Part shown: piece after piece, positions 1 to 64,000 of the stretch
Layout of the letters: the number at the start of each line of letters is the position of its first letter
Numbering within the stretch: the first letter of the stretch is position 1
Assembly: GCA_023382875.1 (NCBI GenBank)
Contig: JAHDXH010000001.1
Span: forward strand, 18,571 to 82,570
Source: Patescibacteria group bacterium
GTDB lineage: Bacteria > Patescibacteriota > Microgenomatia > UBA1400 > PJMF01
Direction of reading: 5' to 3'
Length of the DNA: 64,000 nucleotides
Program-made: the position numbers and the translations under genes
The notes under the pieces: generated by a model
Told to the model about the DNA's origin: nothing
Seen by the model: only the letters and a program-made list of their open reading frames with translations
Databases searched by the model: none

Positions 1-1
1 A

Positions 2-289
2 GGTCAGAGGAAAAAGTACGATATTGAAACTTGGTTCCCTGCTCAGAAGAAATACCGTGAAACTCACTCAGCTAGTTACTTTAACGATTTCCAAGCTCGT
101 CGTTTGAACATTCGCTATCAAGCCAAAGATGGTTCACTGAAATATGTTTATACTTTGAACAATACGATGGCTGCGTCGCCTCGTCTCTTGGCGGCAATAG
201 TTGAAAACTACCAAACCGCTGAGGGCAACATTCGTATCCCAGAGGTTTTGCAACCTTACATGGGTAAAGAGGAAATTTCAGTCAAATAA
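2..289 (+). CDS. serS: seryl-tRNA synthetase, C-terminal fragment. The gene starts upstream of the window. The track ORF 104..289 is only its last Met onward.
   Basis: Translation from position 2 reads GQRKKYDIETWFPAQKKYRETHSASYFNDFQARRLNIRYQ...RLLAAIVENYQ, the conserved class II SerRS C-terminus (motif 3 region). Confidence 0.85.
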   Translation, partial: GQRKKYDIETWFPAQKKYRETHSASYFNDFQARRLNIRYQAKDGSLKYVYTLNNTMAASPRLLAAIVENYQTAEGNIRIPEVLQPYMGKEEISVK

Positions 290-305
290 ATGGTAGACTA
301 AGTTA

Positions 306-1844
306 ATGAAAAACTTTGTCTTGAAGCGCTGGTTGAGTCTAGGTATGGTTCTAGTGGGTGTTTTCTATCTAGTGACTCATGTTTTTAACTTAGTGGCTTT
401 GCCAGTTTTTGCTGACGAATCTATTTATATTCGTTGGGCACAGTTGATTATTGATGAACCAAAGCGTTATGCGATGTTTGCGCTTAACGATGGCAAGACT
501 CCCCTCTTTATTTGGTCGATGCTGCCGTTCCAGTATTTATTTTCTGATCAACTTTTTGCCGGTCGGTTGGTGGCGGTGCTAGTGGGATTGGCACAAGTTT
601 ATGTAATAGGTTGGTTAGTGGCTTTATTGGGAGGACGAAAAAAGACTCAGTATTTGGCCATGCTTTTGACTTGTATTTTGCCATTTTGGTTTTTCCATCA
701 TCGAATGGCTTTGATGGATGGCATGATGACTTTGTGGTTGAGTATCGCTCTTGGCGGCGCAATTAAAGTGGCCAAAGCCAAAGACACTAAAGAAGCATGG
801 TGGTCGGTGGATTTGGTGGGCTTAGGTTTTGGTTTAGCGATGTTAACCAAAATTCCAGCGATCTTGTTTTTACCGGTTTTAGGCTTAGTTGGATTCTTGC
901 CAGAAAAAGCGACTTTTAAAAGTTGGTTTGGCTCATCTTTTAAAATTGGTGTGGGTGTTTTAATCGGTTTGGTAATGTTTTTGGCTTTAAAATTGAGCCC
1001 TGCTTTTGGTCAGCTCTTTAGTCGGGGTGGAGATTTCCTTTTCCCTTTGTCAGAGATTTTGGCTGGGGCTTGGAAGCAAACGATTATTAGTTTTCCTAAC
1101 TATTTCAATTACTTTGTGTACTATCTGAGTTTGCCAGCTGTCATTTTGGTTTTAGCTAGTCTTTTTTCACCTAGGGGAAAAAGGGTTCATCACTGGTTGT
1201 TTTGGTCAGGGCTGATCTTTTTGTTGCCCATTATGGTGATGGGTAAGGTAGTTTACCCTCGCTATCTATTGGCAGCATCATTATTCTTCACCCTGTCTTT
1301 GGCTTTGGCTTTTGAAAATTTTTATGCCTTTTCTTTAAAGCAAAAAAACAATTTTAAAAAATTTTTCATTCAACTGCTGTTGGTTTTGTTACTTGGAAAC
1401 ATAGTTGCAGCCAGTGGGGTGAATATGGCGATGTCTTGGTTTAGTCCAGAAAAAATTACTTTTGTTAATGCTGATAAAGTTCAATATTTGCATGAGTGGT
1501 CGTCCGGCCATGGTATTAAAGAAGCTTATGAGCTAATTACCAATATGGCGAAAACTGAAAAAATTGCTGTGGCAACTGAGGGCTATTTTGGAACTTTGCC
1601 TGATGCTCTACTGATGTACTTCCATGGTCGTGATGTAACTAACTTATATATTGAAGGCATTGGTCAGCCTGTTAGTACGATCTCAGCAAGCTTTATGGAG
1701 AGGGCAAAAGATTTTGACCGTGTTTTGTTAGTTGTTAATTCACACCGTCAAAAATTACCGACAACAGTGAAAAAGAATTTACTGCTTGAAGTTTGTAGGC
1801 CTGACAACGCCCCTTGTTTGCAAGTTTGGGAGTTATTAGATTAA
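306..1844 (+). CDS. GT-C fold glycosyltransferase, family 39/83-like (ArnT or protein O-mannosyltransferase type)
   Basis: 512 aa with about 12 predicted TM helices. N-terminal loop motif FADESIYIRWAQ matches the DE motif of PMT/ArnT-type transferases. Confidence 0.65.
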   Translation: MKNFVLKRWLSLGMVLVGVFYLVTHVFNLVALPVFADESIYIRWAQLIIDEPKRYAMFALNDGKTPLFIWSMLPFQYLFSDQLFAGRLVAVLVGLAQVYVIGWLVALLGGRKKTQYLAMLLTCILPFWFFHHRMALMDGMMTLWLSIALGGAIKVAKAKDTKEAWWSVDLVGLGFGLAMLTKIPAILFLPVLGLVGFLPEKATFKSWFGSSFKIGVGVLIGLVMFLALKLSPAFGQLFSRGGDFLFPLSEILAGAWKQTIISFPNYFNYFVYYLSLPAVILVLASLFSPRGKRVHHWLFWSGLIFLLPIMVMGKVVYPRYLLAASLFFTLSLALAFENFYAFSLKQKNNFKKFFIQLLLVLLLGNIVAASGVNMAMSWFSPEKITFVNADKVQYLHEWSSGHGIKEAYELITNMAKTEKIAVATEGYFGTLPDALLMYFHGRDVTNLYIEGIGQPVSTISASFMERAKDFDRVLLVVNSHRQKLPTTVKKNLLLEVCRPDNAPCLQVWELLD

Positions 1845-1858
1845 TCAATCAATCTAAT

Positions 1859-1887
1859 TTGACAGTTTGTTTTCCTGTGGATATAAT
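1859..1887 (+). promoter_or_regulatory. consensus sigma70 promoter TTGACA-17-TATAAT, followed by a palindrome AATTTCGT-actc-ACGAAATT (1895..1914) just before the kinase start
   Basis: TTGACA at 1859-1864, exact 17-nt spacer, TATAAT at 1882-1887. A perfect 8-bp-arm inverted repeat lies between the -10 and the GTG/ATG start at 1917/1920. Confidence 0.55.
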
Positions 1888-1916
1888 CCCCTTCAATTTC
1901 GTACTCACGAAATTTT

Positions 1917-2678
1917 GTGATGTCGACTTGGAATTCAGTTTTTAATCTAGCTTTGCCCAAATTGTTGGCCAGTTATTTGGCCAAAGGTTTTTCACCTGTA
2001 AAATTTGACTCCCGCCTCCATGGTGGGAGTTTTTTCTCACACTCAATTAAGTCTCCCATTACTACATTACAAGTTTGTTTATCTGAATTAGAGCAAATTA
2101 CAAACTCTAGTCAAAAATTAGGTGGCGATCCAGTTTTACAAAAATATTTGTCTAGTGCTTATCTAGCAACTAAACAAATTAGTTCTTTGGTGGATGGTGC
2201 AACCTCTAGTGATCCTTATCAAAAAGTTCATGCGATTAACGTTGAAGAGTTTTTTAATCAATTGCAAACTTTGTTTGGTCATCATCACAAAAGATCGAAG
2301 ATAGTTTTATCGGTTAATTTAGTTTCCGGTAAAGAAACTATTAAAATGAATAAATATTTTTTCTTTGAATTGATGCAGTGTTTAATTAATAATGCTTTGG
2401 AATCATATAAAAAAAATGACAAACAAAAATTGGTTTTTGTAACTGTTGTTTGCAAAAATAAAAAATTAGAAATTCAAGTCCAAGACTTTGGTGAAGGGGC
2501 AACTTACTTAACTACTAGATTAATGTTGAATAAAGGTTTTACAACAAAAGATAAAGGTCATGGTTTTGGTTTGTGGTTTGTCAAAGATGTCTTAGAAACT
2601 GGTGCCAAAAGTAAGTTGAAAGTTTTATCTGAAAAAGGCTATGGCACTACAATTAGATTCAGTTTGCCGCTGTCTTAA
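1917..2678 (+). CDS. short cytoplasmic sensor histidine kinase (DHp + HATPase_c, no TM or sensor domain)
   Basis: H-box FSHSIKSPITTLQ. G-boxes DKGHGFGLWFVKDVLE and YGTTIRFSLP. 253 aa with no hydrophobic segments. Confidence 0.7.
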   Translation: MMSTWNSVFNLALPKLLASYLAKGFSPVKFDSRLHGGSFFSHSIKSPITTLQVCLSELEQITNSSQKLGGDPVLQKYLSSAYLATKQISSLVDGATSSDPYQKVHAINVEEFFNQLQTLFGHHHKRSKIVLSVNLVSGKETIKMNKYFFFELMQCLINNALESYKKNDKQKLVFVTVVCKNKKLEIQVQDFGEGATYLTTRLMLNKGFTTKDKGHGFGLWFVKDVLETGAKSKLKVLSEKGYGTTIRFSLPLS

Positions 2679-3336
2679 ACTGATAGCCAAACCCTCTGAT
2701 CGTTGTTAACCTTTCTTGATATTTTCCCAAGTGTTGACGAACCCTTTTTATATAAACATCTAGTGCGGTTCGTGTGGGTGTTTCTTCTTTGCAACCCCAT
2801 AGCCAATTTTCCAGTTGTGCTCTTGTTACTACTTGATCATGGTGTGCGACTAAACATTGTAAAACTTGAATCTCTTTTTTTCTTAATTTTTTGGCTTGTT
2901 GATCAATCTCTAACAAGCTTTCATTGGGATAAATTTTGATTGAGTCGATGACTAAGATTTGTCTTTGGTGATGTTTGGTTTTGTTAGTTAGAGATTCGAT
3001 GCGAAGCTTCAGTTCTTGCGAAGAAAATGGTTTGGCTAAGTAATCATCGGCGCCCTTGCTTAAACCCTCTACCCTGCTGATGGTTTCTGACTTTTGTGAA
3101 AGAATCAAAACTTTGGTTTTGAATGAGGTTTCTTTTAAATATTCGGCAATTTCTAAGCCATCACCATCTGGTAAAACTCGATCAATAATAGCGAGATCTG
3201 GCTGATGAGATTTTAAATAATCGTATGCAGAATTAATGCGTCTACAAATTTTAGTCGTCATGCCACAGTTGTCTAAAAGTTGGCCAATGGTTTGCGCCAA
3301 AGTTAAATCGTCTTCTATGATTAGAATTTCTGACAT
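2659..3336 (-). CDS. OmpR/PhoB-family response regulator. The start is likely ATG at 3336 (MSEILIIEDD). The track ORF extends to 3393.
   Basis: Receiver motifs (IIEDD, phospho-acceptor D in LAIIDRVLPDGDG, KPF). C-terminal winged helix TIRGFGYQF. The 3' end overlaps the convergent kinase gene by 20 bp. Confidence 0.8.
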   Translation of the reverse strand: MSEILIIEDDLTLAQTIGQLLDNCGMTTKICRRINSAYDYLKSHQPDLAIIDRVLPDGDGLEIAEYLKETSFKTKVLILSQKSETISRVEGLSKGADDYLAKPFSSQELKLRIESLTNKTKHHQRQILVIDSIKIYPNESLLEIDQQAKKLRKKEIQVLQCLVAHHDQVVTRAQLENWLWGCKEETPTRTALDVYIKRVRQHLGKYQERLTTIRGFGYQFKTAAN

Positions 3337-3449
3337 ATAAAATCGCTTCGATCCTAAGGGACCGTAAATTATTTTCAAGTGCCGGTGTGGCAATAATTGG
3401 CGATTTTAAAAAAACAATCTTAAATTAATCTTTCGTTTATAATGCAAGT

Positions 3450-4130
3450 ATGGCAAAAAATACATTTGAAACTCAAGAACATCATGTTAACGTGACGAAA
3501 AGCAAAGAGTACGTGTCTGAAATATTTGTAGAAGCACTCCGTAATTTTGCTGAGAGATTTGGCGAACCAAAAGTTGTTTATTATCCGAGTTCTAGCACAG
3601 ATGTTACTCCGGCTGTTGCTTTTCCTAATGCTCGAATTATTTTTCTTGACATTGATCAAGATGCGATAAATAAGCTTAAAGAAAGTGGAAAGGAAGCGGT
3701 TGAGGCTTCAGCAATAACATATGTTCCAGATGTAAAGGTAGATTTATTGATTCTATTCAACCCAGCAATTGACGCCAAGCTTCCAGCCAGGCACGTAAAA
3801 CTAGGTGGTTTTGTTTTTTGTAATAATTGGCATGCAAGTGCTAAGCAGTTGGCAGAAAATGATGAATTTGAATTAGTCGGAATAGCCATAAATGAAAAAA
3901 ATTCAAAAATAACTTTTGTCACCGGTGAGGAATCACTAGATATTTGGTCTAGTGGTATTGCAGATGTGAATGTTGATAGTGGGTTTATTTTTCAAAGAAT
4001 TAAAGAAAGTCCTCAGTCTAATGAGGAAGCAATTAAAGAATATGAAGATTTAGTTGCAGAACGGGCTAGACAAACTGATGAGCTAATGAGTCGCTACAAA
4101 GAGGTTTCAATCAGTATTGACGATATTTAA
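3450..4130 (+). CDS. hypothetical protein (226 aa, soluble)
   Basis: Clean ORF with a TATAAT-like -10 at 3436-3442. No motif I can name. Confidence 0.4.
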   Translation: MAKNTFETQEHHVNVTKSKEYVSEIFVEALRNFAERFGEPKVVYYPSSSTDVTPAVAFPNARIIFLDIDQDAINKLKESGKEAVEASAITYVPDVKVDLLILFNPAIDAKLPARHVKLGGFVFCNNWHASAKQLAENDEFELVGIAINEKNSKITFVTGEESLDIWSSGIADVNVDSGFIFQRIKESPQSNEEAIKEYEDLVAERARQTDELMSRYKEVSISIDDI

Positions 4131-4162
4131 ACAAGCTTGTGTGATGATGTTATCATGTAGCT

Positions 4163-5332
4163 ATGAGTGATAGTGATAAAGTAAATAATCCACGATTTTT
4201 GATAGTCCAAGTGATTGATAAGCGCGCCGATGAAGTTGCTGTTGCTAATGATTTGTCAGAGACAGAGCAGTTAATTGACACTTTTGGTGGCATAGTAATT
4301 GATAAATTTATTCAGCGACGCGAACACCCTGATCCAAATTTTTACATTGGCGCTGGAAAAGTTGATGAGCTAAAAGAGGTTTGCAAGGCAGAAAAAATAG
4401 ACGTAGTTGTCATTAATGGCCAAGTCAAAAGTAGTCAGCTGTTTCGTATCGAAAAGGAGTTATGGGCAGTCTCAACTAAGATTATGGTTTGGGATCGAAT
4501 TGACTTAATCCTCAATATTTTTGATCAACATGCTTCAACGACAGAATCTAAGCTGCAGATTAAGCTTGCCCGCGCTACGCACATGGGTCCTAGGATTTAT
4601 GGTTTAGGTAAAACTGAGCTCTCTCGTCAAGGTGGTGGTGTTGGTACGCGCGGCAAAGGTGAAACCAACATTGAGTTTGAGCGTCGCCAAATCAAAATTG
4701 ATCAGCAAAAAATCAAGCAAGAACTCAAAAAATTATTAAAGCAAAAACATTCCCGACTCAAAAAAAGAAATGAATTGGGCATTGGTCCCGTGGCATTGGT
4801 TGGTTATACCAGCGCCGGTAAAACGACTTTATTTAATGCTTTGACCGGCAAGGAAAAAGAAATGAATAAGGGTTTGTTTACAACTTTGGATACCGTGGTA
4901 GGAAAGTTAAAAACTCCTGTTTTTGATCAGCCGATTTTGGTTTCTGACACAATTGGTTTTATTAATAATTTACCTCCAGTGTTGATCGATTCATTTAAGT
5001 CTACTTTGCTTGAATCACTAGAAGCTAAGCTACTTTTGCATGTGGTGGATGCTAACGATCCATTTATTTTGGAAAAAATTGCAGTTGTTGAGGATATTCT
5101 AAGTGGTTTGGGAGCGAGACAGCCGATGATTTTAGTTTTAAATAAAGTTGATTTACTCGATGAGGCAAAGCAAGATTCTTTAAAAGAGCAAGTGAACGAA
5201 TTTTTTGAAAAAAATAATGAAGAAGCTGATAAAAGTAATTTGAGATCAATTCAATTTGTCTCGGCAAAATCTGGATTTAATCTTGATGGACTTAAGGAAG
5301 AAATCGTAGGATTTTTTGAGGAGAAGAGATAA
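4163..5332 (+). CDS. hflX: GTPase HflX
   Basis: HflX N-domain followed by G-domain with G1 GYTSAGKTTLFNALTG, G3 DTIGF and G4 NKVD. 389 aa. Confidence 0.85.
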   Translation: MSDSDKVNNPRFLIVQVIDKRADEVAVANDLSETEQLIDTFGGIVIDKFIQRREHPDPNFYIGAGKVDELKEVCKAEKIDVVVINGQVKSSQLFRIEKELWAVSTKIMVWDRIDLILNIFDQHASTTESKLQIKLARATHMGPRIYGLGKTELSRQGGGVGTRGKGETNIEFERRQIKIDQQKIKQELKKLLKQKHSRLKKRNELGIGPVALVGYTSAGKTTLFNALTGKEKEMNKGLFTTLDTVVGKLKTPVFDQPILVSDTIGFINNLPPVLIDSFKSTLLESLEAKLLLHVVDANDPFILEKIAVVEDILSGLGARQPMILVLNKVDLLDEAKQDSLKEQVNEFFEKNNEEADKSNLRSIQFVSAKSGFNLDGLKEEIVGFFEEKR

Positions 5333-5337
5333 AGTGT

Positions 5338-5410
5338 TGATCCCGTGTCAGGATTCGAACCTAAGATAACTGATTCAGAGTCAGTTGTGATGCCACTTCA
5401 CTACACGGGA
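5338..5410 (-). tRNA. tRNA-Gln (anticodon CUG)
   Basis: Minus-strand read TCCCGTG-TA-GTGA-AGTGGCA-TCAC-A-ACTGA-CTCTGAA-TCAGT-TATC-TTAGGTTCGAATCCTGA-CACGGGA-T. Cloverleaf with 7-bp acceptor (U1-A72, as in bacterial tRNA-Gln), anticodon loop CT-CTG-AA and T-loop GGTTCGAATCC. CCA is not encoded. Confidence 0.7.
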
Positions 5411-5503
5411 GCGTTTCAAAGAAAATCCTTTGCTGACCTCAAGGCGTAATTATATACTCTACTGCTCCAATTTCCAAAATTAGTTTTTGCTATACTAAGC
5501 TAT

Positions 5504-5941
5504 ATGAAAAAATCCCCCTCCACCAGTAAGTCATCAGAAATGTCAGGTAAAAGAAATTTAGTCATGAGAGTTTACCTTTATATTTTCATGGGTATTGGTC
5601 TGGTGATGGTTTCAATTGGCGCTTTTGGTTTGGGTCAAAACATTTATAAATCAGCCCTCTTTCCTCGATACCCACTCGAATCATATAACGAAACCCGTTG
5701 TGACTATTTAGAAAATGGACCCTACCCAACTGACCCAGTCATGATGGGTAAAAATGATGCTGACACCAAAATGTTGATTGAACAAAACAAACAGCAAGCA
5801 GAAAAATGCCGTGCTTCTTTGGAAGAGGAACGAAAAATTAAAAAAGTGACTGATTTTTATAATTCATTAATTTTATTGGGAATTGGTTCAGTGTTGTTTG
5901 TCGGCCATTTGCTGGTCAACGTCAAAACTAATAATCGATGA
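5504..5941 (+). CDS. hypothetical membrane protein (2 TM flanking a soluble loop)
   Basis: 145 aa. Hydrophobic segments near residues 20-45 and 120-140. Stop overlaps the next start (ATGA at 5938). Confidence 0.45.
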   Translation: MKKSPSTSKSSEMSGKRNLVMRVYLYIFMGIGLVMVSIGAFGLGQNIYKSALFPRYPLESYNETRCDYLENGPYPTDPVMMGKNDADTKMLIEQNKQQAEKCRASLEEERKIKKVTDFYNSLILLGIGSVLFVGHLLVNVKTNNR

Positions 5942-6654
5942 AACATTTTGTTAATCAAGACACATATTTAACAGAGTTTAACGTTCATAAGAAGTACGCA
6001 GCGTCGGAATTGATTTTAGATTTAGTTTGGACACATTGTAATATTATTGCCGATGTCGCGATCAATTTATATCAAAAAAATAATTTAGATCCTAATGTTT
6101 ATAACCTTGGAGTAGTTGTGCAAGCGGCCTTGCTTCACGATATTGGAGTGTACGTCTGTGATGGCTATGAATTTTTGACTGATCAACCTTCATTTAATAA
6201 GCCATATGTTCAGCATACTTTAGCTGGCGCTATGATCTTGCAAAAAGAAGGCTTTAGTTCTGACGTAGTTCAATCTGCTAATGTTCATGCTGGCGTTGGT
6301 TTGACGAGTGATGATATTCATAAATTTGGTTTACAACTTCCTGATGGCGACTACGTGCCCACTACCCCTGTGCAAAGATTTATTACTTACTGTGCCAAGT
6401 TCCACTCCAAAGCACCAAAGTTTAAAACTGTTGAAGATATTCGTGAGGGTTTAGGAAAATATGGCAAGGAAAAACAAGAAGCCTTCGATGCCTTGGTAGC
6501 AGAGTATGGTTCACCTGATTTAGACGACATTAAAGAAAAATATAATTCTTGGCACCAAGGTTTTGCTTATGAAGTGGCAAAAGCTACTAATGTTGGCAAT
6601 CTCCATGAAGCTGGACCAGAGCTTAATTCGGCAGGAATCGCAGTGACCAAATAA
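5938..6654 (+). CDS. HD-domain metal-dependent phosphohydrolase
   Basis: HD motif LLHDIGVYV plus downstream His residues (HTLAGAM, NVHAGVG, KFHSKA). Translationally coupled to the upstream ORF. Confidence 0.6.
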   Translation: MKHFVNQDTYLTEFNVHKKYAASELILDLVWTHCNIIADVAINLYQKNNLDPNVYNLGVVVQAALLHDIGVYVCDGYEFLTDQPSFNKPYVQHTLAGAMILQKEGFSSDVVQSANVHAGVGLTSDDIHKFGLQLPDGDYVPTTPVQRFITYCAKFHSKAPKFKTVEDIREGLGKYGKEKQEAFDALVAEYGSPDLDDIKEKYNSWHQGFAYEVAKATNVGNLHEAGPELNSAGIAVTK

Positions 6655-6681
6655 ATTGCTTTCTTCATAATTGGAAAATTA

Positions 6682-8061
6682 TCACTCAAACATTTTTTTG
6701 GTGCGCATTAGCTTGTGTTGCTTTTGTGCAAAACGATGAGCTTCATCGCGTACTTGTCTAAGTAGGTTTAATGAGGGATGTTTGTCATCTAGCTTGAGGA
6801 TTTTCCAATCAATTTGCAATCGACCATTTTTTCCTTTGGTTACATTAATTGGCAAAACCAAGCGATCAGGATTTTTTTCTAAGCCAATTACTGGCAAGCC
6901 CCATTGCCAAACAGATAATACCGATCTGACTTGTCCTCTACCTCCGTCAATCATGACCAAACTCGGCTTACCCCATTCTGGGTGTTTTTGGCGTCTGGTC
7001 AAAGCTTCAGCTAACATTGCGAAGTCATTGGGAGTGTTGAGGCTTTTAATATTGAAAAGGCGATATTCATCGGTATCAGATTGTGCGTCAACAAAAGTCA
7101 CCATGGAAACAGCGGGGTTGGTGCCTTGAATATTACTGACGTCATAGCCTTCAATTCTAGTCATGGGCCAAGTTTTTGGCACACCCATATAATCTTGGAG
7201 AATTTTAGCTAGTCTGACTGCGCCTTCTAAATTTTGACTCAGTTGTAATTGGGGTAAAACTAAATCTGGTGAAAGGCGTTTTTTGGTGACATCGTCAATT
7301 AAATCAATTTGCTCTTTGAAAATTTGGGCTTTTTCAAATTCTTCATTTTGCGCTGCTGCGAGCATTTCTTTTTCCAAATTTATAACCACCTGTTTCTTCT
7401 TGCCGCGCAAAAATAAAATTAAATTTTTCAAATTAACTTGATAGTCTTCCTTAGAAATTTCGCCAACACAAGCTCCTGAGCACAAATCAATATGTCGATA
7501 AAAACAGGCTCGACCGCCATCGGGATTTTGACACCACTTGAAAATTTTTCTGACAATTTTCAAAACTTCTTTGGTTTTGAAAGCTGAAGGAAATGGTCCT
7601 AAAACTGTACCCTTGGGATTTTTTTTGACGACTTCTTTTTTGCGCAAAGTTAAAACGCGGGGAAATTCTTCATCGGTGATATGAATATAAAGTGGAGTTT
7701 TGTCATCTTTGAGTAAGATGTTGAATTTGGGCTGATGAGTGCGGATAAGCTCTGCTTCAACGAGCAACGCTTCTAGTTCACTTTCCAAAACTTGAAACTT
7801 TAAGGTCGCGGCACTAGTTACCAATTGTTTGATACGACTATTATGTCTACCAACTTGGGTATAAGAATGAACGCGGTTACGAAGTTTTTTGGCTTTACCG
7901 ACGTACAGGACGTCGCCGTCTTTGGACAAAAACCAGTAAACTCCCGGCAAGTAGGGCAACTGTGACCAATCCGGCTCCCAAGCCAAGCGCGACGACAGGG
8001 TTTTCGAGTCTGCTGAGCTCGTTGGGGACAACGGTGATGGCGACAGTGGTTGTTTGGTCAT
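6682..8061 (-). CDS. uvrC: excinuclease ABC subunit C, short form lacking the C-terminal (HhH)2 domain
   Basis: GIY-YIG motif YLPGVYWFLSKDGDVLYVGKAKKLRNRVHSY. Cys-rich CFYRHIDLCSGACVG. UvrB-interaction region. RNaseH-like domain start RIEGYDVSNIQG. Only 459 aa. The annotated ATG overlaps the upstream gene by about 166 bp. Confidence 0.75.
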   Translation of the reverse strand: MTKQPLSPSPLSPTSSADSKTLSSRLAWEPDWSQLPYLPGVYWFLSKDGDVLYVGKAKKLRNRVHSYTQVGRHNSRIKQLVTSAATLKFQVLESELEALLVEAELIRTHQPKFNILLKDDKTPLYIHITDEEFPRVLTLRKKEVVKKNPKGTVLGPFPSAFKTKEVLKIVRKIFKWCQNPDGGRACFYRHIDLCSGACVGEISKEDYQVNLKNLILFLRGKKKQVVINLEKEMLAAAQNEEFEKAQIFKEQIDLIDDVTKKRLSPDLVLPQLQLSQNLEGAVRLAKILQDYMGVPKTWPMTRIEGYDVSNIQGTNPAVSMVTFVDAQSDTDEYRLFNIKSLNTPNDFAMLAEALTRRQKHPEWGKPSLVMIDGGRGQVRSVLSVWQWGLPVIGLEKNPDRLVLPINVTKGKNGRLQIDWKILKLDDKHPSLNLLRQVRDEAHRFAQKQHKLMRTKKMFE

Positions 8062-9775
8062 GATAATTTAAATTTATTGTATCTCGTCGAGGCCAGAAAA
8101 AGCCGTCTGCATAAGCATTTATTTTAACTTCTTTTTTCTCAAATGGCATGATGGAATTGATCTCATAATCGTTTGGTACGCTCAACTTAGTTCGGCCATC
8201 TTGTGGCAATAGTGACAAGGTTTGATGATAAAAAGCTTGTCCCGTGCGATTAAAAATAAACAATTTAGTTGTTCCTGGAATAGGGAAACCTAATAAAGTT
8301 TGATTTTCAATTTTGAATTCAAAATCAGGTTTGGCACTGATAAACTGGTTGGCAAATTTAACCTCAATGTCTTTGGATTTGTCTTGGTTAGTAAGTTTAT
8401 ACGAACCTGCCGGATAAGGTTGCTCGCTGGAAAGACCATTGATAGCAAATACCACGTGATTTAAGTCAAATTGATTGAAATAGTCAACGCCACCAGAAGT
8501 TTTTTCCCAAGTTGGATCAACGCTTACCCAGGTATTTTTTTCTGCATCATAATACTCTGGCCAAGCATGAAGAACATCTTCTACAAAGCTTAGTGGTCTT
8601 AAAAGATCGTTCTGGGTATTGGCATAGCCAGTTAGTCGACGAGCCGGGACGTTTTTGGCCCGAGCAAAAGTGATGAAGAGATCAGTAAACTCTTGGCATA
8701 AGGCTCGATCGGGGGTTTTAAGTGCTTGTTCTGCTCCTAATCGTTCCACTTCCCCATTAATATTGTCAAAATCATAATTAAGATGTTTGACCACGTAATC
8801 ATAAGCTTCTTTGAGAGTGTCGAATTCTGGAATCAGTTTATTAATATTGCTGCTGCCGACTTGCCAATAGCTTTGTGAGCTTAGCCAATCTTGGTTGGGA
8901 CGGGTAAAGGGAGTGTTTGAATCTGGCGTTAAAGATACTTTGACTAGTATATGAGCATTCACAATCGTGGCACTGTTGGGTTCAAGTCTGTAGGTGGCAA
9001 TCCAATTGCCGTCAGCATCGGTTTTCATCACGCTTGGCGTAGGTTCTAAAAGTTTGTAGTCAACTTTCTGCCATGGTGTGTCTGGTGGCAAGGCAATTTG
9101 GCTAATCTTGGCGGTGTTGGTGGGATTGTCTAAGGAGTACTTAATATTAAATTCATAAATTTGAGTGTCACCAAAAATAAGTGAGGCGCTATTGCCGTTG
9201 AGGTTGTCGAATCTGGTCAGAATTGATTTGCCATCACTATTTAGTTGAGTCTGGTAGTTGTTGGGGTTGGCTCGAGTGGGTAAGCCAAAAGCTAAAGGCG
9301 AAATAATCTGGACGCTTTGACTATCAAATTCATCGTCACTGGCCTGCTGAGGAATAATAACCTCTAGAACCTGTCCACTGATATTAGCTACATCTGGGTT
9401 TTGGTAGGTAATGGTGAAGTCTCTGGATTTATTTTGACCAACTATTTGATCTGGGAAAGTGATGCCAATGTTGGTTTGATTATTATTTTTAACAACTTCT
9501 TTGGAAATTTCTTCGCCGGTGTTATCACGAATAACGACGTTGTCGATTTTTGATGAACTGAGCTTCAAGCCATATTGCTTGATAAATAAGGTGGGATTGA
9601 GGTTGGTAATTTGAAAGTGGTGAGAAACTTTGACATCGCCATTATTAGCAATGGTGTAGGTAGTATCGAGATCAACGGAAAAGTTTTTTTCTTGTGCCTG
9701 AATTGTGGTAGGAAAAATTATAGCAACTAAGCTTAAAAGTATTAGCCAACTTAATTTTCCAAACAAACGAAGCAT
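7895..9775 (-). CDS. secreted or surface transglutaminase-like cysteine-protease-domain protein with a C-terminal TM anchor
   Basis: Signal peptide MLRLFGKLSWLILLSLVAIIFPTTIQA. Transglutaminase-core signature CQEFTDLFITFARAKNVPARRLTGY...HAWPEYYD (Cys/His/Asp). C-terminus is a hydrophobic helix followed by QRRRRPVRR. Confidence 0.6.
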   Translation of the reverse strand: MLRLFGKLSWLILLSLVAIIFPTTIQAQEKNFSVDLDTTYTIANNGDVKVSHHFQITNLNPTLFIKQYGLKLSSSKIDNVVIRDNTGEEISKEVVKNNNQTNIGITFPDQIVGQNKSRDFTITYQNPDVANISGQVLEVIIPQQASDDEFDSQSVQIISPLAFGLPTRANPNNYQTQLNSDGKSILTRFDNLNGNSASLIFGDTQIYEFNIKYSLDNPTNTAKISQIALPPDTPWQKVDYKLLEPTPSVMKTDADGNWIATYRLEPNSATIVNAHILVKVSLTPDSNTPFTRPNQDWLSSQSYWQVGSSNINKLIPEFDTLKEAYDYVVKHLNYDFDNINGEVERLGAEQALKTPDRALCQEFTDLFITFARAKNVPARRLTGYANTQNDLLRPLSFVEDVLHAWPEYYDAEKNTWVSVDPTWEKTSGGVDYFNQFDLNHVVFAINGLSSEQPYPAGSYKLTNQDKSKDIEVKFANQFISAKPDFEFKIENQTLLGFPIPGTTKLFIFNRTGQAFYHQTLSLLPQDGRTKLSVPNDYEINSIMPFEKKEVKINAYADGFFWPRRDTINLNYHDQTTTVAITVVPNELSRLENPVVALGLGAGLVTVALLAGSLLVFVQRRRRPVRR

Positions 9776-9839
9776 ATCTTCATTTTAACGAAAAACTGCC
9801 CGTGTGTCTTGGAGAGTTCGATCTGGTAGAATGTGACTT

Positions 9840-10775
9840 ATGCAAGAATCCATCAAAAGAATTATTGTGACGGGCGGATCTGGTTTCCTAGGTCGCCATT
9901 TGCTTCGAGCTTTAACTAAAGCTGGATACCAAGTCAAAAACATTGATTTAAGACCTAATCCAGAATTTGAAACTGTAATTGCTGATGTTCGAGATAAAGA
10001 AAAAATGCTCGAAGAAATTAAAGATGCTGATTTAGTTTTTCATCTGGCTAGTTTGATTGAGGCTGGTGAATCTGTCAAAGAGCCGCAAAAATATATTGAC
10101 TACAACCTTGATGGCACTCTTAATATTTTGGAAGCTATGAGAATTAATGGCATTAAGACCATGGCCTTTTCTTCAAGCGCCGCAGTTTATGGCGAGCCAG
10201 TGCGTGTACCTATTCATGAAGATGATCGAACTATGCCCATCAATCCTTATGGCATGACTAAATTAGCTATGGAAGCTTTGCTATCTTCCTACGTCAACTC
10301 ACATGGTATGACAGGCATTGCCCTTCGCTACTTCAATCTCTATGGACCAGAGGAGCATCATGAACCAGAATCTCATGCTTTGCCAAGGTTCATTAAGCAG
10401 ATTTACAACAATGAAGAAGTGACTGTTTGGGGTAGTGGTGAACATCAACGTGACTATATTCATGTTGGTGACATTGTCGACGCCCACCTTAAAGCAATTT
10501 CCCTAGCTGAGTCACAACCAGGCAAATATCACTACTTCAATATTTCCACCGAAAAACCAGCTTCAGTAGCAGAAATTGTTGGTTTTATCGAAGAAGCGAT
10601 GGGTAAAAAAGCTAATATTAAAAATTTCCCACCAAGACCAGGAGATCCTTTGCTTTTATATGCTGATGCTTCCAAGGCAAGAGAGCAATTGGGATGGACT
10701 TCCCAAGTAGAATTGCGAGCTGGTATTAAGGAGATGGTTGAATATTTTGTTAAATATTGGCAGAAAGCAGCTTAG
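9840..10775 (+). CDS. NAD-dependent epimerase/dehydratase (UDP-sugar 4-epimerase-like SDR)
   Basis: Rossmann motif VTGGSGFLG and the extended-SDR catalytic region. 311 aa. Confidence 0.8.
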   Translation: MQESIKRIIVTGGSGFLGRHLLRALTKAGYQVKNIDLRPNPEFETVIADVRDKEKMLEEIKDADLVFHLASLIEAGESVKEPQKYIDYNLDGTLNILEAMRINGIKTMAFSSSAAVYGEPVRVPIHEDDRTMPINPYGMTKLAMEALLSSYVNSHGMTGIALRYFNLYGPEEHHEPESHALPRFIKQIYNNEEVTVWGSGEHQRDYIHVGDIVDAHLKAISLAESQPGKYHYFNISTEKPASVAEIVGFIEEAMGKKANIKNFPPRPGDPLLLYADASKAREQLGWTSQVELRAGIKEMVEYFVKYWQKAA

Positions 10776-10778
10776 TTT

Positions 10779-11360
10779 ATGGCGAGAAGAATAATCTTAG
10801 CTTCTGGTTCTAAGCAACGTAAACTACTTTTTCAAACTCTAGGATTGGAGTTTGAAATTATTCCCGCTGACATTGATGAAAAAGCAGTTCCCTACTCAGA
10901 TTTAAAATCTCGAGCTGCCAATATTGCCAGAGCTAAAGCTGAGTTAGTGGCAAAAAATAATCCTGACGCGATTGTGATCGCCGCAGATACTTATTGTGTG
11001 CAAGATGATAAGGCTTTGGAAAAGCCTCAAGATTTAGAAGAGGCTAAAAAAATGGTTCGTCTTTTGTCAGATAGTACTGCCATTGCCTACTCAGGTTATT
11101 GTTACCTTGATGCTAGTAATGGCATTGACCTCTCAGGTGTTAGTGAGACCACCGCCAAATTCCGACCGCTGTCTGAGGCGTTTATTAACCGTTATGTAGC
11201 CAACAATCCTGTTTTGAGTTGGTCGGCGGCTTTTTCTCCTGCATACCATGAAGGCATGTCTTTGGTTGATCAAATCAGTGGTTCTTTTACTAGTTTTACG
11301 CACGGTTTACCGCTCGAAGTATTGGTGCCACTTTTACAAAGGTCAGGCGTCGAAGTTTAA
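10779..11360 (+). CDS. maf: Maf-like nucleoside triphosphate pyrophosphatase
   Basis: N-terminus RIILASGSKQRKLLFQTLGLEFEIIPADIDE is typical of Maf/YhdE. 193 aa. Confidence 0.85.
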   Translation: MARRIILASGSKQRKLLFQTLGLEFEIIPADIDEKAVPYSDLKSRAANIARAKAELVAKNNPDAIVIAADTYCVQDDKALEKPQDLEEAKKMVRLLSDSTAIAYSGYCYLDASNGIDLSGVSETTAKFRPLSEAFINRYVANNPVLSWSAAFSPAYHEGMSLVDQISGSFTSFTHGLPLEVLVPLLQRSGVEV

Positions 11361-11401
11361 TATTTTCCTCGAGTACTTATCCCCTAGTTATTTATTATAG
11401 G

Positions 11402-11430
11402 TTGACTTTTTGATCTACTAATGCTATAAT
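11402..11430 (+). promoter_or_regulatory. near-consensus sigma70 promoter TTGACT-17-TATAAT, followed by operator-like inverted repeats
   Basis: TTGACT at 11402-11407 and TATAAT at 11425-11430. Downstream palindromes TCTTTTA-tatg-TAAAAGA (about 11438-11456), GTTAAAT-c-ATTTAAC and TGGCCTGGCCA in the 5' UTR of the GC-rich gene. Confidence 0.45.
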
Positions 11431-11638
11431 ATGTGTGTCTTTTATATGTAAAAGATACATTGAAAAAGGCAGTTCCTTAAAATATCCGAAGAATTTATTT
11501 TTTTGTTTTTGTGGTCACACTGAGTGTTTTTCTGTTAAATCATTTAACAGTCGAATATTGAGTGTGGCCTCAAAACCACCGTGGCCTGGCCACGTCTCGC
11601 TAAACCTCAATTTTCAATGAAAGGTCAAGGGTAAGACA

Positions 11639-12535
11639 ATGGCAGCAGCACAGAATGTTTCTTCGGAAAAACGTGAAAGTTTCGATTTCGGCAAGTTCGT
11701 GTCGGATGTGGTCAGCAAGCTCCCCGCCCGTGATAAGGTGGCGGCTCGTCTCAACAAGATTGACCTCGTTCTGACCCCCTTCTACGCAGTGCTGATGGCA
11801 TGGGCAACCTACGCCATTGGTATCAATTTTCTTCGCTTCGGTCCTACCGACGTGGAGAGCCTGAACTATTTCGTCAGCCTGTACGCTGGACTGAGCCTCG
11901 TTGCCTTCGCTATCGTTCTGGTCGCCCTCTTCGAGAGTGTGCGCCGCAATGAAATCGGAGACATGGCGAAAGTCATCGCAGCCATCGCTATCAATTATGT
12001 GGCGATGCGTTACAACGGTACATGGCTTATGATGGTGCTGGCGTATGGCTTCGGCTTCTCGCTGGCGCACTCTGCATCCCGGAACGGTAAGTTAGACTGG
12101 ACACCGTTGGTCGCGTTCAACGCTTCCTTCATCGGTCTGGCGACCCAGATTTTTGGTTTCGCCGCCGCGTCCGTAGTCTGGCCCGTGCTGGTGGGTGTCG
12201 TGTTTCAGGCAGTAGAAGTTTTCCGCAATCAGGATTACCGCGCCGTAAGGCTGGCGGTGCCGGGGATGGTTATTGCTGTTCTCGGTCTGGTCTTGACCAT
12301 GAATCCCGTGCTGTGGATTTTGCTGGGGGCTTTGGTCAGCTTCGTTGTCGCTCCAACCGCGTTCAAGCTCTATGAGAGCAAGCACGCGAAACTGGAAGAT
12401 ACGGTCAAAAGCTGTGCCACTCCCTGCGCCGATTTCGACAATGGCATGAAGAACCTGCGGACAAACGCTGAAGCAGCAATGCTGACGCTCGTTTCGTCCT
12501 GCCTGTTTATCATCGTCATGGTCATGTTCTCGTAA
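11639..12535 (+). CDS. hypothetical 7-TM membrane protein encoded in a GC-rich island (codon usage unlike its neighbours)
   Basis: 298 aa and strongly hydrophobic. GC-rich third codon positions (ctg, gcc, ttc, cgc). No recognisable family. Confidence 0.5.
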   Translation: MAAAQNVSSEKRESFDFGKFVSDVVSKLPARDKVAARLNKIDLVLTPFYAVLMAWATYAIGINFLRFGPTDVESLNYFVSLYAGLSLVAFAIVLVALFESVRRNEIGDMAKVIAAIAINYVAMRYNGTWLMMVLAYGFGFSLAHSASRNGKLDWTPLVAFNASFIGLATQIFGFAAASVVWPVLVGVVFQAVEVFRNQDYRAVRLAVPGMVIAVLGLVLTMNPVLWILLGALVSFVVAPTAFKLYESKHAKLEDTVKSCATPCADFDNGMKNLRTNAEAAMLTLVSSCLFIIVMVMFS

Positions 12536-12559
12536 TGACTTTCACGGTCAACACAACGT

Positions 12560-12590
12560 AGGGCGCCTTCAAAGCGCCCTCGTTCTGTAT
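12560..12590 (+). terminator. intrinsic terminator-like hairpin AGGGCGC-cttcaaa-GCGCCCT followed by a T-rich tract
   Basis: Perfect 7-bp GC-rich stem at 12560-12580, then cgttctgtattt. Confidence 0.5.
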
Positions 12591-12602
12591 TTAGAGACAA
12601 AT

Positions 12603-15600
12603 TTATTGAATTTTTACCTGACTATTGATGAAGTGGAAGTGGTCCAAAACAGTTTTTGTTTCTGGCAACACTCCTTTGACAATGAAATCGTTGCCAAATA
12701 ACTTTGGTAACAAATCATTTTCTTTGGAGAATAAACTCTCTTTGAACATCATTTTTGCTTCAACTGAGCCAATCCACAATGCCTTATAGGGATTATTTTC
12801 TACCACTACATTACTAAGGTTTTCCTTAGTCAAAATGTTTTTGAATTGCTCTGGAACCTGTTGTGGTTTTTGATCCAAAGTTTCAGCATTGATTTGGTAG
12901 AAAAGTTTACCCTTTTTATCAGGTCCAACGGTGGCTGATAAATCAGCTTCTTGGTTGATTAAAGCTAAAGTTGAACTATTCACAAAATGGAAATTATCAA
13001 CCATTGAGTTGGTGGGTTTGAGAATTCCTACGACTTTGACTTTTGGCAAGCCAAAAAAATTATTCAACTCGTCCCCCACTTTGTTAATTAATTTTTCTTC
13101 AATCATCATTTGCGCTTCATTGGCACCGATGATAATTTCGTTGTCATTTAAGTTTCCTTGACCTTGGTTGAATGGCAAGCTGATTAACTCTTCTTTTTCG
13201 ACCGCCAAAAATAGTTTTGGTGCTTTATCTAAGTAAGTTATTTTGCCTTGTGAATAAGCAAAAATTTGATTAGCCGCTTTGGTAATTTTAGGATTAACAA
13301 CAGCACTACTCATTTCACTACTATTCATTTGACTACTAAATTTGGCAAATTCCACAAACATTAAACTGAAAACAACAATCATGATGATTGGTGCGACCAT
13401 AGATATATAGTTTTTGCGGTTTGGCTTGTATAAGCGCAAGAGTAATGAGTTGGCCACTACTGAGACAGAACTTAATGCCATGGCTAATCCAGCTAATTCT
13501 GGTTTAAGCACTAATCCAAAGGCAACAAAGAGTCTGGCGGCAATTGGAATACCCATGACGTTATACAAAAGGGCAAAGAATAAGTTTTGTTTAATTTTGC
13601 CAATCGTTTCTTTTGACAAGTTGATGGCGTGAACAACATCATTAAGATCATTTTTAATAATGACAATGCCACCTGTCTCCATGGCTACGTCGGTGCCTGA
13701 GCCCATAGCGATACCTAGCTCGGCTTGAGCTAATGCTGGCGCGTCGTTAACGCCATCACCTACCATGGCTACTATATGTCCTTGCGATTGAAGTTTTTTT
13801 ACTTCATTGACTTTATCTTTTGGTAAGACTTCTGCTAATACATTGGTGATGCCGACTTGTTTGGCGATCGCTTCTGCTGTTCTTTTGTTATCACCGGTAA
13901 TCATATAAATGGCTAAGCCCATTTTTTGAAGTTTTTCGATGGCTGCTTTTGAGTTTGGTTTGACGGTATCGGCAACAGCGATTAAACCTTCAATTTGTTT
14001 TTTGTTGGCCAAAATCATGACGGTTTTGCCTTGATTTTCCAGTTCATGAATTTGAGCATCAATTTCTTTGGTTGAATGTTTGAGGTATTCAGCAATCAAT
14101 TTTTTATTACCAAAATAATAAGTTTGATTATCGATTTTGGCAGTGACACCATGGCCAACAATTGCTTCAAAATCAGAAACTTTTTTGAGATCTAATTTTA
14201 AGCTTTGAGTTTTTTGATAAATGGCTTCAGCCAATGGATGCTCAGATTGTTTTTCTAAACTCCCAACAATAGTTAAGAGTTGTTTTTCATCTATTTTTTC
14301 TAAACTGATGACATCGGTAACACTGGGTTTACCAACAGTAATGGTGCCAGTTTTATCAAAAATGACAGCCGTAATTTTGCAAGCTTGTTCAAGTGGTTCA
14401 CCACCTTTGACTAGAATGCCATGTTCAGCACCTTTGCCCGTGCCAACCATAATGGCCGTAGGCGTAGCTAATCCCAATGCACATGGACAGGCAATAACGA
14501 TGACAGCTGTAAAAGCCATCAATGCTGTTGATAAGGTTGCACCTAAAACAAAGAACCAAACCACAAAAGTAAGAATGGCGATGATAATAACAGCCGGAAC
14601 AAACCAAGCAGAAATTCGATCGGCCAAATCTTGAATTGGTGCTTTGGAGCCTTGGGCTTCTTCAACTAATTTAATGATTTGTGCCAAGGTAGTTTCACTA
14701 CCAACTCTCGTGGCGGTGAATTCAAAACTACCAGTTTTGTTGATGGTGCCACCAGCAACTTTGTCGCCGGCCTGTTTGGCTACCGGTAAACTTTCGCCGG
14801 TCAACATTGATTCATCGACTGACGATGAGCCTTTGGTAATTTTGCCATCGACAGGAATTTTTTCTCCCGGTCTAACCAAAATTACATCGCCAACTTTAAC
14901 TTCATCGATCGGAATATCTGTAGTTTTATTGCCTCTCACAACTCTAGCTGTTTTTGCTTGAAGTCCCATTAGTTTTTTAATGGCAGTTGAAGTTTTACCT
15001 TTGGCTTTAGCTTCCAAAAGTTTTCCCAAAATCACGAACGTGATTAGGAAAGCAGCGGTTTCAAAATATAGTTCGGGAATTTTTGCGCCTTCAATACCAA
15101 TAACCGATTCAGTGATAAAAGCATAACGAAGGAAATTGAATAAGCTATAAAAATAGGCCACCGAAGTGCCAATAGCAATCAAACTATCCATGTTAAAAGT
15201 TTTCATCCGTAAGGCAGACCACATGCCTTGGTAGAAACTTTTACCAACAATGAATTGAATTGGGGTAGTAAGGATTAAAGAAATAATGCCTACATAGGGC
15301 AAAAGCAGTTTAGCGCCAAAAAAGTTGGGCACAAAATCAAAAATCATGAAGTAAGCCATGGGCAAACTCAAAATCAAACTAAAGATAAATTTTTGCAGTT
15401 GGTTTTTTTCTTCGTGATGGTGATGGTGAGCTGAGTCAGCTTCAATTTGTTGAACGTTGTCACCTAGTTCCTGTGCATGGTAACCAGCTTTTTTGACAGC
15501 CTCAATAATCGTTTCTGAGTTGGTGTCATTTTCTGCCACAACCTGCGCTTTTTCATTAGCATAATTAACATGCGCTTCTTTAACTCCAGGAACTTTTTTA

Positions 15601-15674
15601 ATTGAAAGTTCAACTAGACTGGCACATGAAGCACAGTGCATACCGTGAATTGCATAGCGTTTGGTTGCTGGCAT
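12603..15674 (-). CDS. copA: copper-translocating P1B-type ATPase (CopA-like) with an extra C-terminal TM helix and a roughly 270-aa MacB/FtsX-like extracytoplasmic domain
   Basis: N-terminal [15 protein letters not shown]. His-rich AHHHHHEE. Ion-binding CPC in ACPCALG. Phosphorylation [13 protein letters not shown]. After the last canonical TM (..LLLRLYKP) the ORF continues for about 275 aa with one more TM and a soluble domain carrying two repeats ([20 protein letters not shown] and [20 protein letters not shown]). Confidence 0.85.
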
Positions 15675-15699
15675 AGTTTCCTTTTATATTTTTTGTTTT

Positions 15700-17121
15700 T
15701 TAATTTGTGACTTCGATAATGCCGGTGGCCATACCCATCCAGCAGCTAAAACGAAACTTGCCGGTTTTGGTTGGGGTAAAAGTTTTAACAGAAGTTTGAC
15801 CAGGACTCAGTCTAATTTCCCCGTCAAAGAAGTCTTTGGCAATCACGGCATTAGTACAGCCGGAAGCACCATTGTCGGTAATTCTCCACTCCACCGGTTG
15901 GTTAACTTTGACTTTAATGTAGTCTGGTTCGTAACCACCGGCGGTAGCGGACATTTCGACGATTTGTTTTTCACCTGCCTGTGTTGGACTGGTGAAAGTT
16001 GAATCTTGTTTGCTATTAATGAAATAGGCTGAGAAGTTTGGCCAACCTAAAACATTAAAAGCAGAATTGATATTAAAAAGTGAGAACAAAATGATAAGTA
16101 AACCAGCGACTTGTGAGAAAAATCTAGTGACGTGGGGTCGTTTATTAAACATTAAGCTAGACAAGCCGATGAATAACAAAATTGGTGCAGTACCTAAGGC
16201 AAAAGCTAACATGATCAGGGCGCCGCGGATGGGGTCGCCAGACAGTAGTGCGATTCCTTGAGTGGTGATGGTAAAACCACATGGTAGTAGAACGGTGCCG
16301 GCGCCCATCAAAGCAGGCATTAACCGACCAGAAAAGTTTCTTTGATCAGCAAGGTTGCGAGTCAAAACTTTTGGTAGTTTTGGTTGGAATTTATTGGCCC
16401 ACTCTACTCCCAACATTTGCAAAGATAAGACCACCATCAAAATAGAAACAAAAATTGTGATTAGAGCAGAAAAGGAAATAGAAATTTGGAAAACATTTCC
16501 TAATGATCCCAAAAGAAATCCTACTAAAGTGTAAGAAACTAGTCTGCCTAAATTAAATAAAATTTGTGGTTGAAGTTTTTCTGTCAGACTATTGGAAGTT
16601 TGATAGAGTTCAGCCCATTGTTTTGACATTGATAAAACAATTCCGCCAACTAAAGCTGAGCAGGTGGAAAAACCAGCAATTACACCAAAGGCGATAAATG
16701 CAAACAGTGAAGATTCGGCATTTACACTAAGTGCAATTGCTCCTGAGCTAGAAAATTTCAAAAAAGCACCAAAAATAATTGCCACAATAGTGAGGGCTGG
16801 CAACAACTGCAGCATTCGACTAAAGTTCCAAATGATTTCTCCATCACTTGTGACTTGGAAAAATGGTTCAGCTTTTTGTGTTCTTTCATCTTTAGAATCA
16901 TAAAAAGTGTAACCATCTTTTTTGAATAATTTGTTTAGCTTATTTGGGTTTGGAGCATCTCCGGTAAATTCAATTAAGACTGATTTATCTTTTTGTGAAA
17001 CTTCAACTGATTTAATATTTTCTTTTTCTAGAAGTTTATTTTCAATCAAAAGTTCGCATGATGCGCAGTGCATGCCTTCAACAAAGTACTGTTTTTCTGA
17101 GCAGAGGTTTTTTTCTGACAT
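15700..17121 (-). CDS. HMA-domain membrane permease (DsbD_2/TauE-like multi-TM core) with a C-terminal cupredoxin-like domain. Probable copper binding or transport.
   Basis: N-terminal GMHCASCE metal-binding motif. About 8 TM segments. C-terminal domain KVNQPVEWRITDNGASGCTNAVIAKD...FRFSCWMGM resembles cupredoxin_1-type domains found with heavy-metal transporters. Confidence 0.6.
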   Translation of the reverse strand: MSEKNLCSEKQYFVEGMHCASCELLIENKLLEKENIKSVEVSQKDKSVLIEFTGDAPNPNKLNKLFKKDGYTFYDSKDERTQKAEPFFQVTSDGEIIWNFSRMLQLLPALTIVAIIFGAFLKFSSSGAIALSVNAESSLFAFIAFGVIAGFSTCSALVGGIVLSMSKQWAELYQTSNSLTEKLQPQILFNLGRLVSYTLVGFLLGSLGNVFQISISFSALITIFVSILMVVLSLQMLGVEWANKFQPKLPKVLTRNLADQRNFSGRLMPALMGAGTVLLPCGFTITTQGIALLSGDPIRGALIMLAFALGTAPILLFIGLSSLMFNKRPHVTRFFSQVAGLLIILFSLFNINSAFNVLGWPNFSAYFINSKQDSTFTSPTQAGEKQIVEMSATAGGYEPDYIKVKVNQPVEWRITDNGASGCTNAVIAKDFFDGEIRLSPGQTSVKTFTPTKTGKFRFSCWMGMATGIIEVTN

Positions 17122-17126
17122 GGGAA

Positions 17127-17609
17127 TTAATTGCTGTATTTCTCAGGATTGTCTTTGAATCTGTGCAGGCATCCTTCAGCGCAAAAGTAATAATTAATAT
17201 TTTTATAATTAGTTGAATAACTGGCAATTTTGGGTGAAAGTCTCATGCGGCAAACTGGATCTTGAACGATGGGTAAAAGTTTTTCAAAGTCATCACACAT
17301 GGCTTTGGCGGTTTTTTTGTCAGAAATATCTTTAATCAAAACTTCTCTGATTAAATCAGAGGCTAATAAATAATTGGGATGAGTGATGTGATAGAAAACT
17401 TCTTTGCCTTCTTTTTTGGTACAGACAATTTTGGCTGCACGAAGTATAGAAAGGTGCTGACTCAAATTGGCTTGGGGCAAATTTAACATCTCAATCATTT
17501 GATTGACGTTAACTGTTTGGTCGCGAAGTAAATTAAGAATTTCCAGCCTTTTGGGATTGGCTAGGGCTTTAAGAACGTTGGCGTGAATTTCAAAAATCTG
17601 AGAATACAT
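17127..17609 (-). CDS. ArsR/SmtB-family metal-responsive repressor with a C-terminal TRASH/YHS-type Cys-rich metal-binding domain
   Basis: wHTH LKALANPKRLEILNLLRDQTVNVNQMIEMLNLPQANLSQHLSILRAAKIV. C-terminal PVCRMRL...YFCAEGCLHRFKDNPEKY. Confidence 0.75.
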   Translation of the reverse strand: MYSQIFEIHANVLKALANPKRLEILNLLRDQTVNVNQMIEMLNLPQANLSQHLSILRAAKIVCTKKEGKEVFYHITHPNYLLASDLIREVLIKDISDKKTAKAMCDDFEKLLPIVQDPVCRMRLSPKIASYSTNYKNINYYFCAEGCLHRFKDNPEKYSN

Positions 17610-17635
17610 ATTCGATATATTGAATATATTCTCTT
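17610..17635. promoter_or_regulatory. AT-rich palindromes at the ArsR-like gene start (candidate autoregulatory operator)
   Basis: TATATTgAATATA (13-bp palindrome) overlapping the perfect 10-bp palindrome GAATATATTC, immediately at or upstream of the ATG at 17609. Confidence 0.3.
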
Positions 17636-17721
17636 GTTAATAAAAAAGCAAGGGTGATTTTTTGATCTAGTAATTTGCTGATTCTCCGGTTAAAATAGCG
17701 TTCTTGTTAAGCTAAAGCAAA

Positions 17722-18522
17722 TTGATGACCGAGTTGATCATAACTTTTAGAGAAACTTTAGAAGCCTCATTAATCGTAGGAATCGTTTTAGCATATCTTT
17801 CCCAAACAAATAGACAGTTTTATAACAAAATAGTTTTCTTGGCCGTTGGCGCTGCTTCTTTGCTTAGTGCAATTTTGGCTATTATTTTCAATAATTTTTT
17901 AGGTGGTTTTACTGGCCGCACTGAGGAGATCTTTGAGGGTTTAATCATGATTGCTGCTTCTATTATGGTTTCTACAATTGTGATTTGGATGATGAGGCAA
18001 AGTCATAGTTCAGGGCAGATTAAAAAACAAGTAGATTCTCATCTGGAAAAAAGCCAAGCGTTTGGTTTATTTGGTTTGGTATTTTTATCAGTTTTAAGAG
18101 AAGGTGTAGAGGTGGTTTTGTTCTTGGGAGCCAAAAGTTTGATGAGTACAGAAAATTTTGGCTTTGCCTTATTAGGCATGTTGGTGGCAATTATAATTGG
18201 CTTGCTGATTTTTAAAGTCGGTGTCAAAATTAGCTTGAAACCTTTCTTTATGTTTTCAAGTATTTTTCTTATTTTGTTTGGAGCAGGTTTATTTGCTCAT
18301 GGCATTCACGAATTAGAAGAAGCAAAGCTGGTTAATCCTGTAGTCGAACACGTTTGGGACATTGGTAGATTTTTGAGCGAAAGTAAAGGTTTTGGTTTGT
18401 TCTTGAAAGATATTTTTGGCTATAACGCCAACCCTTCGCTTACGGAAGTTGGCTCTTATATTTTTTATCTTAATGCTCTTTATCTTTATTACCTATTAAT
18501 TAGTAAAAGAACATCACTATGA
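17722..18522 (+). CDS. FTR1/EfeU-family iron (or lead) permease-like membrane protein
   Basis: Two RExxE motifs in TM helices (FRETLEASL near the N-terminus and LREGVEVVLFLGA mid-protein). 266 aa with about 7 TM. Confidence 0.6.
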   Translation: MMTELIITFRETLEASLIVGIVLAYLSQTNRQFYNKIVFLAVGAASLLSAILAIIFNNFLGGFTGRTEEIFEGLIMIAASIMVSTIVIWMMRQSHSSGQIKKQVDSHLEKSQAFGLFGLVFLSVLREGVEVVLFLGAKSLMSTENFGFALLGMLVAIIIGLLIFKVGVKISLKPFFMFSSIFLILFGAGLFAHGIHELEEAKLVNPVVEHVWDIGRFLSESKGFGLFLKDIFGYNANPSLTEVGSYIFYLNALYLYYLLISKRTSL

Positions 18523-19346
18523 ATGATCAAAAAGTTCTTCTTCATGTAGTTTGTGACTATGCCCCAGCTGGCATGGAATTTGGTGAGATTACCACTCGCT
18601 TGGATCACGATTTGGCTAATCCAAGTAACGTGAGAATTCATACAACTTCAGTTCCATCTTTGGATACGATGGCCGTAGGTTTTGTGACCGCGCAATATGC
18701 TTTGGCACCATACAATGGCCGTATGGTTATTTATGGCAACGCTGCTCCTCGCCGTAGTTCTGATAAAGCTACCACCAATAATATTGACCACGGTATTAAA
18801 TACGCTAAATTGAAAAATGGCGTGGAAATTATTAACGTTAACTCAGAATTTGCTTTCGGTTTCATGAAAGATCAGATTGTTGAGTTTTATAACATTGATT
18901 GTCCAAATAGTGGATCTCAGTTCCGCTCTCGTGATTTTTTCCCAGAAAGAGTGGCTAAATTAATCAATGGCGACAGAAGTGTCTTAACTGAAAAACTTAA
19001 TATTGATGATATTCCTGAGGTACCCAATAACTTAGTTGCTTGGACTGACGGTTTTGGTAATATTAAAACCTCCATGAGACTTTCTGATTTGCAAAAACTT
19101 GGTTTTGAATCGGGCGAAAGTGTTCAAGTGATTTTGAACGGTGTTTCTATGGTTGGTGTAGTTGGGGTTGGCGGCTTCAGTGTTGATCGCGGTGTTTTGG
19201 CTGTTAACATCGGCTCTTCTGGTTACGATGATCCATTCATTGAACTCTTCCTTCGTGTTCACCACATTAGTGAACAAGCTGCCGCAGTAAGATTTAATTA
19301 TCCAGAGGGTGGTACGCCATTTGAGCTAAAAAAATTAGCTAGATAA
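18519..19346 (+). CDS. DUF62 family protein (SAM hydroxide adenosyltransferase / halogenase-like fold)
   Basis: Recalled similarity to archaeal DUF62 proteins: HTTSVPSLDTMAVGFVTAQ, GRMVIYGNAAPRR, RDFFPERVAKL, TDGFGNIKTSM and LAVNIGSSG. The ATG overlaps the stop of the FTR1-like gene (ATGA). Confidence 0.5.
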   Translation: MNDQKVLLHVVCDYAPAGMEFGEITTRLDHDLANPSNVRIHTTSVPSLDTMAVGFVTAQYALAPYNGRMVIYGNAAPRRSSDKATTNNIDHGIKYAKLKNGVEIINVNSEFAFGFMKDQIVEFYNIDCPNSGSQFRSRDFFPERVAKLINGDRSVLTEKLNIDDIPEVPNNLVAWTDGFGNIKTSMRLSDLQKLGFESGESVQVILNGVSMVGVVGVGGFSVDRGVLAVNIGSSGYDDPFIELFLRVHHISEQAAAVRFNYPEGGTPFELKKLAR

Positions 19347-19359
19347 TTTTAAGTTGAAA

Positions 19360-20541
19360 TTAATGATGATGCCCGCCGTGATGGTGGGCATCTTTTTTTG
19401 ACTCATCTTCAGGATCAAGTTTAGTTTTAGTGAAAACATAGGCGGCTAAGGCAGTTGCGAGTGGTGCAGCAAAAATCAAACCAATACTGCCAACCAGCAT
19501 TTTGACAATTTCCTCTGCCACCAATTCAAATTCTAAAATATCAATGAAGCCTTTGTTTGAGCCAAAGAAAAGTAAAAGCAGCGGCAATGAGGCTCCGGCA
19601 TAAACTAAAACTAAAGTATTAACCATTGATGAAATATGATCTTGGCCGACCTTCATACCTTTTTGGAAAAGTTTTAAAAAGCCAATGGCAGGATTGGTTC
19701 TTTTGATTTGTTCGACAACGGAAGCTTGACCAATGGTCACGTCATCTAAAATACCTAGTGTGCCAATGATAATTCCGGCCAATAGTAAGCCCTTAATATC
19801 AATCGTGCCATGTCTTTCGATTTGTAGGAATCCTGCTTCCTCGCTGGCAAAGCCGGTCAAATAGGTCTGTTTGATAAAAATGAGAGCTAAGGTGCCAGTA
19901 AAAGCCAAAGAAATTAGGGTGGTAATAACACCGACATGAGTCTTTTTGTTAATACCGTGAGAAACGTAAAAAGTGGCGGGGATAATGACGGCTGCACCGA
20001 TGAGTGTAGAAATAACCGGATTGTAACCATTAATAATCATAGGAATAATCTGGTAAAAAATTACCAAAAATGAAATACAAAGTCCCACTAAAGACATCAT
20101 GCCCCAAATTTTTCCGATGGCTAAAACAGCGATAATAAAAAGAAGTGTTAATCTAATTAGTCCATGTCTCTTGATTTTCCCTTGAATAATAAACTCTGGT
20201 TGTTCACTTCCATCGAAGTAGCTTAAACGAATTTTATCGTTGGTTTTGTAGTTTTCATATTGAGCGGTAATATCCACACCTGCGCTCGAATTTTTAACCA
20301 AGAACACTTGGTCTTTGTATTCTGAGTTGGTTAATTTCACTTCTAATTGCTGATATGGAACCAGTTCGCCATTAAACGATTCTTTGCCTGTTTCTTTGAC
20401 CTTAATGACCACGCCTTCTGCACTCACAGGTTCTGCTAAAGGCTCTGTGGTTTGTGCAAATGCCTGACTTTTGAAGCCAATTAATATGGCTACACAAGTG
20501 AAAAAAATAAATAGGTTTTTTTTGAAACTTTGAAAAGTCAT
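19360..20541 (-). CDS. YibE/F-family membrane protein with signal peptide, extracytoplasmic N-domain and a C-terminal His-rich tail
   Basis: Signal peptide ending AFAQ. Roughly 130-aa soluble domain, then multiple TM helices. C-terminus DAHHHGGHHH. Confidence 0.55.
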   Translation of the reverse strand: MTFQSFKKNLFIFFTCVAILIGFKSQAFAQTTEPLAEPVSAEGVVIKVKETGKESFNGELVPYQQLEVKLTNSEYKDQVFLVKNSSAGVDITAQYENYKTNDKIRLSYFDGSEQPEFIIQGKIKRHGLIRLTLLFIIAVLAIGKIWGMMSLVGLCISFLVIFYQIIPMIINGYNPVISTLIGAAVIIPATFYVSHGINKKTHVGVITTLISLAFTGTLALIFIKQTYLTGFASEEAGFLQIERHGTIDIKGLLLAGIIIGTLGILDDVTIGQASVVEQIKRTNPAIGFLKLFQKGMKVGQDHISSMVNTLVLVYAGASLPLLLLFFGSNKGFIDILEFELVAEEIVKMLVGSIGLIFAAPLATALAAYVFTKTKLDPEDESKKDAHHHGGHHH

Positions 20542-20569
20542 GCTTTATTTATTTTAACATTTGCCAAAC

Positions 20570-21217
20570 TTATAGCCAGTTAAGTAGTTTTTGAACGATT
20601 TTGGTTTGTTTTTGCAAGCGCTTTTTTGTCCAGACGAATTGACTGTTTTTATATGCAGAAGGTCTGGTTTGAAAAAATAAAAATGCCTTGCCTAATTTTT
20701 TAGTCAAAGTGCTGACATAGCGTCTTTTTGCTAAGAGTGGTTTTAATCTTTTGGCGCTTAGAATATCCAAGTCATCAATGTCTCGAAGGATCTTAGCTTC
20801 AATTGTTTTTAAGGGAAAAAATTGAAATTGTGAATGCTTGCGAATGGCGTAGCCAATTTTTTTAAGGGTTGCTGAAGGCAGGTGATGTTTGTTGTGGTGG
20901 TAAAAAATTTTGAGGGAACCAATACCTTCATAAACCTGATAATAAAATAGTTTGATTGGGTTGAGTGATTGGCGTCTCCCCTTCCAAACATCATGCCAAC
21001 AAATGGCCGGCAAAAGAATAGAAAAATCAATTTTTTCTTGGTGCTTTTTTAAAAATATTTCTAAATGTTTGAGGAGCCTGCCGATATGATGGTGGTCATG
21101 AATTGGATCGGGGCTTTGTGCCATTAACTTTTCTCCAGTTTTACAAATGGCAATAATTTTTTTGGACAGTTTGATTTGGGGATGGTTTTGTAAAAACTTT
21201 TCTATATACATCAACAA
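20570..21217 (-). CDS. hypothetical protein, possible HD-type metal-dependent hydrolase
   Basis: His-rich stretches PDPIHDHHHIGR and ICWHDVWK. Weak call. Confidence 0.35.
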   Translation of the reverse strand: MLMYIEKFLQNHPQIKLSKKIIAICKTGEKLMAQSPDPIHDHHHIGRLLKHLEIFLKKHQEKIDFSILLPAICWHDVWKGRRQSLNPIKLFYYQVYEGIGSLKIFYHHNKHHLPSATLKKIGYAIRKHSQFQFFPLKTIEAKILRDIDDLDILSAKRLKPLLAKRRYVSTLTKKLGKAFLFFQTRPSAYKNSQFVWTKKRLQKQTKIVQKLLNWL

Positions 21218-21259
21218 ACCATATCTTAAGTGAAATTATCAAAAATAGCAAAACCTGCA

Positions 21260-21291
21260 AAAAGAGGGTCGTTGATAGACCCTCTTTTTTC
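21260..21291 (-). terminator. bidirectional intrinsic terminator AGAGGGTC-gttgata-GACCCTCT flanked by an A-tract and a T-tract
   Basis: Perfect 8-bp stem at 21263-21285, then TTTTTT. Serves the minus-strand ORF ending at 21302. Confidence 0.6.
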
Positions 21292-21301
21292 GTAATGAAT
21301 G

Positions 21302-21649
21302 CTACTTCAATTTTTCCGGTGGGAAGCGTTGGTCGAGGCTGCCTCTGCCTCTAGTATTGAGGGTAATACCCCCATTTTCCGCATAAGCTGTCATCACTTG
21401 CCACACGCTCTTCGCTTTGCTCAGAGATTCAATCGGATATGACAGTCGCCAAACAGTTATTGTGTGTTCAAAGTTGGCAACGCCACTCGTAATCAAATTC
21501 TGCAAAACCAGAATTTTGAAGTTGAGATATTTCTTCTCTCGTTCTGATTTCCCTGCCTTTCTTGCTTGGTATTCGTCCATCAGCAATTTGAGTTGCTTGA
21601 CGCGATACGCCGGCACTCTGGGCAGGACGATATCTGGATACGCGACCAT
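21302..21649 (-). CDS. orphan hypothetical protein (115 aa) with locally elevated GC
   Basis: ORF with its own terminator. About 45% GC versus about 36% around it. No recognisable motif. Confidence 0.35.
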   Translation of the reverse strand: MVAYPDIVLPRVPAYRVKQLKLLMDEYQARKAGKSEREKKYLNFKILVLQNLITSGVANFEHTITVWRLSYPIESLSKAKSVWQVMTAYAENGGITLNTRGRGSLDQRFPPEKLK

Positions 21650-21736
21650 GTCAAAAATCTCCTTAAATGACTATTCGGTCGAAGCATTCAGTACTGATTA
21701 TAGGCTTTATCTTGAGTAAAGTCAAATGTTATAGGA

Positions 21737-22996
21737 TTAGAGTGGCTGAGACCCGGCAATTTCTTCCATGCCCTTAAGATCCATTCTTATTTTTCTAGGA
21801 GTAACCATCAAAACGATAATAGAAACTACCATCAAAATCATCGCAAACAGCCCCATTGTTCTTCCATAGCCAAGAATATCAGCGGTAAATCCAGCAAGGA
21901 TTGGGCCTATGATGTAGGCAATACTAGATGCTGAACTTCTTAGTCCAACTAAATCGTTTTCATAGCCATCAATCCTAGCAATATAATCTTCGAAAACAGC
22001 TTCAATTTCTGGGTAATCAATGGAAATAAATAGAGCGCCAATCAAAACGAAGATGGTTAGTAATGGACTGCCTTCCCCCAAAATGAAAGCACCTCCGCCC
22101 ATAATGGCAGAGCCAATGACGGCAGAGACAAAGGCAATTCTTTTTTTGCTGACTTTGGGACTAATTTTTTGAATGATGAAAGGTGTTAAAAGCGAAGGTA
22201 ATGTATAAGCAGGGAGCAACAGAGCTCCTAGCCAACTATGCTCGACAATTTCTTCTGAAATCAAAGGGCCAACAGTCCAAAAAGATGTATCTAAAATTAC
22301 GAGCGCTAAGAAAAAAATGTAAACTGGCCAGATTCTCTTTAATAAAAGTTTCCATAAACGAAGCTCTACTTTGAAAGTCCGGCCAGCTAGGATTTCGGTT
22401 GGTCGCTCATGTTTTTTACTGATGAATTGTAGGATCAAAAAGAAAACTCCTGCCACCATCAAACTAGCAATGACTGCTCCAAGCATCAAGCCTCGAGAGT
22501 GACTAAGAAAAATGCCTGCTGCAACTGGACCAACCATAAATGCAAAAGCATGAACTGCACTAACTACACTCCACGCTCTGGCGTGCTGGTGAGTATCGAC
22601 GGTTTGATGAATAAAGTTGAATTGGGAAAAAGCAGAAAACTCATAATAAACTCCCCAAATAGCCATGGCCGCAAAATAAGTTAAAGTCATTGCTGGCAGC
22701 ATCAAAAAAGTGAGCGGGAAAAGTGTGGCTAAAATAATCAGCCATTTTACAAAGAAGCGATAGTCGTAGTGTGGAAAAAACTTAGAAATTAGCAGATCTG
22801 CAACTAAACCAACTGCAGATGAGCTACTCAAAACCAATCCCATTAAAAAAGCATCTTGGAAGTGATTTTCAATTTCCACAGGTGAGAAATAAGACATGAT
22901 GGCGTCACTAAAGGAGAAGAAGAAAACAATCATGCCAAAACAAAGCATATAAATCGATTGTTTTGACCATGAAGAGCGAACAAAAGGATTTGCCAT
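21737..22996 (-). CDS. MFS transporter
   Basis: 419 aa, 12 TM. Loop motifs typical of the major facilitator superfamily. Confidence 0.75.
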   Translation of the reverse strand: MANPFVRSSWSKQSIYMLCFGMIVFFFSFSDAIMSYFSPVEIENHFQDAFLMGLVLSSSSAVGLVADLLISKFFPHYDYRFFVKWLIILATLFPLTFLMLPAMTLTYFAAMAIWGVYYEFSAFSQFNFIHQTVDTHQHARAWSVVSAVHAFAFMVGPVAAGIFLSHSRGLMLGAVIASLMVAGVFFLILQFISKKHERPTEILAGRTFKVELRLWKLLLKRIWPVYIFFLALVILDTSFWTVGPLISEEIVEHSWLGALLLPAYTLPSLLTPFIIQKISPKVSKKRIAFVSAVIGSAIMGGGAFILGEGSPLLTIFVLIGALFISIDYPEIEAVFEDYIARIDGYENDLVGLRSSASSIAYIIGPILAGFTADILGYGRTMGLFAMILMVVSIIVLMVTPRKIRMDLKGMEEIAGSQPL

Positions 22997-23010
22997 AGGA
23001 TAAGAATATC

Positions 23011-23628
23011 CTATGCTAGTTCTTTGACGCGAGCAAGAAGGAGGTCAAGCGCAACGTTGTTATGACCGCCTTCGGGCACAATAATATCTGCATAGCGCTT
23101 ACTAGGTTCGACAAATTCTAAGTGCATTGGTCTGGTGAATTTTTTGTATTGATCAACGGTAAACTCAAAAGTTCTGCCTCTTTCTTTGATGTCTCTTTCA
23201 ATTCTTCTTAAAACTCTAATGTCTGGATCGGTATCAACAAAAACTTTTAAATCTAGCATATCTCTTAGTTCTTTGTTTTCAAAAAGTAAGATTCCTTCAA
23301 TGATGACGACTTTAGCTGGGGTAATATTTTCGGTTGTTTTTAACCTAGTATGGTGAGAGAAGTCATAGGTTGGCTTTTGTACGCTCTGGTTTTTGGCCAA
23401 CTCTTTGAGATGTTTGACTAATAAATCAGTTTCTAAAGAATCAGGATGATCGTAATTGGTCTTCTCTCTTTCACTCATCGGCAAATGGTCTTGATCTCGG
23501 TAGTAATCATCATGAGAGATACATAAAACGGAGTGGTTTTTTAAAACCTTGGTGAGATTGGCTACCACGGTGGTTTTACCAGAACCACTGCCACCTGTTA
23601 CACCAATGAAGAAAGGCTTTGACATCAA
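23011..23628 (-). CDS. udk: uridine kinase
   Basis: P-loop FFIGVTGGSGSGKTT at the N-terminus and uridine/cytidine kinase family layout. 205 aa. Confidence 0.85.
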   Translation of the reverse strand: MMSKPFFIGVTGGSGSGKTTVVANLTKVLKNHSVLCISHDDYYRDQDHLPMSEREKTNYDHPDSLETDLLVKHLKELAKNQSVQKPTYDFSHHTRLKTTENITPAKVVIIEGILLFENKELRDMLDLKVFVDTDPDIRVLRRIERDIKERGRTFEFTVDQYKKFTRPMHLEFVEPSKRYADIIVPEGGHNNVALDLLLARVKELA

Positions 23629-23739
23629 AGCATTTTAGCACGATCAAAACTGGCGGTAAATTTACCTATTTACTGATACTTTTTCTAAGTAAAAATAGCT
23701 CTTTATCATACTTCGTCATACCAAATGACTTGAAATTTT

Positions 23740-24987
23740 ATGTTAAAAAATGTTGAAAAATATCAGGGACATAGTCTGGAAAAAACAACGGCTTATCCAT
23801 TCAAAGAAATTATTAAAAACTCTGAAACTTTGCCAAATGGAGTAATTATTTCTAGGATGCCAGCCGAAGTTAGTGCTCCTCATCGGGTGTTTATGGCTCA
23901 GATGGTAGCGGCTCAACTTGGTCCATCCGTTTTGACATATCCGAATATTCCGATTAAGGCAGTGCATGAGGCTTTGCTTCAAACTGGAGTGGAGGGTCTA
24001 CCCTACTATGTTAATTCTTGTCCAGAAATTGACGATTTATTGCTGGGACGTCATGCAGATCATAGAACAGAGGCAGATCATGTTGGTGACACTTATTATT
24101 TTGATGTGAGTAGGGCAGGTATTTACGGCGCATTCAATCGAAGTTTGGGGTACATTGCTCATGCTGAAAAAAAAGTCAGAAATAGCTTTGATGATGTTAA
24201 CCAAAGTTGGGTGAAACAATATGGGGTAGGAGTTTGTGCTCCACTAATTTCATTTGAAAACTTAGTCAAATATGCGCGTGATAATGAGGCGAGAGCTTAC
24301 GCAATTCCAGTCACTTCAATTGCAGAATCTTTGCAAGTTGTTTCGGCAATGTTCCCTTTGGCAGCTTTAGAAATCATGAAAGTTTTGCAAAATGATTCGT
24401 GGGTTGGCGGCAATGGCTCTTTACGAGCTAAAAAATCATCACGACTTTACGAGTCGTTAGCCAAATTTATTAGAGAGAAAAATAGTGCCTATGCACTTAA
24501 TCAATTAATTTTTGGCCAAGCTGGATTAGACCAATTGATTAACTATTATATGGAAAATGTTGAAGAGAATTTTTACCTTGGGAGTAGCGCTGATGAAATT
24601 ACAAGAAACTTCGTGGAGCGAACACTGATTAGCCGCTCTCCCCATTCCCACCCATCCAATGGTCATCAGGCGGACGTTTCTGAAGTTGTGGTTAGGAGTT
24701 TAGATCGTCGTCTTAGTCCTATTCCTTGGGAAGCAATGGTTATTTTGGGTGACGGACAATCGACCTTTGAGCAATTGGTAAAAACTGCCAATTTACTAAA
24801 GTCAGCCCAGCCAATGATGGAGGTGGTGCTTATTTGCAACAACCAAGGTGATCCACTTAAATTAGACCATGTTGAAGGCATGGTTCCGTCATTGGCTGAA
24901 TATGCAGTGATGGGTTGGAGCAACCACTTTCTTGGTAGAAAATGTGCCCAGTTTGTTAATAAAGCTTCCAGTTACCAAATTACCTAG
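23740..24987 (+). CDS. hypothetical protein (415 aa, soluble, no recognisable domain)
   Basis: Long clean ORF. His/Asp-rich segment LGRHADHRTEADHVGDTYYFD. No family identified. Confidence 0.4.
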   Translation: MLKNVEKYQGHSLEKTTAYPFKEIIKNSETLPNGVIISRMPAEVSAPHRVFMAQMVAAQLGPSVLTYPNIPIKAVHEALLQTGVEGLPYYVNSCPEIDDLLLGRHADHRTEADHVGDTYYFDVSRAGIYGAFNRSLGYIAHAEKKVRNSFDDVNQSWVKQYGVGVCAPLISFENLVKYARDNEARAYAIPVTSIAESLQVVSAMFPLAALEIMKVLQNDSWVGGNGSLRAKKSSRLYESLAKFIREKNSAYALNQLIFGQAGLDQLINYYMENVEENFYLGSSADEITRNFVERTLISRSPHSHPSNGHQADVSEVVVRSLDRRLSPIPWEAMVILGDGQSTFEQLVKTANLLKSAQPMMEVVLICNNQGDPLKLDHVEGMVPSLAEYAVMGWSNHFLGRKCAQFVNKASSYQIT

Positions 24988-26021
24988 AATGAAATTTTGC
25001 CAGCATCAAACCAATAAAGCACAAAGTATCCAATCAGTAAAATAAGCCAGCCGACAATCTGCACTAAGTCTAAAAATCTACTCCAAGACATAGTTAAATT
25101 TTGACGGATAGTTTCATCGATTGAACTTAAGGAGCTGAGCTTATTTTTTACAACCTCTTGCCACTCATCGATATAAAACTCTTCGACAATAGTGCGATAA
25201 ATTTGCGATGAATACCAATCGCCAATTAGCAAAATTGATTGACTAGTATTTTCAAAATCTAAAAGTAATGATAATTGTGTTTTTACGACTTGGGTCAGGT
25301 TGGCTTGGTCATTGTTAATGAATTTGAATCCAGTTTGATTGAGTGTTTGGCGAAGCTTAGCGAGTGATTTGTCTATTTGAGCATCTAGCATACGATAACG
25401 AAGGATTTGATAATTACCGATGGTAAAAAGTTCAATATCTTCTTCGATTGTATGGCCAGAACTTAAAATAAAACTACCTTCCCAATCAATAATTGTTAGT
25501 TCTGATTCTGAATAATGAATTTTAGAAATTAGAGTGTTATCAATTTCTGATTGATCGAGTGGTTTGTGATATGTACGAATAAATTGAGCAATTATTCTGT
25601 CATTTTTTTTGACAAATTCAGCAAAGGGTTTATTGGCTTCAGGTAAGAGAACAATGCTGTATTCCTCTTCTATTACTTCATCATCAAGTTTGTAGCGTTC
25701 ATGCAGTAATTTTTTAATTTCTGTTTGAATCAAATTTTTCTTAGCAACATTTTGCTCTGATAGTTCAGTTGGCAGTTGGTAGCGGCATTCTACGGAAATT
25801 ACTTTGGAGTCAAAAAGTTTGCTAGAAAATTGAATAGCTATTGAGTCAATTTCTTCTCTCCACGCTTCAATTAAATTGACTTCGATATCTAAATCATAAA
25901 AATAAGGAGCATCTTTCGGTTTCGACTCAGGAACAGCCCACCCTTTTTTGTTTTGAGTGGTAGCTGGGAACATTAATAAAAATAGACAATCAAAATTGCT
26001 CATATGGTGATTATACTCCAA
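24984..26021 (-). CDS. hypothetical protein with a C-terminal TM helix, possibly DUF155/RMD1-like
   Basis: 345 aa. Single C-terminal TM (IVGWLILLIGYFVLYWF). Weak resemblance to DUF155. The true start may be an internal Met. Confidence 0.35.
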   Translation of the reverse strand: MEYNHHMSNFDCLFLLMFPATTQNKKGWAVPESKPKDAPYFYDLDIEVNLIEAWREEIDSIAIQFSSKLFDSKVISVECRYQLPTELSEQNVAKKNLIQTEIKKLLHERYKLDDEVIEEEYSIVLLPEANKPFAEFVKKNDRIIAQFIRTYHKPLDQSEIDNTLISKIHYSESELTIIDWEGSFILSSGHTIEEDIELFTIGNYQILRYRMLDAQIDKSLAKLRQTLNQTGFKFINNDQANLTQVVKTQLSLLLDFENTSQSILLIGDWYSSQIYRTIVEEFYIDEWQEVVKNKLSSLSSIDETIRQNLTMSWSRFLDLVQIVGWLILLIGYFVLYWFDAGKISF

Positions 26022-26024
26022 GGA

Positions 26025-26996
26025 TTACTTCAAAATTAATTGAAACAACAATCTAAGCCAAAGATAGTGTGACAAATAAATTTGGTATGAATATTTACCT
26101 AGCCAAATCAGTGGTGAAGGGAATGATTTAATTTTGGCAAAAGACCAAGTGACAAAAACAATGCCAATTGTGGCAAAAACCATGGTTGGATACTGAGTGA
26201 AGCGCAAAACATTAAGGGCATTCATGCCATCTTTTAATTTTTCCAAACTATAAAAACTAAGCCACAACCATGATGTTAATGTGGCGATAAATAGTGAAGA
26301 TTTGAAAAAAAGTTTTTGCTTATCAATCCAGGTGATAATTTTTGGTATATGGAAGCCCAGCACAAAATACCAAATCCAGTTTGGACTCCAAAAATATTGC
26401 TCGACGTCGTTGATGAAATATTTAAGATTGAGTGGAGCTTGATTGTGATAGCTAAAAAACCATAGCCAAGTTGTTTGAAAAATTAAGGCCGAGATTAAAG
26501 TTAATGTGGGAGCTTTTTTCCAGAGGAAAAAAAGCGCAGGAAAAATAATATAGAGTTGAAAAATCATGGGTATAAAATAAAGGTGATAATCAACTCTGCC
26601 CAAAATTAACAGTTCAATAAAACCACTAATGCTGCCAGTCATTTGCCAGCCATAGTAAAACCAAGCAAAGAAAAAATAAAAAACTGACCAAACAAGATAA
26701 GGTGGTAATAATTTGAATAATCTATTTTTGACAAATTCGCTCAAGTTTAGGTTTTTAAAATACTTTTGACTTAAGCCATAACCAGAAAGGGCAACAAAAA
26801 GCGGAACACTTAGACGGGTGAAGCGGTCAATGAAAACTGCTTGCCATTGCCAATCAGAATTATTCCAAAATGGTGACTGCTTGATCAATGAAAAGTAATG
26901 AATGACTACAACGGCAACGATAGCTAAGCCTTTGAGAACTGTGGTGGCCACAGAGTTTAGTAATAATTGTTTGGTCGGGTGATTTTTTGCAGGCAC
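26025..26996 (-). CDS. acyltransferase family 3 (membrane O-acyltransferase, OatA-like)
   Basis: 323 aa, about 10 TM. N-terminal conserved His in VVVIHYF. Aromatic-rich TM pattern typical of acyltransferase_3. Confidence 0.55.
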   Translation of the reverse strand: MPAKNHPTKQLLLNSVATTVLKGLAIVAVVVIHYFSLIKQSPFWNNSDWQWQAVFIDRFTRLSVPLFVALSGYGLSQKYFKNLNLSEFVKNRLFKLLPPYLVWSVFYFFFAWFYYGWQMTGSISGFIELLILGRVDYHLYFIPMIFQLYIIFPALFFLWKKAPTLTLISALIFQTTWLWFFSYHNQAPLNLKYFINDVEQYFWSPNWIWYFVLGFHIPKIITWIDKQKLFFKSSLFIATLTSWLWLSFYSLEKLKDGMNALNVLRFTQYPTMVFATIGIVFVTWSFAKIKSFPSPLIWLGKYSYQIYLSHYLWLRLLFQLILK

Positions 26997-27028
26997 ACTT
27001 TAATTATATTTGAGTTACAGTAAAAAGC

Positions 27029-28786
27029 CTAGGAGTGACGCTTTTCTTTGAGCAGTAGTTCCATCGCGTGTTTTAGCGATCCAGCTTTGGTAACATTTCC
27101 TGCGTTAACAAAAAAGATTTCGTCTGCATTTTCAATAGTATTAAAGCGATGAGCAATAATCACTTTGGTTGTCGTTTGTGGCAATTTGGTTAAGATCTCG
27201 TCTAAAAGTTTTTCCGTAACGGTGTCGACATTAGCTGAAGCTTCATCCAAAATCAGTAATTCTGGTTTTCTTAAAATTGCTCTAATAAAGGCAATTAATT
27301 GTTGTTGGCCGAGGCTTAGTTGACCTTTGGTGGAAACTTTAGTTTCAAGACCTTGGGGAAATCTGTTTAGCAATTTATCTAGACCAAATTCTGCTAGTAC
27401 TTTTTCTAACTCAGTTATAGAAAGCGACTGGCATTTGGGATTGCCGTAAAGAATGTTTTCGGCAATGGTGGCTGAAAACAAAAATGGTTCTTGTAGGATA
27501 AAGCCAATTTTTTGAGTTCTCTCCTTTTCCGGAAAACTTTTAATATCTTGACCATTTAAATAAATTTCACCGCTTGTTGGGTCAAAAAGACGAGACATTA
27601 ATGATGCAATGGTAGTTTTTCCACCCCCCGTAGGTCCTACAAAAGCGTAGGTTTTACCCATTTCTAAATCGAAGGAAATATTGTGTAAAACATTTTTACC
27701 TTCTTGGTAGGCAAAGTTGACTTTGGAAAACTCTAATAACGAGTTAGTTTTCTTGGATTTTTTGTTTTCTACCTCTGTAATCTTAAGTTCGGACTTTAAG
27801 TTTAAAATTTCTGAAATTCTGTCCCAACCAGCCAAGGCAATCTGAAAAGTAGACCAGATGCTAGCAACATGTCTAATCGGGTCATAAAATCTACCAACAT
27901 AACTTACGTAGCTGACTAATAAACCTACGGTTAAGTTGCCATTGATGATTAAAGAAACTCCATAAAATAAAACAATGGCTTGGGCAATATTGGAAGCAAG
28001 ACTATAAATTGGAATTAGAGTATTGTTGGCCACGCCCGCAGCCAATGAACTTTGATAGTTAACTTCATTAACTTCATTAAATCTATTTCTAAAATAATCT
28101 CGACGATTAAAAACAGCGACAAGCTTGAAGTTTTCCAAAGCTTCAGAAATCTCCGCGCTTAAGTTGCCAGTCGCTTTGAGATTGGTGTTATTTTTTTGTT
28201 TAATCCAGCTCGAAAGAGCTTTGGTAATGATTAGTAAAGCAAAGGCTGGGACTAATGATGCGATGCCAAGCTTGAGATTGAGCATGACAAGGAAAATAGC
28301 TGCGCCCACCATCATAAAACTGTTGCTAATGAATTGAACAAGAGCCTGTGAGAAAAATTGATTGAGCTTGTCAGTATCGTTATTGATTCTTGAAATCAAA
28401 TCACCAACTTTATTTTGGTTGAAAAATGCCAATGGTAAAGATTGAAGCTTGTTAAATATTTCACTACGCAAACTAAATAAGAGTTTTTGACCAACGGTGC
28501 CCATCAATTTGGTTTGGAAGTAGGTGGCGATGGCGCTTAGGGCATAAACTAAAAATAAGACAGCTCCCCAGCTTAAGACGCCACTTATTTGTTTGGTGGC
28601 AATAAATTTATCGACAATCAAACCGATGATTAAGGGCCCAACAAGACTGGCTATTGAACTAAAAATCACTGCCACAAATGCCAAAAAAATTTCTCTTTTT
28701 TGATTTCTCAAAAGCGGCCAAAACTTTTTGATGGCTGCGAAGGCCGATTCTGTTTGGTGAGAAGTGTTAGTCAGTCGATAGTTCAT
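27029..28786 (-). CDS. ABC exporter, fused permease-ATPase (MsbA/multidrug type), heterodimer partner 1
   Basis: 6-TM domain plus Walker A GPTGGGKTT, signature LSLGQQQ and Walker B LILDEA. Confidence 0.85.
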   Translation of the reverse strand: MNYRLTNTSHQTESAFAAIKKFWPLLRNQKREIFLAFVAVIFSSIASLVGPLIIGLIVDKFIATKQISGVLSWGAVLFLVYALSAIATYFQTKLMGTVGQKLLFSLRSEIFNKLQSLPLAFFNQNKVGDLISRINNDTDKLNQFFSQALVQFISNSFMMVGAAIFLVMLNLKLGIASLVPAFALLIITKALSSWIKQKNNTNLKATGNLSAEISEALENFKLVAVFNRRDYFRNRFNEVNEVNYQSSLAAGVANNTLIPIYSLASNIAQAIVLFYGVSLIINGNLTVGLLVSYVSYVGRFYDPIRHVASIWSTFQIALAGWDRISEILNLKSELKITEVENKKSKKTNSLLEFSKVNFAYQEGKNVLHNISFDLEMGKTYAFVGPTGGGKTTIASLMSRLFDPTSGEIYLNGQDIKSFPEKERTQKIGFILQEPFLFSATIAENILYGNPKCQSLSITELEKVLAEFGLDKLLNRFPQGLETKVSTKGQLSLGQQQLIAFIRAILRKPELLILDEASANVDTVTEKLLDEILTKLPQTTTKVIIAHRFNTIENADEIFFVNAGNVTKAGSLKHAMELLLKEKRHS

Positions 28787-30515
28787 ATTGATTAGTGCTT
28801 TTTTGTGATTCGTACATTTGGATATATTCTGGAGAACTTTTTAGTAATTGTTCATGGGTGCCTTTGGCAATTACATCTCCCTCCATCAAAACTAAGATTT
28901 GGTCATAATCTATGACAGAAGAAATTTTTTGAGTAATCGAAATCAGGGTGATGTTGGGGTAATTTTTTTTGATATTATTCAAAATATTTTTTTCAGTGTT
29001 TAGGTCGACTCTGGCAGTAAAATCATCCAAGAGTAAAACTTGTGGATTCAGTGCTAAAGCACGCGCCAACATTAGACGTTGTTTTTGACCACCTGACAAG
29101 CTTGTTCCTCTTTCAGAAACAATAGTTTTAAGTCCATCAGGTAAAGTTGAAATAAGATTTTCGAGCTCGGCAGTGGCAATGGCTTTATTGATATTTTCTG
29201 AATTGGCACTGTCGCTGAAGCCAATATTTTCTTCGATGGTTGTGTTAAATAAAACACTTTCTTGGAAAACCAAGCCAACTTTATTGAAGAAAGAGTTTTG
29301 ATCATAATCTTTTATTTTTTTGCCATCAAATAAAATTTGACCACTGGTTGGTTCTGTTAAGCCAACAATCAGTGATAAAAGCTGAGTTTTTCCTGCTGCA
29401 GTTGGTCCGATGATCGCAGTTCTGGTGCCAGCTTTGATTTTGAACGTGGTTTTGTTTAAAATGTTTTTTGTACCAATAACTAAACTTAAATCTTTTGCTT
29501 CAATAGCACCACTTAAATTCTCGGCACTTAATTTCCCGCTCTCAGTTGGGTTGGGATGATCGAAGATTTGTTGAATACGTCCATAGGATGCAGCTGATCT
29601 AGCAATAACATTGCTCATGAAACCCATCATGATGATTGGAAAAATGAGAATTCCAACGTAACTATTGAAAGCAGTGAAACTACCTAAAGTCATTTCGCCT
29701 TTAATAACAAAGTAGCCACCCAAAACAACAATCACTAAAACTGCCATTCCAGAAACAAAAGTAATTACTGGAATTAAACTGGAAAAATAGCTCAATATTT
29801 TAAGTCCAGTGTTAGTGGCTGTTTCGTTGGCTTGTTTGAATTTTTCTTTTTCTCTATCCTCTGAGTTTAGAATTCTAACAGTCGCTGATCCCAAAATACT
29901 TTCATTAATAACTTTGTTAAGCCAGTCAATAACTTCCTGACCTTTAATAAAAAGTACCTGGACTTTGCCAAAAATCACTTTAAAAGTAATGCCGATAATT
30001 GGAATGATCAAAAGTACGACTAAGGCTAATTTCCAGTCCGTAATCAAAAGTAAAATGCTAGAGCCGATAATTAAAAGCAGTGATGACACAATTCCGGCGA
30101 CTGCTTGAGCAATAAAAGTTTTGACTGCATCAATGTCTGAGGTTAGATTGGTCAGCAAAACAGCTGGGGTGAATTTTTCGATGGTGGCATTATTTTGCAA
30201 AGATATTTTTTGGGTTAGCTGTTTTCTAAGATCCAGGGCAACTCTTTCTGAGGCAATAGTTTGCATTAGGTTTTGAGCAAAAGAAAAAATAAAGATGCCA
30301 GTAATAATTAAAAAGGTTGGCAGAATTAAGTGACTAGGAAAAACACCACTGCTGGTGAAACTATCAATGCCAATGGCAATGAGTTTGGGGATGATTAGAC
30401 CTAGACCATTAGCTAAAAAAGCAAAGGCAACTAAAAGTAAACTATGTTTGGGATACTTTTTTAATAGAACAAAAACGTTTGCTGATGGTGTGGCTGGTCC
30501 GGCAGGTTTTGACAT
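28767..30515 (-). CDS. ABC exporter, fused permease-ATPase, heterodimer partner 2
   Basis: Walker A GPTAAGKTQL, signature LSGGQKQR and Walker B LLLDD. Overlaps partner 1 by 20 bp. Confidence 0.85.
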   Translation of the reverse strand: MSKPAGPATPSANVFVLLKKYPKHSLLLVAFAFLANGLGLIIPKLIAIGIDSFTSSGVFPSHLILPTFLIITGIFIFSFAQNLMQTIASERVALDLRKQLTQKISLQNNATIEKFTPAVLLTNLTSDIDAVKTFIAQAVAGIVSSLLLIIGSSILLLITDWKLALVVLLIIPIIGITFKVIFGKVQVLFIKGQEVIDWLNKVINESILGSATVRILNSEDREKEKFKQANETATNTGLKILSYFSSLIPVITFVSGMAVLVIVVLGGYFVIKGEMTLGSFTAFNSYVGILIFPIIMMGFMSNVIARSAASYGRIQQIFDHPNPTESGKLSAENLSGAIEAKDLSLVIGTKNILNKTTFKIKAGTRTAIIGPTAAGKTQLLSLIVGLTEPTSGQILFDGKKIKDYDQNSFFNKVGLVFQESVLFNTTIEENIGFSDSANSENINKAIATAELENLISTLPDGLKTIVSERGTSLSGGQKQRLMLARALALNPQVLLLDDFTARVDLNTEKNILNNIKKNYPNITLISITQKISSVIDYDQILVLMEGDVIAKGTHEQLLKSSPEYIQMYESQKSTNQYELSTD

Positions 30516-30577
30516 GGGAAATGCTAAGTCTTACGTCGGTGATTATACGCAAAATATTTATATTATGATAGATAATG

Positions 30578-31360
30578 TTAAGATTGATCGTTCAATTTTT
30601 CTTGGCTAGCGTGTCTATGCAGTTCTAAAAGTTTCCATTCAACAAAACAATGATAAAGCATGAGGTTGAGGGTTAAAAATAAGCCTCTTTTTCCATCCAG
30701 AAAACCCCTGTGTTTGATATACCTCGCTAAGAATTCTCGTAGAGGTTGATAGAAGAATGAGCGATAAGAAAATCTGTGTCCAGCTCTGTATTTTTCTCTT
30801 GCTCTAATAGATGAATAGCGGTTTTGCCTTTCAATAAAGTCAAAAAAGTTATCATAACCAAAATGAAAAATAGAATATCTAGTTTTAGAAGGAACTTGAA
30901 TTGGCTGATATTTGGTTTGTGGATAGCTGTGAATTTCTTCATGCCATTTGACATCACCTCGACTAAAAAACCTAATTTGTTTGTCTGGCCAAAAGTTTGT
31001 ATGTTTAATCCAGCGTCCGAAAAAATAATTCATTCGAGGAATATTTAAAATACCTCGACGGTGAGAGCGCGCATACCTCTTCAAATTTATTTTTAAAGTT
31101 TTGGGCAATCTTTCATCGGGATCAAGTACAAGTATCCAATCTCCAGCACACTGAGAGATGGCAAAATTTCTCACCAGTTCAACATAGGGAACAAACTTAT
31201 GCTTGATAAATTTGCATTTGAATTGACTAACTACAGACTGAGTATTGTCTGTCGATTCTAAATCGACAACCACAACTTCATCTGCCCAATTAACAACATT
31301 TCTAAGACATTTTTTGAGTTTTTTGGCTTCATTGTGAGAAACAATTACGGCTGAAATCAT
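30578..31360 (-). CDS. family 2 glycosyltransferase
   Basis: N-terminus MISAVIVSHNEAKKL...VVVVDLESTDNT (GT-A fold with DxD region). Confidence 0.75.
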   Translation of the reverse strand: MISAVIVSHNEAKKLKKCLRNVVNWADEVVVVDLESTDNTQSVVSQFKCKFIKHKFVPYVELVRNFAISQCAGDWILVLDPDERLPKTLKINLKRYARSHRRGILNIPRMNYFFGRWIKHTNFWPDKQIRFFSRGDVKWHEEIHSYPQTKYQPIQVPSKTRYSIFHFGYDNFFDFIERQNRYSSIRAREKYRAGHRFSYRSFFYQPLREFLARYIKHRGFLDGKRGLFLTLNLMLYHCFVEWKLLELHRHASQEKLNDQS

Positions 31361-31363
31361 AAA

Positions 31364-32623
31364 TTAATCATCAAAAGAAAGTTTTTCCATAACTGAATTC
31401 AGCGTATTTTCACTAGAGAATTTTTTTTCATTTATTTTTGCTAGTTTAGCTTTTTCTTGAAAATTGTTTCTCAATAATTGATCACATTTTGCAAACATAT
31501 TCAACAAGGCATTTTCATCTTTGAGTTCAATTGAATAATTTTGTGGATTACTATCATAAATCATTTCCAAAATACCGTTGTTTTTTATTTGATAGTAGCG
31601 ATCATAATTTAATGCAATTGCGGGAACATTTTGTGATAAGGCAAATACCAAGCCATGGTAGCGACTGGTAATTAGTAGATCGATTCTGGAAGTAATGCTT
31701 TTGATTAAATTAGCTGGAACTGTATGTTTTGAAATTTTTCGACAGAATAAATTCCAAGTTTTTTGATTATTTTTTGCTGATGAAAGCATTTTGCTCATGA
31801 AAGTCACATCATCCCCTACCCCATTTGTTGTTAGATGATGTGGAATCAAAATGATTCTAATTTGATATTTTTTTCTTATTTTTTGGATTAATGAATTAAT
31901 CAGTTGGTGAGTTTCTTTTGAAGAATTTTTCCATTCATGAATGCTTAGTCCAATCAAAAAATAATTTCTAGGTTTCTTTTTATTCTTGTTCTTTTGTTTT
32001 GTGTAGGCACTATCCAACATTGAAATTAATTTTGATTGAGAGAGGTTTAGATCATTAAAAAACTCTCGACGATTTATTTTTGAGCGAATGCCTATGATGC
32101 TTGCCTGATTGAGCAAAACTTTGGCGATTTGTAGATCAATTTTATTGAAGGGGCCAATGGTTTGACTGGTTAAAATTACTTTTTTATTGAAAACTTTGGC
32201 TATCAGCAATACTAAAAAACAATAATATAACCATTTTCTGAAATTTGAACTTAAGTTCCCCCCGCCCGTAAAGTGGATGACGTCATTGCTGATGACTGTG
32301 GAAAGCCAAGAAAATTCTGAAGCTGAAAGCAAAGATAAATTAAAGACTTTATAAATAAAAACTTTAACCACAAAAAACAAAAAAAATGCCCAACTAGGTC
32401 TTTGTGACCAAAGTAAGTGTGGTGCAAAGTTTATGTAATGATCGTTGTTTTTGAACCAAGTGAGCGCACTAATTTCCCAGTCAGGATGATTGTCTTTGTA
32501 CCAAAGATATGTTTCATAAAACATTGCTTCGTCACCAACATGATAATATCGTTCCTGCTCGTGCCCACCAATATCTGCAAACAAAAGAATTTTTTTCATA
32601 TGAGAGTGCAAAGTAATGGCCAC
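31364..32623 (-). CDS. polysaccharide pyruvyl transferase family protein (CsaB-like)
   Basis: C-terminal motif LLITSRYHGLVFALSQNVPAIAL resembles the PS_pyruv_trans signature. 419 aa. Confidence 0.5.
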   Translation of the reverse strand: MAITLHSHMKKILLFADIGGHEQERYYHVGDEAMFYETYLWYKDNHPDWEISALTWFKNNDHYINFAPHLLWSQRPSWAFFLFFVVKVFIYKVFNLSLLSASEFSWLSTVISNDVIHFTGGGNLSSNFRKWLYYCFLVLLIAKVFNKKVILTSQTIGPFNKIDLQIAKVLLNQASIIGIRSKINRREFFNDLNLSQSKLISMLDSAYTKQKNKNKKKPRNYFLIGLSIHEWKNSSKETHQLINSLIQKIRKKYQIRIILIPHHLTTNGVGDDVTFMSKMLSSAKNNQKTWNLFCRKISKHTVPANLIKSITSRIDLLITSRYHGLVFALSQNVPAIALNYDRYYQIKNNGILEMIYDSNPQNYSIELKDENALLNMFAKCDQLLRNNFQEKAKLAKINEKKFSSENTLNSVMEKLSFDD

Positions 32624-32663
32624 TATACTGAAAATGTTATTAATCTGGTAGAGTCAAGTAGTT

Positions 32664-33179
32664 ATGAAATTTGATGCGGTTATTGTTTTGGCGGGAGGAA
32701 TTCAAAAGAATGGTGCTTTGCCAATGACGGTCAAGCAAAGAATTGACTTGGCTTATCAACTTTTTAGAATGAATGTTGCTGACAAATTTGTTTTTTCTGG
32801 AAAATGGAGCGTGTATTGGGATCATTTTCCACCGTCAAGGACAGAGGCTCAATTGATGAAAAACTACGCCGTAAAACTTGGCTTTAACTCAGAATCTATT
32901 TTTGTCGAAGAACACTCTCAAAATACTTTTGAGAATGCTTTTTATGCGATTAAGTTGTTTACCGAACCAAATAAATGGAAAAAAGTCTTAGTCATTACCT
33001 CCGACTTTCATTTGCAAAGATGTAAGAAGATTTTTAACTATTTGGGTAGTTCGAATGAGCATTTCTACTTTTTGGGGGCAAAAACAGATGCAAACCTTTT
33101 TAAGAAAACAAAATGGACCATCAAAGAAAAATTTTTATCAAACACGCAGTGGCTTTTCCAATACTTTCTTGATCGCTGA
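32664..33179 (+). CDS. DUF218 (YdcF/SanA/ElyC-like) domain protein
   Basis: VIVLAGGIQKNGALP...QRIDLAYQLF matches the DUF218 core. 171 aa. Confidence 0.55.
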   Translation: MKFDAVIVLAGGIQKNGALPMTVKQRIDLAYQLFRMNVADKFVFSGKWSVYWDHFPPSRTEAQLMKNYAVKLGFNSESIFVEEHSQNTFENAFYAIKLFTEPNKWKKVLVITSDFHLQRCKKIFNYLGSSNEHFYFLGAKTDANLFKKTKWTIKEKFLSNTQWLFQYFLDR

Positions 33180-34313
33180 TAAAATTTCTAAATCAACTTT
33201 TTTCATATTTTTTAAGCTTTTGTAAAGGTGTTGCCATTCTTCATAAACATGTCCAACCAATCTGATTTTTTCTAAATCATTGATTTGGATTGGTAAAAAT
33301 GTGGGAGTTTCATCAATGTTTAGTGCGGTTAGGTTTAGTTTGGTTTTCAAACACTTTTGACATTTTGAGCAGTTATAAATTAATTCTTTACTTCTAACAT
33401 TTTCCCAACAAACTCGAACGTTATCTAAAAATAATTGTTTATGGTTGGTTTTAATAATTTGAGCCAGCTTTTTCTCTCTGGATAAATTATGACCGACGAG
33501 TTCAACTAGTTTGTCTTTGGTTGAGTAAAGTTTATCTACGCCAAATCTTAGTCCCCAATCCGCAGCCTCAAAAGACTCGCCACTAATAAAAATAAGGTTT
33601 GTCTTTAAAAGATGATGAACAGCGACTAGAGCTGACACATGAAACCTACCCCAGCCAATTACTGAATCAGAAGTAAGACGTAAGTTTGTTGAAGCAAAAA
33701 TTGGGACAGTTTTTGTTTCCTTTGAAACATTGGTGATTTTTTGATGAACATTGTTTAGAAAGTTTTTTTGGTAAAAAGGAATATCGTAGCCATCGATATA
33801 AATAAGTCGCTTCACTTTTTCTGACGATTTGTGACAAAGCAATGTATAAAAAGAATCAACCCCTAGGGTGAAGAACTGAGCTGCGCCTTCATAATCAGTA
33901 TAGTCTTTGACGGAGTTTTTTTGGACTTTAGTAAATATTTTTAATTTTCTCTTAGAAATTTCATGGTAATACTTTTCGATCTCTCTGGTTTTTTTAAGTA
34001 TTTCTGGATTAACTTTTCCTTTGAAAACTAAGTCTTCGTTGGTAGCAATGGCCATCGGCAAGGCAATCAAATAAAAAGCATCAAAGGCATTCTGCGGTTC
34101 AGAATGTTCGATTGGTATTTCAAACCAAATTCTTTTTCTTGTAGTAAAGCCAAAGCGCCAAGCTTGGTATGGGTTAGTTAAAGCTTTGTAAAACCACTTG
34201 CACCAAAAAATAATTTTTTCTCTTCTACCTCCATATGGGTTATCAAAAATGAAATCTGCTGAAAACTTATAAGAGTGGGAATTTTTAGTGGTAGTGATTT
34301 GTGTGACGAGCAT
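33138..34313 (-). CDS. hypothetical protein in the polysaccharide cluster. Possibly a divergent PP-loop-type enzyme (WbpG-like N-acetyl-sugar amidotransferase)? Weak.
   Basis: 391 aa. FFTLGVDSFYTLL (degenerate SGGxDS-like) and a C-terminal Cys cluster CSKCQKCLKTK. Confidence 0.3.
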   Translation of the reverse strand: MLVTQITTTKNSHSYKFSADFIFDNPYGGRREKIIFWCKWFYKALTNPYQAWRFGFTTRKRIWFEIPIEHSEPQNAFDAFYLIALPMAIATNEDLVFKGKVNPEILKKTREIEKYYHEISKRKLKIFTKVQKNSVKDYTDYEGAAQFFTLGVDSFYTLLCHKSSEKVKRLIYIDGYDIPFYQKNFLNNVHQKITNVSKETKTVPIFASTNLRLTSDSVIGWGRFHVSALVAVHHLLKTNLIFISGESFEAADWGLRFGVDKLYSTKDKLVELVGHNLSREKKLAQIIKTNHKQLFLDNVRVCWENVRSKELIYNCSKCQKCLKTKLNLTALNIDETPTFLPIQINDLEKIRLVGHVYEEWQHLYKSLKNMKKVDLEILSAIKKVLEKPLRV

Positions 34314-34339
34314 GGCTGGATATCTGATATTCTATCAGT

Positions 34340-35095
34340 ATGAATTGGGAGTTATTAATTGAGTTAACTAAGCGAGAAATAAAACAGCGTTATAAGCAAT
34401 CTGTCCTTGGTTATGCGTGGGTTATTTTGAATCCGTTAGCACAAATGCTAGCCATGGCTTTTGTTTTTTCTAGAATTTTGCCGGTTTCAAATCTTAGTGT
34501 TCCTTACCCTATTTTTTTGTATGTCGGTTTATTGCCGTGGACATTGCTAAGTGGCACTTTGGTTGCTAGTGCAAACTCATTAATTGGAAATGGTAAGTTG
34601 CTAACAAAAATCTATCTACCCAGAAAAGTTTTTATTCAAAGTACAATCTTAGCTAAGATGGTCGATTTTTTTCTTGCTGCTTTGCTTTTGGTGATATTCA
34701 TGGTGTTTTTCAAAGTACAAATTAAGCCAACTATTGTTTGGTTTTTTCCCATATTTTTTATCCAATCACTTTTTACTTATGGTGTGTCAATTTTAATTGC
34801 AACGTTCAATCTTTTTTATCGCGACGTTCAGTATTTACTCAATTTTTTAATTATGATTTGGATGTACTTAACCCCAATAATTTATCCTCAGTCATTTTTC
34901 CCTAGCCACTATCACTGGCTTTTTGCGATTAATCCAATGGCAGTTTTTATTACATCCTATCGCAGAGTAATTTTCGAAGGATTGTCGCCCGACCTATGGA
35001 GTTTGTTAACAAGCTTAGTCGTCTCATTGGTCATTTTTGGATTGGCCAATTTGGTATTCAAAAAACTAGAAGGGAGATTTGCCGATGCCCTCTAA
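34340..35095 (+). CDS. ABC-2 type polysaccharide/teichoic-acid export permease (Wzm/TagG-like)
   Basis: 251 aa, 6 TM, ABC-2 family topology. Overlaps the downstream ATPase gene. Confidence 0.75.
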   Translation: MNWELLIELTKREIKQRYKQSVLGYAWVILNPLAQMLAMAFVFSRILPVSNLSVPYPIFLYVGLLPWTLLSGTLVASANSLIGNGKLLTKIYLPRKVFIQSTILAKMVDFFLAALLLVIFMVFFKVQIKPTIVWFFPIFFIQSLFTYGVSILIATFNLFYRDVQYLLNFLIMIWMYLTPIIYPQSFFPSHYHWLFAINPMAVFITSYRRVIFEGLSPDLWSLLTSLVVSLVIFGLANLVFKKLEGRFADAL

Positions 35096-35831
35096 ATTTT
35101 CGATAAAAATCACCAATGTTTCAAAGCTCTTTCATCGTCAAAATCAGTATACGATTAAGGAGCTATTGCCAGCTTTTTTGAGAGGAAAACAAACTAGAAA
35201 AAGTTTTTGGGCTTTAAACAAAATTAATATAAAAATTGCGCAAGGTGAAAGTTTTGGCATTGTTGGTCTCAATGGTTCTGGCAAGTCAACTTTGTTGAAA
35301 ATGATTGCGGGTGTGAGTGAACAAACAGAAGGTAGCATAGAAGTTAACGGCAGAATTGCGCCACTGATTGAACTGGGAGCTGGTTTTCATCCAGAACTTA
35401 CTGGCCGTGAAAATATTTTTTTGAACGGAATTATTTTGGGCTTAAAGAGAAAAGAAATAAAAGAAAGGTTCGACAAGATTGTAGAATTTTCTGAATTGGA
35501 TAAGTTTATCGATCAGCCCGTCAAACATTATTCTTCTGGAATGTATTTACGACTGGCCTACTCTGTGGCTATTCATACTGATCCAGATATTTTATTGATT
35601 GATGAAATTTTAGCTGTAGGTGATGAAGCCTTTCAAAAAAAATGTCTTAATAAAGTTCGTGATTTACAAAAACAGGGCGTGTCAATAGTAATTGTTTCCC
35701 ACGATCAAAAAATTATTAGAGACTTTACAACCAGAGTTTTGTTGTTGGAAAAGGGCGAGCAAATTTTTGTAGGGCCAACTAAACAGGCGTTGGAAAAATA
35801 CTCACGATCTATTGAATCTGGTGTAAAATAA
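35079..35831 (+). CDS. ABC transporter ATP-binding protein (Wzt/TagH-like)
   Basis: Walker A GLNGSGKSTLLK, signature YSSGMYLRL and Walker B LLIDEIL. Confidence 0.85.
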   Translation: MPMPSKFSIKITNVSKLFHRQNQYTIKELLPAFLRGKQTRKSFWALNKINIKIAQGESFGIVGLNGSGKSTLLKMIAGVSEQTEGSIEVNGRIAPLIELGAGFHPELTGRENIFLNGIILGLKRKEIKERFDKIVEFSELDKFIDQPVKHYSSGMYLRLAYSVAIHTDPDILLIDEILAVGDEAFQKKCLNKVRDLQKQGVSIVIVSHDQKIIRDFTTRVLLLEKGEQIFVGPTKQALEKYSRSIESGVK

Positions 35832-35837
35832 ACACAT

Positions 35838-36602
35838 ATGTATGGATTAAAAGTTTTAAGTAAGTTAAATCAAAAAAAATACCGACAAGAGTTTGGTTGT
35901 TTCATTGTAGAAGGAAAAAAGGGAGTTTTTGATGCGGTGGTTTCAGATGCTGTTGTTGTTCAATTGGTTACATCCGAAGCTTTTGTAAGACAGCAAAAAG
36001 AATATTGTCTTCAGTCGGAAATTAAATCTTTTTTTGATCAAAAAAAAGTTCTTTTTGTTTCTGATTCTGAGTTTGCTCATTTAGTAGAAACTGTTACTCC
36101 ACAAGGTGTGGCGGCAGTTGTTGAAATTAAAGAATCTAAAATTGATGATTTTAAAAATGGTAGTTTGCTGGTTTTACTTGAAGACGTCAGAGATCCTGGC
36201 AACGTAGGAACAATGATTAGAACGGCAGATTGGTTTGGTGTTGATGGCGTGATTTTTGTTGGTGGTGCTGATCCATATCAACCAAAGGTTGTTCGTTCTA
36301 GCATGGGCTCAATTTTTCACGTCCCAATTTTTATTTCTCAAAATATTGAGGCAGAAGTTGTTAAATTAAAAGAACTAGGCTTCGAATTAGTCGTTACAAG
36401 ACCAGAAGTTGCTGATGCTCAATTGTCCCCCACATTATCAGAACAAAAATTATGCATTGCCTTTGGCAGCGAAGCTCATGGTACGTCTGCTAAATTGGAT
36501 AATTTGGCCGACCGTGCTTTGAGTATCAAAAAATTTGGTCAAGCTGAGTCACTTAATGTGGCTGTTAGTTTTGGGATTGTTTTAAATGATTTAAGAAAAT
36601 AA
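35838..36602 (+). CDS. SpoU/TrmH-family RNA 2'-O-methyltransferase (RlmB-like)
   Basis: N-terminal substrate-binding domain plus SPOUT motifs LEDVRDPGNVGTMIRTADWFGV and GSEAHG. Confidence 0.8.
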   Translation: MYGLKVLSKLNQKKYRQEFGCFIVEGKKGVFDAVVSDAVVVQLVTSEAFVRQQKEYCLQSEIKSFFDQKKVLFVSDSEFAHLVETVTPQGVAAVVEIKESKIDDFKNGSLLVLLEDVRDPGNVGTMIRTADWFGVDGVIFVGGADPYQPKVVRSSMGSIFHVPIFISQNIEAEVVKLKELGFELVVTRPEVADAQLSPTLSEQKLCIAFGSEAHGTSAKLDNLADRALSIKKFGQAESLNVAVSFGIVLNDLRK

Positions 36603-36624
36603 ATTATCGAAAGACTATGGTGTT

Positions 36625-36843
36625 ATGAGTAATTTTCAAACTGGAACCTACCAACATTACAAAGGTAATAAATATTTGGTGCTAGGTGTCGCAAAGCACA
36701 GTGAAACTTTGGAGGATTTAGTTGTTTATATTTCACTTTATGAAAATGATTTGGCCAGCATGTGGGTTAGGCCACTAAAAATGTTCACCGAAAATGTTGT
36801 GGTTGATGGCAAAAGTGTGCCGAGGTTTAGAAAGTTGGACTAA
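36625..36843 (+). CDS. DUF1653 family small protein
   Basis: YQHYKGNKYLVLGVAKHSETLEDLVVY matches the DUF1653 signature. 72 aa. Confidence 0.55.
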   Translation: MSNFQTGTYQHYKGNKYLVLGVAKHSETLEDLVVYISLYENDLASMWVRPLKMFTENVVVDGKSVPRFRKLD

Positions 36844-36853
36844 TTTTAATAAA

Positions 36854-37477
36854 ATGAGAAGACTTTTATTAGCATCGTATGCAGCTTATACATTAGATTT
36901 GATTAGTGAATGGTTTTCAAAGCCAGTAAGTGAGCTAACTGCTGCAGTTATTACGACCGCAGCCGATCCATACAATGATAAAAGCTTTGTTGACGTCGAT
37001 CGAAATAAATTAGTAAAAATGGGTTTTGAAGTCGTCAACATTGATTTGAAAAATAAAACCTTGTCTGATTTGAAAAGTGAGTTGGAAAATATCGACTTAA
37101 TTTTGATGGCTGGTGGCAATACTTTTTACTTACTAGATCATATAAGGAAAAGTGGTTTTGATGTTTTATTGCCCGATTTATTGGATAAAGGTGTAATTTA
37201 TGTTGGCTCCAGTGCTGGCTCGTTGGTTTGTTGTTCGACTATTGAAAGTGCCAAGAGATTTGATGACACAACTATAGCGCCTGATTTAAAAAATTATATT
37301 GGTTTGGGTTTTTTTGATAAAGCAATTATTCCTCACGCTCAGAAAGAAAAATATTTCGAAAGAATCGAGTTAACTAAAAATGAGATGAAGGAAGTTGGAC
37401 AAGAAGTTGTTATTTTGACCGACGATGAAGCGATTATGATTACTGGTGACGAAGTTAAAAAAGTTGCGAAAATGTAG
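36854..37477 (+). CDS. peptidase E-like, S51 family (type 1 glutamine amidotransferase-like fold). The track ORF begins at 36794, but ATG 36854 (MRRLLL) avoids overlap.
   Basis: LILMAGGNTFYLL and YVGSSAGS (nucleophile Ser) are typical of PepE/cyanophycinase-like S51 peptidases. Confidence 0.7.
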   Translation: MRRLLLASYAAYTLDLISEWFSKPVSELTAAVITTAADPYNDKSFVDVDRNKLVKMGFEVVNIDLKNKTLSDLKSELENIDLILMAGGNTFYLLDHIRKSGFDVLLPDLLDKGVIYVGSSAGSLVCCSTIESAKRFDDTTIAPDLKNYIGLGFFDKAIIPHAQKEKYFERIELTKNEMKEVGQEVVILTDDEAIMITGDEVKKVAKM

Positions 37478-37478
37478 T

Positions 37479-37566
37479 TGGCGGAGGGGGCGGGATTCGA
37501 ACCCGCGGCAGCTTTCACCGCGGCGGTTTAGTAAACCGCTGCACTAGGCCACTATGCGACCCCTCC
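37479..37566 (-). tRNA. class II (long variable arm) tRNA, Ser-type, with anticodon loop TT-ACT-AA (apparent anticodon ACU)
   Basis: Minus-strand read GGAGGGG-TC-GCA-TAGTGGCCTAG-TGC-A-GCGGT-TTACTAA-ACCGC-[16-nt variable arm]-GCGGGTTCGAATCCCGC-CCCCTCC-G-CCA. Perfect acceptor and T stems, CCA encoded. One nucleotide away from a canonical tRNA-Ser(GCU) loop. Confidence 0.7.
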
Positions 37567-37669
37567 TGAAGTAGGCTGAAGATATATTTTATCACGTTTC
37601 CCCCATCTTATTGCTTGATCTTGATCGATCTATTTGCAGGTCTATGTTGCTGTCTGCTACTATTAATAC

Positions 37670-38128
37670 GTGCTAATCAAAGAAATTTACAAAAAGAATC
37701 CCAAAACAGTTTCCTCTTCAGCCACTATAGAAGAAGTGATTGACTCATTAATTAAAAATGACATTAACGGTTTAATCGTGGTTAATGATAATGGTGTAGT
37801 GAAAGGCGTCGTTTCTTTGCAAGATATTGCCGCCGCCACCATTCCCCGTCAGTTCAAAAATAACATTCGGATGGCGGCGGCCATGTACAAAAAAGGCTTC
37901 TTTACTGAAATGTGCCAAGGTCTCATGCATAAGACTGTAGCCACCGTTATGAGAAAAGAGTTTGTGGCTGTTGGATTGGAAGATAATATTATGGCTGTGA
38001 CTGCTGATTTTTTGAAAAACGATCTTTATATCGTTCCGGTTATCGAAGATAAAAAGTTATTAGGAGTTGTGACTCGTACTGAGATTAAACATGCCATCGC
38101 ATACGGCATGAGATCGATGCATAAATAA
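37670..38128 (+). CDS. CBS-domain pair protein (GTG start)
   Basis: Two CBS motifs (VVNDNGVVKGVVSLQDI and IVPVIEDKKLLGVVTRTEI). 152 aa. Confidence 0.75.
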   Translation: MLIKEIYKKNPKTVSSSATIEEVIDSLIKNDINGLIVVNDNGVVKGVVSLQDIAAATIPRQFKNNIRMAAAMYKKGFFTEMCQGLMHKTVATVMRKEFVAVGLEDNIMAVTADFLKNDLYIVPVIEDKKLLGVVTRTEIKHAIAYGMRSMHK

Positions 38129-38132
38129 ATAT

Positions 38133-39461
38133 ATGTTAGGCCACTTAACCATTTTCTCTATTATTTCTCTAGTTGTCTTGATGGTTGTTTACTATTTTTT
38201 GATCAGCGAAAAGCTGCCCAAAGCTTTAGTCGCTGTTTTAGGCGGCGTGACTTTGATTTTAATGCAGGTTTTTAGATCGGGAGAGGCATCGTCGCAAGAG
38301 AATGCTTTTCACTTTATTAGTCATAATTTAGATATTTTGGGTTTTGTGATCGGGATGATGATTCTGGTTGGTATCGTCAGAGAATCTGGTGTTTTTGAAG
38401 CAGTGGCGATTGGACTAGTCAAACTAGTTAAAGGCAAGCCGAGAATGTTGTTGATCGCGCTTGGTTACTTGACCTTATTCATGACAGCTTTTTTCTCCAA
38501 TATTCCCACTATTTTGATTTTGGCCCCAGTGGTTTTGGTCTTAATTAAGCAATTGAATTTGCCACCTCTCCCCTTCTTATTTATTGTGGTGACAATGGCT
38601 AACCTTGGCGGTGCTATGACGCCTATTTCTGATCCTACTACTTACTATCAGGCAAAAACTGTTGGTTTGTCGTTTTCTGAAGTGGTGTCTAATTCTGGTG
38701 TAATCGTCTTAGTTTTAAGTGTAGTTAGTACTTTGTATGTTTTGTTAGCTTTTAATAAAGATCTTAATTCTGCCAAAGTTAATCCTAAAGATGTAGCGCT
38801 TTTTGATCCCAAAAAAGCTATCCAAGATAAATATATTTTGCGTGTAGGTTTGCCGATCGCCTTGGTTAGTATTTTAGTGATGGTCTTTAAAGAAAAAATT
38901 TATACTGCCACAGGTATCTCTTTGGATAATGCTACTGTTACCATTGCTGCTTCATTTTTATCAATTTTAATTTTCCACAAAAAGCCACGCCAAGTTTTCC
39001 GCAACTTAATCGATTGGGAAATAATTTTCTTCTTTATTGGATTATTTGTGGTCGTTGGAGCTTTGGAATTCACCAATCTTATTTCTTTGTTGGCTAAGTC
39101 TTTGGTTGATGTGACAGGTGGAAATCTCAAGATGCTGTTGGGGCTAGTTACCATTGGTTCTGGTTTTATCTCAACCTTTATTGATAACGTGCCATACAAC
39201 ATCACTATGGTTAGCGCTATTCAAGAAATGCAAAGATCTGGTATTTGGGTTTATCCATTGTGGTGGGCACTCAACTTAGGTACTTCAATTGGTGGCGCTG
39301 GTTCACCAATCGCTGCTGCTTGTAACGTGATTGTTTTTGGTCAGGCAGAAAAAGAAAAAATCCACGTTAACTTTTTGAAGTATTTAATGGTCGCCTTGCC
39401 TCTAGTTTTAATTAATGGTTTGGTGACTTTTGGAATTATTTGGTTGAAGTTTTTGCGCTGA
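38133..39461 (+). CDS. anion permease of the ArsB/NhaD (CitMHS-like) superfamily
   Basis: 442 aa and about 12 TM with the internal duplication typical of this permease superfamily. Directly follows the CBS gene. Confidence 0.5.
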   Translation: MLGHLTIFSIISLVVLMVVYYFLISEKLPKALVAVLGGVTLILMQVFRSGEASSQENAFHFISHNLDILGFVIGMMILVGIVRESGVFEAVAIGLVKLVKGKPRMLLIALGYLTLFMTAFFSNIPTILILAPVVLVLIKQLNLPPLPFLFIVVTMANLGGAMTPISDPTTYYQAKTVGLSFSEVVSNSGVIVLVLSVVSTLYVLLAFNKDLNSAKVNPKDVALFDPKKAIQDKYILRVGLPIALVSILVMVFKEKIYTATGISLDNATVTIAASFLSILIFHKKPRQVFRNLIDWEIIFFFIGLFVVVGALEFTNLISLLAKSLVDVTGGNLKMLLGLVTIGSGFISTFIDNVPYNITMVSAIQEMQRSGIWVYPLWWALNLGTSIGGAGSPIAAACNVIVFGQAEKEKIHVNFLKYLMVALPLVLINGLVTFGIIWLKFLR

Positions 39462-39803
39462 GTGTTTGCCGCCCCACTTTTCCAATTCAGCAATTACAGG
39501 CTGCAGAGCATGGCCAATTTCAGTCAAAGAATATTCGACCTTAGGTGGAATTTCCGGATAAACTTTTCTAGTAACCACTAGGTCGTTTTCTAATTCACGT
39601 AGTTGCTTGGTGAGCATTCTTTGGGTAATGCCGTCCAATTCTCTGAATAGTTCGTTATAGCGTTTGGTGCCGCTGGTTAGTTGTTTGATTAAGGGTAGCT
39701 TCCATTTGCCGCCCAAAACCGCCAAAGCTTTGGCCACTTGGCATTCCTCATGGTTTATTTGCTTAGTCAATTTCATAGTATCAACAATGTATGTATACAA
39801 CAC
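39408..39803 (-). CDS. HxlR-type winged-helix transcriptional regulator. The start is possibly the internal Met at 39776.
   Basis: CQVAKALAVLGGKWKLPLIKQL...RYNELFRELDGITQRMLTKQLRELE matches the HxlR/MarR-like HTH. Divergent from the flavin reductase gene. Confidence 0.7.
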   Translation of the reverse strand: MLYTYIVDTMKLTKQINHEECQVAKALAVLGGKWKLPLIKQLTSGTKRYNELFRELDGITQRMLTKQLRELENDLVVTRKVYPEIPPKVEYSLTEIGHALQPVIAELEKWGGKHSAQKLQPNNSKSHQTIN

Positions 39804-39875
39804 ATTAGTATGTACTTGTTAATGTGTTTGTGTGAGGTATTATAAAACCTCTTATAATAAAGTAAAGCTAAGGAG

Positions 39876-40442
39876 TTGCTTATGAAAAAAAAGATCTTAG
39901 TTGTCTTAGGAACAACCAGGCAAAATCGAGCTGGCGAAGGTGTAGCCAACTGGGTAATGAAAAACTTACCAAAAACCAAAAACACTGAATACGAATTAGT
40001 TGACTTGCGCGATTGGCCACTGCCTTTCTTTGATGAAGCGATGCCTCCACTCGCATCTCAAGGAAACTATGAAAACGAATTAGGTAAAAAATGGTTAGAA
40101 AAAGCCAAATCAGCTGACGGATTTTTACTTGTAACTGCCGAATATAACCATAGTGTGCCAGCGGTTTTGAAAAACGCTTTGGACTACTGGTATTCTGGTT
40201 GGATGCAGCACAAACCAGTGGCTTTTGTTAGTTACGGCGCTACCTCTGGTGGAATTAGGGCAGTCGAGCACTTACGCCAAATTGGCTTAGAATTACGCTT
40301 GTTGCCTATTCACAACGAAGTAAACATTCCTTTCATTTGGGAAGCTTTTAATGAAGACGGTACAATTAAAAGAGAAAGTCAGGTTGGCCAGCTTCACTCG
40401 GTCATTGCTGAATTAGACGCTTGGTTCGACTTAGTTAAATAA
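39876..40442 (+). CDS. NADPH-dependent FMN reductase (flavodoxin-like fold)
   Basis: KILVVLGTTRQNRAGEGVANWV at the N-terminus plus the flavodoxin-like fold. 188 aa. Confidence 0.75.
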   Translation: MLMKKKILVVLGTTRQNRAGEGVANWVMKNLPKTKNTEYELVDLRDWPLPFFDEAMPPLASQGNYENELGKKWLEKAKSADGFLLVTAEYNHSVPAVLKNALDYWYSGWMQHKPVAFVSYGATSGGIRAVEHLRQIGLELRLLPIHNEVNIPFIWEAFNEDGTIKRESQVGQLHSVIAELDAWFDLVK

Positions 40443-40461
40443 GGCTAAATAACGTTAAAAA

Positions 40462-41391
40462 GTGCAAAAAATAATATTGCTGGCACTAGTTTTAATAATT
40501 GGTGCCACAATTTTTTTGACCATGCAAAAACAAACACCCCATACCCAGACAGAATCCAAACTTACTTCTCATCTGGAGATGGGGGTGGTTGAGTTGCTAG
40601 TTAATGATTTGAGTAGACAGCGACATTTTTATCAAGATTTGGTTGGGTTGGCTGTTTTAGATGAAGCTAGTGGGAGTGCCGTTTTGGGATATGAAGATCG
40701 GCCGATACTTAAATTAGTTGAGGACAAAAACAAACCCTTTCCTGCTACTCATAGCGCTGGTCTTTATCACTCAGCGACTGTTTTTGAGACGCGCTCAGCT
40801 TTGGCTCAAGCCTTACTAAGGATTTTGACTGATTCTCCACAACTTTATACGGGTAGTGCTGATCATTTGGTGAGTGAAGCCTTTTATTTTAATGATCCTG
40901 AAGGCAATGGTGTGGAATTATATTTTGACAAAGACCCAGCCACTTGGATTTGGAACAACGGCCAGATCGAAATGGATTCTGTCTATATTGATGTCAAAGA
41001 ATATATTTTGACGCATGGTCAAACTTCAGCGACTCAAGCTAAAAAAATGGGTCATGTTCATTTGAAAGTTGGTTCTATCGCTGAAGCTAAAAGATTTTAT
41101 GTGGAGGTGCTTGGTTTTAGAGTGACAGCAGAAATGCCGACAGCGCTTTTTATTTCCGATGGTCAATACCACCATCATTTGGGGATGAATGTTTGGGAAA
41201 GTAATGGTGCTGGCCAAAGACAGTCGACATTGGGTTTGAGTAGTTTTGTCATGATGCTTGATAAAAAAAGTGATTTGGAAAAATTAGAAGCAAGATTAAA
41301 TAAATTTGGCGTAGATTTCAAAAAAAATAGTGATCAAATAATAGTCTTTGATCCGTGGCTAAATCAATTAATTTTTGAGGCAGCTGAGTAA
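40462..41391 (+). CDS. VOC-family (glyoxalase/extradiol dioxygenase fold) two-domain protein with an N-terminal TM
   Basis: Two tandem VOC modules (LEMGVVELLVNDLSRQRHFYQDLVGL and MGHVHLKVGSIAEAKRFYVEVLGFRV). Confidence 0.7.
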   Translation: MQKIILLALVLIIGATIFLTMQKQTPHTQTESKLTSHLEMGVVELLVNDLSRQRHFYQDLVGLAVLDEASGSAVLGYEDRPILKLVEDKNKPFPATHSAGLYHSATVFETRSALAQALLRILTDSPQLYTGSADHLVSEAFYFNDPEGNGVELYFDKDPATWIWNNGQIEMDSVYIDVKEYILTHGQTSATQAKKMGHVHLKVGSIAEAKRFYVEVLGFRVTAEMPTALFISDGQYHHHLGMNVWESNGAGQRQSTLGLSSFVMMLDKKSDLEKLEARLNKFGVDFKKNSDQIIVFDPWLNQLIFEAAE

Positions 41392-41438
41392 GCTTTGGGG
41401 CTGATTTTAATCATAAATTCTTGGTATATTGATAGGGT

Positions 41439-42398
41439 ATGCCCAGTTTTTTTTCATATCAGGTTATCATCTATGTTGCTTGTTTTGTTGTAGTCTGGCT
41501 TGGTGCTGGTTTGGTTGTATCCTCGATTTCCGAATTGGCTAAATCATGGCGCCTGCCTTCATTCATCATTTCCTTTTTCTTATTGGGAATTTTGACCTCA
41601 CTGCCCGAAATTACCATTAGTACTATTTCAATTTTCAATGACGATCCTGCTATCATGGCGGGCAATTTATTGGGTGGTGTGATTGTGATGTTTTTGGGTG
41701 TCATTCCCCTACTTGGAGTGATTGGCAATGGGGTGAGGATGCCGACTAAATTTGACCAAAAACAACTAATTTTGACTTTGATCGTGGTAGTTGCGCCGGC
41801 ATTTCTAACTTCTGACCAAAGGATAAATAAGTGGGAAGCTATTTTTCTTATCATTCTTTATTTGTCGTTATTTATTTTCTTTTCTTTTAAGCAATCATTT
41901 TGGGAAAGAGTTGGCAGTAATTTGGCCAATAAAAAAAGATGGAATGTTCGTATTTTGGTCAAAACGGTAATGGGTGTCTTGGCTTTGATTTTGGCTAGCA
42001 ATCAGATTGTTAACTCTACGATTTATTTCGCCAATGTAGCGGGAATTTCGCCATTTTTCATTAGTTTAATTGTGGTGGCACTGGGAACCAATATTCCAGA
42101 AATTTCTATTATTTTTAGATCAGTTTTAAGTAAGAAAAAGGATATTGCCTTGGCTGACTACTTGGGCTCTGCTAGCGCCAATACTCTACTCCTTGGTATT
42201 TTTACTTTGCTTTACGGAAAAACTATCCAGCTCCCCAATCATTTTTTCCAAAGATTTTCCTTTTTGGCGGTTGGTTTAGTGTCTTTTTACTTTTTCGCTC
42301 GATCTAAAAACACACTTTCACGGGGCGAGAGTTTGGTTTTGTTGATGCTTTATCTTGGGTTTATCGGATTTGAGTTGGTATTTTTAGCTAATACCTAG
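41439..42398 (+). CDS. Ca2+/Na+ (CaCA-family, YrbG-like) cation antiporter
   Basis: Two alpha-repeat regions (GNLLGGVIVMFLGV and LGTNIPEISIIF). 10 TM. Confidence 0.75.
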   Translation: MPSFFSYQVIIYVACFVVVWLGAGLVVSSISELAKSWRLPSFIISFFLLGILTSLPEITISTISIFNDDPAIMAGNLLGGVIVMFLGVIPLLGVIGNGVRMPTKFDQKQLILTLIVVVAPAFLTSDQRINKWEAIFLIILYLSLFIFFSFKQSFWERVGSNLANKKRWNVRILVKTVMGVLALILASNQIVNSTIYFANVAGISPFFISLIVVALGTNIPEISIIFRSVLSKKKDIALADYLGSASANTLLLGIFTLLYGKTIQLPNHFFQRFSFLAVGLVSFYFFARSKNTLSRGESLVLLMLYLGFIGFELVFLANT

Positions 42399-42415
42399 TA
42401 TTTTATTGTTGATAG

Positions 42416-43630
42416 ATGAATAAAAAAATAATTGTCATTTTTCTGATTTTAGCTGTTTTGATTTTTGGTGGTTGGTGGTTTGTCAAAGATTACTTAGCTG
42501 TTGGTAGTAATGACTTTTCTTCGTTCAATATAAACGATGATTCTAATAACGAAGATTTTAAACAGAAAATCTCCCCAAGCACGGTGTCAGGAAATGCTCA
42601 AATAGTTAATTATAAAACCGAGTCAGTGGCGCAAGGTTTGCAAGTACCTTGGAGTTTGGTTTTCACTTCTAAAAATAGGATTTTAGTGACAGAGCGTCCT
42701 GGCAGGATTCGTGTAATTGAAAATGGTAACTTATTGCCTCAGCCCATTAGAACTTTTACAGTTTCCAATCAATCTGAAGAAGGTTTGATGGGAATGACCA
42801 CTGATCCTGATTATGATAAAAATAAATACATTTATTTGTGTATGGCTTATGGTGAGAGTGAGCCAATTTTTGACAAAGTAATGAGAGTGACAGATAAAGG
42901 TAGTGAGCTCAGCGATGACTTGGTTATCATTGATAAAATTCCAGCAGCTGAATTCCATGCTGGTTGCAGATTGCGCTTTGGTCCTGATAGTAAGTTGTAC
43001 GTGAGTACTGGCGATGCTAGGCAAAAAGAAAGGGCTCAAGATTTGGATTTTTTGGGCGGAAAAATTTTAAGATTGAATGCTGATGGAACAATTCCTGCTG
43101 ATAATCCCACTGCTGGTTCGCCTGTTTATAGCTATGGTCATCGCAATCCCCAAGGTTTTGATTGGCATCCTGTGACAGGCATGTTGGTAGCTACTGAACA
43201 TGGCCCATCTGGCAATGACGGCCCAGGTGGTGGCGATGAGTTAAATATTATCAAATCAAACCAAAACTACGGTTGGCCAGAAATATCACATCAGAAAACT
43301 AAAGCGGGCATGATTAGTCCTCTGCTTGAATGGACACCAGCCATTGCTCCGGCTTCAGGAATGTTTTATAAGGGGTTGGTTTTCCCCCAATTTACTAATA
43401 ACTATTTCTTTGGCATGTTGAGGGGCACCGGTATTGTAAGAGTGGTTTTTGATGAACAAAGTCCAGAAAAAGTTTTGAAAACAGAAAAGCTACCTGATGT
43501 TAATGTGGGCAGAGTTAGAGACATAGTTGAAGGGCCTGATGGCTTTATCTACTTTACTACTAGTAACAAAGATGGCCGTGGTAAGGCCAATGATGGCGAT
43601 GACCATATTTTCCGATTGGTTCCTGAGTAA
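42416..43630 (+). CDS. PQQ-dependent soluble sugar (glucose/sorbosone) dehydrogenase-like beta-propeller
   Basis: Signal/TM at the N-terminus. GDH/6PGL-family blocks GLMGMTTDPDY, HAGCRLRFGPD, HRNPQGFDW and HGPSGNDGPGGGDELN. Confidence 0.75.
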   Translation: MNKKIIVIFLILAVLIFGGWWFVKDYLAVGSNDFSSFNINDDSNNEDFKQKISPSTVSGNAQIVNYKTESVAQGLQVPWSLVFTSKNRILVTERPGRIRVIENGNLLPQPIRTFTVSNQSEEGLMGMTTDPDYDKNKYIYLCMAYGESEPIFDKVMRVTDKGSELSDDLVIIDKIPAAEFHAGCRLRFGPDSKLYVSTGDARQKERAQDLDFLGGKILRLNADGTIPADNPTAGSPVYSYGHRNPQGFDWHPVTGMLVATEHGPSGNDGPGGGDELNIIKSNQNYGWPEISHQKTKAGMISPLLEWTPAIAPASGMFYKGLVFPQFTNNYFFGMLRGTGIVRVVFDEQSPEKVLKTEKLPDVNVGRVRDIVEGPDGFIYFTTSNKDGRGKANDGDDHIFRLVPE

Positions 43631-43650
43631 TAATTTCCCTCAAGTAAATC

Positions 43651-43679
43651 TTGACAAAATGGCTTTTTAGGCCTATAAT
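43651..43679 (+). promoter_or_regulatory. perfect consensus sigma70 promoter TTGACA-17-TATAAT
   Basis: TTGACA at 43651-43656, 17-nt spacer, TATAAT at 43674-43679. Sits 37 nt upstream of the small ORF at 43716. Confidence 0.6.
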
Positions 43680-43715
43680 ATATTTAGTGTTAGCTCTTAA
43701 TGATCGGAGAAGACA

Positions 43716-43898
43716 ATGAGCGCACAAGATATTTTGAACGCGATGGATAAGGTTCGCCCAAATCATGGTTTGAAACTGCGGGACATTCAGTATTTCTTGA
43801 ACAACTCCGCTAACGTCAAACTCATGGAAGGGAAAACTGTTGAAGAAGTCGCCCGCTACATTTGTTCAGTTTATCTGGACATAGCTGGCACTTACTAA
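43716..43898 (+). CDS. small hypothetical protein (60 aa) with its own consensus promoter and terminator
   Basis: ORF MSAQDILNAMDKVRPNHGLKLRDIQYFLNNSANVKLMEGKTVEEVARYICSVYLDIAGTY. GC is higher than in the flanks. Confidence 0.45.
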   Translation: MSAQDILNAMDKVRPNHGLKLRDIQYFLNNSANVKLMEGKTVEEVARYICSVYLDIAGTY

Positions 43899-43920
43899 GC
43901 CATTAGCGTCATTGACAATA

Positions 43921-43953
43921 AAAAGCCAGCTGCATCACGCGCTGGCTTTTTTA
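43921..43953. terminator. bidirectional intrinsic terminator (AGCCAGC...GCTGGCT, A-tract upstream, T-tract downstream)
   Basis: 7-bp stem at 43924-43947 followed by TTTTTT. Shared by convergent genes. Confidence 0.6.
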
Positions 43954-44454
43954 CATCTTTCGACTGTCATAGGCCCAATGCAAAAGCGCTTGTCGTTGTT
44001 TTGGACGACAGGCTAAATCTCGAGTTCGACAGGCCTTTTTGAGTTGCGCGATGTGCCTCGAAATAGCTTTCCATCTTTTGATTTGTCTCTTATCATCTTC
44101 ATGTCGTCTGCCTAGGTAATACCGACAATACCATTGAAACCAACCTCGTGGGTCATCTGGATGAATCCAACCATTTCTCTTCCATATTGATAATGGCTGA
44201 CTTGCTTTAATGTGAAAGAAATTTAATTTGGAGTCTGGCTTTTGTGGTGAAAGCTTGGCATGATCAAACCAATCTTTGGGGAATTCGCTTTGGCAATCGG
44301 TTAGATAATGACCACCAAATACGCCTAGTTCTAGCATTTCTTTGGGGGTTAATTCCGGCTTGAATTCTTCGTCAAAATTTTCACCGATCGGCTCTGATAA
44401 TTCATACCAATAATTTTGCTGCATCTTGTCGTTAACAATAACGGTTGTGCTCAT
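43951..44454 (-). CDS. hypothetical protein (168 aa from ATG at 44454; the track ORF extends to 44532)
   Basis: Trp/Arg-rich C-half WFQWYCRYYLGRRHEDDKRQIKRW. No family recognised. Confidence 0.4.
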   Translation of the reverse strand: MSTTVIVNDKMQQNYWYELSEPIGENFDEEFKPELTPKEMLELGVFGGHYLTDCQSEFPKDWFDHAKLSPQKPDSKLNFFHIKASQPLSIWKRNGWIHPDDPRGWFQWYCRYYLGRRHEDDKRQIKRWKAISRHIAQLKKACRTRDLACRPKQRQALLHWAYDSRKM

Positions 44455-44462
44455 AATAAATA

Positions 44463-44858
44463 TTATGATTTTAGCTTGCCAACAACTATCGCAGTTATTG
44501 ATGATACTAAACTGCCAATGGTTGTTCCCCAAATCAAGTCAATTATAGTAATACTGAGTGGCCAGTTTTTTAATGTAGCTAAGTTAGTAAGATCATATGT
44601 TGCATAAGTAACAAGGCCAAAGAAGCCGCCCATTATAGCTGTCGATATTAAAGTTTTTTCTTGTTTTAAGGCAGGATTTATGACAAAAAAAGTTAATCCA
44701 GCAATAAATAATAAGTAAAAAATAATTGCCGCAATCCAATTAACTTCTGTTTTAAGTAAAAAGCCAATTTGCTTGTTGTAAATATCTCTGGCAATTATGC
44801 CTAGCCAAAGCATATCAATAACAAAGAACATAATGGTCGCAATTAAATAAGTTTTCAT
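44463..44858 (-). CDS. small integral membrane protein (DUF2177-like, 4 TM)
   Basis: 131 aa with four hydrophobic helices. Pattern resembles DUF2177. Confidence 0.45.
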   Translation of the reverse strand: MKTYLIATIMFFVIDMLWLGIIARDIYNKQIGFLLKTEVNWIAAIIFYLLFIAGLTFFVINPALKQEKTLISTAIMGGFFGLVTYATYDLTNLATLKNWPLSITIIDLIWGTTIGSLVSSITAIVVGKLKS

Positions 44859-45003
44859 AAATTTAATTCTATTCTTTTTTAATCTTAAAAATAAGTATTC
44901 TTTCTCTTTTCTTACATCATTTTAAGTGTGCGCTTGTTTTAAAAAACTATATTCAAATCATCTCATAGAGTGAGATTTTAAAAATTATTAAGGAACAAAG
45001 ACT

Positions 45004-46113
45004 ATGAAAATTGCTCAAATTGCTCCGATCGTTGAAAGAGTTCCGCCAAAAAAATATGGTGGTACGGAAAGAGTTGTCCACGTTCTGACTGAGGAGTTGG
45101 TAAAACTTGGACATGAGGTAACATTATTTGCGACTGCCGACTCAATAACATCGGCCAAACTAGTAGGAACCGTTGATAAAGGTTTGCGAGAAAAAAACAT
45201 TACCGATAGTTATACAAAAAATGGTTATACACTTTCCCATGTAGGTAAAGCCTATGATCGTTATAAAGAATTCGACATTATTCACGACCATGTCGGGGCT
45301 CTAAGTTTGCCAACAGCGAATATTTGTCCTAAGCCAGTTATTTCTACACTCCATGGTGCATTTTTTGATCATAATAAAAAACTTTATGAGAGTTTAAACA
45401 ATCCATATTTTGTAACAATTTCTGATGCTCAGGGTGAGCCTGTCCCCGATTTACACAAAGTAGCAACTGTTTACAACGGTTTAAACATGAGTCATTACCC
45501 TTTCGAAGATGAGCCAGAGGATTATCTTTTATATGTTGGCAGAATCGCGCCCATTAAAGGTACTCATCTTGCCGTGCAAATTGCCCATGAATTAGGTTTG
45601 CCGCTGATTATTGCTGCTAAGTTGGAAGAAGAAAACAAGGAGTACTTTGACAAAGAAGTTAAGCCATATCTTTCCTCTACTATTAGATGGGTGGGTGAAG
45701 TTGATGAAGAAGAAAGAAACAGATTAATGAGTAAGGCTAAGTGTTTTTTACACCCAGCGACGTGGGAAGAGCCTTTTGGTTTAACACTCATTGAAGCAAT
45801 GGCTTGTGGCTGTCCAGTAGTTGCTTTTAGCAAAGGTTCGATTCCCGAAATTATTGAAGATAAAAAAACCGGTTTTGTGGTCAAAGATCTTAAAGAAATG
45901 GCAACTGCTATTTTATCGATTGAACAAATTGATCGTTGGTATTGCCGTGAATATGCTTTGACTAAGTTTAATGCTCAAAAAATGGCTGAACAATACGAAA
46001 GTCTATATTACTTAATCTTAGGTCAGACAGTTAAGGACTTTGAGCCTGACTATGATTATGTGCAATCAATTAGACCAAGGCTTAGTGCTTATAGAGAATT
46101 AATGTTTACTTAA
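45004..46113 (+). CDS. family 4 glycosyltransferase (GT-B)
   Basis: C-terminal GT4 signature EPFGLTLIEAMACGCPVVAF...GFVV. 369 aa. Confidence 0.8.
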   Translation: MKIAQIAPIVERVPPKKYGGTERVVHVLTEELVKLGHEVTLFATADSITSAKLVGTVDKGLREKNITDSYTKNGYTLSHVGKAYDRYKEFDIIHDHVGALSLPTANICPKPVISTLHGAFFDHNKKLYESLNNPYFVTISDAQGEPVPDLHKVATVYNGLNMSHYPFEDEPEDYLLYVGRIAPIKGTHLAVQIAHELGLPLIIAAKLEEENKEYFDKEVKPYLSSTIRWVGEVDEEERNRLMSKAKCFLHPATWEEPFGLTLIEAMACGCPVVAFSKGSIPEIIEDKKTGFVVKDLKEMATAILSIEQIDRWYCREYALTKFNAQKMAEQYESLYYLILGQTVKDFEPDYDYVQSIRPRLSAYRELMFT

Positions 46114-46192
46114 TTCTTACAAGAATTTGTCGAAAAATTATTGACTCAATTTATAAACTAAGTTGAACATTAAAAAATAAAGAAAGGAAATC

Positions 46193-46447
46193 ATGAATAT
46201 ACTTTTATGGTTAATTCTTGGAGCAGTGTCGGGTTGGATTGCTTCAATGATTATGAAAACTGATCAACAGCAAGGAATATTCCTCGATGTCGTTTTAGGC
46301 ATCGTAGGGGCAGTAATCGGCGGAACTTTAATGAGCTTCTTTGGACAACCAGGAGCAACAGGTTTCAACTTTTACAGTCTCTTTGTCTCAGTTTTAGGCG
46401 CCGTGGCCTTGCTTTCACTGGGAAAATTTTTCTCAAGATCTCACTAA
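46193..46447 (+). CDS. GlsB/YeaQ/YmgE-family stress membrane protein
   Basis: WLILGAVSGWIASMIM...DVVLGIVGAVIGG is the characteristic transglycosylase-associated protein motif. 84 aa. Confidence 0.75.
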   Translation: MNILLWLILGAVSGWIASMIMKTDQQQGIFLDVVLGIVGAVIGGTLMSFFGQPGATGFNFYSLFVSVLGAVALLSLGKFFSRSH

Positions 46448-46470
46448 TTATTAGTTGCTAGTTGAGATGG

Positions 46471-46508
46471 TTGGGCCGGGGTGAATCGCCCCGGCCCAAT
46501 TTGATTTG
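46471..46508 (+). terminator. intrinsic terminator GGGCCGGGG-tgaatc-GCCCCGGCCC followed by a T-rich run
   Basis: 10-bp GC stem at 46471-46499, then AATTTGATTTG. Confidence 0.65.
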
Positions 46509-46542
46509 CTAAAATCAAAACAGACTTTATGATATTAAAGAA

Positions 46543-47109
46543 ATGAAAGATCAATCTTTAAGGGAAATTATTAGCGATGTTTCTCACGACCTCCAGTCAA
46601 AAATAATGTCGATTAAAGCTCAAGTTTATTTGGCTAGACATGGCAAAGGAGACTTGGAAAAAGTGGAAACTGAATTGCAACAATTAAGCCGTTTACTTGA
46701 TGACTTAACTTCATTGCTAGTTATTAATGGCAGCCATAATAATATTCAAAAAAAGGAAATAAAGTTGGAAAATTTTTTTGGTTTTCTTTCACAAAATTTT
46801 TCTTTGACACTAAAAATAGATCCAAATTTAATTCAAAATTATTCCATGTCGACCAATGAAGATTTGTTGAATTGGTTTTTTAAAATGTTTGAAAAATATC
46901 TAGTTTTAAAAAAATACTCGCAAAAAGTTAAGATAGTTGTTTCTCAAAAGAAAAACAAAGTAGAGATTAAATATTATTTTGATAAATCAACAAAACAAGA
47001 AAATAAGCCAAGGCTAATAAATTTTTATTTATTTGCTTTGAAAACTGCAGCGACGGTTTTAAACATTTCTTTTTCTATGGAAGAAGACGTTTATTCTTTG
47101 ATTGTGTAA
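46543..47109 (+). CDS. histidine-kinase-like protein with a DHp (HisKA) domain but degenerate or absent ATP-binding G-boxes
   Basis: H-box VSHDLQSKIMSIKAQ, but no recognisable N, G1 or G2 boxes downstream. 188 aa. 3' end overlaps the convergent regulator by 19 bp. Confidence 0.5.
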   Translation: MKDQSLREIISDVSHDLQSKIMSIKAQVYLARHGKGDLEKVETELQQLSRLLDDLTSLLVINGSHNNIQKKEIKLENFFGFLSQNFSLTLKIDPNLIQNYSMSTNEDLLNWFFKMFEKYLVLKKYSQKVKIVVSQKKNKVEIKYYFDKSTKQENKPRLINFYLFALKTAATVLNISFSMEEDVYSLIV

Positions 47110-47762
47110 CCAAAGCCGCGTACTGATTTGATCAATTTGTCTTTGTGGTCACGGTCAATTTTTTTTCTTAAATAGCCCATATAAACATCTACGACTCTAC
47201 TCTCAACCTCAAACGAGTATGCCCAAATTTTATTAAGAATCATATCTCTAGAAATTACTTTTCTTGAATTTTGCATTAGGTACTGCAAAAGCTCGAATTC
47301 TCTTGGGGTGAGATTGATAGTTTTTCCTGCTCTTTTGACTTCAATTTTTTCACTATCAAGTTCGAGGTCTCCAATTTTCAAAATACTATTGGAAATATTT
47401 TTTTGTCTTAAACGAGCTTTAATTCTGACTAATAATTCTTCTGTTTCAAATGGTTTGGTAACATAATCATCTGCCCCAAGATCAAAGCCTTGAATTTTGG
47501 CATTCAAAGAATTTTTGGCCGTTAACATAATGACTGGCAAACTGGCAAACTGTTTTTTGATTTGAGCGCAAACACTTTCACCATTAATATCGGGAAGTTC
47601 TAAATCTAGTAAAACTAAGTCGGGAGTAATTTCGTTGAGAATCTGCAAACCGCTAGTGCCTTTTGGTGTGCTTTTGACAATATAACCTTGATCAGTCAAT
47701 ATATTTTCTAAAAATGACCGAGTAGAATTATCGTCTTCTATCACCAATACGATTGGATGCAT
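47091..47762 (-). CDS. OmpR/PhoB-family response regulator
   Basis: Receiver (VLVIEDD, D in LVLLDLELPDING, TAK, KPF) plus winged helix (VDVYMGYLRKKID...SVRGFGYTI). Confidence 0.85.
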   Translation of the reverse strand: MHPIVLVIEDDNSTRSFLENILTDQGYIVKSTPKGTSGLQILNEITPDLVLLDLELPDINGESVCAQIKKQFASLPVIMLTAKNSLNAKIQGFDLGADDYVTKPFETEELLVRIKARLRQKNISNSILKIGDLELDSEKIEVKRAGKTINLTPREFELLQYLMQNSRKVISRDMILNKIWAYSFEVESRVVDVYMGYLRKKIDRDHKDKLIKSVRGFGYTIKE

Positions 47763-47821
47763 AGCCAGATTATACCCTATGATTAAAAATCATATGTACT
47801 ATAATCGCACTCAACTTCATT

Positions 47822-50359
47822 ATGAGACCACTGTTTTTACAGCGCATCATAGATCGGCTGGTTACAGCAATACCGGTTACTATTTTAATTTTAGGTCTCT
47901 CTCTCACATTAATTTCCGCTTATTACATTGATAGATCTAGTCAAGAAAAAGAGTTAAAAGATTTCACTAATTCCACAAAAATGGTGGAAAAGAGAATTAA
48001 GGATGCAGCTTCGTTTTATAGTACTTTGCTTTTTTCAACTAGATCGTATCTTTATAGTGATGAGTATGTAACTCAAGAATCATTTGGAAAATTTGCCAAA
48101 AATCTTCATTCTGGAAAAGCTTACTTAGGTATTGATGGTGTTGGTTTTGTTTCGACAGTTCCCTATTCTCAAAAAAGCAATTTTATTAATGAACTTAGGA
48201 CCAATGGTGCTGTAGTTGATTTGGATAACGACATCAATGAAGAAGAGCCGAGTCAAATTGTCGCCTATCTAGAACCTCAGGACTTAAGAAATCAAGCCAT
48301 GATTGGTTTGGATTTTTCTCACCAAGAAACCTTTAGACAAGCTATGAATAAATCTAAAGCAGACGGGGTAGTTGCTAGTAGTGGCCGAGTGTTAATGCAA
48401 CAACCGATGGGAGATCAGTCTGATGCCGGCTTTGTTTCTTTCCTGCCAGTCTATAGTTCATCTAGTTTGCCAAATGTACAGGAAGATAGATTAAAAGAAA
48501 CAAAAGGTTTTGTTTTCATTATTTTCAACGTTAGGGATTTTTTTGGTCAAATATTTTCTGAAAATAGTACTGCGCCAGTTAATTTTAGTATTTTTGAGTC
48601 AACTGGTGAAAATGAACAACGACTTTTGTATACATCAGAAGCTGATGATCAATATAAACCTAGGTTAAAACTTTCAGAAAAAATTGATATTTTAGGCAAG
48701 TCGTGGACAATTAATTACACCAACAAAGCATCGAGTGATATTACTTCGGTTCGTCACTCTGTGCCAATGTTGGTAATCATTGGTTTATTGTTAACAGCAA
48801 TTATCTATGTCATTACTGAATCGCAAATTAAAGCTCGCTTCACTGCAGAAAAAACTCAGCGAGAACTTTTTGAAGCAAAATCATCAGTTCAAGCTAGCGA
48901 AGAAAAATTAAGACTTTTGATTCAAGAATCAAAAGAATATGCCATTGTGATGCTAAGCAAAACCGGCCGAATTATTAGTTGGAATTCTGGAGCTGAGCAG
49001 CTATTTGGATTCACAGAGGTTGAAGTATTGAACAAAGACTATGCCGCACTTTTTTCTGATAAAGAAAGAAAAAAAAGAATACCAAAAAAAGAATTATCAG
49101 CAGCTTTACAAAAAAATATACATAAATTTGAAAGACACTTTGCTACCAAAAATGGAACTGTTTTTTGGTTAAGCGGGGTTCTTAATACTGTTTATGATAA
49201 TGACCATTTGTTAAAAGGTTACGCACTAATTGCTAGAGATGTCTCAGATAGAAAAAAGTGGGAGGAAGCAGTGGTTAAAAACCAACAACAAACACAGGCC
49301 ATTTTAGACTCATTGAGGTCTGGAGTGGTAGTGATTAACCGCTTGGGACAAGTGATCGCCTTCAATCAAGTTTGGGAAAAAATGAGAGAACATAACTTGG
49401 CAAATGTGAAAAAGAAATTAGCCTTGGGTGAAAATTTGCTGGAAGCATTGCAAAAATCAGAAAGTGTTAATAACGAAGATTCACAGTTAGCCTTGAAAGG
49501 TATTCAGAAAGTTATTAATAAAACAGCCAAGCACTTTTGGCATGAGTATCAAATTTTTGATGCTAACAATGATGAGAGATGGTACCACTTGCAAGTTACG
49601 CCTTTAAAACAAGAAGAAGACCGGGTGGTGATTGCCTATACCAACATTACCGAAAGAAAAAAGCTAGAAAAACAAAAAGATGACTTTTTAAGAATTGCCA
49701 GCCACGAGCTCAAGACCCCAATTACTTCTACTAAGGCCTACGCTCAAGTTTTGATTAAAATGCTGAATGATAAGAAAAGCGAGAATAACACAGTTAGGTT
49801 ATTAACCAAAATGGATCAGCAGCTGAATAAAGTGACAAAGTTAATTAATGATTTGCTTGATGTTTCTAAAATTGAAGCCGGTCTGTTAAAGCTTAACAAC
49901 CAATATTTTGAATTTGATATTCTCGTTAATGAAATTGTTGAGGCTGTTCAGCTGACGAATGGTGACCACCAGATTGTGGTTAAAGGTAAAACCAAAAAAA
50001 GACTTTATTCTGATCCAGAAAGGTTGGGTCAAGTTTTAACCAACTTGTTGATTAATGCAATTAAGTTTTCTACCAAAAAAAGACGAATTTATTTGATCTG
50101 TGAAGTTAAGAGTGGAGATATTTTAGTTGAAGTCAAAGATTCTGGAGTTGGTATTAGTGAAGACGATCAGAAAAACCTATTCCAAAGATTTTTCAGAGTC
50201 CAAGCTCCTGAATTTCAAGGTCAATCGGGCTTAGGTTTGGGACTTTATATTTCTGCGGAAATTATTAAGCGGCTTGGAGGTGAAATTGGTGTAAAAAGTG
50301 AATTAGGTAAGGGTTCTACTTTCTACTTTTCATTGCCAATCGAAAATGAAAAAAAATAA
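47822..50359 (+). CDS. membrane sensor histidine kinase with a periplasmic sensor domain, two PAS domains, HisKA and HATPase_c
   Basis: TM at residues about 13-35 and about 314-334 flanking a roughly 270-aa extracytoplasmic domain. Two PAS domains. H-box RIASHELKTPITS. N-box NLLINAIKFS. G-boxes DSGVGIS and GLGLGL. Confidence 0.85.
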   Translation: MRPLFLQRIIDRLVTAIPVTILILGLSLTLISAYYIDRSSQEKELKDFTNSTKMVEKRIKDAASFYSTLLFSTRSYLYSDEYVTQESFGKFAKNLHSGKAYLGIDGVGFVSTVPYSQKSNFINELRTNGAVVDLDNDINEEEPSQIVAYLEPQDLRNQAMIGLDFSHQETFRQAMNKSKADGVVASSGRVLMQQPMGDQSDAGFVSFLPVYSSSSLPNVQEDRLKETKGFVFIIFNVRDFFGQIFSENSTAPVNFSIFESTGENEQRLLYTSEADDQYKPRLKLSEKIDILGKSWTINYTNKASSDITSVRHSVPMLVIIGLLLTAIIYVITESQIKARFTAEKTQRELFEAKSSVQASEEKLRLLIQESKEYAIVMLSKTGRIISWNSGAEQLFGFTEVEVLNKDYAALFSDKERKKRIPKKELSAALQKNIHKFERHFATKNGTVFWLSGVLNTVYDNDHLLKGYALIARDVSDRKKWEEAVVKNQQQTQAILDSLRSGVVVINRLGQVIAFNQVWEKMREHNLANVKKKLALGENLLEALQKSESVNNEDSQLALKGIQKVINKTAKHFWHEYQIFDANNDERWYHLQVTPLKQEEDRVVIAYTNITERKKLEKQKDDFLRIASHELKTPITSTKAYAQVLIKMLNDKKSENNTVRLLTKMDQQLNKVTKLINDLLDVSKIEAGLLKLNNQYFEFDILVNEIVEAVQLTNGDHQIVVKGKTKKRLYSDPERLGQVLTNLLINAIKFSTKKRRIYLICEVKSGDILVEVKDSGVGISEDDQKNLFQRFFRVQAPEFQGQSGLGLGLYISAEIIKRLGGEIGVKSELGKGSTFYFSLPIENEKK

Positions 50360-50720
50360 TCAGTATAAAATTCTAGTAATTGATGATGATAGCGCCATTG
50401 TTGACGCTACCAAAATGATTTTGGAATTGGAAGGGTATTTAGTTCAGGGGCAAACTGATGGTCATTCGGTCAAAAAAATTATTCAATATAAACCAGATTT
50501 AATCTTTTTAGATTTGTGGTTGTCCAATATAGATGGTCGAGAATTTTGTCAGAAGTTAAAAGCTAACCCTAAGACAAAAAATATTCCTGTTTTATTTTTC
50601 AGTGCTAGTAGAAGTATTGAATTGAATGCCCAACAAGCTCAAGCAGATGCCTATCTTTCCAAACCTTTCGAGATGGATTTATTGTTGGAAAAAGTTAGAG
50701 AGTTATTGAAAATAGACTAA
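50346..50720 (+). CDS. single-domain response regulator (CheY-like receiver)
   Basis: ILVIDDD, phospho-acceptor D in LIFLDLWLSNIDG, SAS and KPF. Overlaps the kinase stop by 14 nt. Confidence 0.8.
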   Translation: MKKNNQYKILVIDDDSAIVDATKMILELEGYLVQGQTDGHSVKKIIQYKPDLIFLDLWLSNIDGREFCQKLKANPKTKNIPVLFFSASRSIELNAQQAQADAYLSKPFEMDLLLEKVRELLKID

Positions 50721-51151
50721 AGTTCTAGTTCTTCGATTTTAGTAGAACCAATCTTTTTCATAGGATCAACTAATTCTTCACTGGTGATTTTAGTAACGTC
50801 TGTTTTAGTTTCGTAAGCAATCATTAACCCCTGAATAATTTCTACCACTTCCCTAGCCTCTCGCGAAGGTAAATAGGGTATGACAATTTTAGGTGAATAC
50901 GGAATATTGTTGACAATTTCTATGGAACTAAGGAAGTAGGCATTTTCTAATTTGACACTAGAAATATTATTGATCAGCATCGATTCTGCATGGTGTCCTA
51001 AAAAGAAGTACCTAATAAAAATAATTTTAGTTTTTTCAACACTTAGGACAGAAGGAAATATTTGAAAAGGAAAAACTGTTTTGACGGAGCAAATAATGTT
51101 GTCACTGTCTGCTGCTAGTGATTCAAGTTTATCATTTTCCATACGAAACAA
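50717..51151 (-). CDS. hypothetical protein (144 aa)
   Basis: No recognisable motif. Convergent to the receiver gene. Confidence 0.35.
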   Translation of the reverse strand: MFRMENDKLESLAADSDNIICSVKTVFPFQIFPSVLSVEKTKIIFIRYFFLGHHAESMLINNISSVKLENAYFLSSIEIVNNIPYSPKIVIPYLPSREAREVVEIIQGLMIAYETKTDVTKITSEELVDPMKKIGSTKIEELEL

Positions 51152-51314
51152 TTATTCATTTTTAGTGTGTGAAATTAGAGTTGTTTTTTGTGTGAATTTG
51201 GTAATAAAAACAGCTCTTACAAAATTCTAACTTTTAACTTGTTAAGTTTTTATATTGGTTTTATATATTGATATTAGTTTGAGTCAAAAGTATTAAATAA
51301 AATAGAAAGGGATT

Positions 51315-51818
51315 ATGAAAGCAGTTTTACTTGGACTATTTGCAGACAGCAAAAATGCAGGCTTAGCGGTAGCAGAACTAAAAGAAAAAGGTTATACCAA
51401 GGAAATTTCAGTCTTAGCTCGCAACAGCAAAACAGACACCGATGTCTATGAAGTTAAACAAGATGTCACTGAGGGTGCTGCAGTAGGTGCCACGGTTGGT
51501 GTTGCCACTGGTTTACTTGCAGGACTTTTTAGTGGCATTTCTATGATTGCTGTTCCTGGTCTTGGTTTGCTCGTTGGTGGTCCACTGGCGGCACTTTTAG
51601 GGCTTGCTGGTGGTGTAGTTGGATCAGTGGGCGGCGGTTTACTGGGAGCTTTGATTGATTTTGGAGTCAACGAAGCAACAGCGGAAGTTTATGACAAGGC
51701 TATTCAGCGAAATGAAGTTTTGATCGGAGTTACTACCGAAGAAAGTACAGTGGCTTCAGTCACTGACATTATGAATAAGCATTCTGCAAATAATATTTCT
51801 ATAGTACATAAAGGCTAA
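51315..51818 (+). CDS. general-stress-protein-like protein: YflT-type N-domain fused to a glycine-zipper membrane segment
   Basis: N-terminus VLLGLFADSKNAGLAVAELKEKGY resembles the YflT (GSP17M) domain. Gly-zipper GAAVGATVGVATGLLAGLFSGISMIAVPGLGLLVGG. Confidence 0.5.
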   Translation: MKAVLLGLFADSKNAGLAVAELKEKGYTKEISVLARNSKTDTDVYEVKQDVTEGAAVGATVGVATGLLAGLFSGISMIAVPGLGLLVGGPLAALLGLAGGVVGSVGGGLLGALIDFGVNEATAEVYDKAIQRNEVLIGVTTEESTVASVTDIMNKHSANNISIVHKG

Positions 51819-51839
51819 ATATTGTAGAATCAATCTAAT

Positions 51840-52157
51840 ATGCAATTAAATATTCTCTCCTCTGTTATTAATATATTTTTAATGATCGTTGAAGTGTTGC
51901 TCTCTTTGAGATTTTTACTGAAGTTTTTTGGTGCTAATGTTTCTGCTCCTTTTACTCAGTGGATTTATAACAACACTGAGCCACTCTTGGCACCATTTGC
52001 TAACATCTTCCCTGCTCCAAGAATTGATGGAACTTTTACAATCGAATTTACTTCGCTATTTGCCATCATTATTTATATGATCATTGGCCATATGTTGATT
52101 GAAGCGCTCGAATTTATTTCGTACAACGCAACTCGCAGTTCCTCAAAGAGGAACTAG
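51840..52157 (+). CDS. YggT-family membrane protein
   Basis: LRFLLKFFGANVSAPFTQWIYNNTEPLLAPF matches the YggT/Ycf19 signature. 105 aa. Confidence 0.6.
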   Translation: MQLNILSSVINIFLMIVEVLLSLRFLLKFFGANVSAPFTQWIYNNTEPLLAPFANIFPAPRIDGTFTIEFTSLFAIIIYMIIGHMLIEALEFISYNATRSSSKRN

Positions 52158-52180
52158 TTTAATAAAAATATAAAGGAATT

Positions 52181-52525
52181 ATGAAACAACTTTTCCATCT
52201 CATTTTAAGTATGCTGGCTTTGTTGATCACTTCATATTTAGTGCCAGGTTTTGAAGTAGAAAGTTTTTGGGCAACGCTAGCAACGGTAGTCGTGCTTAGT
52301 ATTGTTAATATTTTGGTCAAGCCGATTATGATGTTAATTACTTTGCCGCTTAATATTTTGACTTTAGGTCTATTCACCTTTGTTATCAATGGTTTGATGT
52401 TAAAAATTGCTTCATCAGTTGTACCTGGCTTTGTTGTGATAGGTTGGATGCCAGCGATTATTGGTGGTATCGTATTGGGCTTGGTGTCCGCGGTACTTTT
52501 TGGAATGGCTGGCGAAGATCGCTAA
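52181..52525 (+). CDS. DUF360 / phage-holin-4-like small membrane protein
   Basis: 114 aa with 3-4 TM. Pattern VPGFEVESFW...VNGLMLKIAS..VPGFVVIGW is typical of Phage_holin_4_2/YvlD-like proteins. Confidence 0.55.
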   Translation: MKQLFHLILSMLALLITSYLVPGFEVESFWATLATVVVLSIVNILVKPIMMLITLPLNILTLGLFTFVINGLMLKIASSVVPGFVVIGWMPAIIGGIVLGLVSAVLFGMAGEDR

Positions 52526-52546
52526 AAATAAGTTCAAAGAAATAAG

Positions 52547-52975
52547 TTAAAGGAAGCGCGCGAGCGCTTCTTTTAGTTCTGCTAATTCTGATTGAGTTGG
52601 TTGATATGATCTTTCTTCTTTAGCTACTGCCCAAATGGCGGTATGTGCCAATTTATCTGTTTTATTTCTGGGAATAAGGTGCCAATGGGCGTGTGCATCA
52701 GTATTACCAAGCATTTCGTAATTTAATTTGTCAGGTGTGAATGCCTGATAGACAGCGTGAGCCACTTGAGCCATTTCCTCAAGGTATTTTTCCCTAAAAC
52801 CACTCTCCAATTCATGAAGCTCGTGGACGTGCATTTTGCACAAAAATAAAGTATAGCCACGATAGCTTTGATGATCAGCTAAAACTACATAGCCAGTTTC
52901 TAACTCTTTGACGAAATAAGGATTTTGTTCTTTTTTGATTAACTCAATTCGTTCACAAACAAGACAATTATTCAT
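52547..52975 (-). CDS. HIT-family hydrolase. The preferred start is ATG 52975 (MNNCLVCERIE). The track ORF uses TTG at 53011.
   Basis: N-terminal CxxC zinc motif and histidine triad DAHAHWHLIPR. Confidence 0.7.
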   Translation of the reverse strand: MNNCLVCERIELIKKEQNPYFVKELETGYVVLADHQSYRGYTLFLCKMHVHELHELESGFREKYLEEMAQVAHAVYQAFTPDKLNYEMLGNTDAHAHWHLIPRNKTDKLAHTAIWAVAKEERSYQPTQSELAELKEALARFL

Positions 52976-53019
52976 TTGATGTAATTTTAGACTACGATAA
53001 ACTCGTATCAACTAGTAGA

Positions 53020-53517
53020 ATGAGCACAATGAAAAGTAATAAAAACATGGATTATATTTGTCCTATCTGTCTGGGTAATAGTGGTGTCGAAAGCACCGAT
53101 ACTTTACTGAAGCAAAATGATCTAGTTTTTCGAGATGACTTAGTGAGTGTTTGGATTAATTCTTTTTGGGTTGGAAAAAACAAGGGTCATTTGATAGTTG
53201 TTCCCAATCAACACTTTGTTACACTTTGGGATTTGCCCACGGAAGTTGGTCATAGAATTTTTGAAGTTTCGAAATTGATGGCGGTGGCTTTAAAAGAAGT
53301 TTATAAGTGTGATGGGGTTACTCTTCGTCAAAACAACGAGTCAGCTGGTGATCAACACGCTTTCCATTATCATCAACATATTTTTCCTCGTTATATTAAT
53401 GACGATTTCAATCAAAAATTGGTTGAAAAAAGTACTCTTTCTGATCCACAAGAAAGAATTGTTTACGTAAAAAAGCTGCGTAGGTATTTAGAAGAAAGCG
53501 TTGATATTAAGATCTGA
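53020..53517 (+). CDS. HIT-family hydrolase (second, divergent copy). An alternative start is the internal Met at 53047 (MDYICPICLG).
   Basis: CPICLGN zinc motif and histidine triad HAFHYHQHIFPR. Confidence 0.7.
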   Translation: MSTMKSNKNMDYICPICLGNSGVESTDTLLKQNDLVFRDDLVSVWINSFWVGKNKGHLIVVPNQHFVTLWDLPTEVGHRIFEVSKLMAVALKEVYKCDGVTLRQNNESAGDQHAFHYHQHIFPRYINDDFNQKLVEKSTLSDPQERIVYVKKLRRYLEESVDIKI

Positions 53518-53533
53518 TTGATATGGTTTGTGC

Positions 53534-53562
53534 TTGACATCTTACATGCTCAAAAATATAAT
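53534..53562 (+). promoter_or_regulatory. perfect consensus sigma70 promoter TTGACA-17-TATAAT driving the T-box-like leader
   Basis: TTGACA at 53534-53539, 17-nt spacer, TATAAT at 53557-53562. Confidence 0.65.
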
Positions 53563-53569
53563 CCCATGA

Positions 53570-53816
53570 CTGAGAGTCAATGAAATTCGGTTGAGTGGAA
53601 GTCGCGCTCCACGAGTCTTCTTTGTAAATATAGAGAAGAACGAAGCTTGGCAAAATCCAAGCCGGAAAACCCGTCATAGTTAAGTTGTTTGCACTAGAAA
53701 TGCAAACAAAATTAAGGCACTTAAGATGTTAATTGAGTGCGAAGAAGGATGGTACCGCGTTGTAAAAACGCTCCTTCAACTATTGATAATAAACAATGGT
53801 TGGAAGAGCGTTTTTT
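53570..53816 (+). promoter_or_regulatory. candidate T-box riboswitch leader (antiterminator and terminator) upstream of an uncharacterised three-gene operon
   Basis: AGGATGGTACCGCG at 53746-53759 (T-box consensus AGGGUGGNACCGCG). Antiterminator GAAGGA-[UGGUACC]-GCG-loop-CGC-UCCUUC. Competing 15-bp terminator AAACGCTCCTTCAAC / GTTGGAAGAGCGTTT plus TTTTTT (53766-53816). AGAGA box near 53632. CCGTCA at 53670-53675. Confidence 0.55.
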
Positions 53817-53860
53817 AGTATCAAGAATTAATTTAAAAATTTGTAAAGATTATTCGTATT

Positions 53861-55051
53861 ATGTTAAGCACCAGAAAAGATGACGAGCATTTAGTAGACA
53901 CAGAACAATTGTGGTCTGAGCGATTTGATTTTAGCGACACAGCTCAATTTCCTTTGATTGCTCTGGAAATATTGGCGGCAATTCCAACTGACGGAACTGA
54001 AGAAGAGAGATTGGTTGGCCAGTTCGCAGATACACTGAGAGCTATGGTTGCTGATCCAGAAAAACAAACATTGTTATTTGCCAAGCTGTTAGAAATAAAT
54101 CCAAATTACCAGCCAAAATTGTATAGTCAAGATGCCAAGGCTAATGTTTTAGCTAATGTTGTGGCCGCTATTTATGCTCCATTAATCCATGCTTTTACAG
54201 GTAGTGTTTTGAAAAATATTCAGGCAGGAATTTTATCTCCAGTGGTGATTGCGCCACCACGTGATGGAATCCCTTTTGCCAATTCAATTAAGGCACAAGC
54301 TGATTTAAAAGGTGTCGCAATCAAAGTCATTGATTTACAAGTTACCAGAAAAGTAGCTGGTATCAGTAATCAACAAGGCCAAAATGGTCATGTGTCCAAC
54401 CCCGATCCATTGTTAGAGGAATATATTGCACAAGAATTAGGTCCATATTTTGAACAAGGTTTTACCGAAATTGAACCAGGAATTTATTCAACTACTAGTA
54501 TGGTGACAGCAGGTTTGGCATCTAAAATGGGTAATGAAAAATATACAGCGCTTAAACTTTATGGACTCGGACCAAACCTTAGCTTTGTTCACGCAATTTT
54601 AAGTGGTGGACAAGAATGGGTCGCAGAAAGAGCCGAGTCTCAAGGCTTAGTCGATCCAGGAAAAATTGCCAACTTGATGACACTTTTGGATTCTACTGAG
54701 GAATTCGGAATGCAACATATGCATGCCTCAGTTTCTAGTTTAAAAAGAAATGAGCAGGGTTTGGTTAAGCCAGATATTAGAGAATCAGAACCAGAAAACT
54801 TAGCAATCGCTATCGCTTCAAATTTAGCTATTACAGATACTGCGGAAATGTATTCAAATAATGAGTTGGCGTTACAAACTGCAACAAGTATTATTGATCA
54901 ATTTGACGAAATTGTGGCTTTGGCAAATCAAGGATTTCCTCTTTGTTTGACTAGCTTGATCCCACCGGGGAAAATTGATAATAAAATTACATTATTTGAA
55001 AAAATAAGAAGTAGCAAGTTACTCAACTTGCCATCAGGTTTAAACTTATAA
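53861..55051 (+). CDS. hypothetical protein (396 aa, soluble), first gene of the T-box-controlled operon
   Basis: Clean ORF starting 45 nt after the leader terminator. No family recognised. Confidence 0.4.
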   Translation: MLSTRKDDEHLVDTEQLWSERFDFSDTAQFPLIALEILAAIPTDGTEEERLVGQFADTLRAMVADPEKQTLLFAKLLEINPNYQPKLYSQDAKANVLANVVAAIYAPLIHAFTGSVLKNIQAGILSPVVIAPPRDGIPFANSIKAQADLKGVAIKVIDLQVTRKVAGISNQQGQNGHVSNPDPLLEEYIAQELGPYFEQGFTEIEPGIYSTTSMVTAGLASKMGNEKYTALKLYGLGPNLSFVHAILSGGQEWVAERAESQGLVDPGKIANLMTLLDSTEEFGMQHMHASVSSLKRNEQGLVKPDIRESEPENLAIAIASNLAITDTAEMYSNNELALQTATSIIDQFDEIVALANQGFPLCLTSLIPPGKIDNKITLFEKIRSSKLLNLPSGLNL

Positions 55052-55067
55052 TTAATTATCTGCCCAT

Positions 55068-55865
55068 ATGAAAAATAATTTTTTATCACTGTTCAAAAGC
55101 CAGAAGCCAATTATTGGTATGGTTCATCTTTTGGCCATGCCAAACTCAAACGGCTATGTTGGATTTGAGGCAACACTCCAGCATGCTCTTAATGAGTTGG
55201 ACAGTTTGGAAAAAGGTGGAATTGACGGCGTTCTGATTGAGAATGACAATGATTCGCCGTATACCTTATTAGCTGATCCAGCTACCGTTGCGGTAATGAC
55301 CGCAATAACTGCCAAAATTGTTGAAAAATCTAGTGTACCTGTTGGTGTAGAAGTATTATTGAATGATCCAAAGGCATCTTTGTCGATTGCAGTTGCTGGA
55401 GGTGCTCAATTTATTAGAACTGATTACTTTGTGGACAGAATGTCTAGGCCAGAATACGGTGGTGAAATATCTATAAACCCACAAGAGATTTTAGATTTTC
55501 GTTCAAAATTAAAGGCAGAAGATATTTTTATTTTAGCTGACGTTCAAGTTAAGCATGCACAATTGCTAGAAGTTGGAAAAACAATTTCTAGTTCAGTCAA
55601 GCAAGCTGAGCAGGCTGGCGCAGATGGGGTTATAGTTTCTGGCAATTTCACTGGAGAACAGCCTGTCGTTGATGATTTAAAAGAGGCTATGGAGGCGGTC
55701 GAGAATATTCCGGTTTTAATTGGCAGTGGTTTTTCATTGCAAAACTCAACTCAGCTTTTGCCTCATACAAATGGCGTAATAGTTGGATCTTCAATTAAAG
55801 AAAATGGAAAAGTTAGTTTGCAAAAAACTAGTGAATTGATGAGTGAAGTGAGAAGCTTTTTATAA
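55068..55865 (+). CDS. BtpA/SgcQ-family TIM-barrel protein
   Basis: N-terminal block KPIIGMVHLLAMPNSNGYVG...GGIDGVLIEND is characteristic of the BtpA family (PF03437-like). 265 aa. Confidence 0.65.
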   Translation: MKNNFLSLFKSQKPIIGMVHLLAMPNSNGYVGFEATLQHALNELDSLEKGGIDGVLIENDNDSPYTLLADPATVAVMTAITAKIVEKSSVPVGVEVLLNDPKASLSIAVAGGAQFIRTDYFVDRMSRPEYGGEISINPQEILDFRSKLKAEDIFILADVQVKHAQLLEVGKTISSSVKQAEQAGADGVIVSGNFTGEQPVVDDLKEAMEAVENIPVLIGSGFSLQNSTQLLPHTNGVIVGSSIKENGKVSLQKTSELMSEVRSFL

Positions 55866-56705
55866 ATGTTGCAGTTTTTGAATAGCCGATCCGATTCGCC
55901 AAAATTTATTTATGTTGGTGATTGTGGGGTTGATTTAATCGATAAAAAAATACGACCCGGTGGTTGTGCCCTAAATGTTAGTTACCACTTACATTCATTA
56001 AAACAAAATATTGATGTTTTAACTTGGATTGGCAATGATGATCGCTCTGGAATAGTGGTGAAAAAATTGAGCGAGATTGGTGCAAGCAAAAACAGAGTTC
56101 ACCAAACCTCAGGAAAAACTCCTGCACAATTTGTTAGTATTCAGCCCAGTGGTGAAAAAAAGTTTGAGAGCTATGAAGCTGGAGTTTTGTCGAGCGCAAA
56201 ACTAACTACAGCTGATAAAGATTTTATAAATCAGCACCATATTTTAATTACTCTTTGTTATTCGCAAATTGCAGATTTATTTGATCAAGTGACTCATGTC
56301 AAATTTGATGGACTTAAGGTTGTGGATTTTATGAGTTTGGCAGATTTTAATTTTGATCTTAACTTTGTCAAAAAATATTTAAATTGGTTTGATATTGTTT
56401 TATTTGGTTTAGATGAAAATCAGACTGAGCTCATTGATCAAATAAAAACCATGGCTCTACAGCATAAAAAATTATGTATTGTGACTTTGGGCAGTGCTGG
56501 TAGTAAGGTGTTTTGGGGTGAGAGTGAATATTTCCAGCCAACAAGGGCAACCAAAGTTGTTGACACAACTGGCTGTGGTGACGCATACCTAGCAGGCTTC
56601 CTGAGCGAATTCGTTCAAAGTCAGAATGTTGAACAAGCAATGAGCTCTGGTTCAAACTTGGCTGCTCAGGCAAGCACCTATTTAGGCGCTATACCTGAGC
56701 AATAA
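55866..56705 (+). CDS. PfkB-family (ribokinase-like) carbohydrate/nucleoside kinase
   Basis: C-terminal signature VVDTTGCGDAYLAGFL (anion hole / catalytic Asp). 279 aa. Start is contiguous with the BtpA stop. Confidence 0.75.
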   Translation: MLQFLNSRSDSPKFIYVGDCGVDLIDKKIRPGGCALNVSYHLHSLKQNIDVLTWIGNDDRSGIVVKKLSEIGASKNRVHQTSGKTPAQFVSIQPSGEKKFESYEAGVLSSAKLTTADKDFINQHHILITLCYSQIADLFDQVTHVKFDGLKVVDFMSLADFNFDLNFVKKYLNWFDIVLFGLDENQTELIDQIKTMALQHKKLCIVTLGSAGSKVFWGESEYFQPTRATKVVDTTGCGDAYLAGFLSEFVQSQNVEQAMSSGSNLAAQASTYLGAIPEQ

Positions 56706-56718
56706 ATTAGTCGTAAAT

Positions 56719-57708
56719 TTAGACGAATACTTCAGCCATCATACAGCGTGCGCTTCCGCCACCTGTTCTTTCGATTTGGTCAATTTCAACAACTACGAGT
56801 TTACCGTATTGTTCCATAATTGCTCTTTGTTCCGGTGTGAAGCCATTATATGCAGTTTTGGACATCACAATTTTTTGACCCTCAGCTGAATTAACTTGCA
56901 AAATATTGCCACACATTTGACTCATTTGCTCAAGAGTAATGGCGATGACTTCTTTGCCGTTTTCGATTAGTTTTGTTTCAACTGCTTGTTTGTCTTTATC
57001 TTCTGGGATAGCTTCAAAACAAACGACTGCGAATTGTTCTCCAACGCTCATGACGACATTGGTGTGATAAATTTCATTACCTTGGGCGTCATTGGCGCGG
57101 AAAAAGACTGGCTCATAGCCGGTGGCTTCTCCGAAGTGGTTTACCCCGTCAACAGTAGTTCTTTGTGATAATGAAGCAAAAGCCAGTGCGTTTTGTCTGT
57201 CCAAAACTAAACTACCAGTTCCTTCTACAAATGAACCCTCTTTTTCTAGTTCGGTAAGGTCAACTACTGGCTTTTGAAGTACTATTCCAGCTTCTGCCAG
57301 AACCTCCATTGCTCTATTCAGCTGTCTTTCTTCGCGACGGTTTTTTGCCTTCATTGGGTAAAGGACAATTTTTGAATCGTGGAAAGAAATCCAGTTGTTT
57401 GGAAAGACTGCATCTGGAGTAGCAGCATAATCTCCAGCTTCATTGGTTCGATTGTCTAGGACAACAACTTTAATACCTTCATCTCTTAATTGGTTAACCA
57501 TCTCTACAAATTCTGTAAGCGCTCTATCTCTAATAATAGCTTCGCTAGCATTGGGTTCTCGGTGTTGGAAAAGGTTGTCAGGAGTGCCGGATTGATCATC
57601 GTAGGCAGTTTGTTCATTGAAGCCAAACATTGATGGGGTGATCATCATAATGATGTCAGTTATTTGTTTTTGTTCACGACCTTCAAGTTCTTGTGGTGTA
57701 CTTGACAT
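56719..57708 (-). CDS. amidinotransferase-superfamily hydrolase (CtlX/DDAH/arginine-deiminase-like)
   Basis: C-terminal catalytic-Cys motif ERTGGGSARCMMAEV. Conserved HTN in the mid region. 329 aa. Confidence 0.6.
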   Translation of the reverse strand: MSSTPQELEGREQKQITDIIMMITPSMFGFNEQTAYDDQSGTPDNLFQHREPNASEAIIRDRALTEFVEMVNQLRDEGIKVVVLDNRTNEAGDYAATPDAVFPNNWISFHDSKIVLYPMKAKNRREERQLNRAMEVLAEAGIVLQKPVVDLTELEKEGSFVEGTGSLVLDRQNALAFASLSQRTTVDGVNHFGEATGYEPVFFRANDAQGNEIYHTNVVMSVGEQFAVVCFEAIPEDKDKQAVETKLIENGKEVIAITLEQMSQMCGNILQVNSAEGQKIVMSKTAYNGFTPEQRAIMEQYGKLVVVEIDQIERTGGGSARCMMAEVFV

Positions 57709-57827
57709 ACTGTCTCCTTTGGGCGGCTAACTAAAAATTAGATAATTGTACAATGGGAATTAGTATCGTGAAAGTCTTACTTATCCGTTACACCATCGTG
57801 ATACAATTGGGTGTAATTTAAGTAACA

Positions 57828-58847
57828 GTGGATAGGACATTTGGTATGATATCACAACAAAATTCCCATGAATTGCTTATTAAGCTTATAGATATTCCAT
57901 CAATTAGTAGCGATGAAAATGCGGTTTGTACTTTTGTTTTTGACTTACTAAAGACAATGTCTTTTGATACTGTTCAAAGAATTCCCGTCGATGAACATGG
58001 CTTTAACATCTTTGCAACGAAAGGTGTACCTAAAGTTCTTTTGCAGGCTCATTTGGATGTGGTGCCTCCACATATTCCCTCTCGCGTTGATGAAACAAAA
58101 ATTTATGGTCGTGGTAGCTGTGACACTAAGGCCTCGGCGGCTTGCATGATTGTGGCAGCCCAACAAGCTTTAGCCGATGGCCTGACAAATTTTGGTGTGG
58201 TTTTCACAGTCAGAGAAGAAACAAGTATGGTTGGAATTAAAAAGCTAGTTTCGGCATTGCCTCAAATTCCTTTTACTATTGTTGGTGAACCTTCAAAGTT
58301 GCAACCCGTGACTAGTCACTTTGGGATGTTAACTTTGAATTTGGAAACTAAGGGAAAAGCTGCTCATACTAGCCAAGCTGGCGAAGGCGTTAACGCTATA
58401 GACGCACTTATCAAAGCTGCCGCTGATCTTCAAAAAATTACCATTCATCCAGACTCGATGCTTTCAGTTGTCAAAATTGAAGGGGGCGTGGCTTCAAACA
58501 TTGTGCCACCGCTTGCCAAAGCTCGCTACAGTTTTAGGATTTCACCAGATGACAAAAATGATTACTTGGAAATGTTCACCAAAGTTTTAAAAAATCATCC
58601 CTTAGCAACAGTCACCAAGGGTTTCGAAGCTGGCGCTGTGAAATCTAAATTACCTAGTGAGTTATCATTTTTAGGTAAAGGTCAGACAGTTAAATATTTC
58701 ACTGAGCTATCATTTTTACAATCTGGTGTTATTTTAGGACCTGGCGACATCATTCACGCTCACACCGACATCGAGCAAGTACAAAAAAAAGAATTAGACG
58801 AAGCGGTTCTTTTGTACGGCAAGATTTTGGTTGCTATGGCTAATTAA
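57828..58847 (+). CDS. M20-family metallohydrolase (ArgE/DapE-like deacylase)
   Basis: LQAHLDVVPP and GRGSCDTKAS motifs (metal-binding His/Asp, GxGxxDxK) of acetylornithine deacetylase / succinyl-DAP desuccinylase. Confidence 0.75.
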   Translation: MDRTFGMISQQNSHELLIKLIDIPSISSDENAVCTFVFDLLKTMSFDTVQRIPVDEHGFNIFATKGVPKVLLQAHLDVVPPHIPSRVDETKIYGRGSCDTKASAACMIVAAQQALADGLTNFGVVFTVREETSMVGIKKLVSALPQIPFTIVGEPSKLQPVTSHFGMLTLNLETKGKAAHTSQAGEGVNAIDALIKAAADLQKITIHPDSMLSVVKIEGGVASNIVPPLAKARYSFRISPDDKNDYLEMFTKVLKNHPLATVTKGFEAGAVKSKLPSELSFLGKGQTVKYFTELSFLQSGVILGPGDIIHAHTDIEQVQKKELDEAVLLYGKILVAMAN

Positions 58848-59422
58848 ACGTCGGTGATATCAATAACCACGACATCGGCATTGCCATCTTGCAAAACAAT
58901 TTCTAAATTGCTTGGCCATTGTTCTGGATGCAGAAGTTTGCCTCCATTTGCTAACATGACTTGTTGCGACTTTAGATTATTGTGTTCGGCTACGCCAATA
59001 ATTTGAGCATTAGGTTTGGCAATTTTGCCTTTTTTGACTGTGTCTAACATAACTCTTGTCCCCCAGCCTTGACCCATATAATTTGAGGCAACTAGCCAGC
59101 TACCTAGCTCAAACAGTGGTGCGCCTTGGGCGGTTGTTCCTGGCCACTGCATGAGTTTGGCAAAAGCTACGATTTCAAAATCCTTGTCTTCATTCACAAA
59201 AATAGTGCCCATGCCTTTGGCGACAAAATCCATAATTTGATGAGGTGAAAATTGCAGCATCGAGTCAGGATACTGGCCTAATAAATCGGTTACTTGGCAA
59301 CACAGCTCGTATAAAAGTTTTGCTTCAAAATCTGGTAGCTCTTCAACTTCTTTATTTTGAAGATGAGATAGTGGGTTGAATTCAACAATACTGGAAGGCA
59401 TATTACTCCTTTTTAGTGGCAT
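58844..59422 (-). CDS. hypothetical protein, possibly GNAT-like acyltransferase fold
   Basis: GQGWGTRVM resembles GNAT motif A. Weak. 192 aa. Confidence 0.35.
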   Translation of the reverse strand: MPLKRSNMPSSIVEFNPLSHLQNKEVEELPDFEAKLLYELCCQVTDLLGQYPDSMLQFSPHQIMDFVAKGMGTIFVNEDKDFEIVAFAKLMQWPGTTAQGAPLFELGSWLVASNYMGQGWGTRVMLDTVKKGKIAKPNAQIIGVAEHNNLKSQQVMLANGGKLLHPEQWPSNLEIVLQDGNADVVVIDITDV

Positions 59423-60596
59423 GAACTACGGCGGCAATTTTTCCTTGAAGTCCATATAGCTTGATAAATCCATCAGCCTCAACCGCAGACCAACTACTGC
59501 TTTGGGCGTAGCTAGCGATGTCAGGTTTGATCAGGGTGAAAGGAGAAGAAATTGCGACTGGCAAAACTTGGTTGGGTTGAACTTTGAGTTTCACTTCCCC
59601 ACTCACAACACTCTGTTCAGCATCAAAGAATGACTTCAGGTTAGCAACAACTGGTTCAAAAAACTTGCCAGTATAAAATAGGTCGGTTAAATGTTGTCCA
59701 AGCTCTGCGCCAATAGTTTGTTGTGGTTTGGTCAGAACTAATTGTTCCAAAGCTTTGTGAGCTGTTATTAATGCTAAAACACCTGGAGCTTCAAAGACGA
59801 TATGACCTTTGATACCAATCACACAGTCGCCAGTGTAATAACCTCGGCCATATCCATACTGACCTATCAGCTTGTTAAGTTTTTGCAGGATTGTTTCGCC
59901 CGACATCTTAACACCGTCAAGTGCGCAGGGAACGCCTTTGTCAAATTTAATAGTAATGTAGATGGGTTTGGTGGCAGTTGGTTTGGTCCAAATGAACATT
60001 GATTCGTCTGGTTCTTTGAGTTCATCGATTTCGCTGCCTGAGTAAGTAATGCCTAAGACATTTTGGTTAACAGAATATTTCTTGTGAAGGTTTGGGACTT
60101 CAAAACCTTTTTCTTTCAAAAATTCCATTTCTTTTTGTCTGTTACCGCCCATTTCTTTGATTGGTGAGTGAATGGTGATGTTGGGATCGAGAGTCATTAA
60201 AGCAACGTCAAACCTGACCTGATCGTTTCCCATTGCACTTGATCCATGAGCGACGTGGTTGACTTTTAGTTTATGAGCAACTTTTAAAACTTCCTCAGCA
60301 ATGATGTATCTATCGGTACACATGTTGGGATATGAACCTTGATATAGACCATTGGTTTTAATGATATATTCGACAACTGAATTAAACATTGAATTCATGC
60401 CATCAACTTGAATGTGTTTGATCGCACCAAATTTTTTTGATTTTTCAGCTATAGCTTTAAGTTCTTCTTTTGTGTAACCACCGGTTTCCACAGTCACGGT
60501 GATGACTTCGAAGCCTTGTTCTTGTAAATATGGAATTGAGAATGATGTATCAAGGCCGCCTGAAAATGCCAAGATAATTTGTTTTCCTTTTTTCAT
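59403..60596 (-). CDS. argG: argininosuccinate synthase
   Basis: PP-loop AFSGGLDTS at the N-terminus and the full-length ArgG architecture (397 aa). Confidence 0.9.
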   Translation of the reverse strand: MKKGKQIILAFSGGLDTSFSIPYLQEQGFEVITVTVETGGYTKEELKAIAEKSKKFGAIKHIQVDGMNSMFNSVVEYIIKTNGLYQGSYPNMCTDRYIIAEEVLKVAHKLKVNHVAHGSSAMGNDQVRFDVALMTLDPNITIHSPIKEMGGNRQKEMEFLKEKGFEVPNLHKKYSVNQNVLGITYSGSEIDELKEPDESMFIWTKPTATKPIYITIKFDKGVPCALDGVKMSGETILQKLNKLIGQYGYGRGYYTGDCVIGIKGHIVFEAPGVLALITAHKALEQLVLTKPQQTIGAELGQHLTDLFYTGKFFEPVVANLKSFFDAEQSVVSGEVKLKVQPNQVLPVAISSPFTLIKPDIASYAQSSSWSAVEADGFIKLYGLQGKIAAVVHATKKE

Positions 60597-60905
60597 ATGT
60601 CCTTTCTGTGTGACATTAATTGTTTTTTAAATACAAAAAAACAACTTGATTAAAAATTACAGAAAGGGACGTTGAAAACGTGGTACCACCCTTTTTCCTC
60701 ACTTAAGTTGCCCTAAGTGAGCTCAGTCTATTTGCTCCGTTGCTCTAAACGAGTGACACAAATATGTGGCTATAACGGGCCCTGCCGTCTTAGATTTTGC
60801 TAAGCTCCTCAGCTTGAGAGTAGATCTCAAGCACTAAGAATCGCGACTTCTTAATTAGGATTTGTGGTTATTAAGATACAACATCAATCATTGCTGATGA
60901 CGTTA
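60597..60905 (-). promoter_or_regulatory. candidate T-box leader RNA of argG (minus strand) with antiterminator-like element and possible SD-sequestering helix
   Basis: Minus-strand AAAAAGGGTGGTACCACG (plus 60679-60696), which is the T-box core GGGUGGUACC. CCCGTTATA (F-box-like CCGUUA). Antiterminator-like AAAGGG-[UGGUACC]-ACGUU-uuc-AACGU-CCCUUU. GUCCCUUUCUG can pair with CAGAAAGGAC, which covers the argG SD GAAAGGA. Promoter TTGCAA-17-TATTAT at 60912-60940. Confidence 0.5.
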
Positions 60906-60911
60906 AGCGAT

Positions 60912-60940
60912 ATAATACACAATAGTTTTTTTATTTGCAA
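60912..60940 (-). promoter_or_regulatory. sigma70-like promoter (minus strand) TTGCAA-17-TATTAT for the argG leader
   Basis: Minus-strand -35 TTGCAA (plus 60935-60940), 17-nt spacer, -10 TATTAT (plus 60912-60917). Confidence 0.45.
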
Positions 60941-60958
60941 GATCGGAGAATGCAAGTT

Positions 60959-61879
60959 CTACTTTCTGACGAGTGGCAAAGTTAAACAATGCGGACCACC
61001 GCCTTGCGTAAGGATATCAGATAGTTCGACTTCAATAACTTCGATTCCACCCTCTCTCATTCTTTGATTAGTTTGTTTGTTTTCTGCTGCTGAAATAACT
61101 TTTCTGTCAGCAATTGCCAAAACATTAGTGCAACAAGTAGTATATTCATCTTTACTGGCTTCGATCAATTGGTACCCTTTGGTTTGCAAAAGTCTAATGA
61201 CATCATCAGGAATCCATTCCGGAATACAAACAATAGATTTGTTTCCCAAAATACCCATGACAGTATCGATATGAAATGCTTTATCTTCAAAAACTGGATA
61301 AACAGGAACAAACTGTGTGCCTGGGAAATGATCGCGCAACACTTCTAAACTTATCTCATTTGTTCGTGGTCCGATGCCCACTAAAGCCAGTTCTGAATTG
61401 AGCAAAGCAAAGTCTCCACCTTCAATTGTATAAGGTCTCGAATCTTCAATAATATTTTTGGCAGCTATATTCTGATAAATACCATCAACTTCACCTTTTC
61501 GATAATCATATTTCATGACTGATGGCAAAACTTTTCCTCCAATAATTACCCCCACATCTCTGGTAAACAAAGGGGTATGACCCACTCTACCAGGCTCAAC
61601 ATCAGAGTAAACTAACTCTATGCCTTGGCTTTCTAGTGTATCCATTAGTCCGCGAAATTGCCTGGTGGCAATCGGTTTTGACTCCAGAGCGACTGGGTTT
61701 CCTTGAGCATGGAAAGCTTGAACCGGGTTAACAATCAAATCATTAAACGAAGTAATCTCTTGAGGTGGTCTAACAACCATGACTTTGACTAAGGGTGAAA
61801 ATTCATTGTTTAGATGAGGGGTTATTTTTGGGCGATCATCTAGCTCATAATCAGGGTTAAGTTCAGGATTTCTTCGCAT
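60959..61879 (-). CDS. amidinotransferase-superfamily hydrolase (DDAH / arginine-deiminase-type, 306 aa)
   Basis: C-terminal catalytic motif LTQGGGPHCLTLPL. Mid-region conserved His/Asp. Confidence 0.55.
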   Translation of the reverse strand: MRRNPELNPDYELDDRPKITPHLNNEFSPLVKVMVVRPPQEITSFNDLIVNPVQAFHAQGNPVALESKPIATRQFRGLMDTLESQGIELVYSDVEPGRVGHTPLFTRDVGVIIGGKVLPSVMKYDYRKGEVDGIYQNIAAKNIIEDSRPYTIEGGDFALLNSELALVGIGPRTNEISLEVLRDHFPGTQFVPVYPVFEDKAFHIDTVMGILGNKSIVCIPEWIPDDVIRLLQTKGYQLIEASKDEYTTCCTNVLAIADRKVISAAENKQTNQRMREGGIEVIEVELSDILTQGGGPHCLTLPLVRK

Positions 61880-61932
61880 ATTGTTAGCGAGTATAATGAG
61901 TGCGCAATCACATGTAAATACTCAATGGAATT

Positions 61933-62358
61933 ATGAAAACTCATCAACAACCCGTCGGTGTCTGTGTAATTCTTCTCAATTCACAAGGTCAAATTTTATT
62001 GGGTAGGCGCAAAAATGGCTATAAATCAGGTGAGTATGGTTTGCCCGGTGGACATGTTGATGTCGATGAATTGACTGAACAGGCAGCAATAAGGGAAGTT
62101 CTGGAAGAAACTGGAATTAAAGGACTTAATTTTACTTTTTTAGGGTTGGTGCGCGAAAACCAAGGCGAATATGATTTCATTCACTTTGTTTATGTGGCCA
62201 AGTTGACTGACCAAGAGCCAAAATTAACTGAGCCTAATAAGTGTGAAGGTTGGGAGTGGTTCGATCAAAACAGTAAGTTTGATAATGTTTTGCGAGGTCA
62301 TTACGCAGCGATTAAATTATTTTTGGATAAAAAGACTTTAGCTGATTTGCCAAAATAA
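61933..62358 (+). CDS. NUDIX hydrolase
   Basis: Nudix box GLPGGHVDVDELTEQAAIREVLEETG. Confidence 0.8.
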   Translation: MKTHQQPVGVCVILLNSQGQILLGRRKNGYKSGEYGLPGGHVDVDELTEQAAIREVLEETGIKGLNFTFLGLVRENQGEYDFIHFVYVAKLTDQEPKLTEPNKCEGWEWFDQNSKFDNVLRGHYAAIKLFLDKKTLADLPK

Positions 62359-62360
62359 AT

Positions 62361-62849
62361 TTACAAATAGAGTTCCATTAAATATTCGTCGTAAAATTTG
62401 TCATCAACTTTGAGGGCCATTTTTTGTTCGCCAATTATTACGAAGCCGATTGATTTATAAAGTTCGATGGCTGGCTTTTGTGTTGTGATAACACCAAGTT
62501 GAACTTTCTCAATTTCTTTTTTAGTTTTGGCAAAATCGATGGCAGTTTTAATTAATTCTCTGCCTAAACCTTGGTGACGAAATTTTGGACTAATGTAAAA
62601 ACTGACAATATTGGCAATATGCTTTTGTTTGGTTAGTTTTTCTTGGTAGCAGCCGATCATGCCAACTAAATTATCTTTTTCATCAATGGCAAAAAACATA
62701 TTTTCGATTTTGTTTTTCCACTCGGCTTGAGTTTCATTGTTGGTTTCTTCTGCGGTAGCGAGAAAAGATTGTGGCGAATTTTCAACTGCTTCTAAGCGAA
62801 GTCTTTTGTAATCTTGCCAACGGGATGGTGGAAGTTTGGCGATGGTCAT
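62361..62849 (-). CDS. GNAT-family N-acetyltransferase
   Basis: Motif A FRHQGLGRELI and GNAT fold layout. 162 aa. Confidence 0.8.
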   Translation of the reverse strand: MTIAKLPPSRWQDYKRLRLEAVENSPQSFLATAEETNNETQAEWKNKIENMFFAIDEKDNLVGMIGCYQEKLTKQKHIANIVSFYISPKFRHQGLGRELIKTAIDFAKTKKEIEKVQLGVITTQKPAIELYKSIGFVIIGEQKMALKVDDKFYDEYLMELYL

Positions 62850-62945
62850 GTTCTAATTATACTCGTATGAATATGGACAGGGATACAGTTTTAAAATTAG
62901 TTAAATCAGCACTCCAAGAAAGTTGAGCCGAAGTTGAATTTGTTT

Positions 62946-63977
62946 TTAATACTTGTCGATTACATTCAATAACTTTGTTTGTCCCGTACTCTCAGTTTTG
63001 ATAGGAATCTCAGTAAATTCCATACTTCCATCTTCAAAAATGTCTACTGCAACTAATAATCCCTTTTGGAAACGTTCATCAAAGTATTGATCAAAGACAA
63101 AATTGCCCAAGGAGTAGTAAATGGTTTTGCCAAGATACTCTTCTTTTTGTTGAACAATATGAGGATGGCTACCGATGATCAAATCAGTGCCTGCCTCTAT
63201 GAGCTGGTGAGCTTCACTGACGATGATTTGATTGGCTGTTGGTTTGTATTCTGGTCCCCAATGAGGCATGACGATGACTAAATCGGCAGCGGTAGTGGCA
63301 AACTGAATATCTTTGATAGCGGTTTCTAAACCATTGGTTACAAATTGATTGTAGCCAACAAAAGCCAAGCTTGGTTTTAGTTCGCTTTTGATAAAAACGC
63401 GCTCCTCTGGTTGTTTTTCAAAACCAGTATTGCCAAAAAAATCTATTTTTGCTTCTGATAAGTATTTTTTAGTTTGGGTTACGCCCTCTAGACCCAAATC
63501 TTCACTGTGGTTATTGGCCAAAGAAACAATTTGAAAGTTATTGCGCTTAAGCATTGGCGCAACGCTTGGGTCGAAGGTGAAAGTAAAGTGATTGGGGTCG
63601 TCGACTGCTGTATTAACACTGCGAGTTGGGTAGGTAGTAATTGTTCCTTCTAGATTGGCCACAACCAAATCATATTGATAGAACGTTGGTGTTAATTCGG
63701 CAAGGATAAAATCAACTCCATTTTTTTCCATACTTGTGCGGATTGATCTATCTAACATTACATCACCGCCAAAAAGTATTCGGTACTTGGGCTTTATTGG
63801 TTTGGGGTTAGGTTGGAGTTTGAGAAAGTTGAGTTGAGTGACCGTAGGTGGTTTGTCAGAATTTTTTTCACCGTCAAATAATTTAGTTTTATTAATTATG
63901 GCAAATAAAGAAAAAACTATTAAAAGTATTGCAAACGTTGTTTTAAAATATTTATGTATAGAAAGATTTTTTGGCAA
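62946..63977 (-). CDS. CapA/PgsA-like metallophosphoesterase (poly-gamma-glutamate capsule synthesis family) with an N-terminal TM
   Basis: ILFGGDVMLDRSIR, ANNHSEDLG and GSHPH blocks of the PGA_cap/metallophosphatase family. Confidence 0.7.
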   Translation of the reverse strand: MPKNLSIHKYFKTTFAILLIVFSLFAIINKTKLFDGEKNSDKPPTVTQLNFLKLQPNPKPIKPKYRILFGGDVMLDRSIRTSMEKNGVDFILAELTPTFYQYDLVVANLEGTITTYPTRSVNTAVDDPNHFTFTFDPSVAPMLKRNNFQIVSLANNHSEDLGLEGVTQTKKYLSEAKIDFFGNTGFEKQPEERVFIKSELKPSLAFVGYNQFVTNGLETAIKDIQFATTAADLVIVMPHWGPEYKPTANQIIVSEAHQLIEAGTDLIIGSHPHIVQQKEEYLGKTIYYSLGNFVFDQYFDERFQKGLLVAVDIFEDGSMEFTEIPIKTESTGQTKLLNVIDKY

Positions 63978-64000
63978 TTTATTTTGGCAGCATTAAAGAA

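Follow-up and report, generated by a model that had tools for sequence, protein, structure and literature searches.

A Probable Cu(I)/Ag(I) Efflux Operon with an Extended CopA in a Patescibacteria Group Bacterium

The DNA analyzed here is a window of 64,000 nt from contig JAHDXH010000001.1 of a Patescibacteria group bacterium, and the focus is on positions 12603–20541. Six genes are found there, on both strands, and the question is whether they constitute an integrated copper/iron locus with several non-canonical domain combinations, as originally predicted, or a copper operon with local neighbors. The sequence features on which the original prediction was built were all found in the window. 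The host is a Patescibacteria bacterium with a tiny genome.

Gene Layout and the Candidate Operator

Three co-directional genes on the minus strand encode an ArsR-YHS regulator (17127–17609, 160 aa), an HMA-DsbD_2-cupredoxin protein denoted HDC (15700–17121, 473 aa), and CopA (12603–15674, 1023 aa). ORF analysis gave gaps of 5 bp between the regulator and HDC and 25 bp between HDC and CopA, in agreement with the predicted spacing of 5–25 bp. A terminator-like GC-rich hairpin is located at 12560–12580 on both strands, in the gap toward which CopA and orf298 converge. It has 9 pairs (6 of them GC) when read on the minus strand and 7 when read on the plus strand, and is likely the 3′-end of the cop transcription unit. 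The three tightly spaced genes are bounded by this hairpin at one end and by a conserved palindrome at the other.

The assignment of the regulator as an ArsR/SmtB protein with a C-terminal TRASH/YHS domain was borne out by Pfam (HTH_5, 2.6e-11; YHS, 1.3e-14), and the protein scored 80 bits against the NCBIfam model NF033788 (cutoff 55). The winged helix is followed by a YHS module with the ligands D117-x2-C120-x22-C143-x3-C147, a spacing identical to that of the copper-responsive adenylyl cyclase of M. phlei. The TRASH domain is reportedly the subject of work by Ettema et al. in 2003. The archaeal TRASH regulators CopR and CopT of Sulfolobus also combine a DNA-binding HTH with a Cys-rich TRASH/YHS module and are encoded beside copA, a comparison at the level of organization. 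Their HTH is Lrp-like, however, whereas that in the window is of the ArsR/SmtB type and the host is bacterial.

The 112-bp divergent region (17610–17721) was predicted to hold AT palindromes at the regulator start that could serve as operators. The palindromes TATATTgAATATA (17616–17628) and GAATATATTC (17622–17631) were both found, and they are parts of a 20-bp imperfect palindrome, ATATTCgATATATtGAATAT (17608–17627), which overlaps the regulator start codon within a 28-nt block conserved among relatives; the segment 17600–17633 is annotated as a candidate operator and core promoter. Isolated 10-nt palindromes are frequent, with 76 of them in the 64 kb, and it is therefore conservation that gives the palindrome at the regulator start its significance. 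The 20-bp palindrome occurs once in the window (chance expectation 0.01), is intact in five of six related loci with one mismatch in the sixth, and is flanked by sequences that diverge among relatives. When 168 loci were scanned, the exact motif was found only at arsR-YHS starts. On the basis of its conservation in related loci and its uniqueness in the window, the palindrome is a credible operator of ArsR-YHS.

The HDC and CopA Proteins

HDC was expected to be an HMA permease ending in a cupredoxin-like domain, and the Pfam matches support this description (HMA, 2.9e-9; DsbD_2, 1.3e-30; Cupredoxin_1, 8.3e-11). The HMA domain (C19-x2-C22) is joined through one linker TM helix to a 6-TM DsbD_2 core, which has the cysteines C154 and C281 within the membrane, and the protein ends in a cupredoxin domain of the CupA type. 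CcdA-type cores have an N-out/C-out topology. From the hydropathy and helix count, the positive-inside rule, and the topology of the CcdA-type core, the CupA-like domain of HDC is predicted to be outside the cell, whereas CupA of S. pneumoniae acts at the cytoplasmic face. The best matches to solved structures were CupA of S. pneumoniae (E = 4.8e-6) and the cupredoxin metal-binding domain of CopA (E = 0.0046). The cupredoxin domain carries the motif C422...C460-x-M462-x-M464, of the CupA type described in PMC5552934, and this motif and the membrane cysteines are invariant across 22 diverse homologs. The fusion itself had been regarded as non-canonical, but it is not rare: its homologs number at least 1479, and the same three-domain architecture is present in nearly all of the best-scoring 120.

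The module of HDC and then copA is widely conserved. For 62 metagenome loci, an HDC-CopA pair on the same strand was separated by no more than 300 bp in 31, no more than 1 kb in 46, and no more than 5 kb in 61. The module is normally headed by CsoR (PF02583), which is encoded upstream of HDC in 45 of the 71 loci for which that gene was compared, and is headed here by ArsR-YHS. The latter is found upstream of HDC in the window, in L148, and in the related loci L003, L083, and L165–L168; in L126 it is ~2.6 kb upstream. The complete order of regulator, HDC, and CopA recurs in L003, L083, and L165–L168.

In the account given in PMC5552934, the copY-cupA-copA operon of S. pneumoniae (Fu et al. 2013) has the order of repressor, CupA-type Cu(I) protein, and CopA that is found in the window. 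In the window, however, the regulator is ArsR-YHS rather than CopY, the CupA-like domain follows an HMA domain and a 7-TM DsbD_2 core in the same polypeptide and is predicted to face outward, and the N-terminal domain of CopA is HMA rather than cupredoxin. The logic of a Cu(I)-sensing repressor, an HMA protein with a CxxC motif, and a P1B-1 pump is also common to the CsoR-CopZ-CopA operons of the Bacillus and Mycobacterium type, but in the clade of the window ArsR-YHS replaces CsoR and a large membrane fusion protein replaces the soluble CopZ.

CopA matched the Pfam families HMA, E1-E2_ATPase, and Hydrolase, and scored 633 bits against TIGR01511 (cutoff 397). The protein contains an N-terminal HMA domain (MHCASC), a His5 linker, CPC at 396, N-x6-YN-x4-P (YN at 704), and M-x2-SS-x5-N at 732, and this full set of P1B-1 signature motifs identifies it, by sequence, as a P1B-1-type Cu(I) ATPase. 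P1B ATPases have eight TM helices with both termini inside the cell. In CopA, an extra ninth hydrophobic helix (13332–13415, minus strand; residues 754–781; Kyte-Doolittle 2.48) is preceded by a K/R-rich loop, is helical in the AF2 model, and is predicted to take the C-terminus outside. The C-terminal extension that the original prediction had noted is present beyond this helix (12606–13331, minus strand; residues 782–1023) as two homologous tandem repeats of ~110 aa, each predicted to have the fold of the MacB/LolC/YknZ/YbbP extracytoplasmic domains and to face outward.

A Pfam search with the extension returned no family match, and a sequence-level family match to the type VII (MacB/FtsX-type) ABC ectodomains (MacB, LolC/LolE, YknZ, YbbP, YtrF, and HrtB) is absent. 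In FtsX-type permeases, such an ectodomain is inserted between TM1 and TM2, whereas the tandem repeats of CopA come after one helix added C-terminally to a P-type ATPase and have no ABC ATPase partner. L165/L166 and L167/L168 share the 1023-aa form of CopA with the window. In comparison with L003/L083, the identity is 49% for the CopA core but 58–82% for the neighboring genes, a difference that points to a swap of copA.

It is possible, but somewhat unlikely, that the extension is unrelated to metal and is an envelope- or partner-binding module, like the FtsX/MacB-type docking ectodomains, that was gained by domain shuffling. The only fold matches of the extension are to type VII ABC transporter ectodomains that handle proteins or substrates, it has no Cys residues, and it diverges more quickly than the pump core (66.7% versus 85.1% identity). 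The residues invariant in the 21-sequence alignment A2 include M856, M857, D893, and H896 in repeat 1 and M976, D1011, and H1014 in repeat 2, and the conserved Met and His residues sit at the usual hydrophobic-core positions of MacB and so may be structural rather than metal ligands. However, the invariant M-M, D, and H residues are found in both repeats among sequences 35–47% identical to the extension of the window, and the MacB-like extension is always fused to the C-terminus of a Cu-ATPase where upstream sequence exists.

The FTR1, D62L, and YibE/F Genes

The plus-strand gene at 17722–18522 encodes an FTR1/EfeU-family permease (Pfam, 6.5e-47) with the two anticipated REXXE motifs, RETLE (residue 10) and REGVE (residue 126). 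The score against the NCBIfam EfeU model was 195 bits, below the cutoff of 255, and the start is more likely the ATG at 17725 than the TTG at 17722. Two REXXE motifs are shared with the permeases of the EfeUOB and FtrABCD iron uptake systems, but genes for EfeO, EfeB, P19, and FtrD are not adjacent to FTR1 here. The ATGA overlap with the DUF62-like gene, denoted D62L (18519–19346, plus strand), was located at 18519–18522. The convergent gene (19360–20541, minus strand) encodes a YibE/F-family membrane protein (YibE_F, 1e-68) with a signal-like N-terminus and the predicted HHHGGHHH ending, within a tail (DAHHHGGHHH) that runs to the stop codon as KKDAHHHGGHHH and is conserved only within a genus-level clade. 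A terminator-like hairpin with a T7 run (19368–19399, plus strand) begins 22 nt past the D62L stop codon. L165 and L167 retain the stem, and the complement of the hairpin encodes KKDAHHHGG of the YibE/F tail. Terminator-like hairpins flank both transcription units, and FTR1, D62L, and YibE/F appear to have their own promoter-like element and terminator and to lie outside the copper system.

The DUF62 identity of D62L holds at the level of the superfamily fold and of distant relatives, which match Pfam SAM_HAT_N/C, but D62L itself gave no match in Pfam or NCBIfam searches even at E = 10. Foldseek returned 28 matches at E ≤ 1.6e-9 (TM-score ~0.65–0.73) to the two-domain fold, and from this predicted fold and transitive homology D62L is probably a divergent member of the SAM-hydrolase/fluorinase (DUF62) superfamily. 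In common with the fluorinase FlA, the chlorinase SalL, and the SAM hydroxide adenosyltransferase, it has the SAM-binding positions D13, the N-terminal Asp, and N181 of DGFGN (D-x-FGN). In contrast to these enzymes, the water-activating triad is missing (D68-R75-H127 aligns with A76-K83-R136) and invariant N74/R78/Q134/R136 residues are found in its place; halide-site residues of the fluorinase/chlorinase type are not evident. D62L belongs to a separate, tight orthologous group (60–89% identity) that extends from Patescibacteria to MAGs labelled Acidimicrobiia. It lies beside trigger factor in 53 of the 74 loci analyzed, often with Ferric_reduct, miaB, and miaA downstream.

An integrated copper/iron locus, in which ArsR-YHS would control the two divergent units through the 112-bp region between them, iron uptake by FTR1 (needing copper-dependent oxidation) would be tied to the cupredoxin-bearing copper genes, and D62L and YibE/F would be accessory, is improbable. 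L167/L168, L003, and L083 share the divergent cop/FTR1 layout of the window, the ATGA overlap suggests co-translation of FTR1 and D62L, and in L003 and L083 a Met-rich plastocyanin-family lipoprotein follows FTR1-D62L on the same strand, resembling FtrC plus FtrB. An FtrD-like gene (PF10080) is upstream of HDC in 8 of 71 loci. However, FTR1 and D62L are neighbors only in the window and those same related loci, and the overlap is lost in L003, where the gap is ~35 bp. In L165/L166, the genes from epimerase through to PRK/uridine kinase otherwise keep their order and the cop operon, D62L, and YibE/F are retained, but FTR1 is missing and the promoter-like block is directly upstream of D62L. A match to FTR1 or D62L is absent from 79 of the 80 HDC loci, the distance from the palindrome to the GGTAAAAT block conserved on the FTR1 side varies (~60–90 bp), and L083 is without YibE/F. 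Given the unconserved FTR1-D62L pairing, the position of D62L beside trigger factor, and the clade-limited His tail, the integrated locus is not shown, and what stands of that claim is the minus-strand copper-handling unit with its credible operator. The divergent arrangement is nevertheless kept in four of five related lineages, and some co-regulation of the FTR1 and cop units may thus occur.

Also improbable is a reading in which D62L serves membrane iron/redox proteins as a dedicated partner enzyme, making or processing a SAM-derived small molecule for iron uptake or reduction: this role would explain the co-directional adjacency to FTR1 here, with its ATGA overlap, and to a Ferric_reduct-type protein in other Patescibacteria (PF01794 downstream on the same strand in ~24 of 74 loci, directly adjacent in ~10), and the SAM-binding positions are kept with the triad exchanged for invariant residues, but the commonest neighbors are housekeeping genes (trigger factor, IF3-L35-L20, miaB, and miaA), the loci of Acidimicrobiia-labelled MAGs have others, such as an AIR-synthase-like gene, and the FTR1 beside D62L is lost in L165/L166.

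Proposed Operation of the Operon

We consider it likely that 12.56–17.63 kb forms a single, autoregulated operon for Cu(I)/Ag(I) efflux and that the plus-strand FTR1 and D62L genes and the convergent YibE/F gene are neighbors by lineage-specific synteny. We infer the metal specificity, DNA binding, and topology of the cop proteins. In the proposed operon, an ArsR-YHS dimer on the palindrome over its own start site would repress transcription, and binding of Cu(I) at the Asp/Cys3 site of the YHS module would release the repressor. After derepression, Cu(I) would be exported by CopA, and the outer CupA-like domain of HDC may capture or hand on the exported Cu(I). The membrane cysteine pair of HDC may relay Cu(I) or keep the outer cysteines reduced. 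In the clade of the window, the original copA would have given way, at the same position, to one whose product carries a ninth helix and a tandem outer domain resembling MacB. This predicted outward-facing domain, which is rare and is the most novel item of the locus, is probably at the pump exit, where it may be a Cu(I) acceptor or a docking and gating module.

Copper operon and the HMA-DsbD_2-CupA-like protein

The six open reading frames of the original prediction were found in place. On the minus strand are genes for a copper-transporting ATPase (CopA, 1023 residues, 12603-15674), a permease (473 residues, 15700-17121) and an ArsR-YHS regulator (160 residues, 17127-17609), with gaps of 25 and 5 bp between them, and, apart from these three, for a YibE/F protein (393 residues, 19360-20541). 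On the plus strand are an FTR1 permease (266 residues, 17722-18522) and a DUF62-like protein, here D62L (275 residues, 18519-19346). The ATGA overlap of the latter two genes and both predicted palindromes are present in the sequence. Pfam searches identified HTH_5 and YHS in the regulator; HMA, DsbD_2 and Cupredoxin_1 in the permease; HMA, E1-E2_ATPase and Hydrolase in CopA; FTR1, with both REXXE motifs, in the FTR1 permease; and YibE_F in the YibE/F protein, which ends in HHHGGHHH. The DUF62 assignment of D62L was the only domain call that received no support from standard searches.

The 473-residue permease, hereafter HDC, begins with an HMA domain with a CxxC motif (C19 and C22), followed by one linker helix, six DsbD_2 helices (PF13386, 107.2 bits against a cutoff of 24.9) and a C-terminal cupredoxin domain (PF13473, 42.3 bits against 27). 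Two of the membrane helices each contain one conserved cysteine, C154 and C281. Among solved structures, the C-terminal domain is most closely related to CupA from S. pneumoniae (E = 4.8e-6) and to the cupredoxin-like metal-binding region of the CopA from the same organism. Residues C422 and C460-x-M462-x-M464 align with the ligands of CupA and match the Cu(I) motif described for that protein (PMC5552934); the residue numbers of the alignment tool run one below the protein numbering for HDC. The CxxC motif, the two membrane cysteines and the residues of the CupA motif are all conserved without change in 22 homologs, whose identity to HDC is 47-94%. CupA-type chaperones have one N-terminal membrane anchor and a domain that faces the cytoplasm, and they deliver Cu(I) to the metal-binding domain of CopA. 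The CupA-like domain of HDC follows seven predicted helices, and the helix count together with the positive-inside rule suggests that the HMA domain is cytoplasmic and that the CupA-like domain is exposed on the outer side.

The HMA-DsbD_2-cupredoxin arrangement had been regarded as non-canonical, but the architecture is a common one: the homologs number at least 1479, and those with names are annotated as "sulfite exporter TauE/SafE family" or as TauE/SafE, plastocyanin or CopZ proteins. A literature search returned nothing on an HMA-DsbD_2-cupredoxin fusion protein. HDC was found in 80 metagenome loci, 62 of which have enough downstream DNA to measure the distance to a copA gene on the same strand. 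This distance is within 300 bp in 31 of the 62 loci, within 1 kb in 46 and within 5 kb in 61. Because it is nearly always encoded directly before CopA, HDC is probably a widespread, uncharacterized component of copper handling.

Regulator and intergenic region

The winged helix of the regulator scored above the cutoffs of PF01022 (43.6 bits against 22) and NF033788 (80 against 55). With respect to the canonical ArsR/SmtB metal sites, neither a CxC in helix 3 (alpha3(N)) nor a visible D-x-H...H-x2-E/H pattern in alpha5 was found in the protein, and its C63 and C105 are not conserved in the related locus L003. Among its closest solved structures are PagR, Rv0081, HlyU, NolR and BigR, which we take to be members of the ArsR family that do not sense metals. 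The C-terminal YHS module (PF04945, 54.3 bits against 30.3) contains the ligands D117-x2-C120-x22-C143-x3-C147, with the same spacing as in the copper-responsive cyclase from M. phlei. The three YHS cysteines are kept in L003 and in two further loci, L083 and L148. In 45 of 71 loci, the gene that directly precedes HDC encodes a CsoR-family repressor of approximately 90 residues. The ArsR-YHS protein occupies this slot in the clade of the window, in L083 and in L148, and it is therefore found at the usual position of the copper sensor; in L126 it is located approximately 2.6 kb upstream of HDC. In 8 of the 71 loci (L084, L085 and six more), CsoR is replaced directly upstream of HDC by a membrane protein that resembles FtrD (PF10080, E = 1.4e-24).

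An imperfect palindrome of 20 bp (17608-17627) overlaps the start codon of the regulator. It is unique in the window, where 0.01 occurrences are expected by chance. The palindrome falls within a 28-nt block that is kept in the related loci L003 (with one change), L083, L165 and L167, and the remaining intergenic region has diverged. Among the 168 fetched loci, the core motif was found only at the starts of arsR-YHS genes. A separate conserved block, GGT[T]AAAAT, is located at a variable distance on the plus-strand side; in L165, which has no FTR1 gene, it directly precedes D62L. Between the palindrome and this block is a hairpin followed by a T-run (CTCTTGTTAATAAAAAAGCAAGGG, then TGATTTTTTG; 17631-17664, plus strand), which is kept in L167 and absent from L003, L083 and L165. 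A scan for consensus sigma-70 promoters gave 21 matches, relative to 20.5 in shuffled sequence, and therefore no promoter was assigned beyond the conserved blocks.

The minus-strand unit ends in a terminator-like hairpin at 12560-12580, and a second such hairpin (19368-19399, plus strand) ends the plus-strand unit. Next to the first hairpin is orf298 (11639-12535, plus strand), which encodes a multi-pass membrane protein without a Pfam match. Its GC content is 54.5% (67.6% at third codon positions), compared to 37.5% for the window, and its positional counterparts in L167, L165, L083 and L003 are likewise enriched in GC relative to their own loci.

The FTR1, D62L and YibE/F genes

The FTR1 permease was clearly assigned to its family (PF03239, 160.6 bits against 25.3), with RETLE at residue 10 and REGVE at residue 126, and it falls below the cutoff of the EfeU equivalog (NF041756, 195.4 bits against 255). 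Its neighbors are the regulator and D62L, rather than EfeO/EfeB or P19/FtrB/FtrD. The coupling of FTR1 to the DUF62-like gene was checked for conservation in related genomes. Among 82 loci with D62L (80 from reference genomes and two from a metagenome look-up), D62L was found together with FTR1 and cop genes only in L003; three further loci of this kind are L083, L167 and L168. In L165/L166 the gene order from the epimerase to the PRK/uridine kinase is unchanged and FTR1 is absent. Elsewhere D62L is divergent from trigger factor in 53 of 74 analyzed loci, with IF3-L35-L20-PheST beyond trigger factor, and the genes downstream of it in these 74 loci are Ferric_reduct (24), miaB (33), miaA (28) and a permease. 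Since the FTR1-D62L-cop combination is confined to a few relatives and the usual context of D62L differs, the pairing of FTR1 with D62L is a clade-specific juxtaposition. Thus, for the integrated copper/iron "supercluster" that had been proposed at 12603-20541, the copper-efflux operon stands, and the integration of copper with iron is mostly local synteny.

The usual order in Patescibacteria (L001-L082; for example L010, L014, L018, L024, L047 and L053) is a divergent trigger factor, D62L, a Ferric_reduct-type gene, miaB, miaA and a PerM-like permease. An AIR-synthase/SelD-like gene was observed just upstream of D62L in loci from MAGs labeled Acidimicrobiia. In L003 (10940-15144) and L083 (1543-4583), D62L is followed by a block that the window lacks, with genes for a Met-rich lipoprotein of the plastocyanin/azurin family, a DUF4395 protein, a DsbD protein of the CcdA type, a repressor of the BlaI/CopY type and an MsrA-like protein. 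The window was searched for the trigger factor, DUF5660, IF3, Ferric_reduct, miaB and miaA genes of its relatives, and for their plastocyanin lipoprotein, CcdA, BlaI-like and MsrA genes, and none of these was found.

The sequence of D62L exactly matches that of a protein named from a Patescibacteria-group MAG, and close relatives all originate from Paceibacteria/Pacebacteria-type MAGs; exact-sequence look-ups with D62L and with protein P0001 returned no contig. D62L had been called a DUF62 protein. No match was obtained with Pfam (including PF01887 and PF20257) up to E = 10 or with NCBIfam, and a single-sequence search of solved structures returned only the fluorinase at E ~1. Membership in the superfamily is supported by fold, profile and relatives. 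The best 28 Foldseek matches to the AF2 model (pLDDT 78, pTM 0.80), with E ≤ 1.6e-9, are all DUF62 SAM hydrolases, fluorinases or chlorinases. An exhaustive profile search returned 404 cluster representatives, and the whole group at 60-89% identity, from Patescibacteria to MAGs labeled Acidimicrobiia, falls into one cluster, after which the score drops from 555 to 230 bits. Most of the distant relatives tested (25-42% identity) match SAM_HAT_C or SAM_HAT_N near the cutoff (E ≤ 0.01), with three that exceed the gathering score, and a broader profile of the family matches 2zbu, 2f4n and 2wr8 at E values of 3e-10 to 2e-6.

The residues of the SAM site that are equivalent to D16 and N215 of FDAS are present in D62L as D13 and as N181 within WTDGFGN, the counterpart of the motif IDxxFGN, and the second motif (PxNGL) is partly kept as LKNGV, with N100 and G101. 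In the characterized hydrolases the water-activating triad is D68-R75-H127, in the numbering of PH0463 (PMC4859513). A profile alignment to 2wr8 places A76, K83 and R136 of D62L at these positions, and the triad region is occupied by the invariant residues N74, R78, Q134, R136 and R138. D62L belongs to the DUF62 superfamily but not to the characterized hydrolase family. It is very strongly conserved, lacks the hydrolase triad and is a candidate for new SAM chemistry.

The YibE/F protein is a clear member of its family (PF07907, 231.9 bits against 27.2); a literature search on YibE returned nothing on the function of YibE/F proteins. Its C-terminal tail is DAHHHGGHHH in the window and in L167, DAHQHGGHHH in L165 and HKERSFHSH in L003. 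The codons for KKDAHHHGG are the complement of the hairpin and T-run at 19368-19399, a strong terminator-like structure that has 11 base pairs, 7 of them GC, followed by T7, lies 22 nt past the D62L stop codon, where the two genes converge, and retains its stem in L165 and L167. RNA structure may therefore account for the tail sequence no less than metal binding does. The His tail was rejected as a conserved metal-binding feature of the YibE/F lineage, given the ending in L003 and the coincidence with the hairpin.

CopA and its C-terminal extension

CopA scored well above the cutoffs of TIGR01511 (633.3 bits against 397) and TIGR01525 (674.8 against 346), and the DKTGT motif is present as FDKTGT. 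It contains CPC at residue 396, N-x6-YN-x4-P with YN at 704, and M-x2-SS-x5-N at 732, all of which we take, following the Arguello classification, to be signatures of the P1B-1 metal site. A run of five histidines (SAHHHHHEE, residues 83-88, approximately 15411-15428, minus strand) lies within the linker that joins the HMA domain to the first membrane helix.

The protein departs from the form with eight transmembrane helices and a cytoplasmic C-terminus. The last canonical helix is followed by a K/R-rich loop, a ninth helix (754-781) and a tail of 242 residues. The window shares this 1023-residue form with L167/L168, whose core is 93.5% identical, and with L165/L166, where identity is 85.1% for the core and 66.7% for the tail. 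In L003 (4760-7033) and L083 (8458-10731) CopA has 757 residues and the tail is absent; the L003 gene is split into two reading frames by a frameshift or an assembly error, and in both loci an extra gene for a 136-residue protein without a Pfam match follows copA. The regulator and HDC of these two loci are orthologous to those of the window (67-75% identical). Identity is 58-82% for the regulator, HDC, D62L and flanking genes but only 49% for the CopA core, and copA has therefore been replaced in place between the clade of the window and L003/L083.

The extension gave no Pfam match up to E = 10, including PF12704, and none in NCBIfam. At least 20 homologs were found at 35-47% identity, a lower bound because the word-indexed protein search missed the 1023-residue CopA proteins of the Logan contigs L165-L168. 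Wherever upstream sequence is available, the homolog is joined to an ATPase C-terminus. Homologs of 248 residues looked like stand-alone genes, but they are cut off by the ends of their contigs, where the reading frame is still open, and were rejected as separate genes. The tail is internally duplicated (alignment score 106 versus 30 ± 5.6 for shuffled sequence), and an E-A-x-M-M helix and a D-x2-H-F strand are invariant in each repeat. In the AF2 model (pLDDT 87) the predicted fold is that of the MacB-type periplasmic core domain. MacB-type domains are inserted between TM1 and TM2 of FtsX-type permeases, whereas in CopA the extension is C-terminal and comes after a single helix. This MacB-like tail is rare among CopA proteins and is predicted to face outward. 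We know of no described P-type ATPase with an outward-facing MacB-like domain, and a literature search returned neither such an enzyme nor anything on the CopA extension.

The type of copper-efflux operon found here is real and widely conserved. Less ordinary are the ArsR-YHS sensor in the place of CsoR, the MacB-like tail of CopA and the adjacent DUF62-superfamily gene without the triad. It is conceivable, though we think it rather unlikely, that the locus encodes an outward hand-off station for Cu(I), the parts of which have never been described together. One part would be the tandem MacB-like domain, with its conserved Met and His residues, that CopA carries by way of the ninth helix; the other would be the CupA-type domain held outside by the DsbD-like, seven-helix HDC, whose membrane cysteine pair would link it to the cytoplasmic HMA domain. 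Both outward parts together would receive Cu(I) at the exit of the pump and keep it bound and reduced.

To our knowledge, copper handling in Patescibacteria is essentially unstudied, and a literature search on CopA and FTR1 in this group found nothing on HDC or the CopA extension. In these single-membrane, tiny-genome bacteria, such a station would fill the role of CusF/CusCBA or the CopC-type proteins of bacteria with a periplasm, and a P-type ATPase with an outward MacB-like domain would give a handle on the fate of Cu(I) past the pump.

Follow-up and report, generated by a model that had tools for sequence, protein, structure and literature searches.

Can a tRNA whose anticodon begins with adenosine serve a split codon box in bacteria? 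The window, by which we mean the whole 64,000-nucleotide stretch of a Patescibacteria metagenome-assembled genome (MAG) analysed here, raises this question since it contains a serine tRNA gene with the anticodon ACU. The near-absence of anticodons starting with A has been an open question since Crick's wobble paper. The published reviews and surveys draw on cultured genomes. A 2021 review describes A34 as 'universally missing' in the Ser/Arg split box, with phages also lacking the same genes (PMC8007984). A 2026 preprint lists seven two-codon-box A34 tRNAs as 'universally absent', calls their absence a mystery and reports that, across 4047 bacteria in GtRNAdb, such tRNAs occur sporadically and always alongside the G34 form (bioRxiv 10.64898/2026.05.15.725136). 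None of the literature that we searched, coverage of which was incomplete, describes a Ser(ACU) lineage conserved in Patescibacteria or in phages. Here we argue that the gene quite probably encodes a functional chromosomal elongator tRNA-Ser of Patescibacteria (CPR), with an A34 that is most likely unmodified and reads AGU by Watson-Crick pairing.

The first-pass annotation had described an 88-nt class II tRNA with a perfect acceptor stem, T arm, long variable arm and encoded CCA, and each of these was seen again using ARAGORN, Rfam and the sequence itself (Table 1). The gene, whose full sequence is GGAGGGGTCGCATAGTGGCCTAGTGCAGCGGTTTACTAAACCGCCGCGGTGAAAGCTGCCGCGGGTTCGAATCCCGCCCCCTCCGCCA, matches RF00005 over the full model (1-71) with 53.8 bits (gathering score 29, E = 9e-9). 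Its acceptor stem, GGAGGGG/CCCCTCC, is paired at 7/7 positions, the T arm is GCGGG-TTCGAAT-CCCGC with a canonical T loop, and G18G19 are present. The anticodon stem GCGGT/ACCGC closes a 7-nt loop, TT-ACT-AA (U32 U33 A34 C35 U36 A37 A38), exactly as read previously: ARAGORN calls tRNA-Ser(act) and the Rfam alignment gives the same triplet. The anticodon had however been placed at about 37528-37530, whereas its correct span is 37532-37530 with the wobble base A34 as the complement of the plus-strand T at 37532. ARAGORN reports the anticodon at gene positions 35-37 because the D loop holds one extra base.

Table 1. Features of the tRNA-Ser(ACU) locus, in window coordinates
Feature	Position	Strand	Basis or remark
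tRNA-Ser(ACU) gene, 88 nt, class II, encoded CCA	37479..37566	-	ARAGORN, Rfam RF00005, sequence
Anticodon ACU	37530..37532	-	A34 37532, C35 37531, U36 37530; ARAGORN and Rfam alignment agree
Discriminator G73 (37482) and encoded 3' CCA (37481-37479)	37479..37482	-	Sequence
Long variable arm CGCGGTGAAAGCTGCCG, 17 nt, class II hallmark	37501..37517	-	Rfam alignment: insertion between anticodon and T arms
Candidate extended -10 element TGATAAAAT	37586..37594	-	Read by eye; ends 19 nt upstream of mature 5' end
tRNA 3' end, plus strand TGGCGGAG	37479..37486	.	Element insertion point in sister strain; empty in window

SerRS uses the long variable arm of class II tRNA-Ser. Leu and Tyr class II tRNAs have A73, and G73 with a long arm marks serine identity; G73 together with the acceptor start G1-C72, G2-C71, A3-U70 are serine identity elements. 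The window gene has the cloverleaf, the variable-arm stem, the G73 and acceptor start, and an anticodon complementary to a serine codon, as a class II tRNA-Ser should. It is an ordinary tRNA-Ser except for its anticodon, which belongs to a class thought to be excluded. Upstream of the gene we noted a candidate extended -10 element, which we regard as weak because a consensus sigma-70 scan gave no two-hexamer promoter on the tRNA strand; a terminator scan was likewise empty there. ARAGORN found two tRNA genes in total in the window (GC ~37%), the second being a tRNA-Gln(CUG) at 5339-5410 on the minus strand (Rfam, 63 bits). On the plus strand, a PepE-like (Peptidase_S51) ORF at 36794-37477 has a stop codon that ends 1 nt before the 3' end of the tRNA gene. 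This ORF encodes 227 amino acids from its first ATG. Its true start probably lies ∼20 codons downstream, since the homologues are shorter (203-211 amino acids) and since a 72-amino acid DUF1653 gene, called on the contig from Logan SRR21762701 (L001), overlaps the ORF start.

The first-pass annotation had left three options for this anticodon: an unusual decoding solution in a reduced genome, a recent G-to-A change, or a sequencing error. The last of these we reject because the identical gene with A34 is present in three other samples, namely a sister strain (Logan SRR22452317, L248:20154-20241), Logan SRR28413650 (L005; partial at the contig end, CCA not encoded) and JGI contig Ga0172372_10023454 (L276). 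Logan SRR21762701 also carries the identical tRNA, and may represent the same reads as the window because its proteins match the NCBI MAG exactly. In the relative from SRR28413650, the neighbouring PepE-like protein is only 78% identical to that of the window. When synteny was followed via the PepE-like gene, the tRNA was at the same spot in very close relatives only. At a locus with a 66%-identical PepE (L006:3741-3824), a tRNA-Ser(UGA) rather than Ser(ACU) lies downstream of the PepE-like gene; the same contig has a serine recombinase gene upstream of it.

Our search pattern, CGGTTTACTAAACCG-N(14-30)-GGTTCGAATCC, fixes the anticodon arm and A34, and it was run on a single genome for each GTDB species. 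At least 119 loci matched, and at least 117 of them, representing at least 117 species-representative genomes, hold a tRNA-Ser(act) according to ARAGORN. Record titles place 44 of the 80 loci listed in Patescibacteria groups (Saccharibacteria, Paceibacteria/Parcubacteria, Microgenomates, Nomura-, Yanofsky-, Taylor-, Zambryski- and Levyibacteria). Another 16 bear the label 'uncultured Pseudomonadales/Gammaproteobacteria', although CPR-type tRNA backbones and Arg(GCG) neighbours are seen in several of them; 8 are Planctomycetota, 2 are Verrucomicrobiota and the rest are scattered singles or unclassified. Ten proteins encoded in the window are identical to NCBI proteins in the range MCL4208028-MCL4208086, which carry the name 'Patescibacteria group bacterium' and the locus tags KJZ63_. 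Since the window comes from a Patescibacteria MAG and the tRNA is widespread in Patescibacteria, it is the option of an unusual decoding solution in a reduced genome that is supported.

Together with the window gene, 99 distinct Ser(ACU) sequences fit one cloverleaf, in which both partners have changed with pairing preserved at 17 of the 27 stem pairs. The variable-arm stem also covaries (alignment columns 47-49/63-65 and 52-53/61-62). All 99 members have G73, and the acceptor start is G-C, G-C and A-U in 99, 99 and 97 of them, respectively; G18G19 and the GGTTCGAATCC T loop are invariant, and CCA is encoded in only some relatives. Conservation of the anticodon arm in this set is uninformative because the search fixed that arm. 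Covariation of this kind is expected of a functional RNA that is kept by purifying selection, which, judging from these alignments, the Ser(ACU) family appears to be.

The gene was also found outside Patescibacteria. In a Planctomycetaceae MAG (GC 0.60), Ser(ACU) is chromosomal, as it is surrounded by molybdenum-cofactor and redoxin genes, and its T stem has a U-U mismatch. Near-identical Ser(ACU) genes were observed in several Planctomycetota MAGs with GC ∼0.6 (L131:2976-3066, L136, L164, L186, L188, L189 and L216), where the context is chromosomal (MoeA, MoaC and MoaA-like genes), the U-U T-stem mismatch is present and CCA is not encoded.

The anticodon had originally been described as ACU instead of the canonical GCU. 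The relatives do not support such a substitution: they hold ACU in addition to GCU, with a tRNA-Ser(gct) within at most 8 kb of Ser(ACU), often 100-300 bp away, in 55 of the 117 genome loci listed, and within a few kb in 9 of the 32 metagenome Ser(ACU) loci listed. The adjoining GCU genes have the anticodon stem CCTCT/AGAGG in 20 cases, and one alone resembles the ACU arm GCGGT/ACCGC. Because a GCU gene with a different anticodon stem adjoins in 55/117, we regard ACU as an extra, old paralogue and not as a replacement. With the anticodon masked, the nearest neighbour of 125 of 126 ACU tRNAs was another ACU tRNA, a figure raised in part by the searches themselves, in which the anticodon arm was held constant. 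In Patescibacteria, then, the GCU and ACU genes differ in their anticodon stems and form separate clusters. The loop TTACTAA of the window tRNA is nevertheless that of the relatives' neighbouring GCU tRNAs save for base 34. More generally, Ser(ACU) shares with bacterial tRNA-Ser(GCU) the class II long variable arm, the G73, the acceptor start GGA, the loop UU-NCU-AA and A37; it differs at base 34, where G pairs with both C and U but an unmodified A should pair with U alone. One tRNA 92% identical to that of the window (L307) lies 1.6 kb from a GCU gene. In the window, ARAGORN, one of the checks proposed in the first-pass annotation, confirmed the anticodon and detected no tRNA-Ser(GCU) within the 64 kb; the GCU gene of this genome is presumably located elsewhere.

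We also scanned metagenomes with AGTGCAGCGGTTTNCTAAACCGCC, leaving base 34 free. There were at least 120 matches, of which 88 with G34 and 32 with A34 were listed. The 32 A34 genes are all distinct, have a CPR-type short variable arm and lie on contigs of low GC (median 0.39), whereas the 88 G34 genes are near-uniform, have another variable arm and lie on contigs of high GC (median 0.69). Among the matches listed, this GC contrast holds even with an identical 23-nt context. Although base 34 was free in the search, all 32 listed copies with the CPR-type backbone keep A34. Because the A34 and G34 states do not mix, A34 seems to be stably inherited in its lineage, with no toggling with G. In the metagenome sample listed, A34 is associated with AT-rich genomes, which prefer AGU. 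We noted that the D arm and anticodon arm of the G34 group (88 listed, within L249-L368) are those of the window tRNA, and that its members are almost always beside a tRNA-Arg(gcg).

The explanation that we prefer has several steps. An old, separately evolving paralogue would accompany Ser(GCU), which would read AGC and could also wobble to AGU. The window tRNA would be expressed and serylated. SerRS recognises the long variable arm and the acceptor end, not the anticodon, and since it ignores the anticodon, A34 should leave charging unchanged; AGY would then be the only two-codon NNY box in which a G34A copy stays correctly charged. A34 would stay unmodified, so that reading would be confined to AGU by Watson-Crick pairing. 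In a lineage without an inosine-34 system, and with the loop UACU, no ICU would be formed and so no misreading of AGA would follow, while an unmodified ACU discriminates strongly against both AGC and AGA. That the gene encodes a functional AGU-reading tRNA-Ser we consider likely, the unmodified state of A34 being the weakest step in this chain. The wider proposition, that a tRNA-Ser with unmodified A34 is maintained specifically for reading AGU by Patescibacteria as a group and by many uncultivated phages, is one towards which we lean with less assurance.

In the window, AGT (340) is the commonest serine codon, followed within the box by AGC (156), while AGA (285) is the main arginine codon and AGG is found 60 times. 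When the CopA-type ATPase of the window was aligned with 119 homologues and columns with at least 80% consensus were scored, 9 of the 10 columns with AGT were Ser columns, and all 5 with AGA were Arg columns, where 94% of homologue residues are Arg. With AGU on Ser and AGA on Arg, the AGN code is standard. We reject a code change, with AGA read as Ser, on account of these CopA columns and of the normal use of all three stop codons in the window. The comparison of AGU with AGC suggested in the first-pass annotation, carried out on the window only, revealed an excess of AGU but no codon bias specific to ACU: AGT makes up 69% of AGY codons, and the T-ending share of the other NNY boxes is 63-73%. 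Any benefit would thus be one of general AGU demand without a special bias, because the AGT share is no higher than that of the other boxes.

The alternative that survives best, though we consider it unlikely, is that A34 is deaminated and that the resulting ICU reads both AGU and AGC, making GCU redundant at the price of some AGA misreading or a tolerated ambiguity. Bacterial A34 is normally deaminated, and about half of the ACU loci listed have no GCU gene within the few kb retrieved. Misreading by ICU would be costly, because AGA is the main arginine codon here (285) and lies on conserved arginines. The tRNA genes around Ser(ACU) also speak against deamination. ARAGORN found tRNA-Arg(gcg) 8 times and tRNA-Ile(tat) 7 times in the genome Ser(ACU) loci listed, and tRNA-Arg(gcg) in 4 of the metagenome Ser(ACU) loci listed, but tRNA-Arg(acg) in none of either set. 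Because these loci carry Arg(GCG) and never Arg(ACG), we favour the absence of inosine-34. The window loop is UACU, with U at base 36, and does not match the UACG of the TadA substrate; TadA requires G36. A tblastn search with E. coli TadA gave no match within the 64-kb window, which is too short for this to be decisive. In agreement with the loci above, CPR have been reported to be without tRNA-Arg(ACG) and to use GCG instead (Shulgina and Eddy, PMC8629427). We observed Arg(GCG) and tRNA-Ile(UAU) around Ser(ACU) in Patescibacteria-type loci L141, L143, L151, L157, L160, L184, L187 and others, a context pointing to a decoding system that lacks inosine-34 and perhaps lysidine too.

Experiments in E. 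coli bear on the same point from two sides. An engineered Phe-tRNA(AAA), which serves a two-codon box, was converted to and read as inosine-34 (bioRxiv 10.64898/2026.05.15.725136). In contrast, engineered ACU tRNAs (Schmitt et al. 2024, PMC11066159) were without inosine by reverse-transcription sequencing although E. coli has TadA; an orthogonal ACU tRNA read AGU at 9.4% and AGG at 0.36%, with AGC and AGA below detection, and AGU was preferred over AGC by at least 95:5. These data agree with the first-pass expectation that an unmodified ACU reads AGU while an inosine would misread AGA. An engineered Ser-tRNA(ACU) was moreover among the A34 tRNAs that improved, rather than harmed, E. coli fitness (bioRxiv 10.64898/2026.05.15.725136). 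The engineered tRNAs share the anticodon of the window gene but are laboratory constructs, whereas the Ser(ACU) tRNAs described here form a naturally conserved gene family.

The absence of TadA or inosine does not appear to be a general precondition for an ACU anticodon, because Ser(act) is accompanied by Arg(acg) in a phage array (L085) and because GC-rich Planctomycetota carry ACU. Compared with the tRNA-Arg(ACG)/TadA system, the window tRNA likewise has an encoded A34 followed by C35, the two anticodons differing only at base 36. It is unlike that system in its loop (UACU versus UACG), and its lineage has Arg(GCG) and apparently no ACG; inosine in tRNA-Arg(ACG) extends legitimate decoding, whereas in the window tRNA it would cause misreading. 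A second comparison is with tRNA-Thr(AGU) of Mycoplasma capricolum, according to the part of PMC11066159 that cites it a natural tRNA with unmodified A34 in a reduced-genome bacterium. That tRNA serves a four-codon box, where multi-codon reading is harmless, whereas the Ser/Arg box to which the window tRNA belongs is split, so that superwobble by A34 would insert serine at arginine codons.

A further possibility is that the gene is a tRNA of a mobile element or phage, providing the element with an AGU reader or evading anticodon nucleases rather than serving translation of the cell. To examine viral sequences we scanned IMG/VR with the same arm pattern and N at position 34. At least 120 contigs matched, 88 with G and 33 with A among those listed. 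The 33 Ser(act) genes listed are mostly in tRNA arrays, in which a common order is Lys(ttt)-Glu(ttc)-Ile(tat)-Ser(act)-Asn(gtt)-Gln(ttg)-Thr(tgt)-Arg(tct), a set of tRNAs for A/U-ending codons. This order is shared by uncultivated phage contigs L012, L015, L023, L031, L042, L105, L106 and others. There was no Ser(gct) in any of the 33 loci listed. Several matches in non-CPR MAGs (e.g. L169) also resemble phage tRNA arrays. A non-exhaustive BLAST search of INPHARED with the window tRNA and a phage-type ACU tRNA as queries returned only Ser(UGA), Ser(GCU) and other tRNAs, and no ACU.

In the sister strain (Logan SRR22452317), a mobile element is inserted exactly at the 3' end of the tRNA. Between the PepE-like gene and the tRNA of this strain there is a ∼9.5-kb element (L248:10673-20153), which encodes a 585-amino acid large serine recombinase and a D12 N6-adenine methyltransferase along with several ORFs of unknown function. 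In L248 and L002 the PepE stop codon is followed by the 8 bases TGGCGGAG and then by foreign DNA; TGGCGGAG is duplicated at the far junction of the element, beyond which the tRNA is intact. The window-type tRNA thus doubles as a mobile-element integration site, a role that is typical of host tRNA genes. In the window itself the element is absent and the tRNA lies between ordinary genes, so that its flanks are cellular, unlike those of the 33 IMG/VR copies listed, which are phage tRNAs by their context. Its backbone (TCGCATAGTGG...TAGTGCA D arm) is common to neighbouring chromosomal Ser(UGA) and Ser(GCU) tRNAs of CPR genomes, and CPR loci place Ser(ACU) in core tRNA clusters (Ser cga/gga/tga, Arg gcg/ccg). 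Set against these observations, an origin and function confined to mobile DNA seems quite improbable for the window copy. The only earlier mentions of Ser(ACU) that we found concern mobile or viral DNA, with the anticodon predicted once for a tRNA array of Acidithiobacillus and once for the chlorovirus ATCV-1 (PMC4758250, PMC4810235). Those were single unanalysed listings, whereas the gene described here is chromosomal and conserved across many Patescibacteria-labelled genomes.

We think it very improbable that the tRNA is charged but used outside the ribosome, for instance to donate serine in the modification of cell wall or lipids, in which case its anticodon would be irrelevant. Non-proteinogenic tRNA isoacceptors do exist in some Gram-positive bacteria, and an extra Ser isoacceptor beside GCU seems redundant. 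However, the known non-proteinogenic tRNAs differ from the canonical G18G19 and T loop, whereas this family retains both, the T loop as GGTTCGAATCC, in canonical form without variation. Nor would an irrelevant anticodon fit the retention of A34 in all 32 of the listed metagenome copies with the CPR backbone, for which base 34 was free, or the grouping of Ser(ACU) by phages with tRNAs for A/U-ending codons.

Finally, it is scarcely credible that the gene arose recently from tRNA-Ser(GCU) by a G34A mutation, that it is a pseudogene in decay or that it reflects an error of assembly or sequencing: GCU and ACU are one transition apart and surveys find two-codon-box A34 tRNAs only sporadically (PMC8007984; bioRxiv 10.64898/2026.05.15.725136), but a recent mutation, the remaining first-pass option, is excluded by the large and diverged ACU family (at least 117 species and 99 distinct sequences, with compensatory stem changes) and by the different anticodon stems of the adjoining GCU tRNAs, while error and decay are opposed by the identical sequence in three other samples, including the relative with a 78%-identical neighbour protein, and by canonical tRNA elements that are all intact.

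If an AGU-reading tRNA-Ser with unmodified A34 is the correct interpretation, the family would be a natural, conserved exception to the exclusion of A-starting anticodons from split codon boxes. The exception would be enabled by SerRS ignoring the anticodon together with loss or non-recognition by the A-to-I system, and the 'forbidden' status of such anticodons would then be contingent on the modification machinery instead of marking a fundamental decoding limit. It would also offer a natural system for testing superwobble misreading, interference by A-to-I editing and synthetase identity. For annotation, Ser(ACU) genes should be neither 'corrected' to GCU nor discarded as pseudogenes. We also noted a tRNA of Xanthomonas phage XacN1 (AP018399.1, 45979-46067; L372:296-384). 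This 89-nt tRNA is 76.5% identical to that of the window over 83 bases, has the anticodon GTT and is annotated as tRNA-Asn; it may combine serine identity with an Asn anticodon.

Follow-up and report, generated by a model that had tools for sequence, protein, structure and literature searches.

The Bacillus subtilis gene veg (Pfam Veg/DUF1021) is monocistronic, has a famously strong, near-consensus housekeeping-sigma promoter and a terminator, and encodes a small soluble protein of 86 aa whose molecular mechanism is poorly understood. In Escherichia coli, lpp and cspA exemplify small genes whose expression is high and whose 5' UTRs are structured or stabilising; Lpp is a secreted lipoprotein, CspA a beta-barrel nucleic-acid binder. 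Small all-helical proteins of 45-90 aa, e.g. Hha/YmoA, Sda, and the Spo0E-like or anti-sigma-like adaptors, are non-enzymatic and act stoichiometrically on another protein. SgrS/SgrT, RNAIII/hld, and SR1/SR1P are dual-function sRNAs.

The locus described here is a 60-codon gene in a 64,000-nt stretch of contig JAHDXH010000001.1 from a Patescibacteria group bacterium; the whole stretch is referred to as the window. Like veg, it is a small monocistronic gene with a strong-promoter design, a terminator, and a small soluble product; unlike veg, which is spread over a broad clade, it is found in a handful of CPR genomes, and its product is predicted to be all-helical and has no sequence or family relationship to Veg. 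With lpp and cspA it has in common the stand-alone unit, the predicted strong promoter, a good ribosome-binding site, a conserved 5' UTR, and a strong intrinsic terminator, a set of traits that suggests an abundant small product, whereas its protein is acidic, lacks a signal peptide, is predicted to be helical, and is homologous to neither Lpp nor CspA. The likeness to Hha/YmoA, Sda, and the Spo0E-like adaptors in size, predicted all-helical build, and absence of enzymatic motifs is an analogy only, with no homology or significant fold match. As in the dual-function sRNAs, a short, independently transcribed, terminator-bounded RNA carries a small ORF; unlike in those RNAs, the protein is the constrained part, conserved RNA structure is confined to a 5' stem and the terminator, and Rfam gives no match. 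A first-pass annotation had called the locus a stand-alone transcription unit, which is borne out below, and had offered two readings of its product, a small regulatory protein or an sRNA with an incidental ORF.

Expression signals and their conservation

The gene lies downstream of a GSDH-family gene that ends at 43630. Its -35 hexamer, TTGACA (43651-43656, plus strand), is directly preceded by an invariant C at 43650 and followed by a 17-nt spacer (43657-43673) that comprises an A-tract (43657-59), a variable core (43660-65), and the invariant block TTTAGGCC (43666-73). This block is a T-tract plus a G-rich segment and holds an 8-bp palindrome, TAGGCCTA (43668-43675), which reaches into the -10 hexamer TATAAT (43674-43679). 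TTGACA-17-TATAAT thus occupies 43651-43679, as the first-pass annotation had it, and is the sole 12/12 match within 38-50 kb. The rarity claimed for such a promoter holds against chance and does not extend to uniqueness: three perfect copies are found in the window (at 1859, 43651, and 53534) compared with 0.04 expected, which argues that they are real signals, though not unique to the 60-aa gene. With a 12/12 match, 17-nt spacing, invariant hexamers, and a variable spacer core and discriminator, the element is best classed as a sigma-70-type promoter with a predicted start.

That start is placed at A43686, 7 nt past the -10 hexamer, within a predicted start element TAG (43685-43687). A43686 is the likely position because conservation jumps from 60% to 97% exactly there, within a Y-A-G that is kept in 5/5 close loci. 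The resulting 5' UTR of about 30 nt (43686-43715) contains the conserved block AGUGUUAGCUCUUAAUGAUCGGAGA and a Shine-Dalgarno sequence, GGAG, at 43706-43709, 6 nt 5' of the ATG at 43716. The coding sequence runs from 43716 to 43898 on the plus strand and corresponds to NCBI MCL4208071.1 (KJZ63_00345, hypothetical protein). The ORF and translation agree with those first proposed; the gap between the -10 hexamer and the ATG is 36 nt instead of 37. A higher local GC had also been remarked upon, and the difference is in the stated direction and modest (43.2% for the ORF vs a window mean of 37.5%, with 11.5% of 200-nt windows as high or higher).

A short 3' UTR (21 bases, 43899-43919) leads into a predicted bidirectional intrinsic terminator, A5-GCCAGC-(10 nt)-GCUGGC-T6, at 43920-43952, one base to the left of its first-pass coordinates (43921-43953). 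Its parts are A5 at 43920-24, GCCAGC at 43925-30, a 10-nt loop, GCUGGC at 43941-46, and T6 at 43947-52. The hairpin forms on both strands in RNAfold (minus strand: -22.3 kcal/mol, with UUUUUAUUGU coming next), and a U-run lies 3' of it in each transcribed direction. It is common to this gene and to a convergent minus-strand gene of 167 aa, and the earlier description of it as bidirectional appears correct, since its T-run overlaps the stop codon of that gene (43951-43953). A simple terminator scan missed the hairpin because its loop exceeds 8 nt. The hairpin and U-run on each strand, together with a compensatory change in a divergent relative (see below), qualify the element as an intrinsic terminator of predicted activity.

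Identity computed segment by segment over five close loci follows this layout. The -35 hexamer with its flanks (CTTGACAAA), the block TTTAGGCC, and the -10 hexamer are each 100% identical; the variable spacer core between them falls to 44%, and the six bases 3' of the -10 (43680-85) to 60%. The next 25 bases, AGTGTTAGCTCTTAATGATCGGAGA, stand at 97% (96.8%), the Shine-Dalgarno-to-ATG spacer at 64%, codon positions 1/2/3 at 88/95/63%, the 3' UTR at 56%, and the terminator hairpin at 96%. This alternation shows, on comparative grounds, that promoter, UTR, and terminator are themselves under purifying selection. The promoter layout also matches the bacterial core-promoter element map of Kuo et al. 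(bioRxiv 10.1101/2025.01.23.634641), which lists a C closing the UP region on its 3' side as a promoter feature, has the spacer run in the order AT-tract, low-signal core, second AT-tract, G-rich end, and places a YRR/YRY start element at +7/8. Selection for maximal initiation would be the simplest reading of this layout.

The 60-aa protein and its family

Several lines of comparison indicate that 43716-43898 is a real protein gene under purifying selection. Intact 60-aa orthologues with recovered DNA (L001, L003, and L004) are 93, 87, and 80% identical to the window protein, and pairwise dN/dS among these and the window is 0.04-0.12 at dS of 0.6 to >1.4. Substitutions fall mostly at third codon positions (e.g. 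11/4/25 for positions 1/2/3). In the window-L001 pair the small ORF has an omega of 0.044, and the flanking genes used for comparison (GSDH, Na/Ca-exchanger, glyoxalase-fold, and the convergent 167-aa gene) range from 0.014 to 0.146; purifying selection on the 60-aa ORF is thus as strong as on the neighbouring enzyme genes. The seven intact homologous sequences span 93% down to 40% identity, and the open frame is kept in homologues at 61%, about 40-53%, and 40% identity, within a range (40-60%) in which the DNA is substitution-saturated. The lone disrupted copy is accounted for by an IS insertion. The first-pass annotation had proposed to set conservation of the protein against that of the nucleotides, and the comparison comes out on the side of the protein, which is constrained and has its frame intact in divergent relatives.

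The product, which includes MSAQDILNAMDK and the peptide LRDIQYFLNNSANVK, belongs by all searches made to a very small orphan family without a recognised family match. The family amounts to 8 clusters among about 15 billion proteins. An exhaustive HMMER search of 1.84 billion representative proteins added just three genuine members, namely P0006 (61 aa), P0011 (77 aa), and P0009, whose 86 aa include an insertion; the matches P0007, P0008, P0010, and P0012 are low-complexity or repeat artefacts. A profile search of a 5.8-billion-cluster database gave no further members, and members are absent among representative genomes of 185,579 species. Searches of genome and metagenome collections with protein patterns and a degenerate DNA pattern returned just the IS-disrupted allele again (L010, which equals L002, and L011); one other hit, L009, contains a stop codon and is a chance match. 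There is no paralogue within the window, the one candidate (about 12200-12346, weak tblastn matches from two distant members at E = 0.011 and 0.65) lying antisense inside a 298-aa membrane-protein ORF.

The statement that the protein has no recognisable family stands across Pfam, NCBIfam, PHROGs, PADLOC, and PDB sequences, none of which gives a significant match. Pfam-A has 0 families for the window protein and, in the comparison with Veg, no match for any member at E up to 10; the best match over seven members is RsbRD_N at E = 0.0031, for one member alone. NCBIfam gives nothing above cut-off, PHROGs nothing significant (best E = 0.12), PADLOC no matches for the family, and a PDB profile search nothing significant (best E = 0.14, antibody fragments). 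The one NCBIfam hit, GreA (E = 0.16), was rejected as a sign of a GreA/GreB relationship: it scores 11.7 bits vs a cut-off of 159, the predicted fold has four short helices and no long coiled coil, and adjacency to greA is found in one lineage. An identical protein is already in NCBI (MCL4208071.1, listed as hypothetical, from a 'Patescibacteria group bacterium'), and the literature yielded nothing on the accession, the locus tag, or highly expressed small proteins of Patescibacteria.

Those members that can be placed (the window, L008, and L005, with L006/L007 outside the placed set) are Patescibacteria (CPR). The window is placed by its NCBI label, L008 by a neighbouring ABC-F protein whose best named relatives are in Saccharibacteria, Roizmanbacteria, and Nomurabacteria, and L005 by shared synteny, having an ArsB/HxlR/FMN-reductase block in common with the window.

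AlphaFold2 predicts a bundle of four helices (3-13, 21-28, 31-37, and 42-56; pLDDT 84 and 85), the same fold being given by two alignments that are both very shallow (4 and 7 sequences). Foldseek against PDB and BFVD returned nothing below E = 1. Family members are mildly acidic (pI 4.8-6.5), with GRAVY of -0.02 to -0.58, and have neither a signal peptide nor a hydrophobic segment. The seven aligned members share fifteen invariant positions, among them H17, G18, D23, F27, L28, N30, A32, N33, G39, A46, Y48, and L54; position 50 is Cys in six members and His in the seventh, and the C-terminal third is more variable than the N-terminal two thirds.

The cassette in unrelated genomic contexts

Outside the close loci, the gene is found in quite different surroundings. 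In the window clade its neighbours are an FMN reductase, a glyoxalase-fold protein, a Na/Ca exchanger, and a PQQ-type GSDH; L005 adjoins a tRNA and a CBS/ArsB block; in L006/L007 the gene lies upstream of greA; and in L008 it sits between an SDR and genes of unknown kind. No gene is consistently adjacent across these four contexts. The convergent 167-aa gene is absent from L005, L006, and L008, and a functional link to it is therefore rejected.

The expression signals are kept in these contexts. Hexamers matching at 12/12 are present in 7/8 loci, i.e. in three of four divergent lineages, with spacers of 17 and 18 nt in L005 and L008, respectively. The promoter of L006/L007 is weaker (TTATCT-17-TGaTACAAT, 8/12, with an extended -10). 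All distant homologues have GGAG, a -10-to-start distance of 36-41 nt, and a hairpin with a T-run, and hairpin and T-run lie 3' of every intact homologue. The sequence CTTGACAAA(A), invariant in the five close loci, recurs in L005 and L008, and these two keep C-TTGACA-AA plus AGKCC-TATAAT, a combination absent elsewhere in any locus or in the window. As judged from these comparisons, the expression cassette is shown to move with the gene between unrelated genomic contexts.

AGKCC directly 5' of TATAAT occurs at the 60-aa gene alone, in every locus, and AGGCC is therefore rejected as a general promoter feature of the genome. It nevertheless agrees with the generic 'G-rich spacer end' seen in strong promoters (Kuo et al., bioRxiv 10.1101/2025.01.23.634641), and explaining it takes no operator.

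One natural allele of the gene is broken. In L002 (the same as L010) and L011, from JGI samples, an IS3-family element (orfA 105 aa, orfB 287 aa) is inserted in the gene behind codon 39-40; the start codon has changed from ATG to ATC, and a one-base insertion brings an upstream ATG without a Shine-Dalgarno sequence into frame. The gene is therefore dispensable in at least one natural population, and not essential in nature.

RNA structure, rival readings, and likely role

Compared with shuffled sequences, the complete transcript has the more stable fold (z = -4.7), with much of that score coming from the terminator hairpin. A five-sequence alignment supports just two helices, the terminator and a 5' stem, with one compensatory change each, both in L005 (U-A to A-U in the 5' stem and G-C to A-U in the terminator). 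In the 5' stem, the predicted partner of +2 to +11 is AUGAGCGCAC, i.e. the start codon and codons 2-3, and the Shine-Dalgarno sequence is left in the loop. L008 has an unrelated 9-bp pairing of UTR and start codon, UCAGUCAUU with AAUGACUGA, which again leaves the Shine-Dalgarno sequence in the loop (z = -2.3). The 5' stem is energetically weak (z of -0.9 in the window, no better than shuffles, and -0.9 to +0.7 in two lineages), and a stem joining the UTR to the start codon is no more than suggested. Structure in the coding region is broken in L005, where many pairs are lost and the covariation term is unfavourable (+1.68). Rfam has no hit between 43000 and 44600 even with E values up to 1 allowed, and none in the region at the gathering threshold in a scan of the whole window.

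These results bear on the reading of the transcript as mainly or additionally a regulatory RNA, either with an incidental ORF or with a dual function as in SgrS/SgrT or RNAIII/hld. The version with an incidental ORF, raised by the first-pass annotation, is rejected: the omega of 0.04-0.12, which reflects strong selection on the protein, the codon-position bias, and the frame kept at 40-60% identity contradict it, as does the lack of an Rfam match and of conserved structure inside the coding region. A dual role could draw on the folding score, on a 5' UTR that is 97% conserved over 25 nt, and on codons 1-4 and about 13-27, where synonymous changes among close relatives are few; yet the folding score owes much to the terminator, and the UTR sequence is unconserved in L006 and L008, as is the coding-region structure in L005. 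A regulatory RNA of either type is highly improbable. Much the same low probability attaches to a precursor of a RiPP or bacteriocin-type peptide that is secreted or processed, and to membership in a toxin/immunity or toxin/antitoxin pair. The narrow and patchy distribution, the small size, the strong independent expression signals, and the more variable C-terminal third would suit such a product, whereas a conserved adjacent modifying enzyme, transporter, toxin, or partner is missing from all four contexts, the sequence has no signal peptide or hydrophobic segment, residues 3-56 are predicted to form a compact folded domain, and neither PADLOC nor the NCBIfam leader-peptide models give a match.

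Two further readings, both improbable, are less so than these. The protein could be a DNA-binding autoregulator whose helices 2 and 3 act as a helix-turn-helix on TAGGCCTA over its own -10 element, giving strong, self-limited expression. The palindrome is invariant in the five close loci and overlaps the -10 in 6/8 loci, L005 has a 14-bp perfect palindrome (TTATAGGCCTATAA), AGKCC-TATAAT is unique to the 60-aa gene in each locus, the AlphaFold2 model has a helix, 2-residue turn, and helix at 21-37, and a faint PHROG match names a 'CI-like repressor' (E = 0.21). However, one half of the palindrome is the -10 itself, and the T-tract and G-rich spacer end are a generic strength-enhancing feature; the palindrome is lost in L008 (AGTCCTA) and L006 despite the conserved protein; the putative recognition helix has just 7 residues; no HTH family in Pfam, NCBIfam, or PDB matches; and the acidic pI, with no basic surface excess, counts against a DNA-binding regulator of the classical type. 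Under the second reading the product is a small metal- or redox-active protein, metallochaperone-like or a thiol-based sensor, that would work through His17 and Cys50, possibly across a dimer interface. His17 is invariant in 7/7 aligned members, the exchange of Cys for His at position 50 in the seventh is a ligand-for-ligand swap, Asp23 and Tyr48 are invariant, and the window-clade neighbours include genes with redox or metal links (those for the FMN reductase, the glyoxalase-fold protein, the Na/Ca exchanger, and the PQQ-type GSDH). Little probability is given to this reading as well, with just a single Cys and a single His in each chain of most members, neighbouring genes that are not kept in L006 or L008, and metal-protein families, CsoR/RcnR and CopZ among them, showing no similarity. 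The data favour none of these rivals.

The preferred reading is that of an autonomous, monocistronic, protein-coding gene with a selected expression cassette, and this part is held with high confidence. A sigma-70-type promoter, apparently optimal in every recognised element (the C at -36, TTGACA, the A-tract, the T-tract and G-rich spacer end, TATAAT, 17-nt spacing, and a YRR start 7 nt downstream), would start transcription at about A43686. The mRNA of about 265 nt would present its GGAG Shine-Dalgarno sequence in a short, strongly conserved 5' UTR, encode a soluble, mildly acidic, four-helix protein of 60 residues, and end at the strong bidirectional intrinsic terminator; the 5' stem, in which the 5' end pairs with the region around the start codon, may make the message more stable or modulate initiation. 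The protein would be made constitutively and in large amounts. The very high expression that had been proposed from the promoter is inferred from the selection on the expression signals, and a consensus promoter kept by selection in divergent relatives fits it. Consensus promoters can be limited at promoter escape.

As to mechanism, the protein may have no enzyme-like partner gene and may work by binding another component of the cell stoichiometrically, with a protein or a small ligand or metal likelier as that component than DNA. Contacts could come from the invariant His17, Asp23, Asn30, Asn33, and Tyr48, plus Cys50 (His in one homologue). An abundant partner-binding protein is a tentative proposal, on balance somewhat doubtful; gene, cassette, and mechanism taken as one reading are held with fair confidence.

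In itself the locus is ordinary, a monocistronic gene whose product is on record as a hypothetical protein; it challenges no current concept and is no new kind of genetic element. A more far-reaching reading, and an unlikely one, would make the product an accessory factor, very abundant and peculiar to the lineage, that serves a core machine of these reduced-genome episymbionts (e.g. RNA polymerase, ribosome, nucleoid, or cell envelope), a metal/redox buffer, or an autoregulator acting at TAGGCCTA. If so, the promoter would be a natural 'all-elements-optimal' sigma-70 promoter and a strong expression part for CPR bacteria. We know of no genetic tools for CPR bacteria so far, nor of characterised promoter, UTR, or terminator parts, and the cassette offers candidates for all three. 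Its conservation may also serve as a clean natural example of selection on every sigma-70 promoter element. If expression is indeed very high, the 60-aa protein would be among the most abundant in these Patescibacteria, yet one without a known relative, fold neighbour, or partner, and it would present a compact, NMR-sized target for lineage-specific CPR cell biology.

Neighbours and a disrupted allele of the 60-aa gene

The gene sharing the bidirectional terminator of the 60-aa orphan gene lies convergently on the minus strand (43951-44454, with the longest open reading frame extending to 44532). Relatives encode a 167-aa product, whereas the window version could reach 193 aa if read from an upstream TTG. 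No Pfam or NCBIfam family was found for the 167-aa protein, which carries a striking motif, GWFQWYCRYYLGRRHEDDKRQIKRW. The three close relatives with an intact 60-aa orthologue (L001, L003, and L004) all keep this convergent gene, with omega of about 0.08; the distant loci lack it.

In one population, represented by JGI 3300013132 and its sister sample, the small gene is interrupted by an IS3-family insertion sequence, seen at L002 5130-5259, where the contig end falls within the element, and at L011 205-1510. The element encodes orfA (105 aa) and orfB (287 aa), the latter having the look of a DDE-type integrase.

At the distant locus L006, greA (5201-5800, 199 aa as called) is downstream of an 86-aa homologue of the small gene. 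As called, greA overlaps both the gene of this homologue and that gene's terminator. The true start of greA is probably about 40 codons downstream of the called one, past the terminator at approximately 5290-5320.

A variable segment, a GC island and a tRNA

The distance from the 167-aa gene to a HIT-family gene is about 9 kb in the window (44460-53020) versus about 2 kb in L001 (5740-7650), and the genes between them differ. In the window this segment holds a DUF2177 gene, a GT4 glycosyltransferase, a Transgly_assoc protein, a HisKA-like ORF, a response regulator, and an 845-aa PAS histidine kinase. Outside the segment the two genomes are syntenic; the segment is an indel hot spot between them.

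An island of 52-58% GC, against 37.5% window-wide, spans roughly 11700-12600 and coincides with an ORF for a 298-aa multi-pass membrane protein (11639-12535), with an 11/12 promoter match upstream at 11402-11430. The island may have been horizontally acquired. Elsewhere, on the minus strand (37479-37566), ARAGORN calls a tRNA-Ser whose anticodon, ACT, is unusual, and Rfam confirms a tRNA there (53.8 bits).

Other consensus promoters and a T-box-like leader

The third perfect consensus promoter of the window, at 1859-1887, is followed after 30 nt by a 253-aa HisKA/HATPase_c-like ORF (1917-2678), to which a response-regulator-like ORF is convergent.

A perfect TTGACA-17-TATAAT is also present at 53534-53562. 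Downstream of it, 53581-53778 matches the T-box leader family RF00230 with 38.1 bits (E = 3.6e-7), which is below the gathering score of 93. Within the match is the T-box motif AGGAUGGUACCGCG; the matched region also takes in a hairpin and T-run resembling a terminator, at about 53767-53815. A 396-aa ORF without a Pfam family follows (53861-55051). Judged from these sequence features, 53534-53860 of this CPR genome may represent a divergent T-box riboswitch that controls a gene of no Pfam family.
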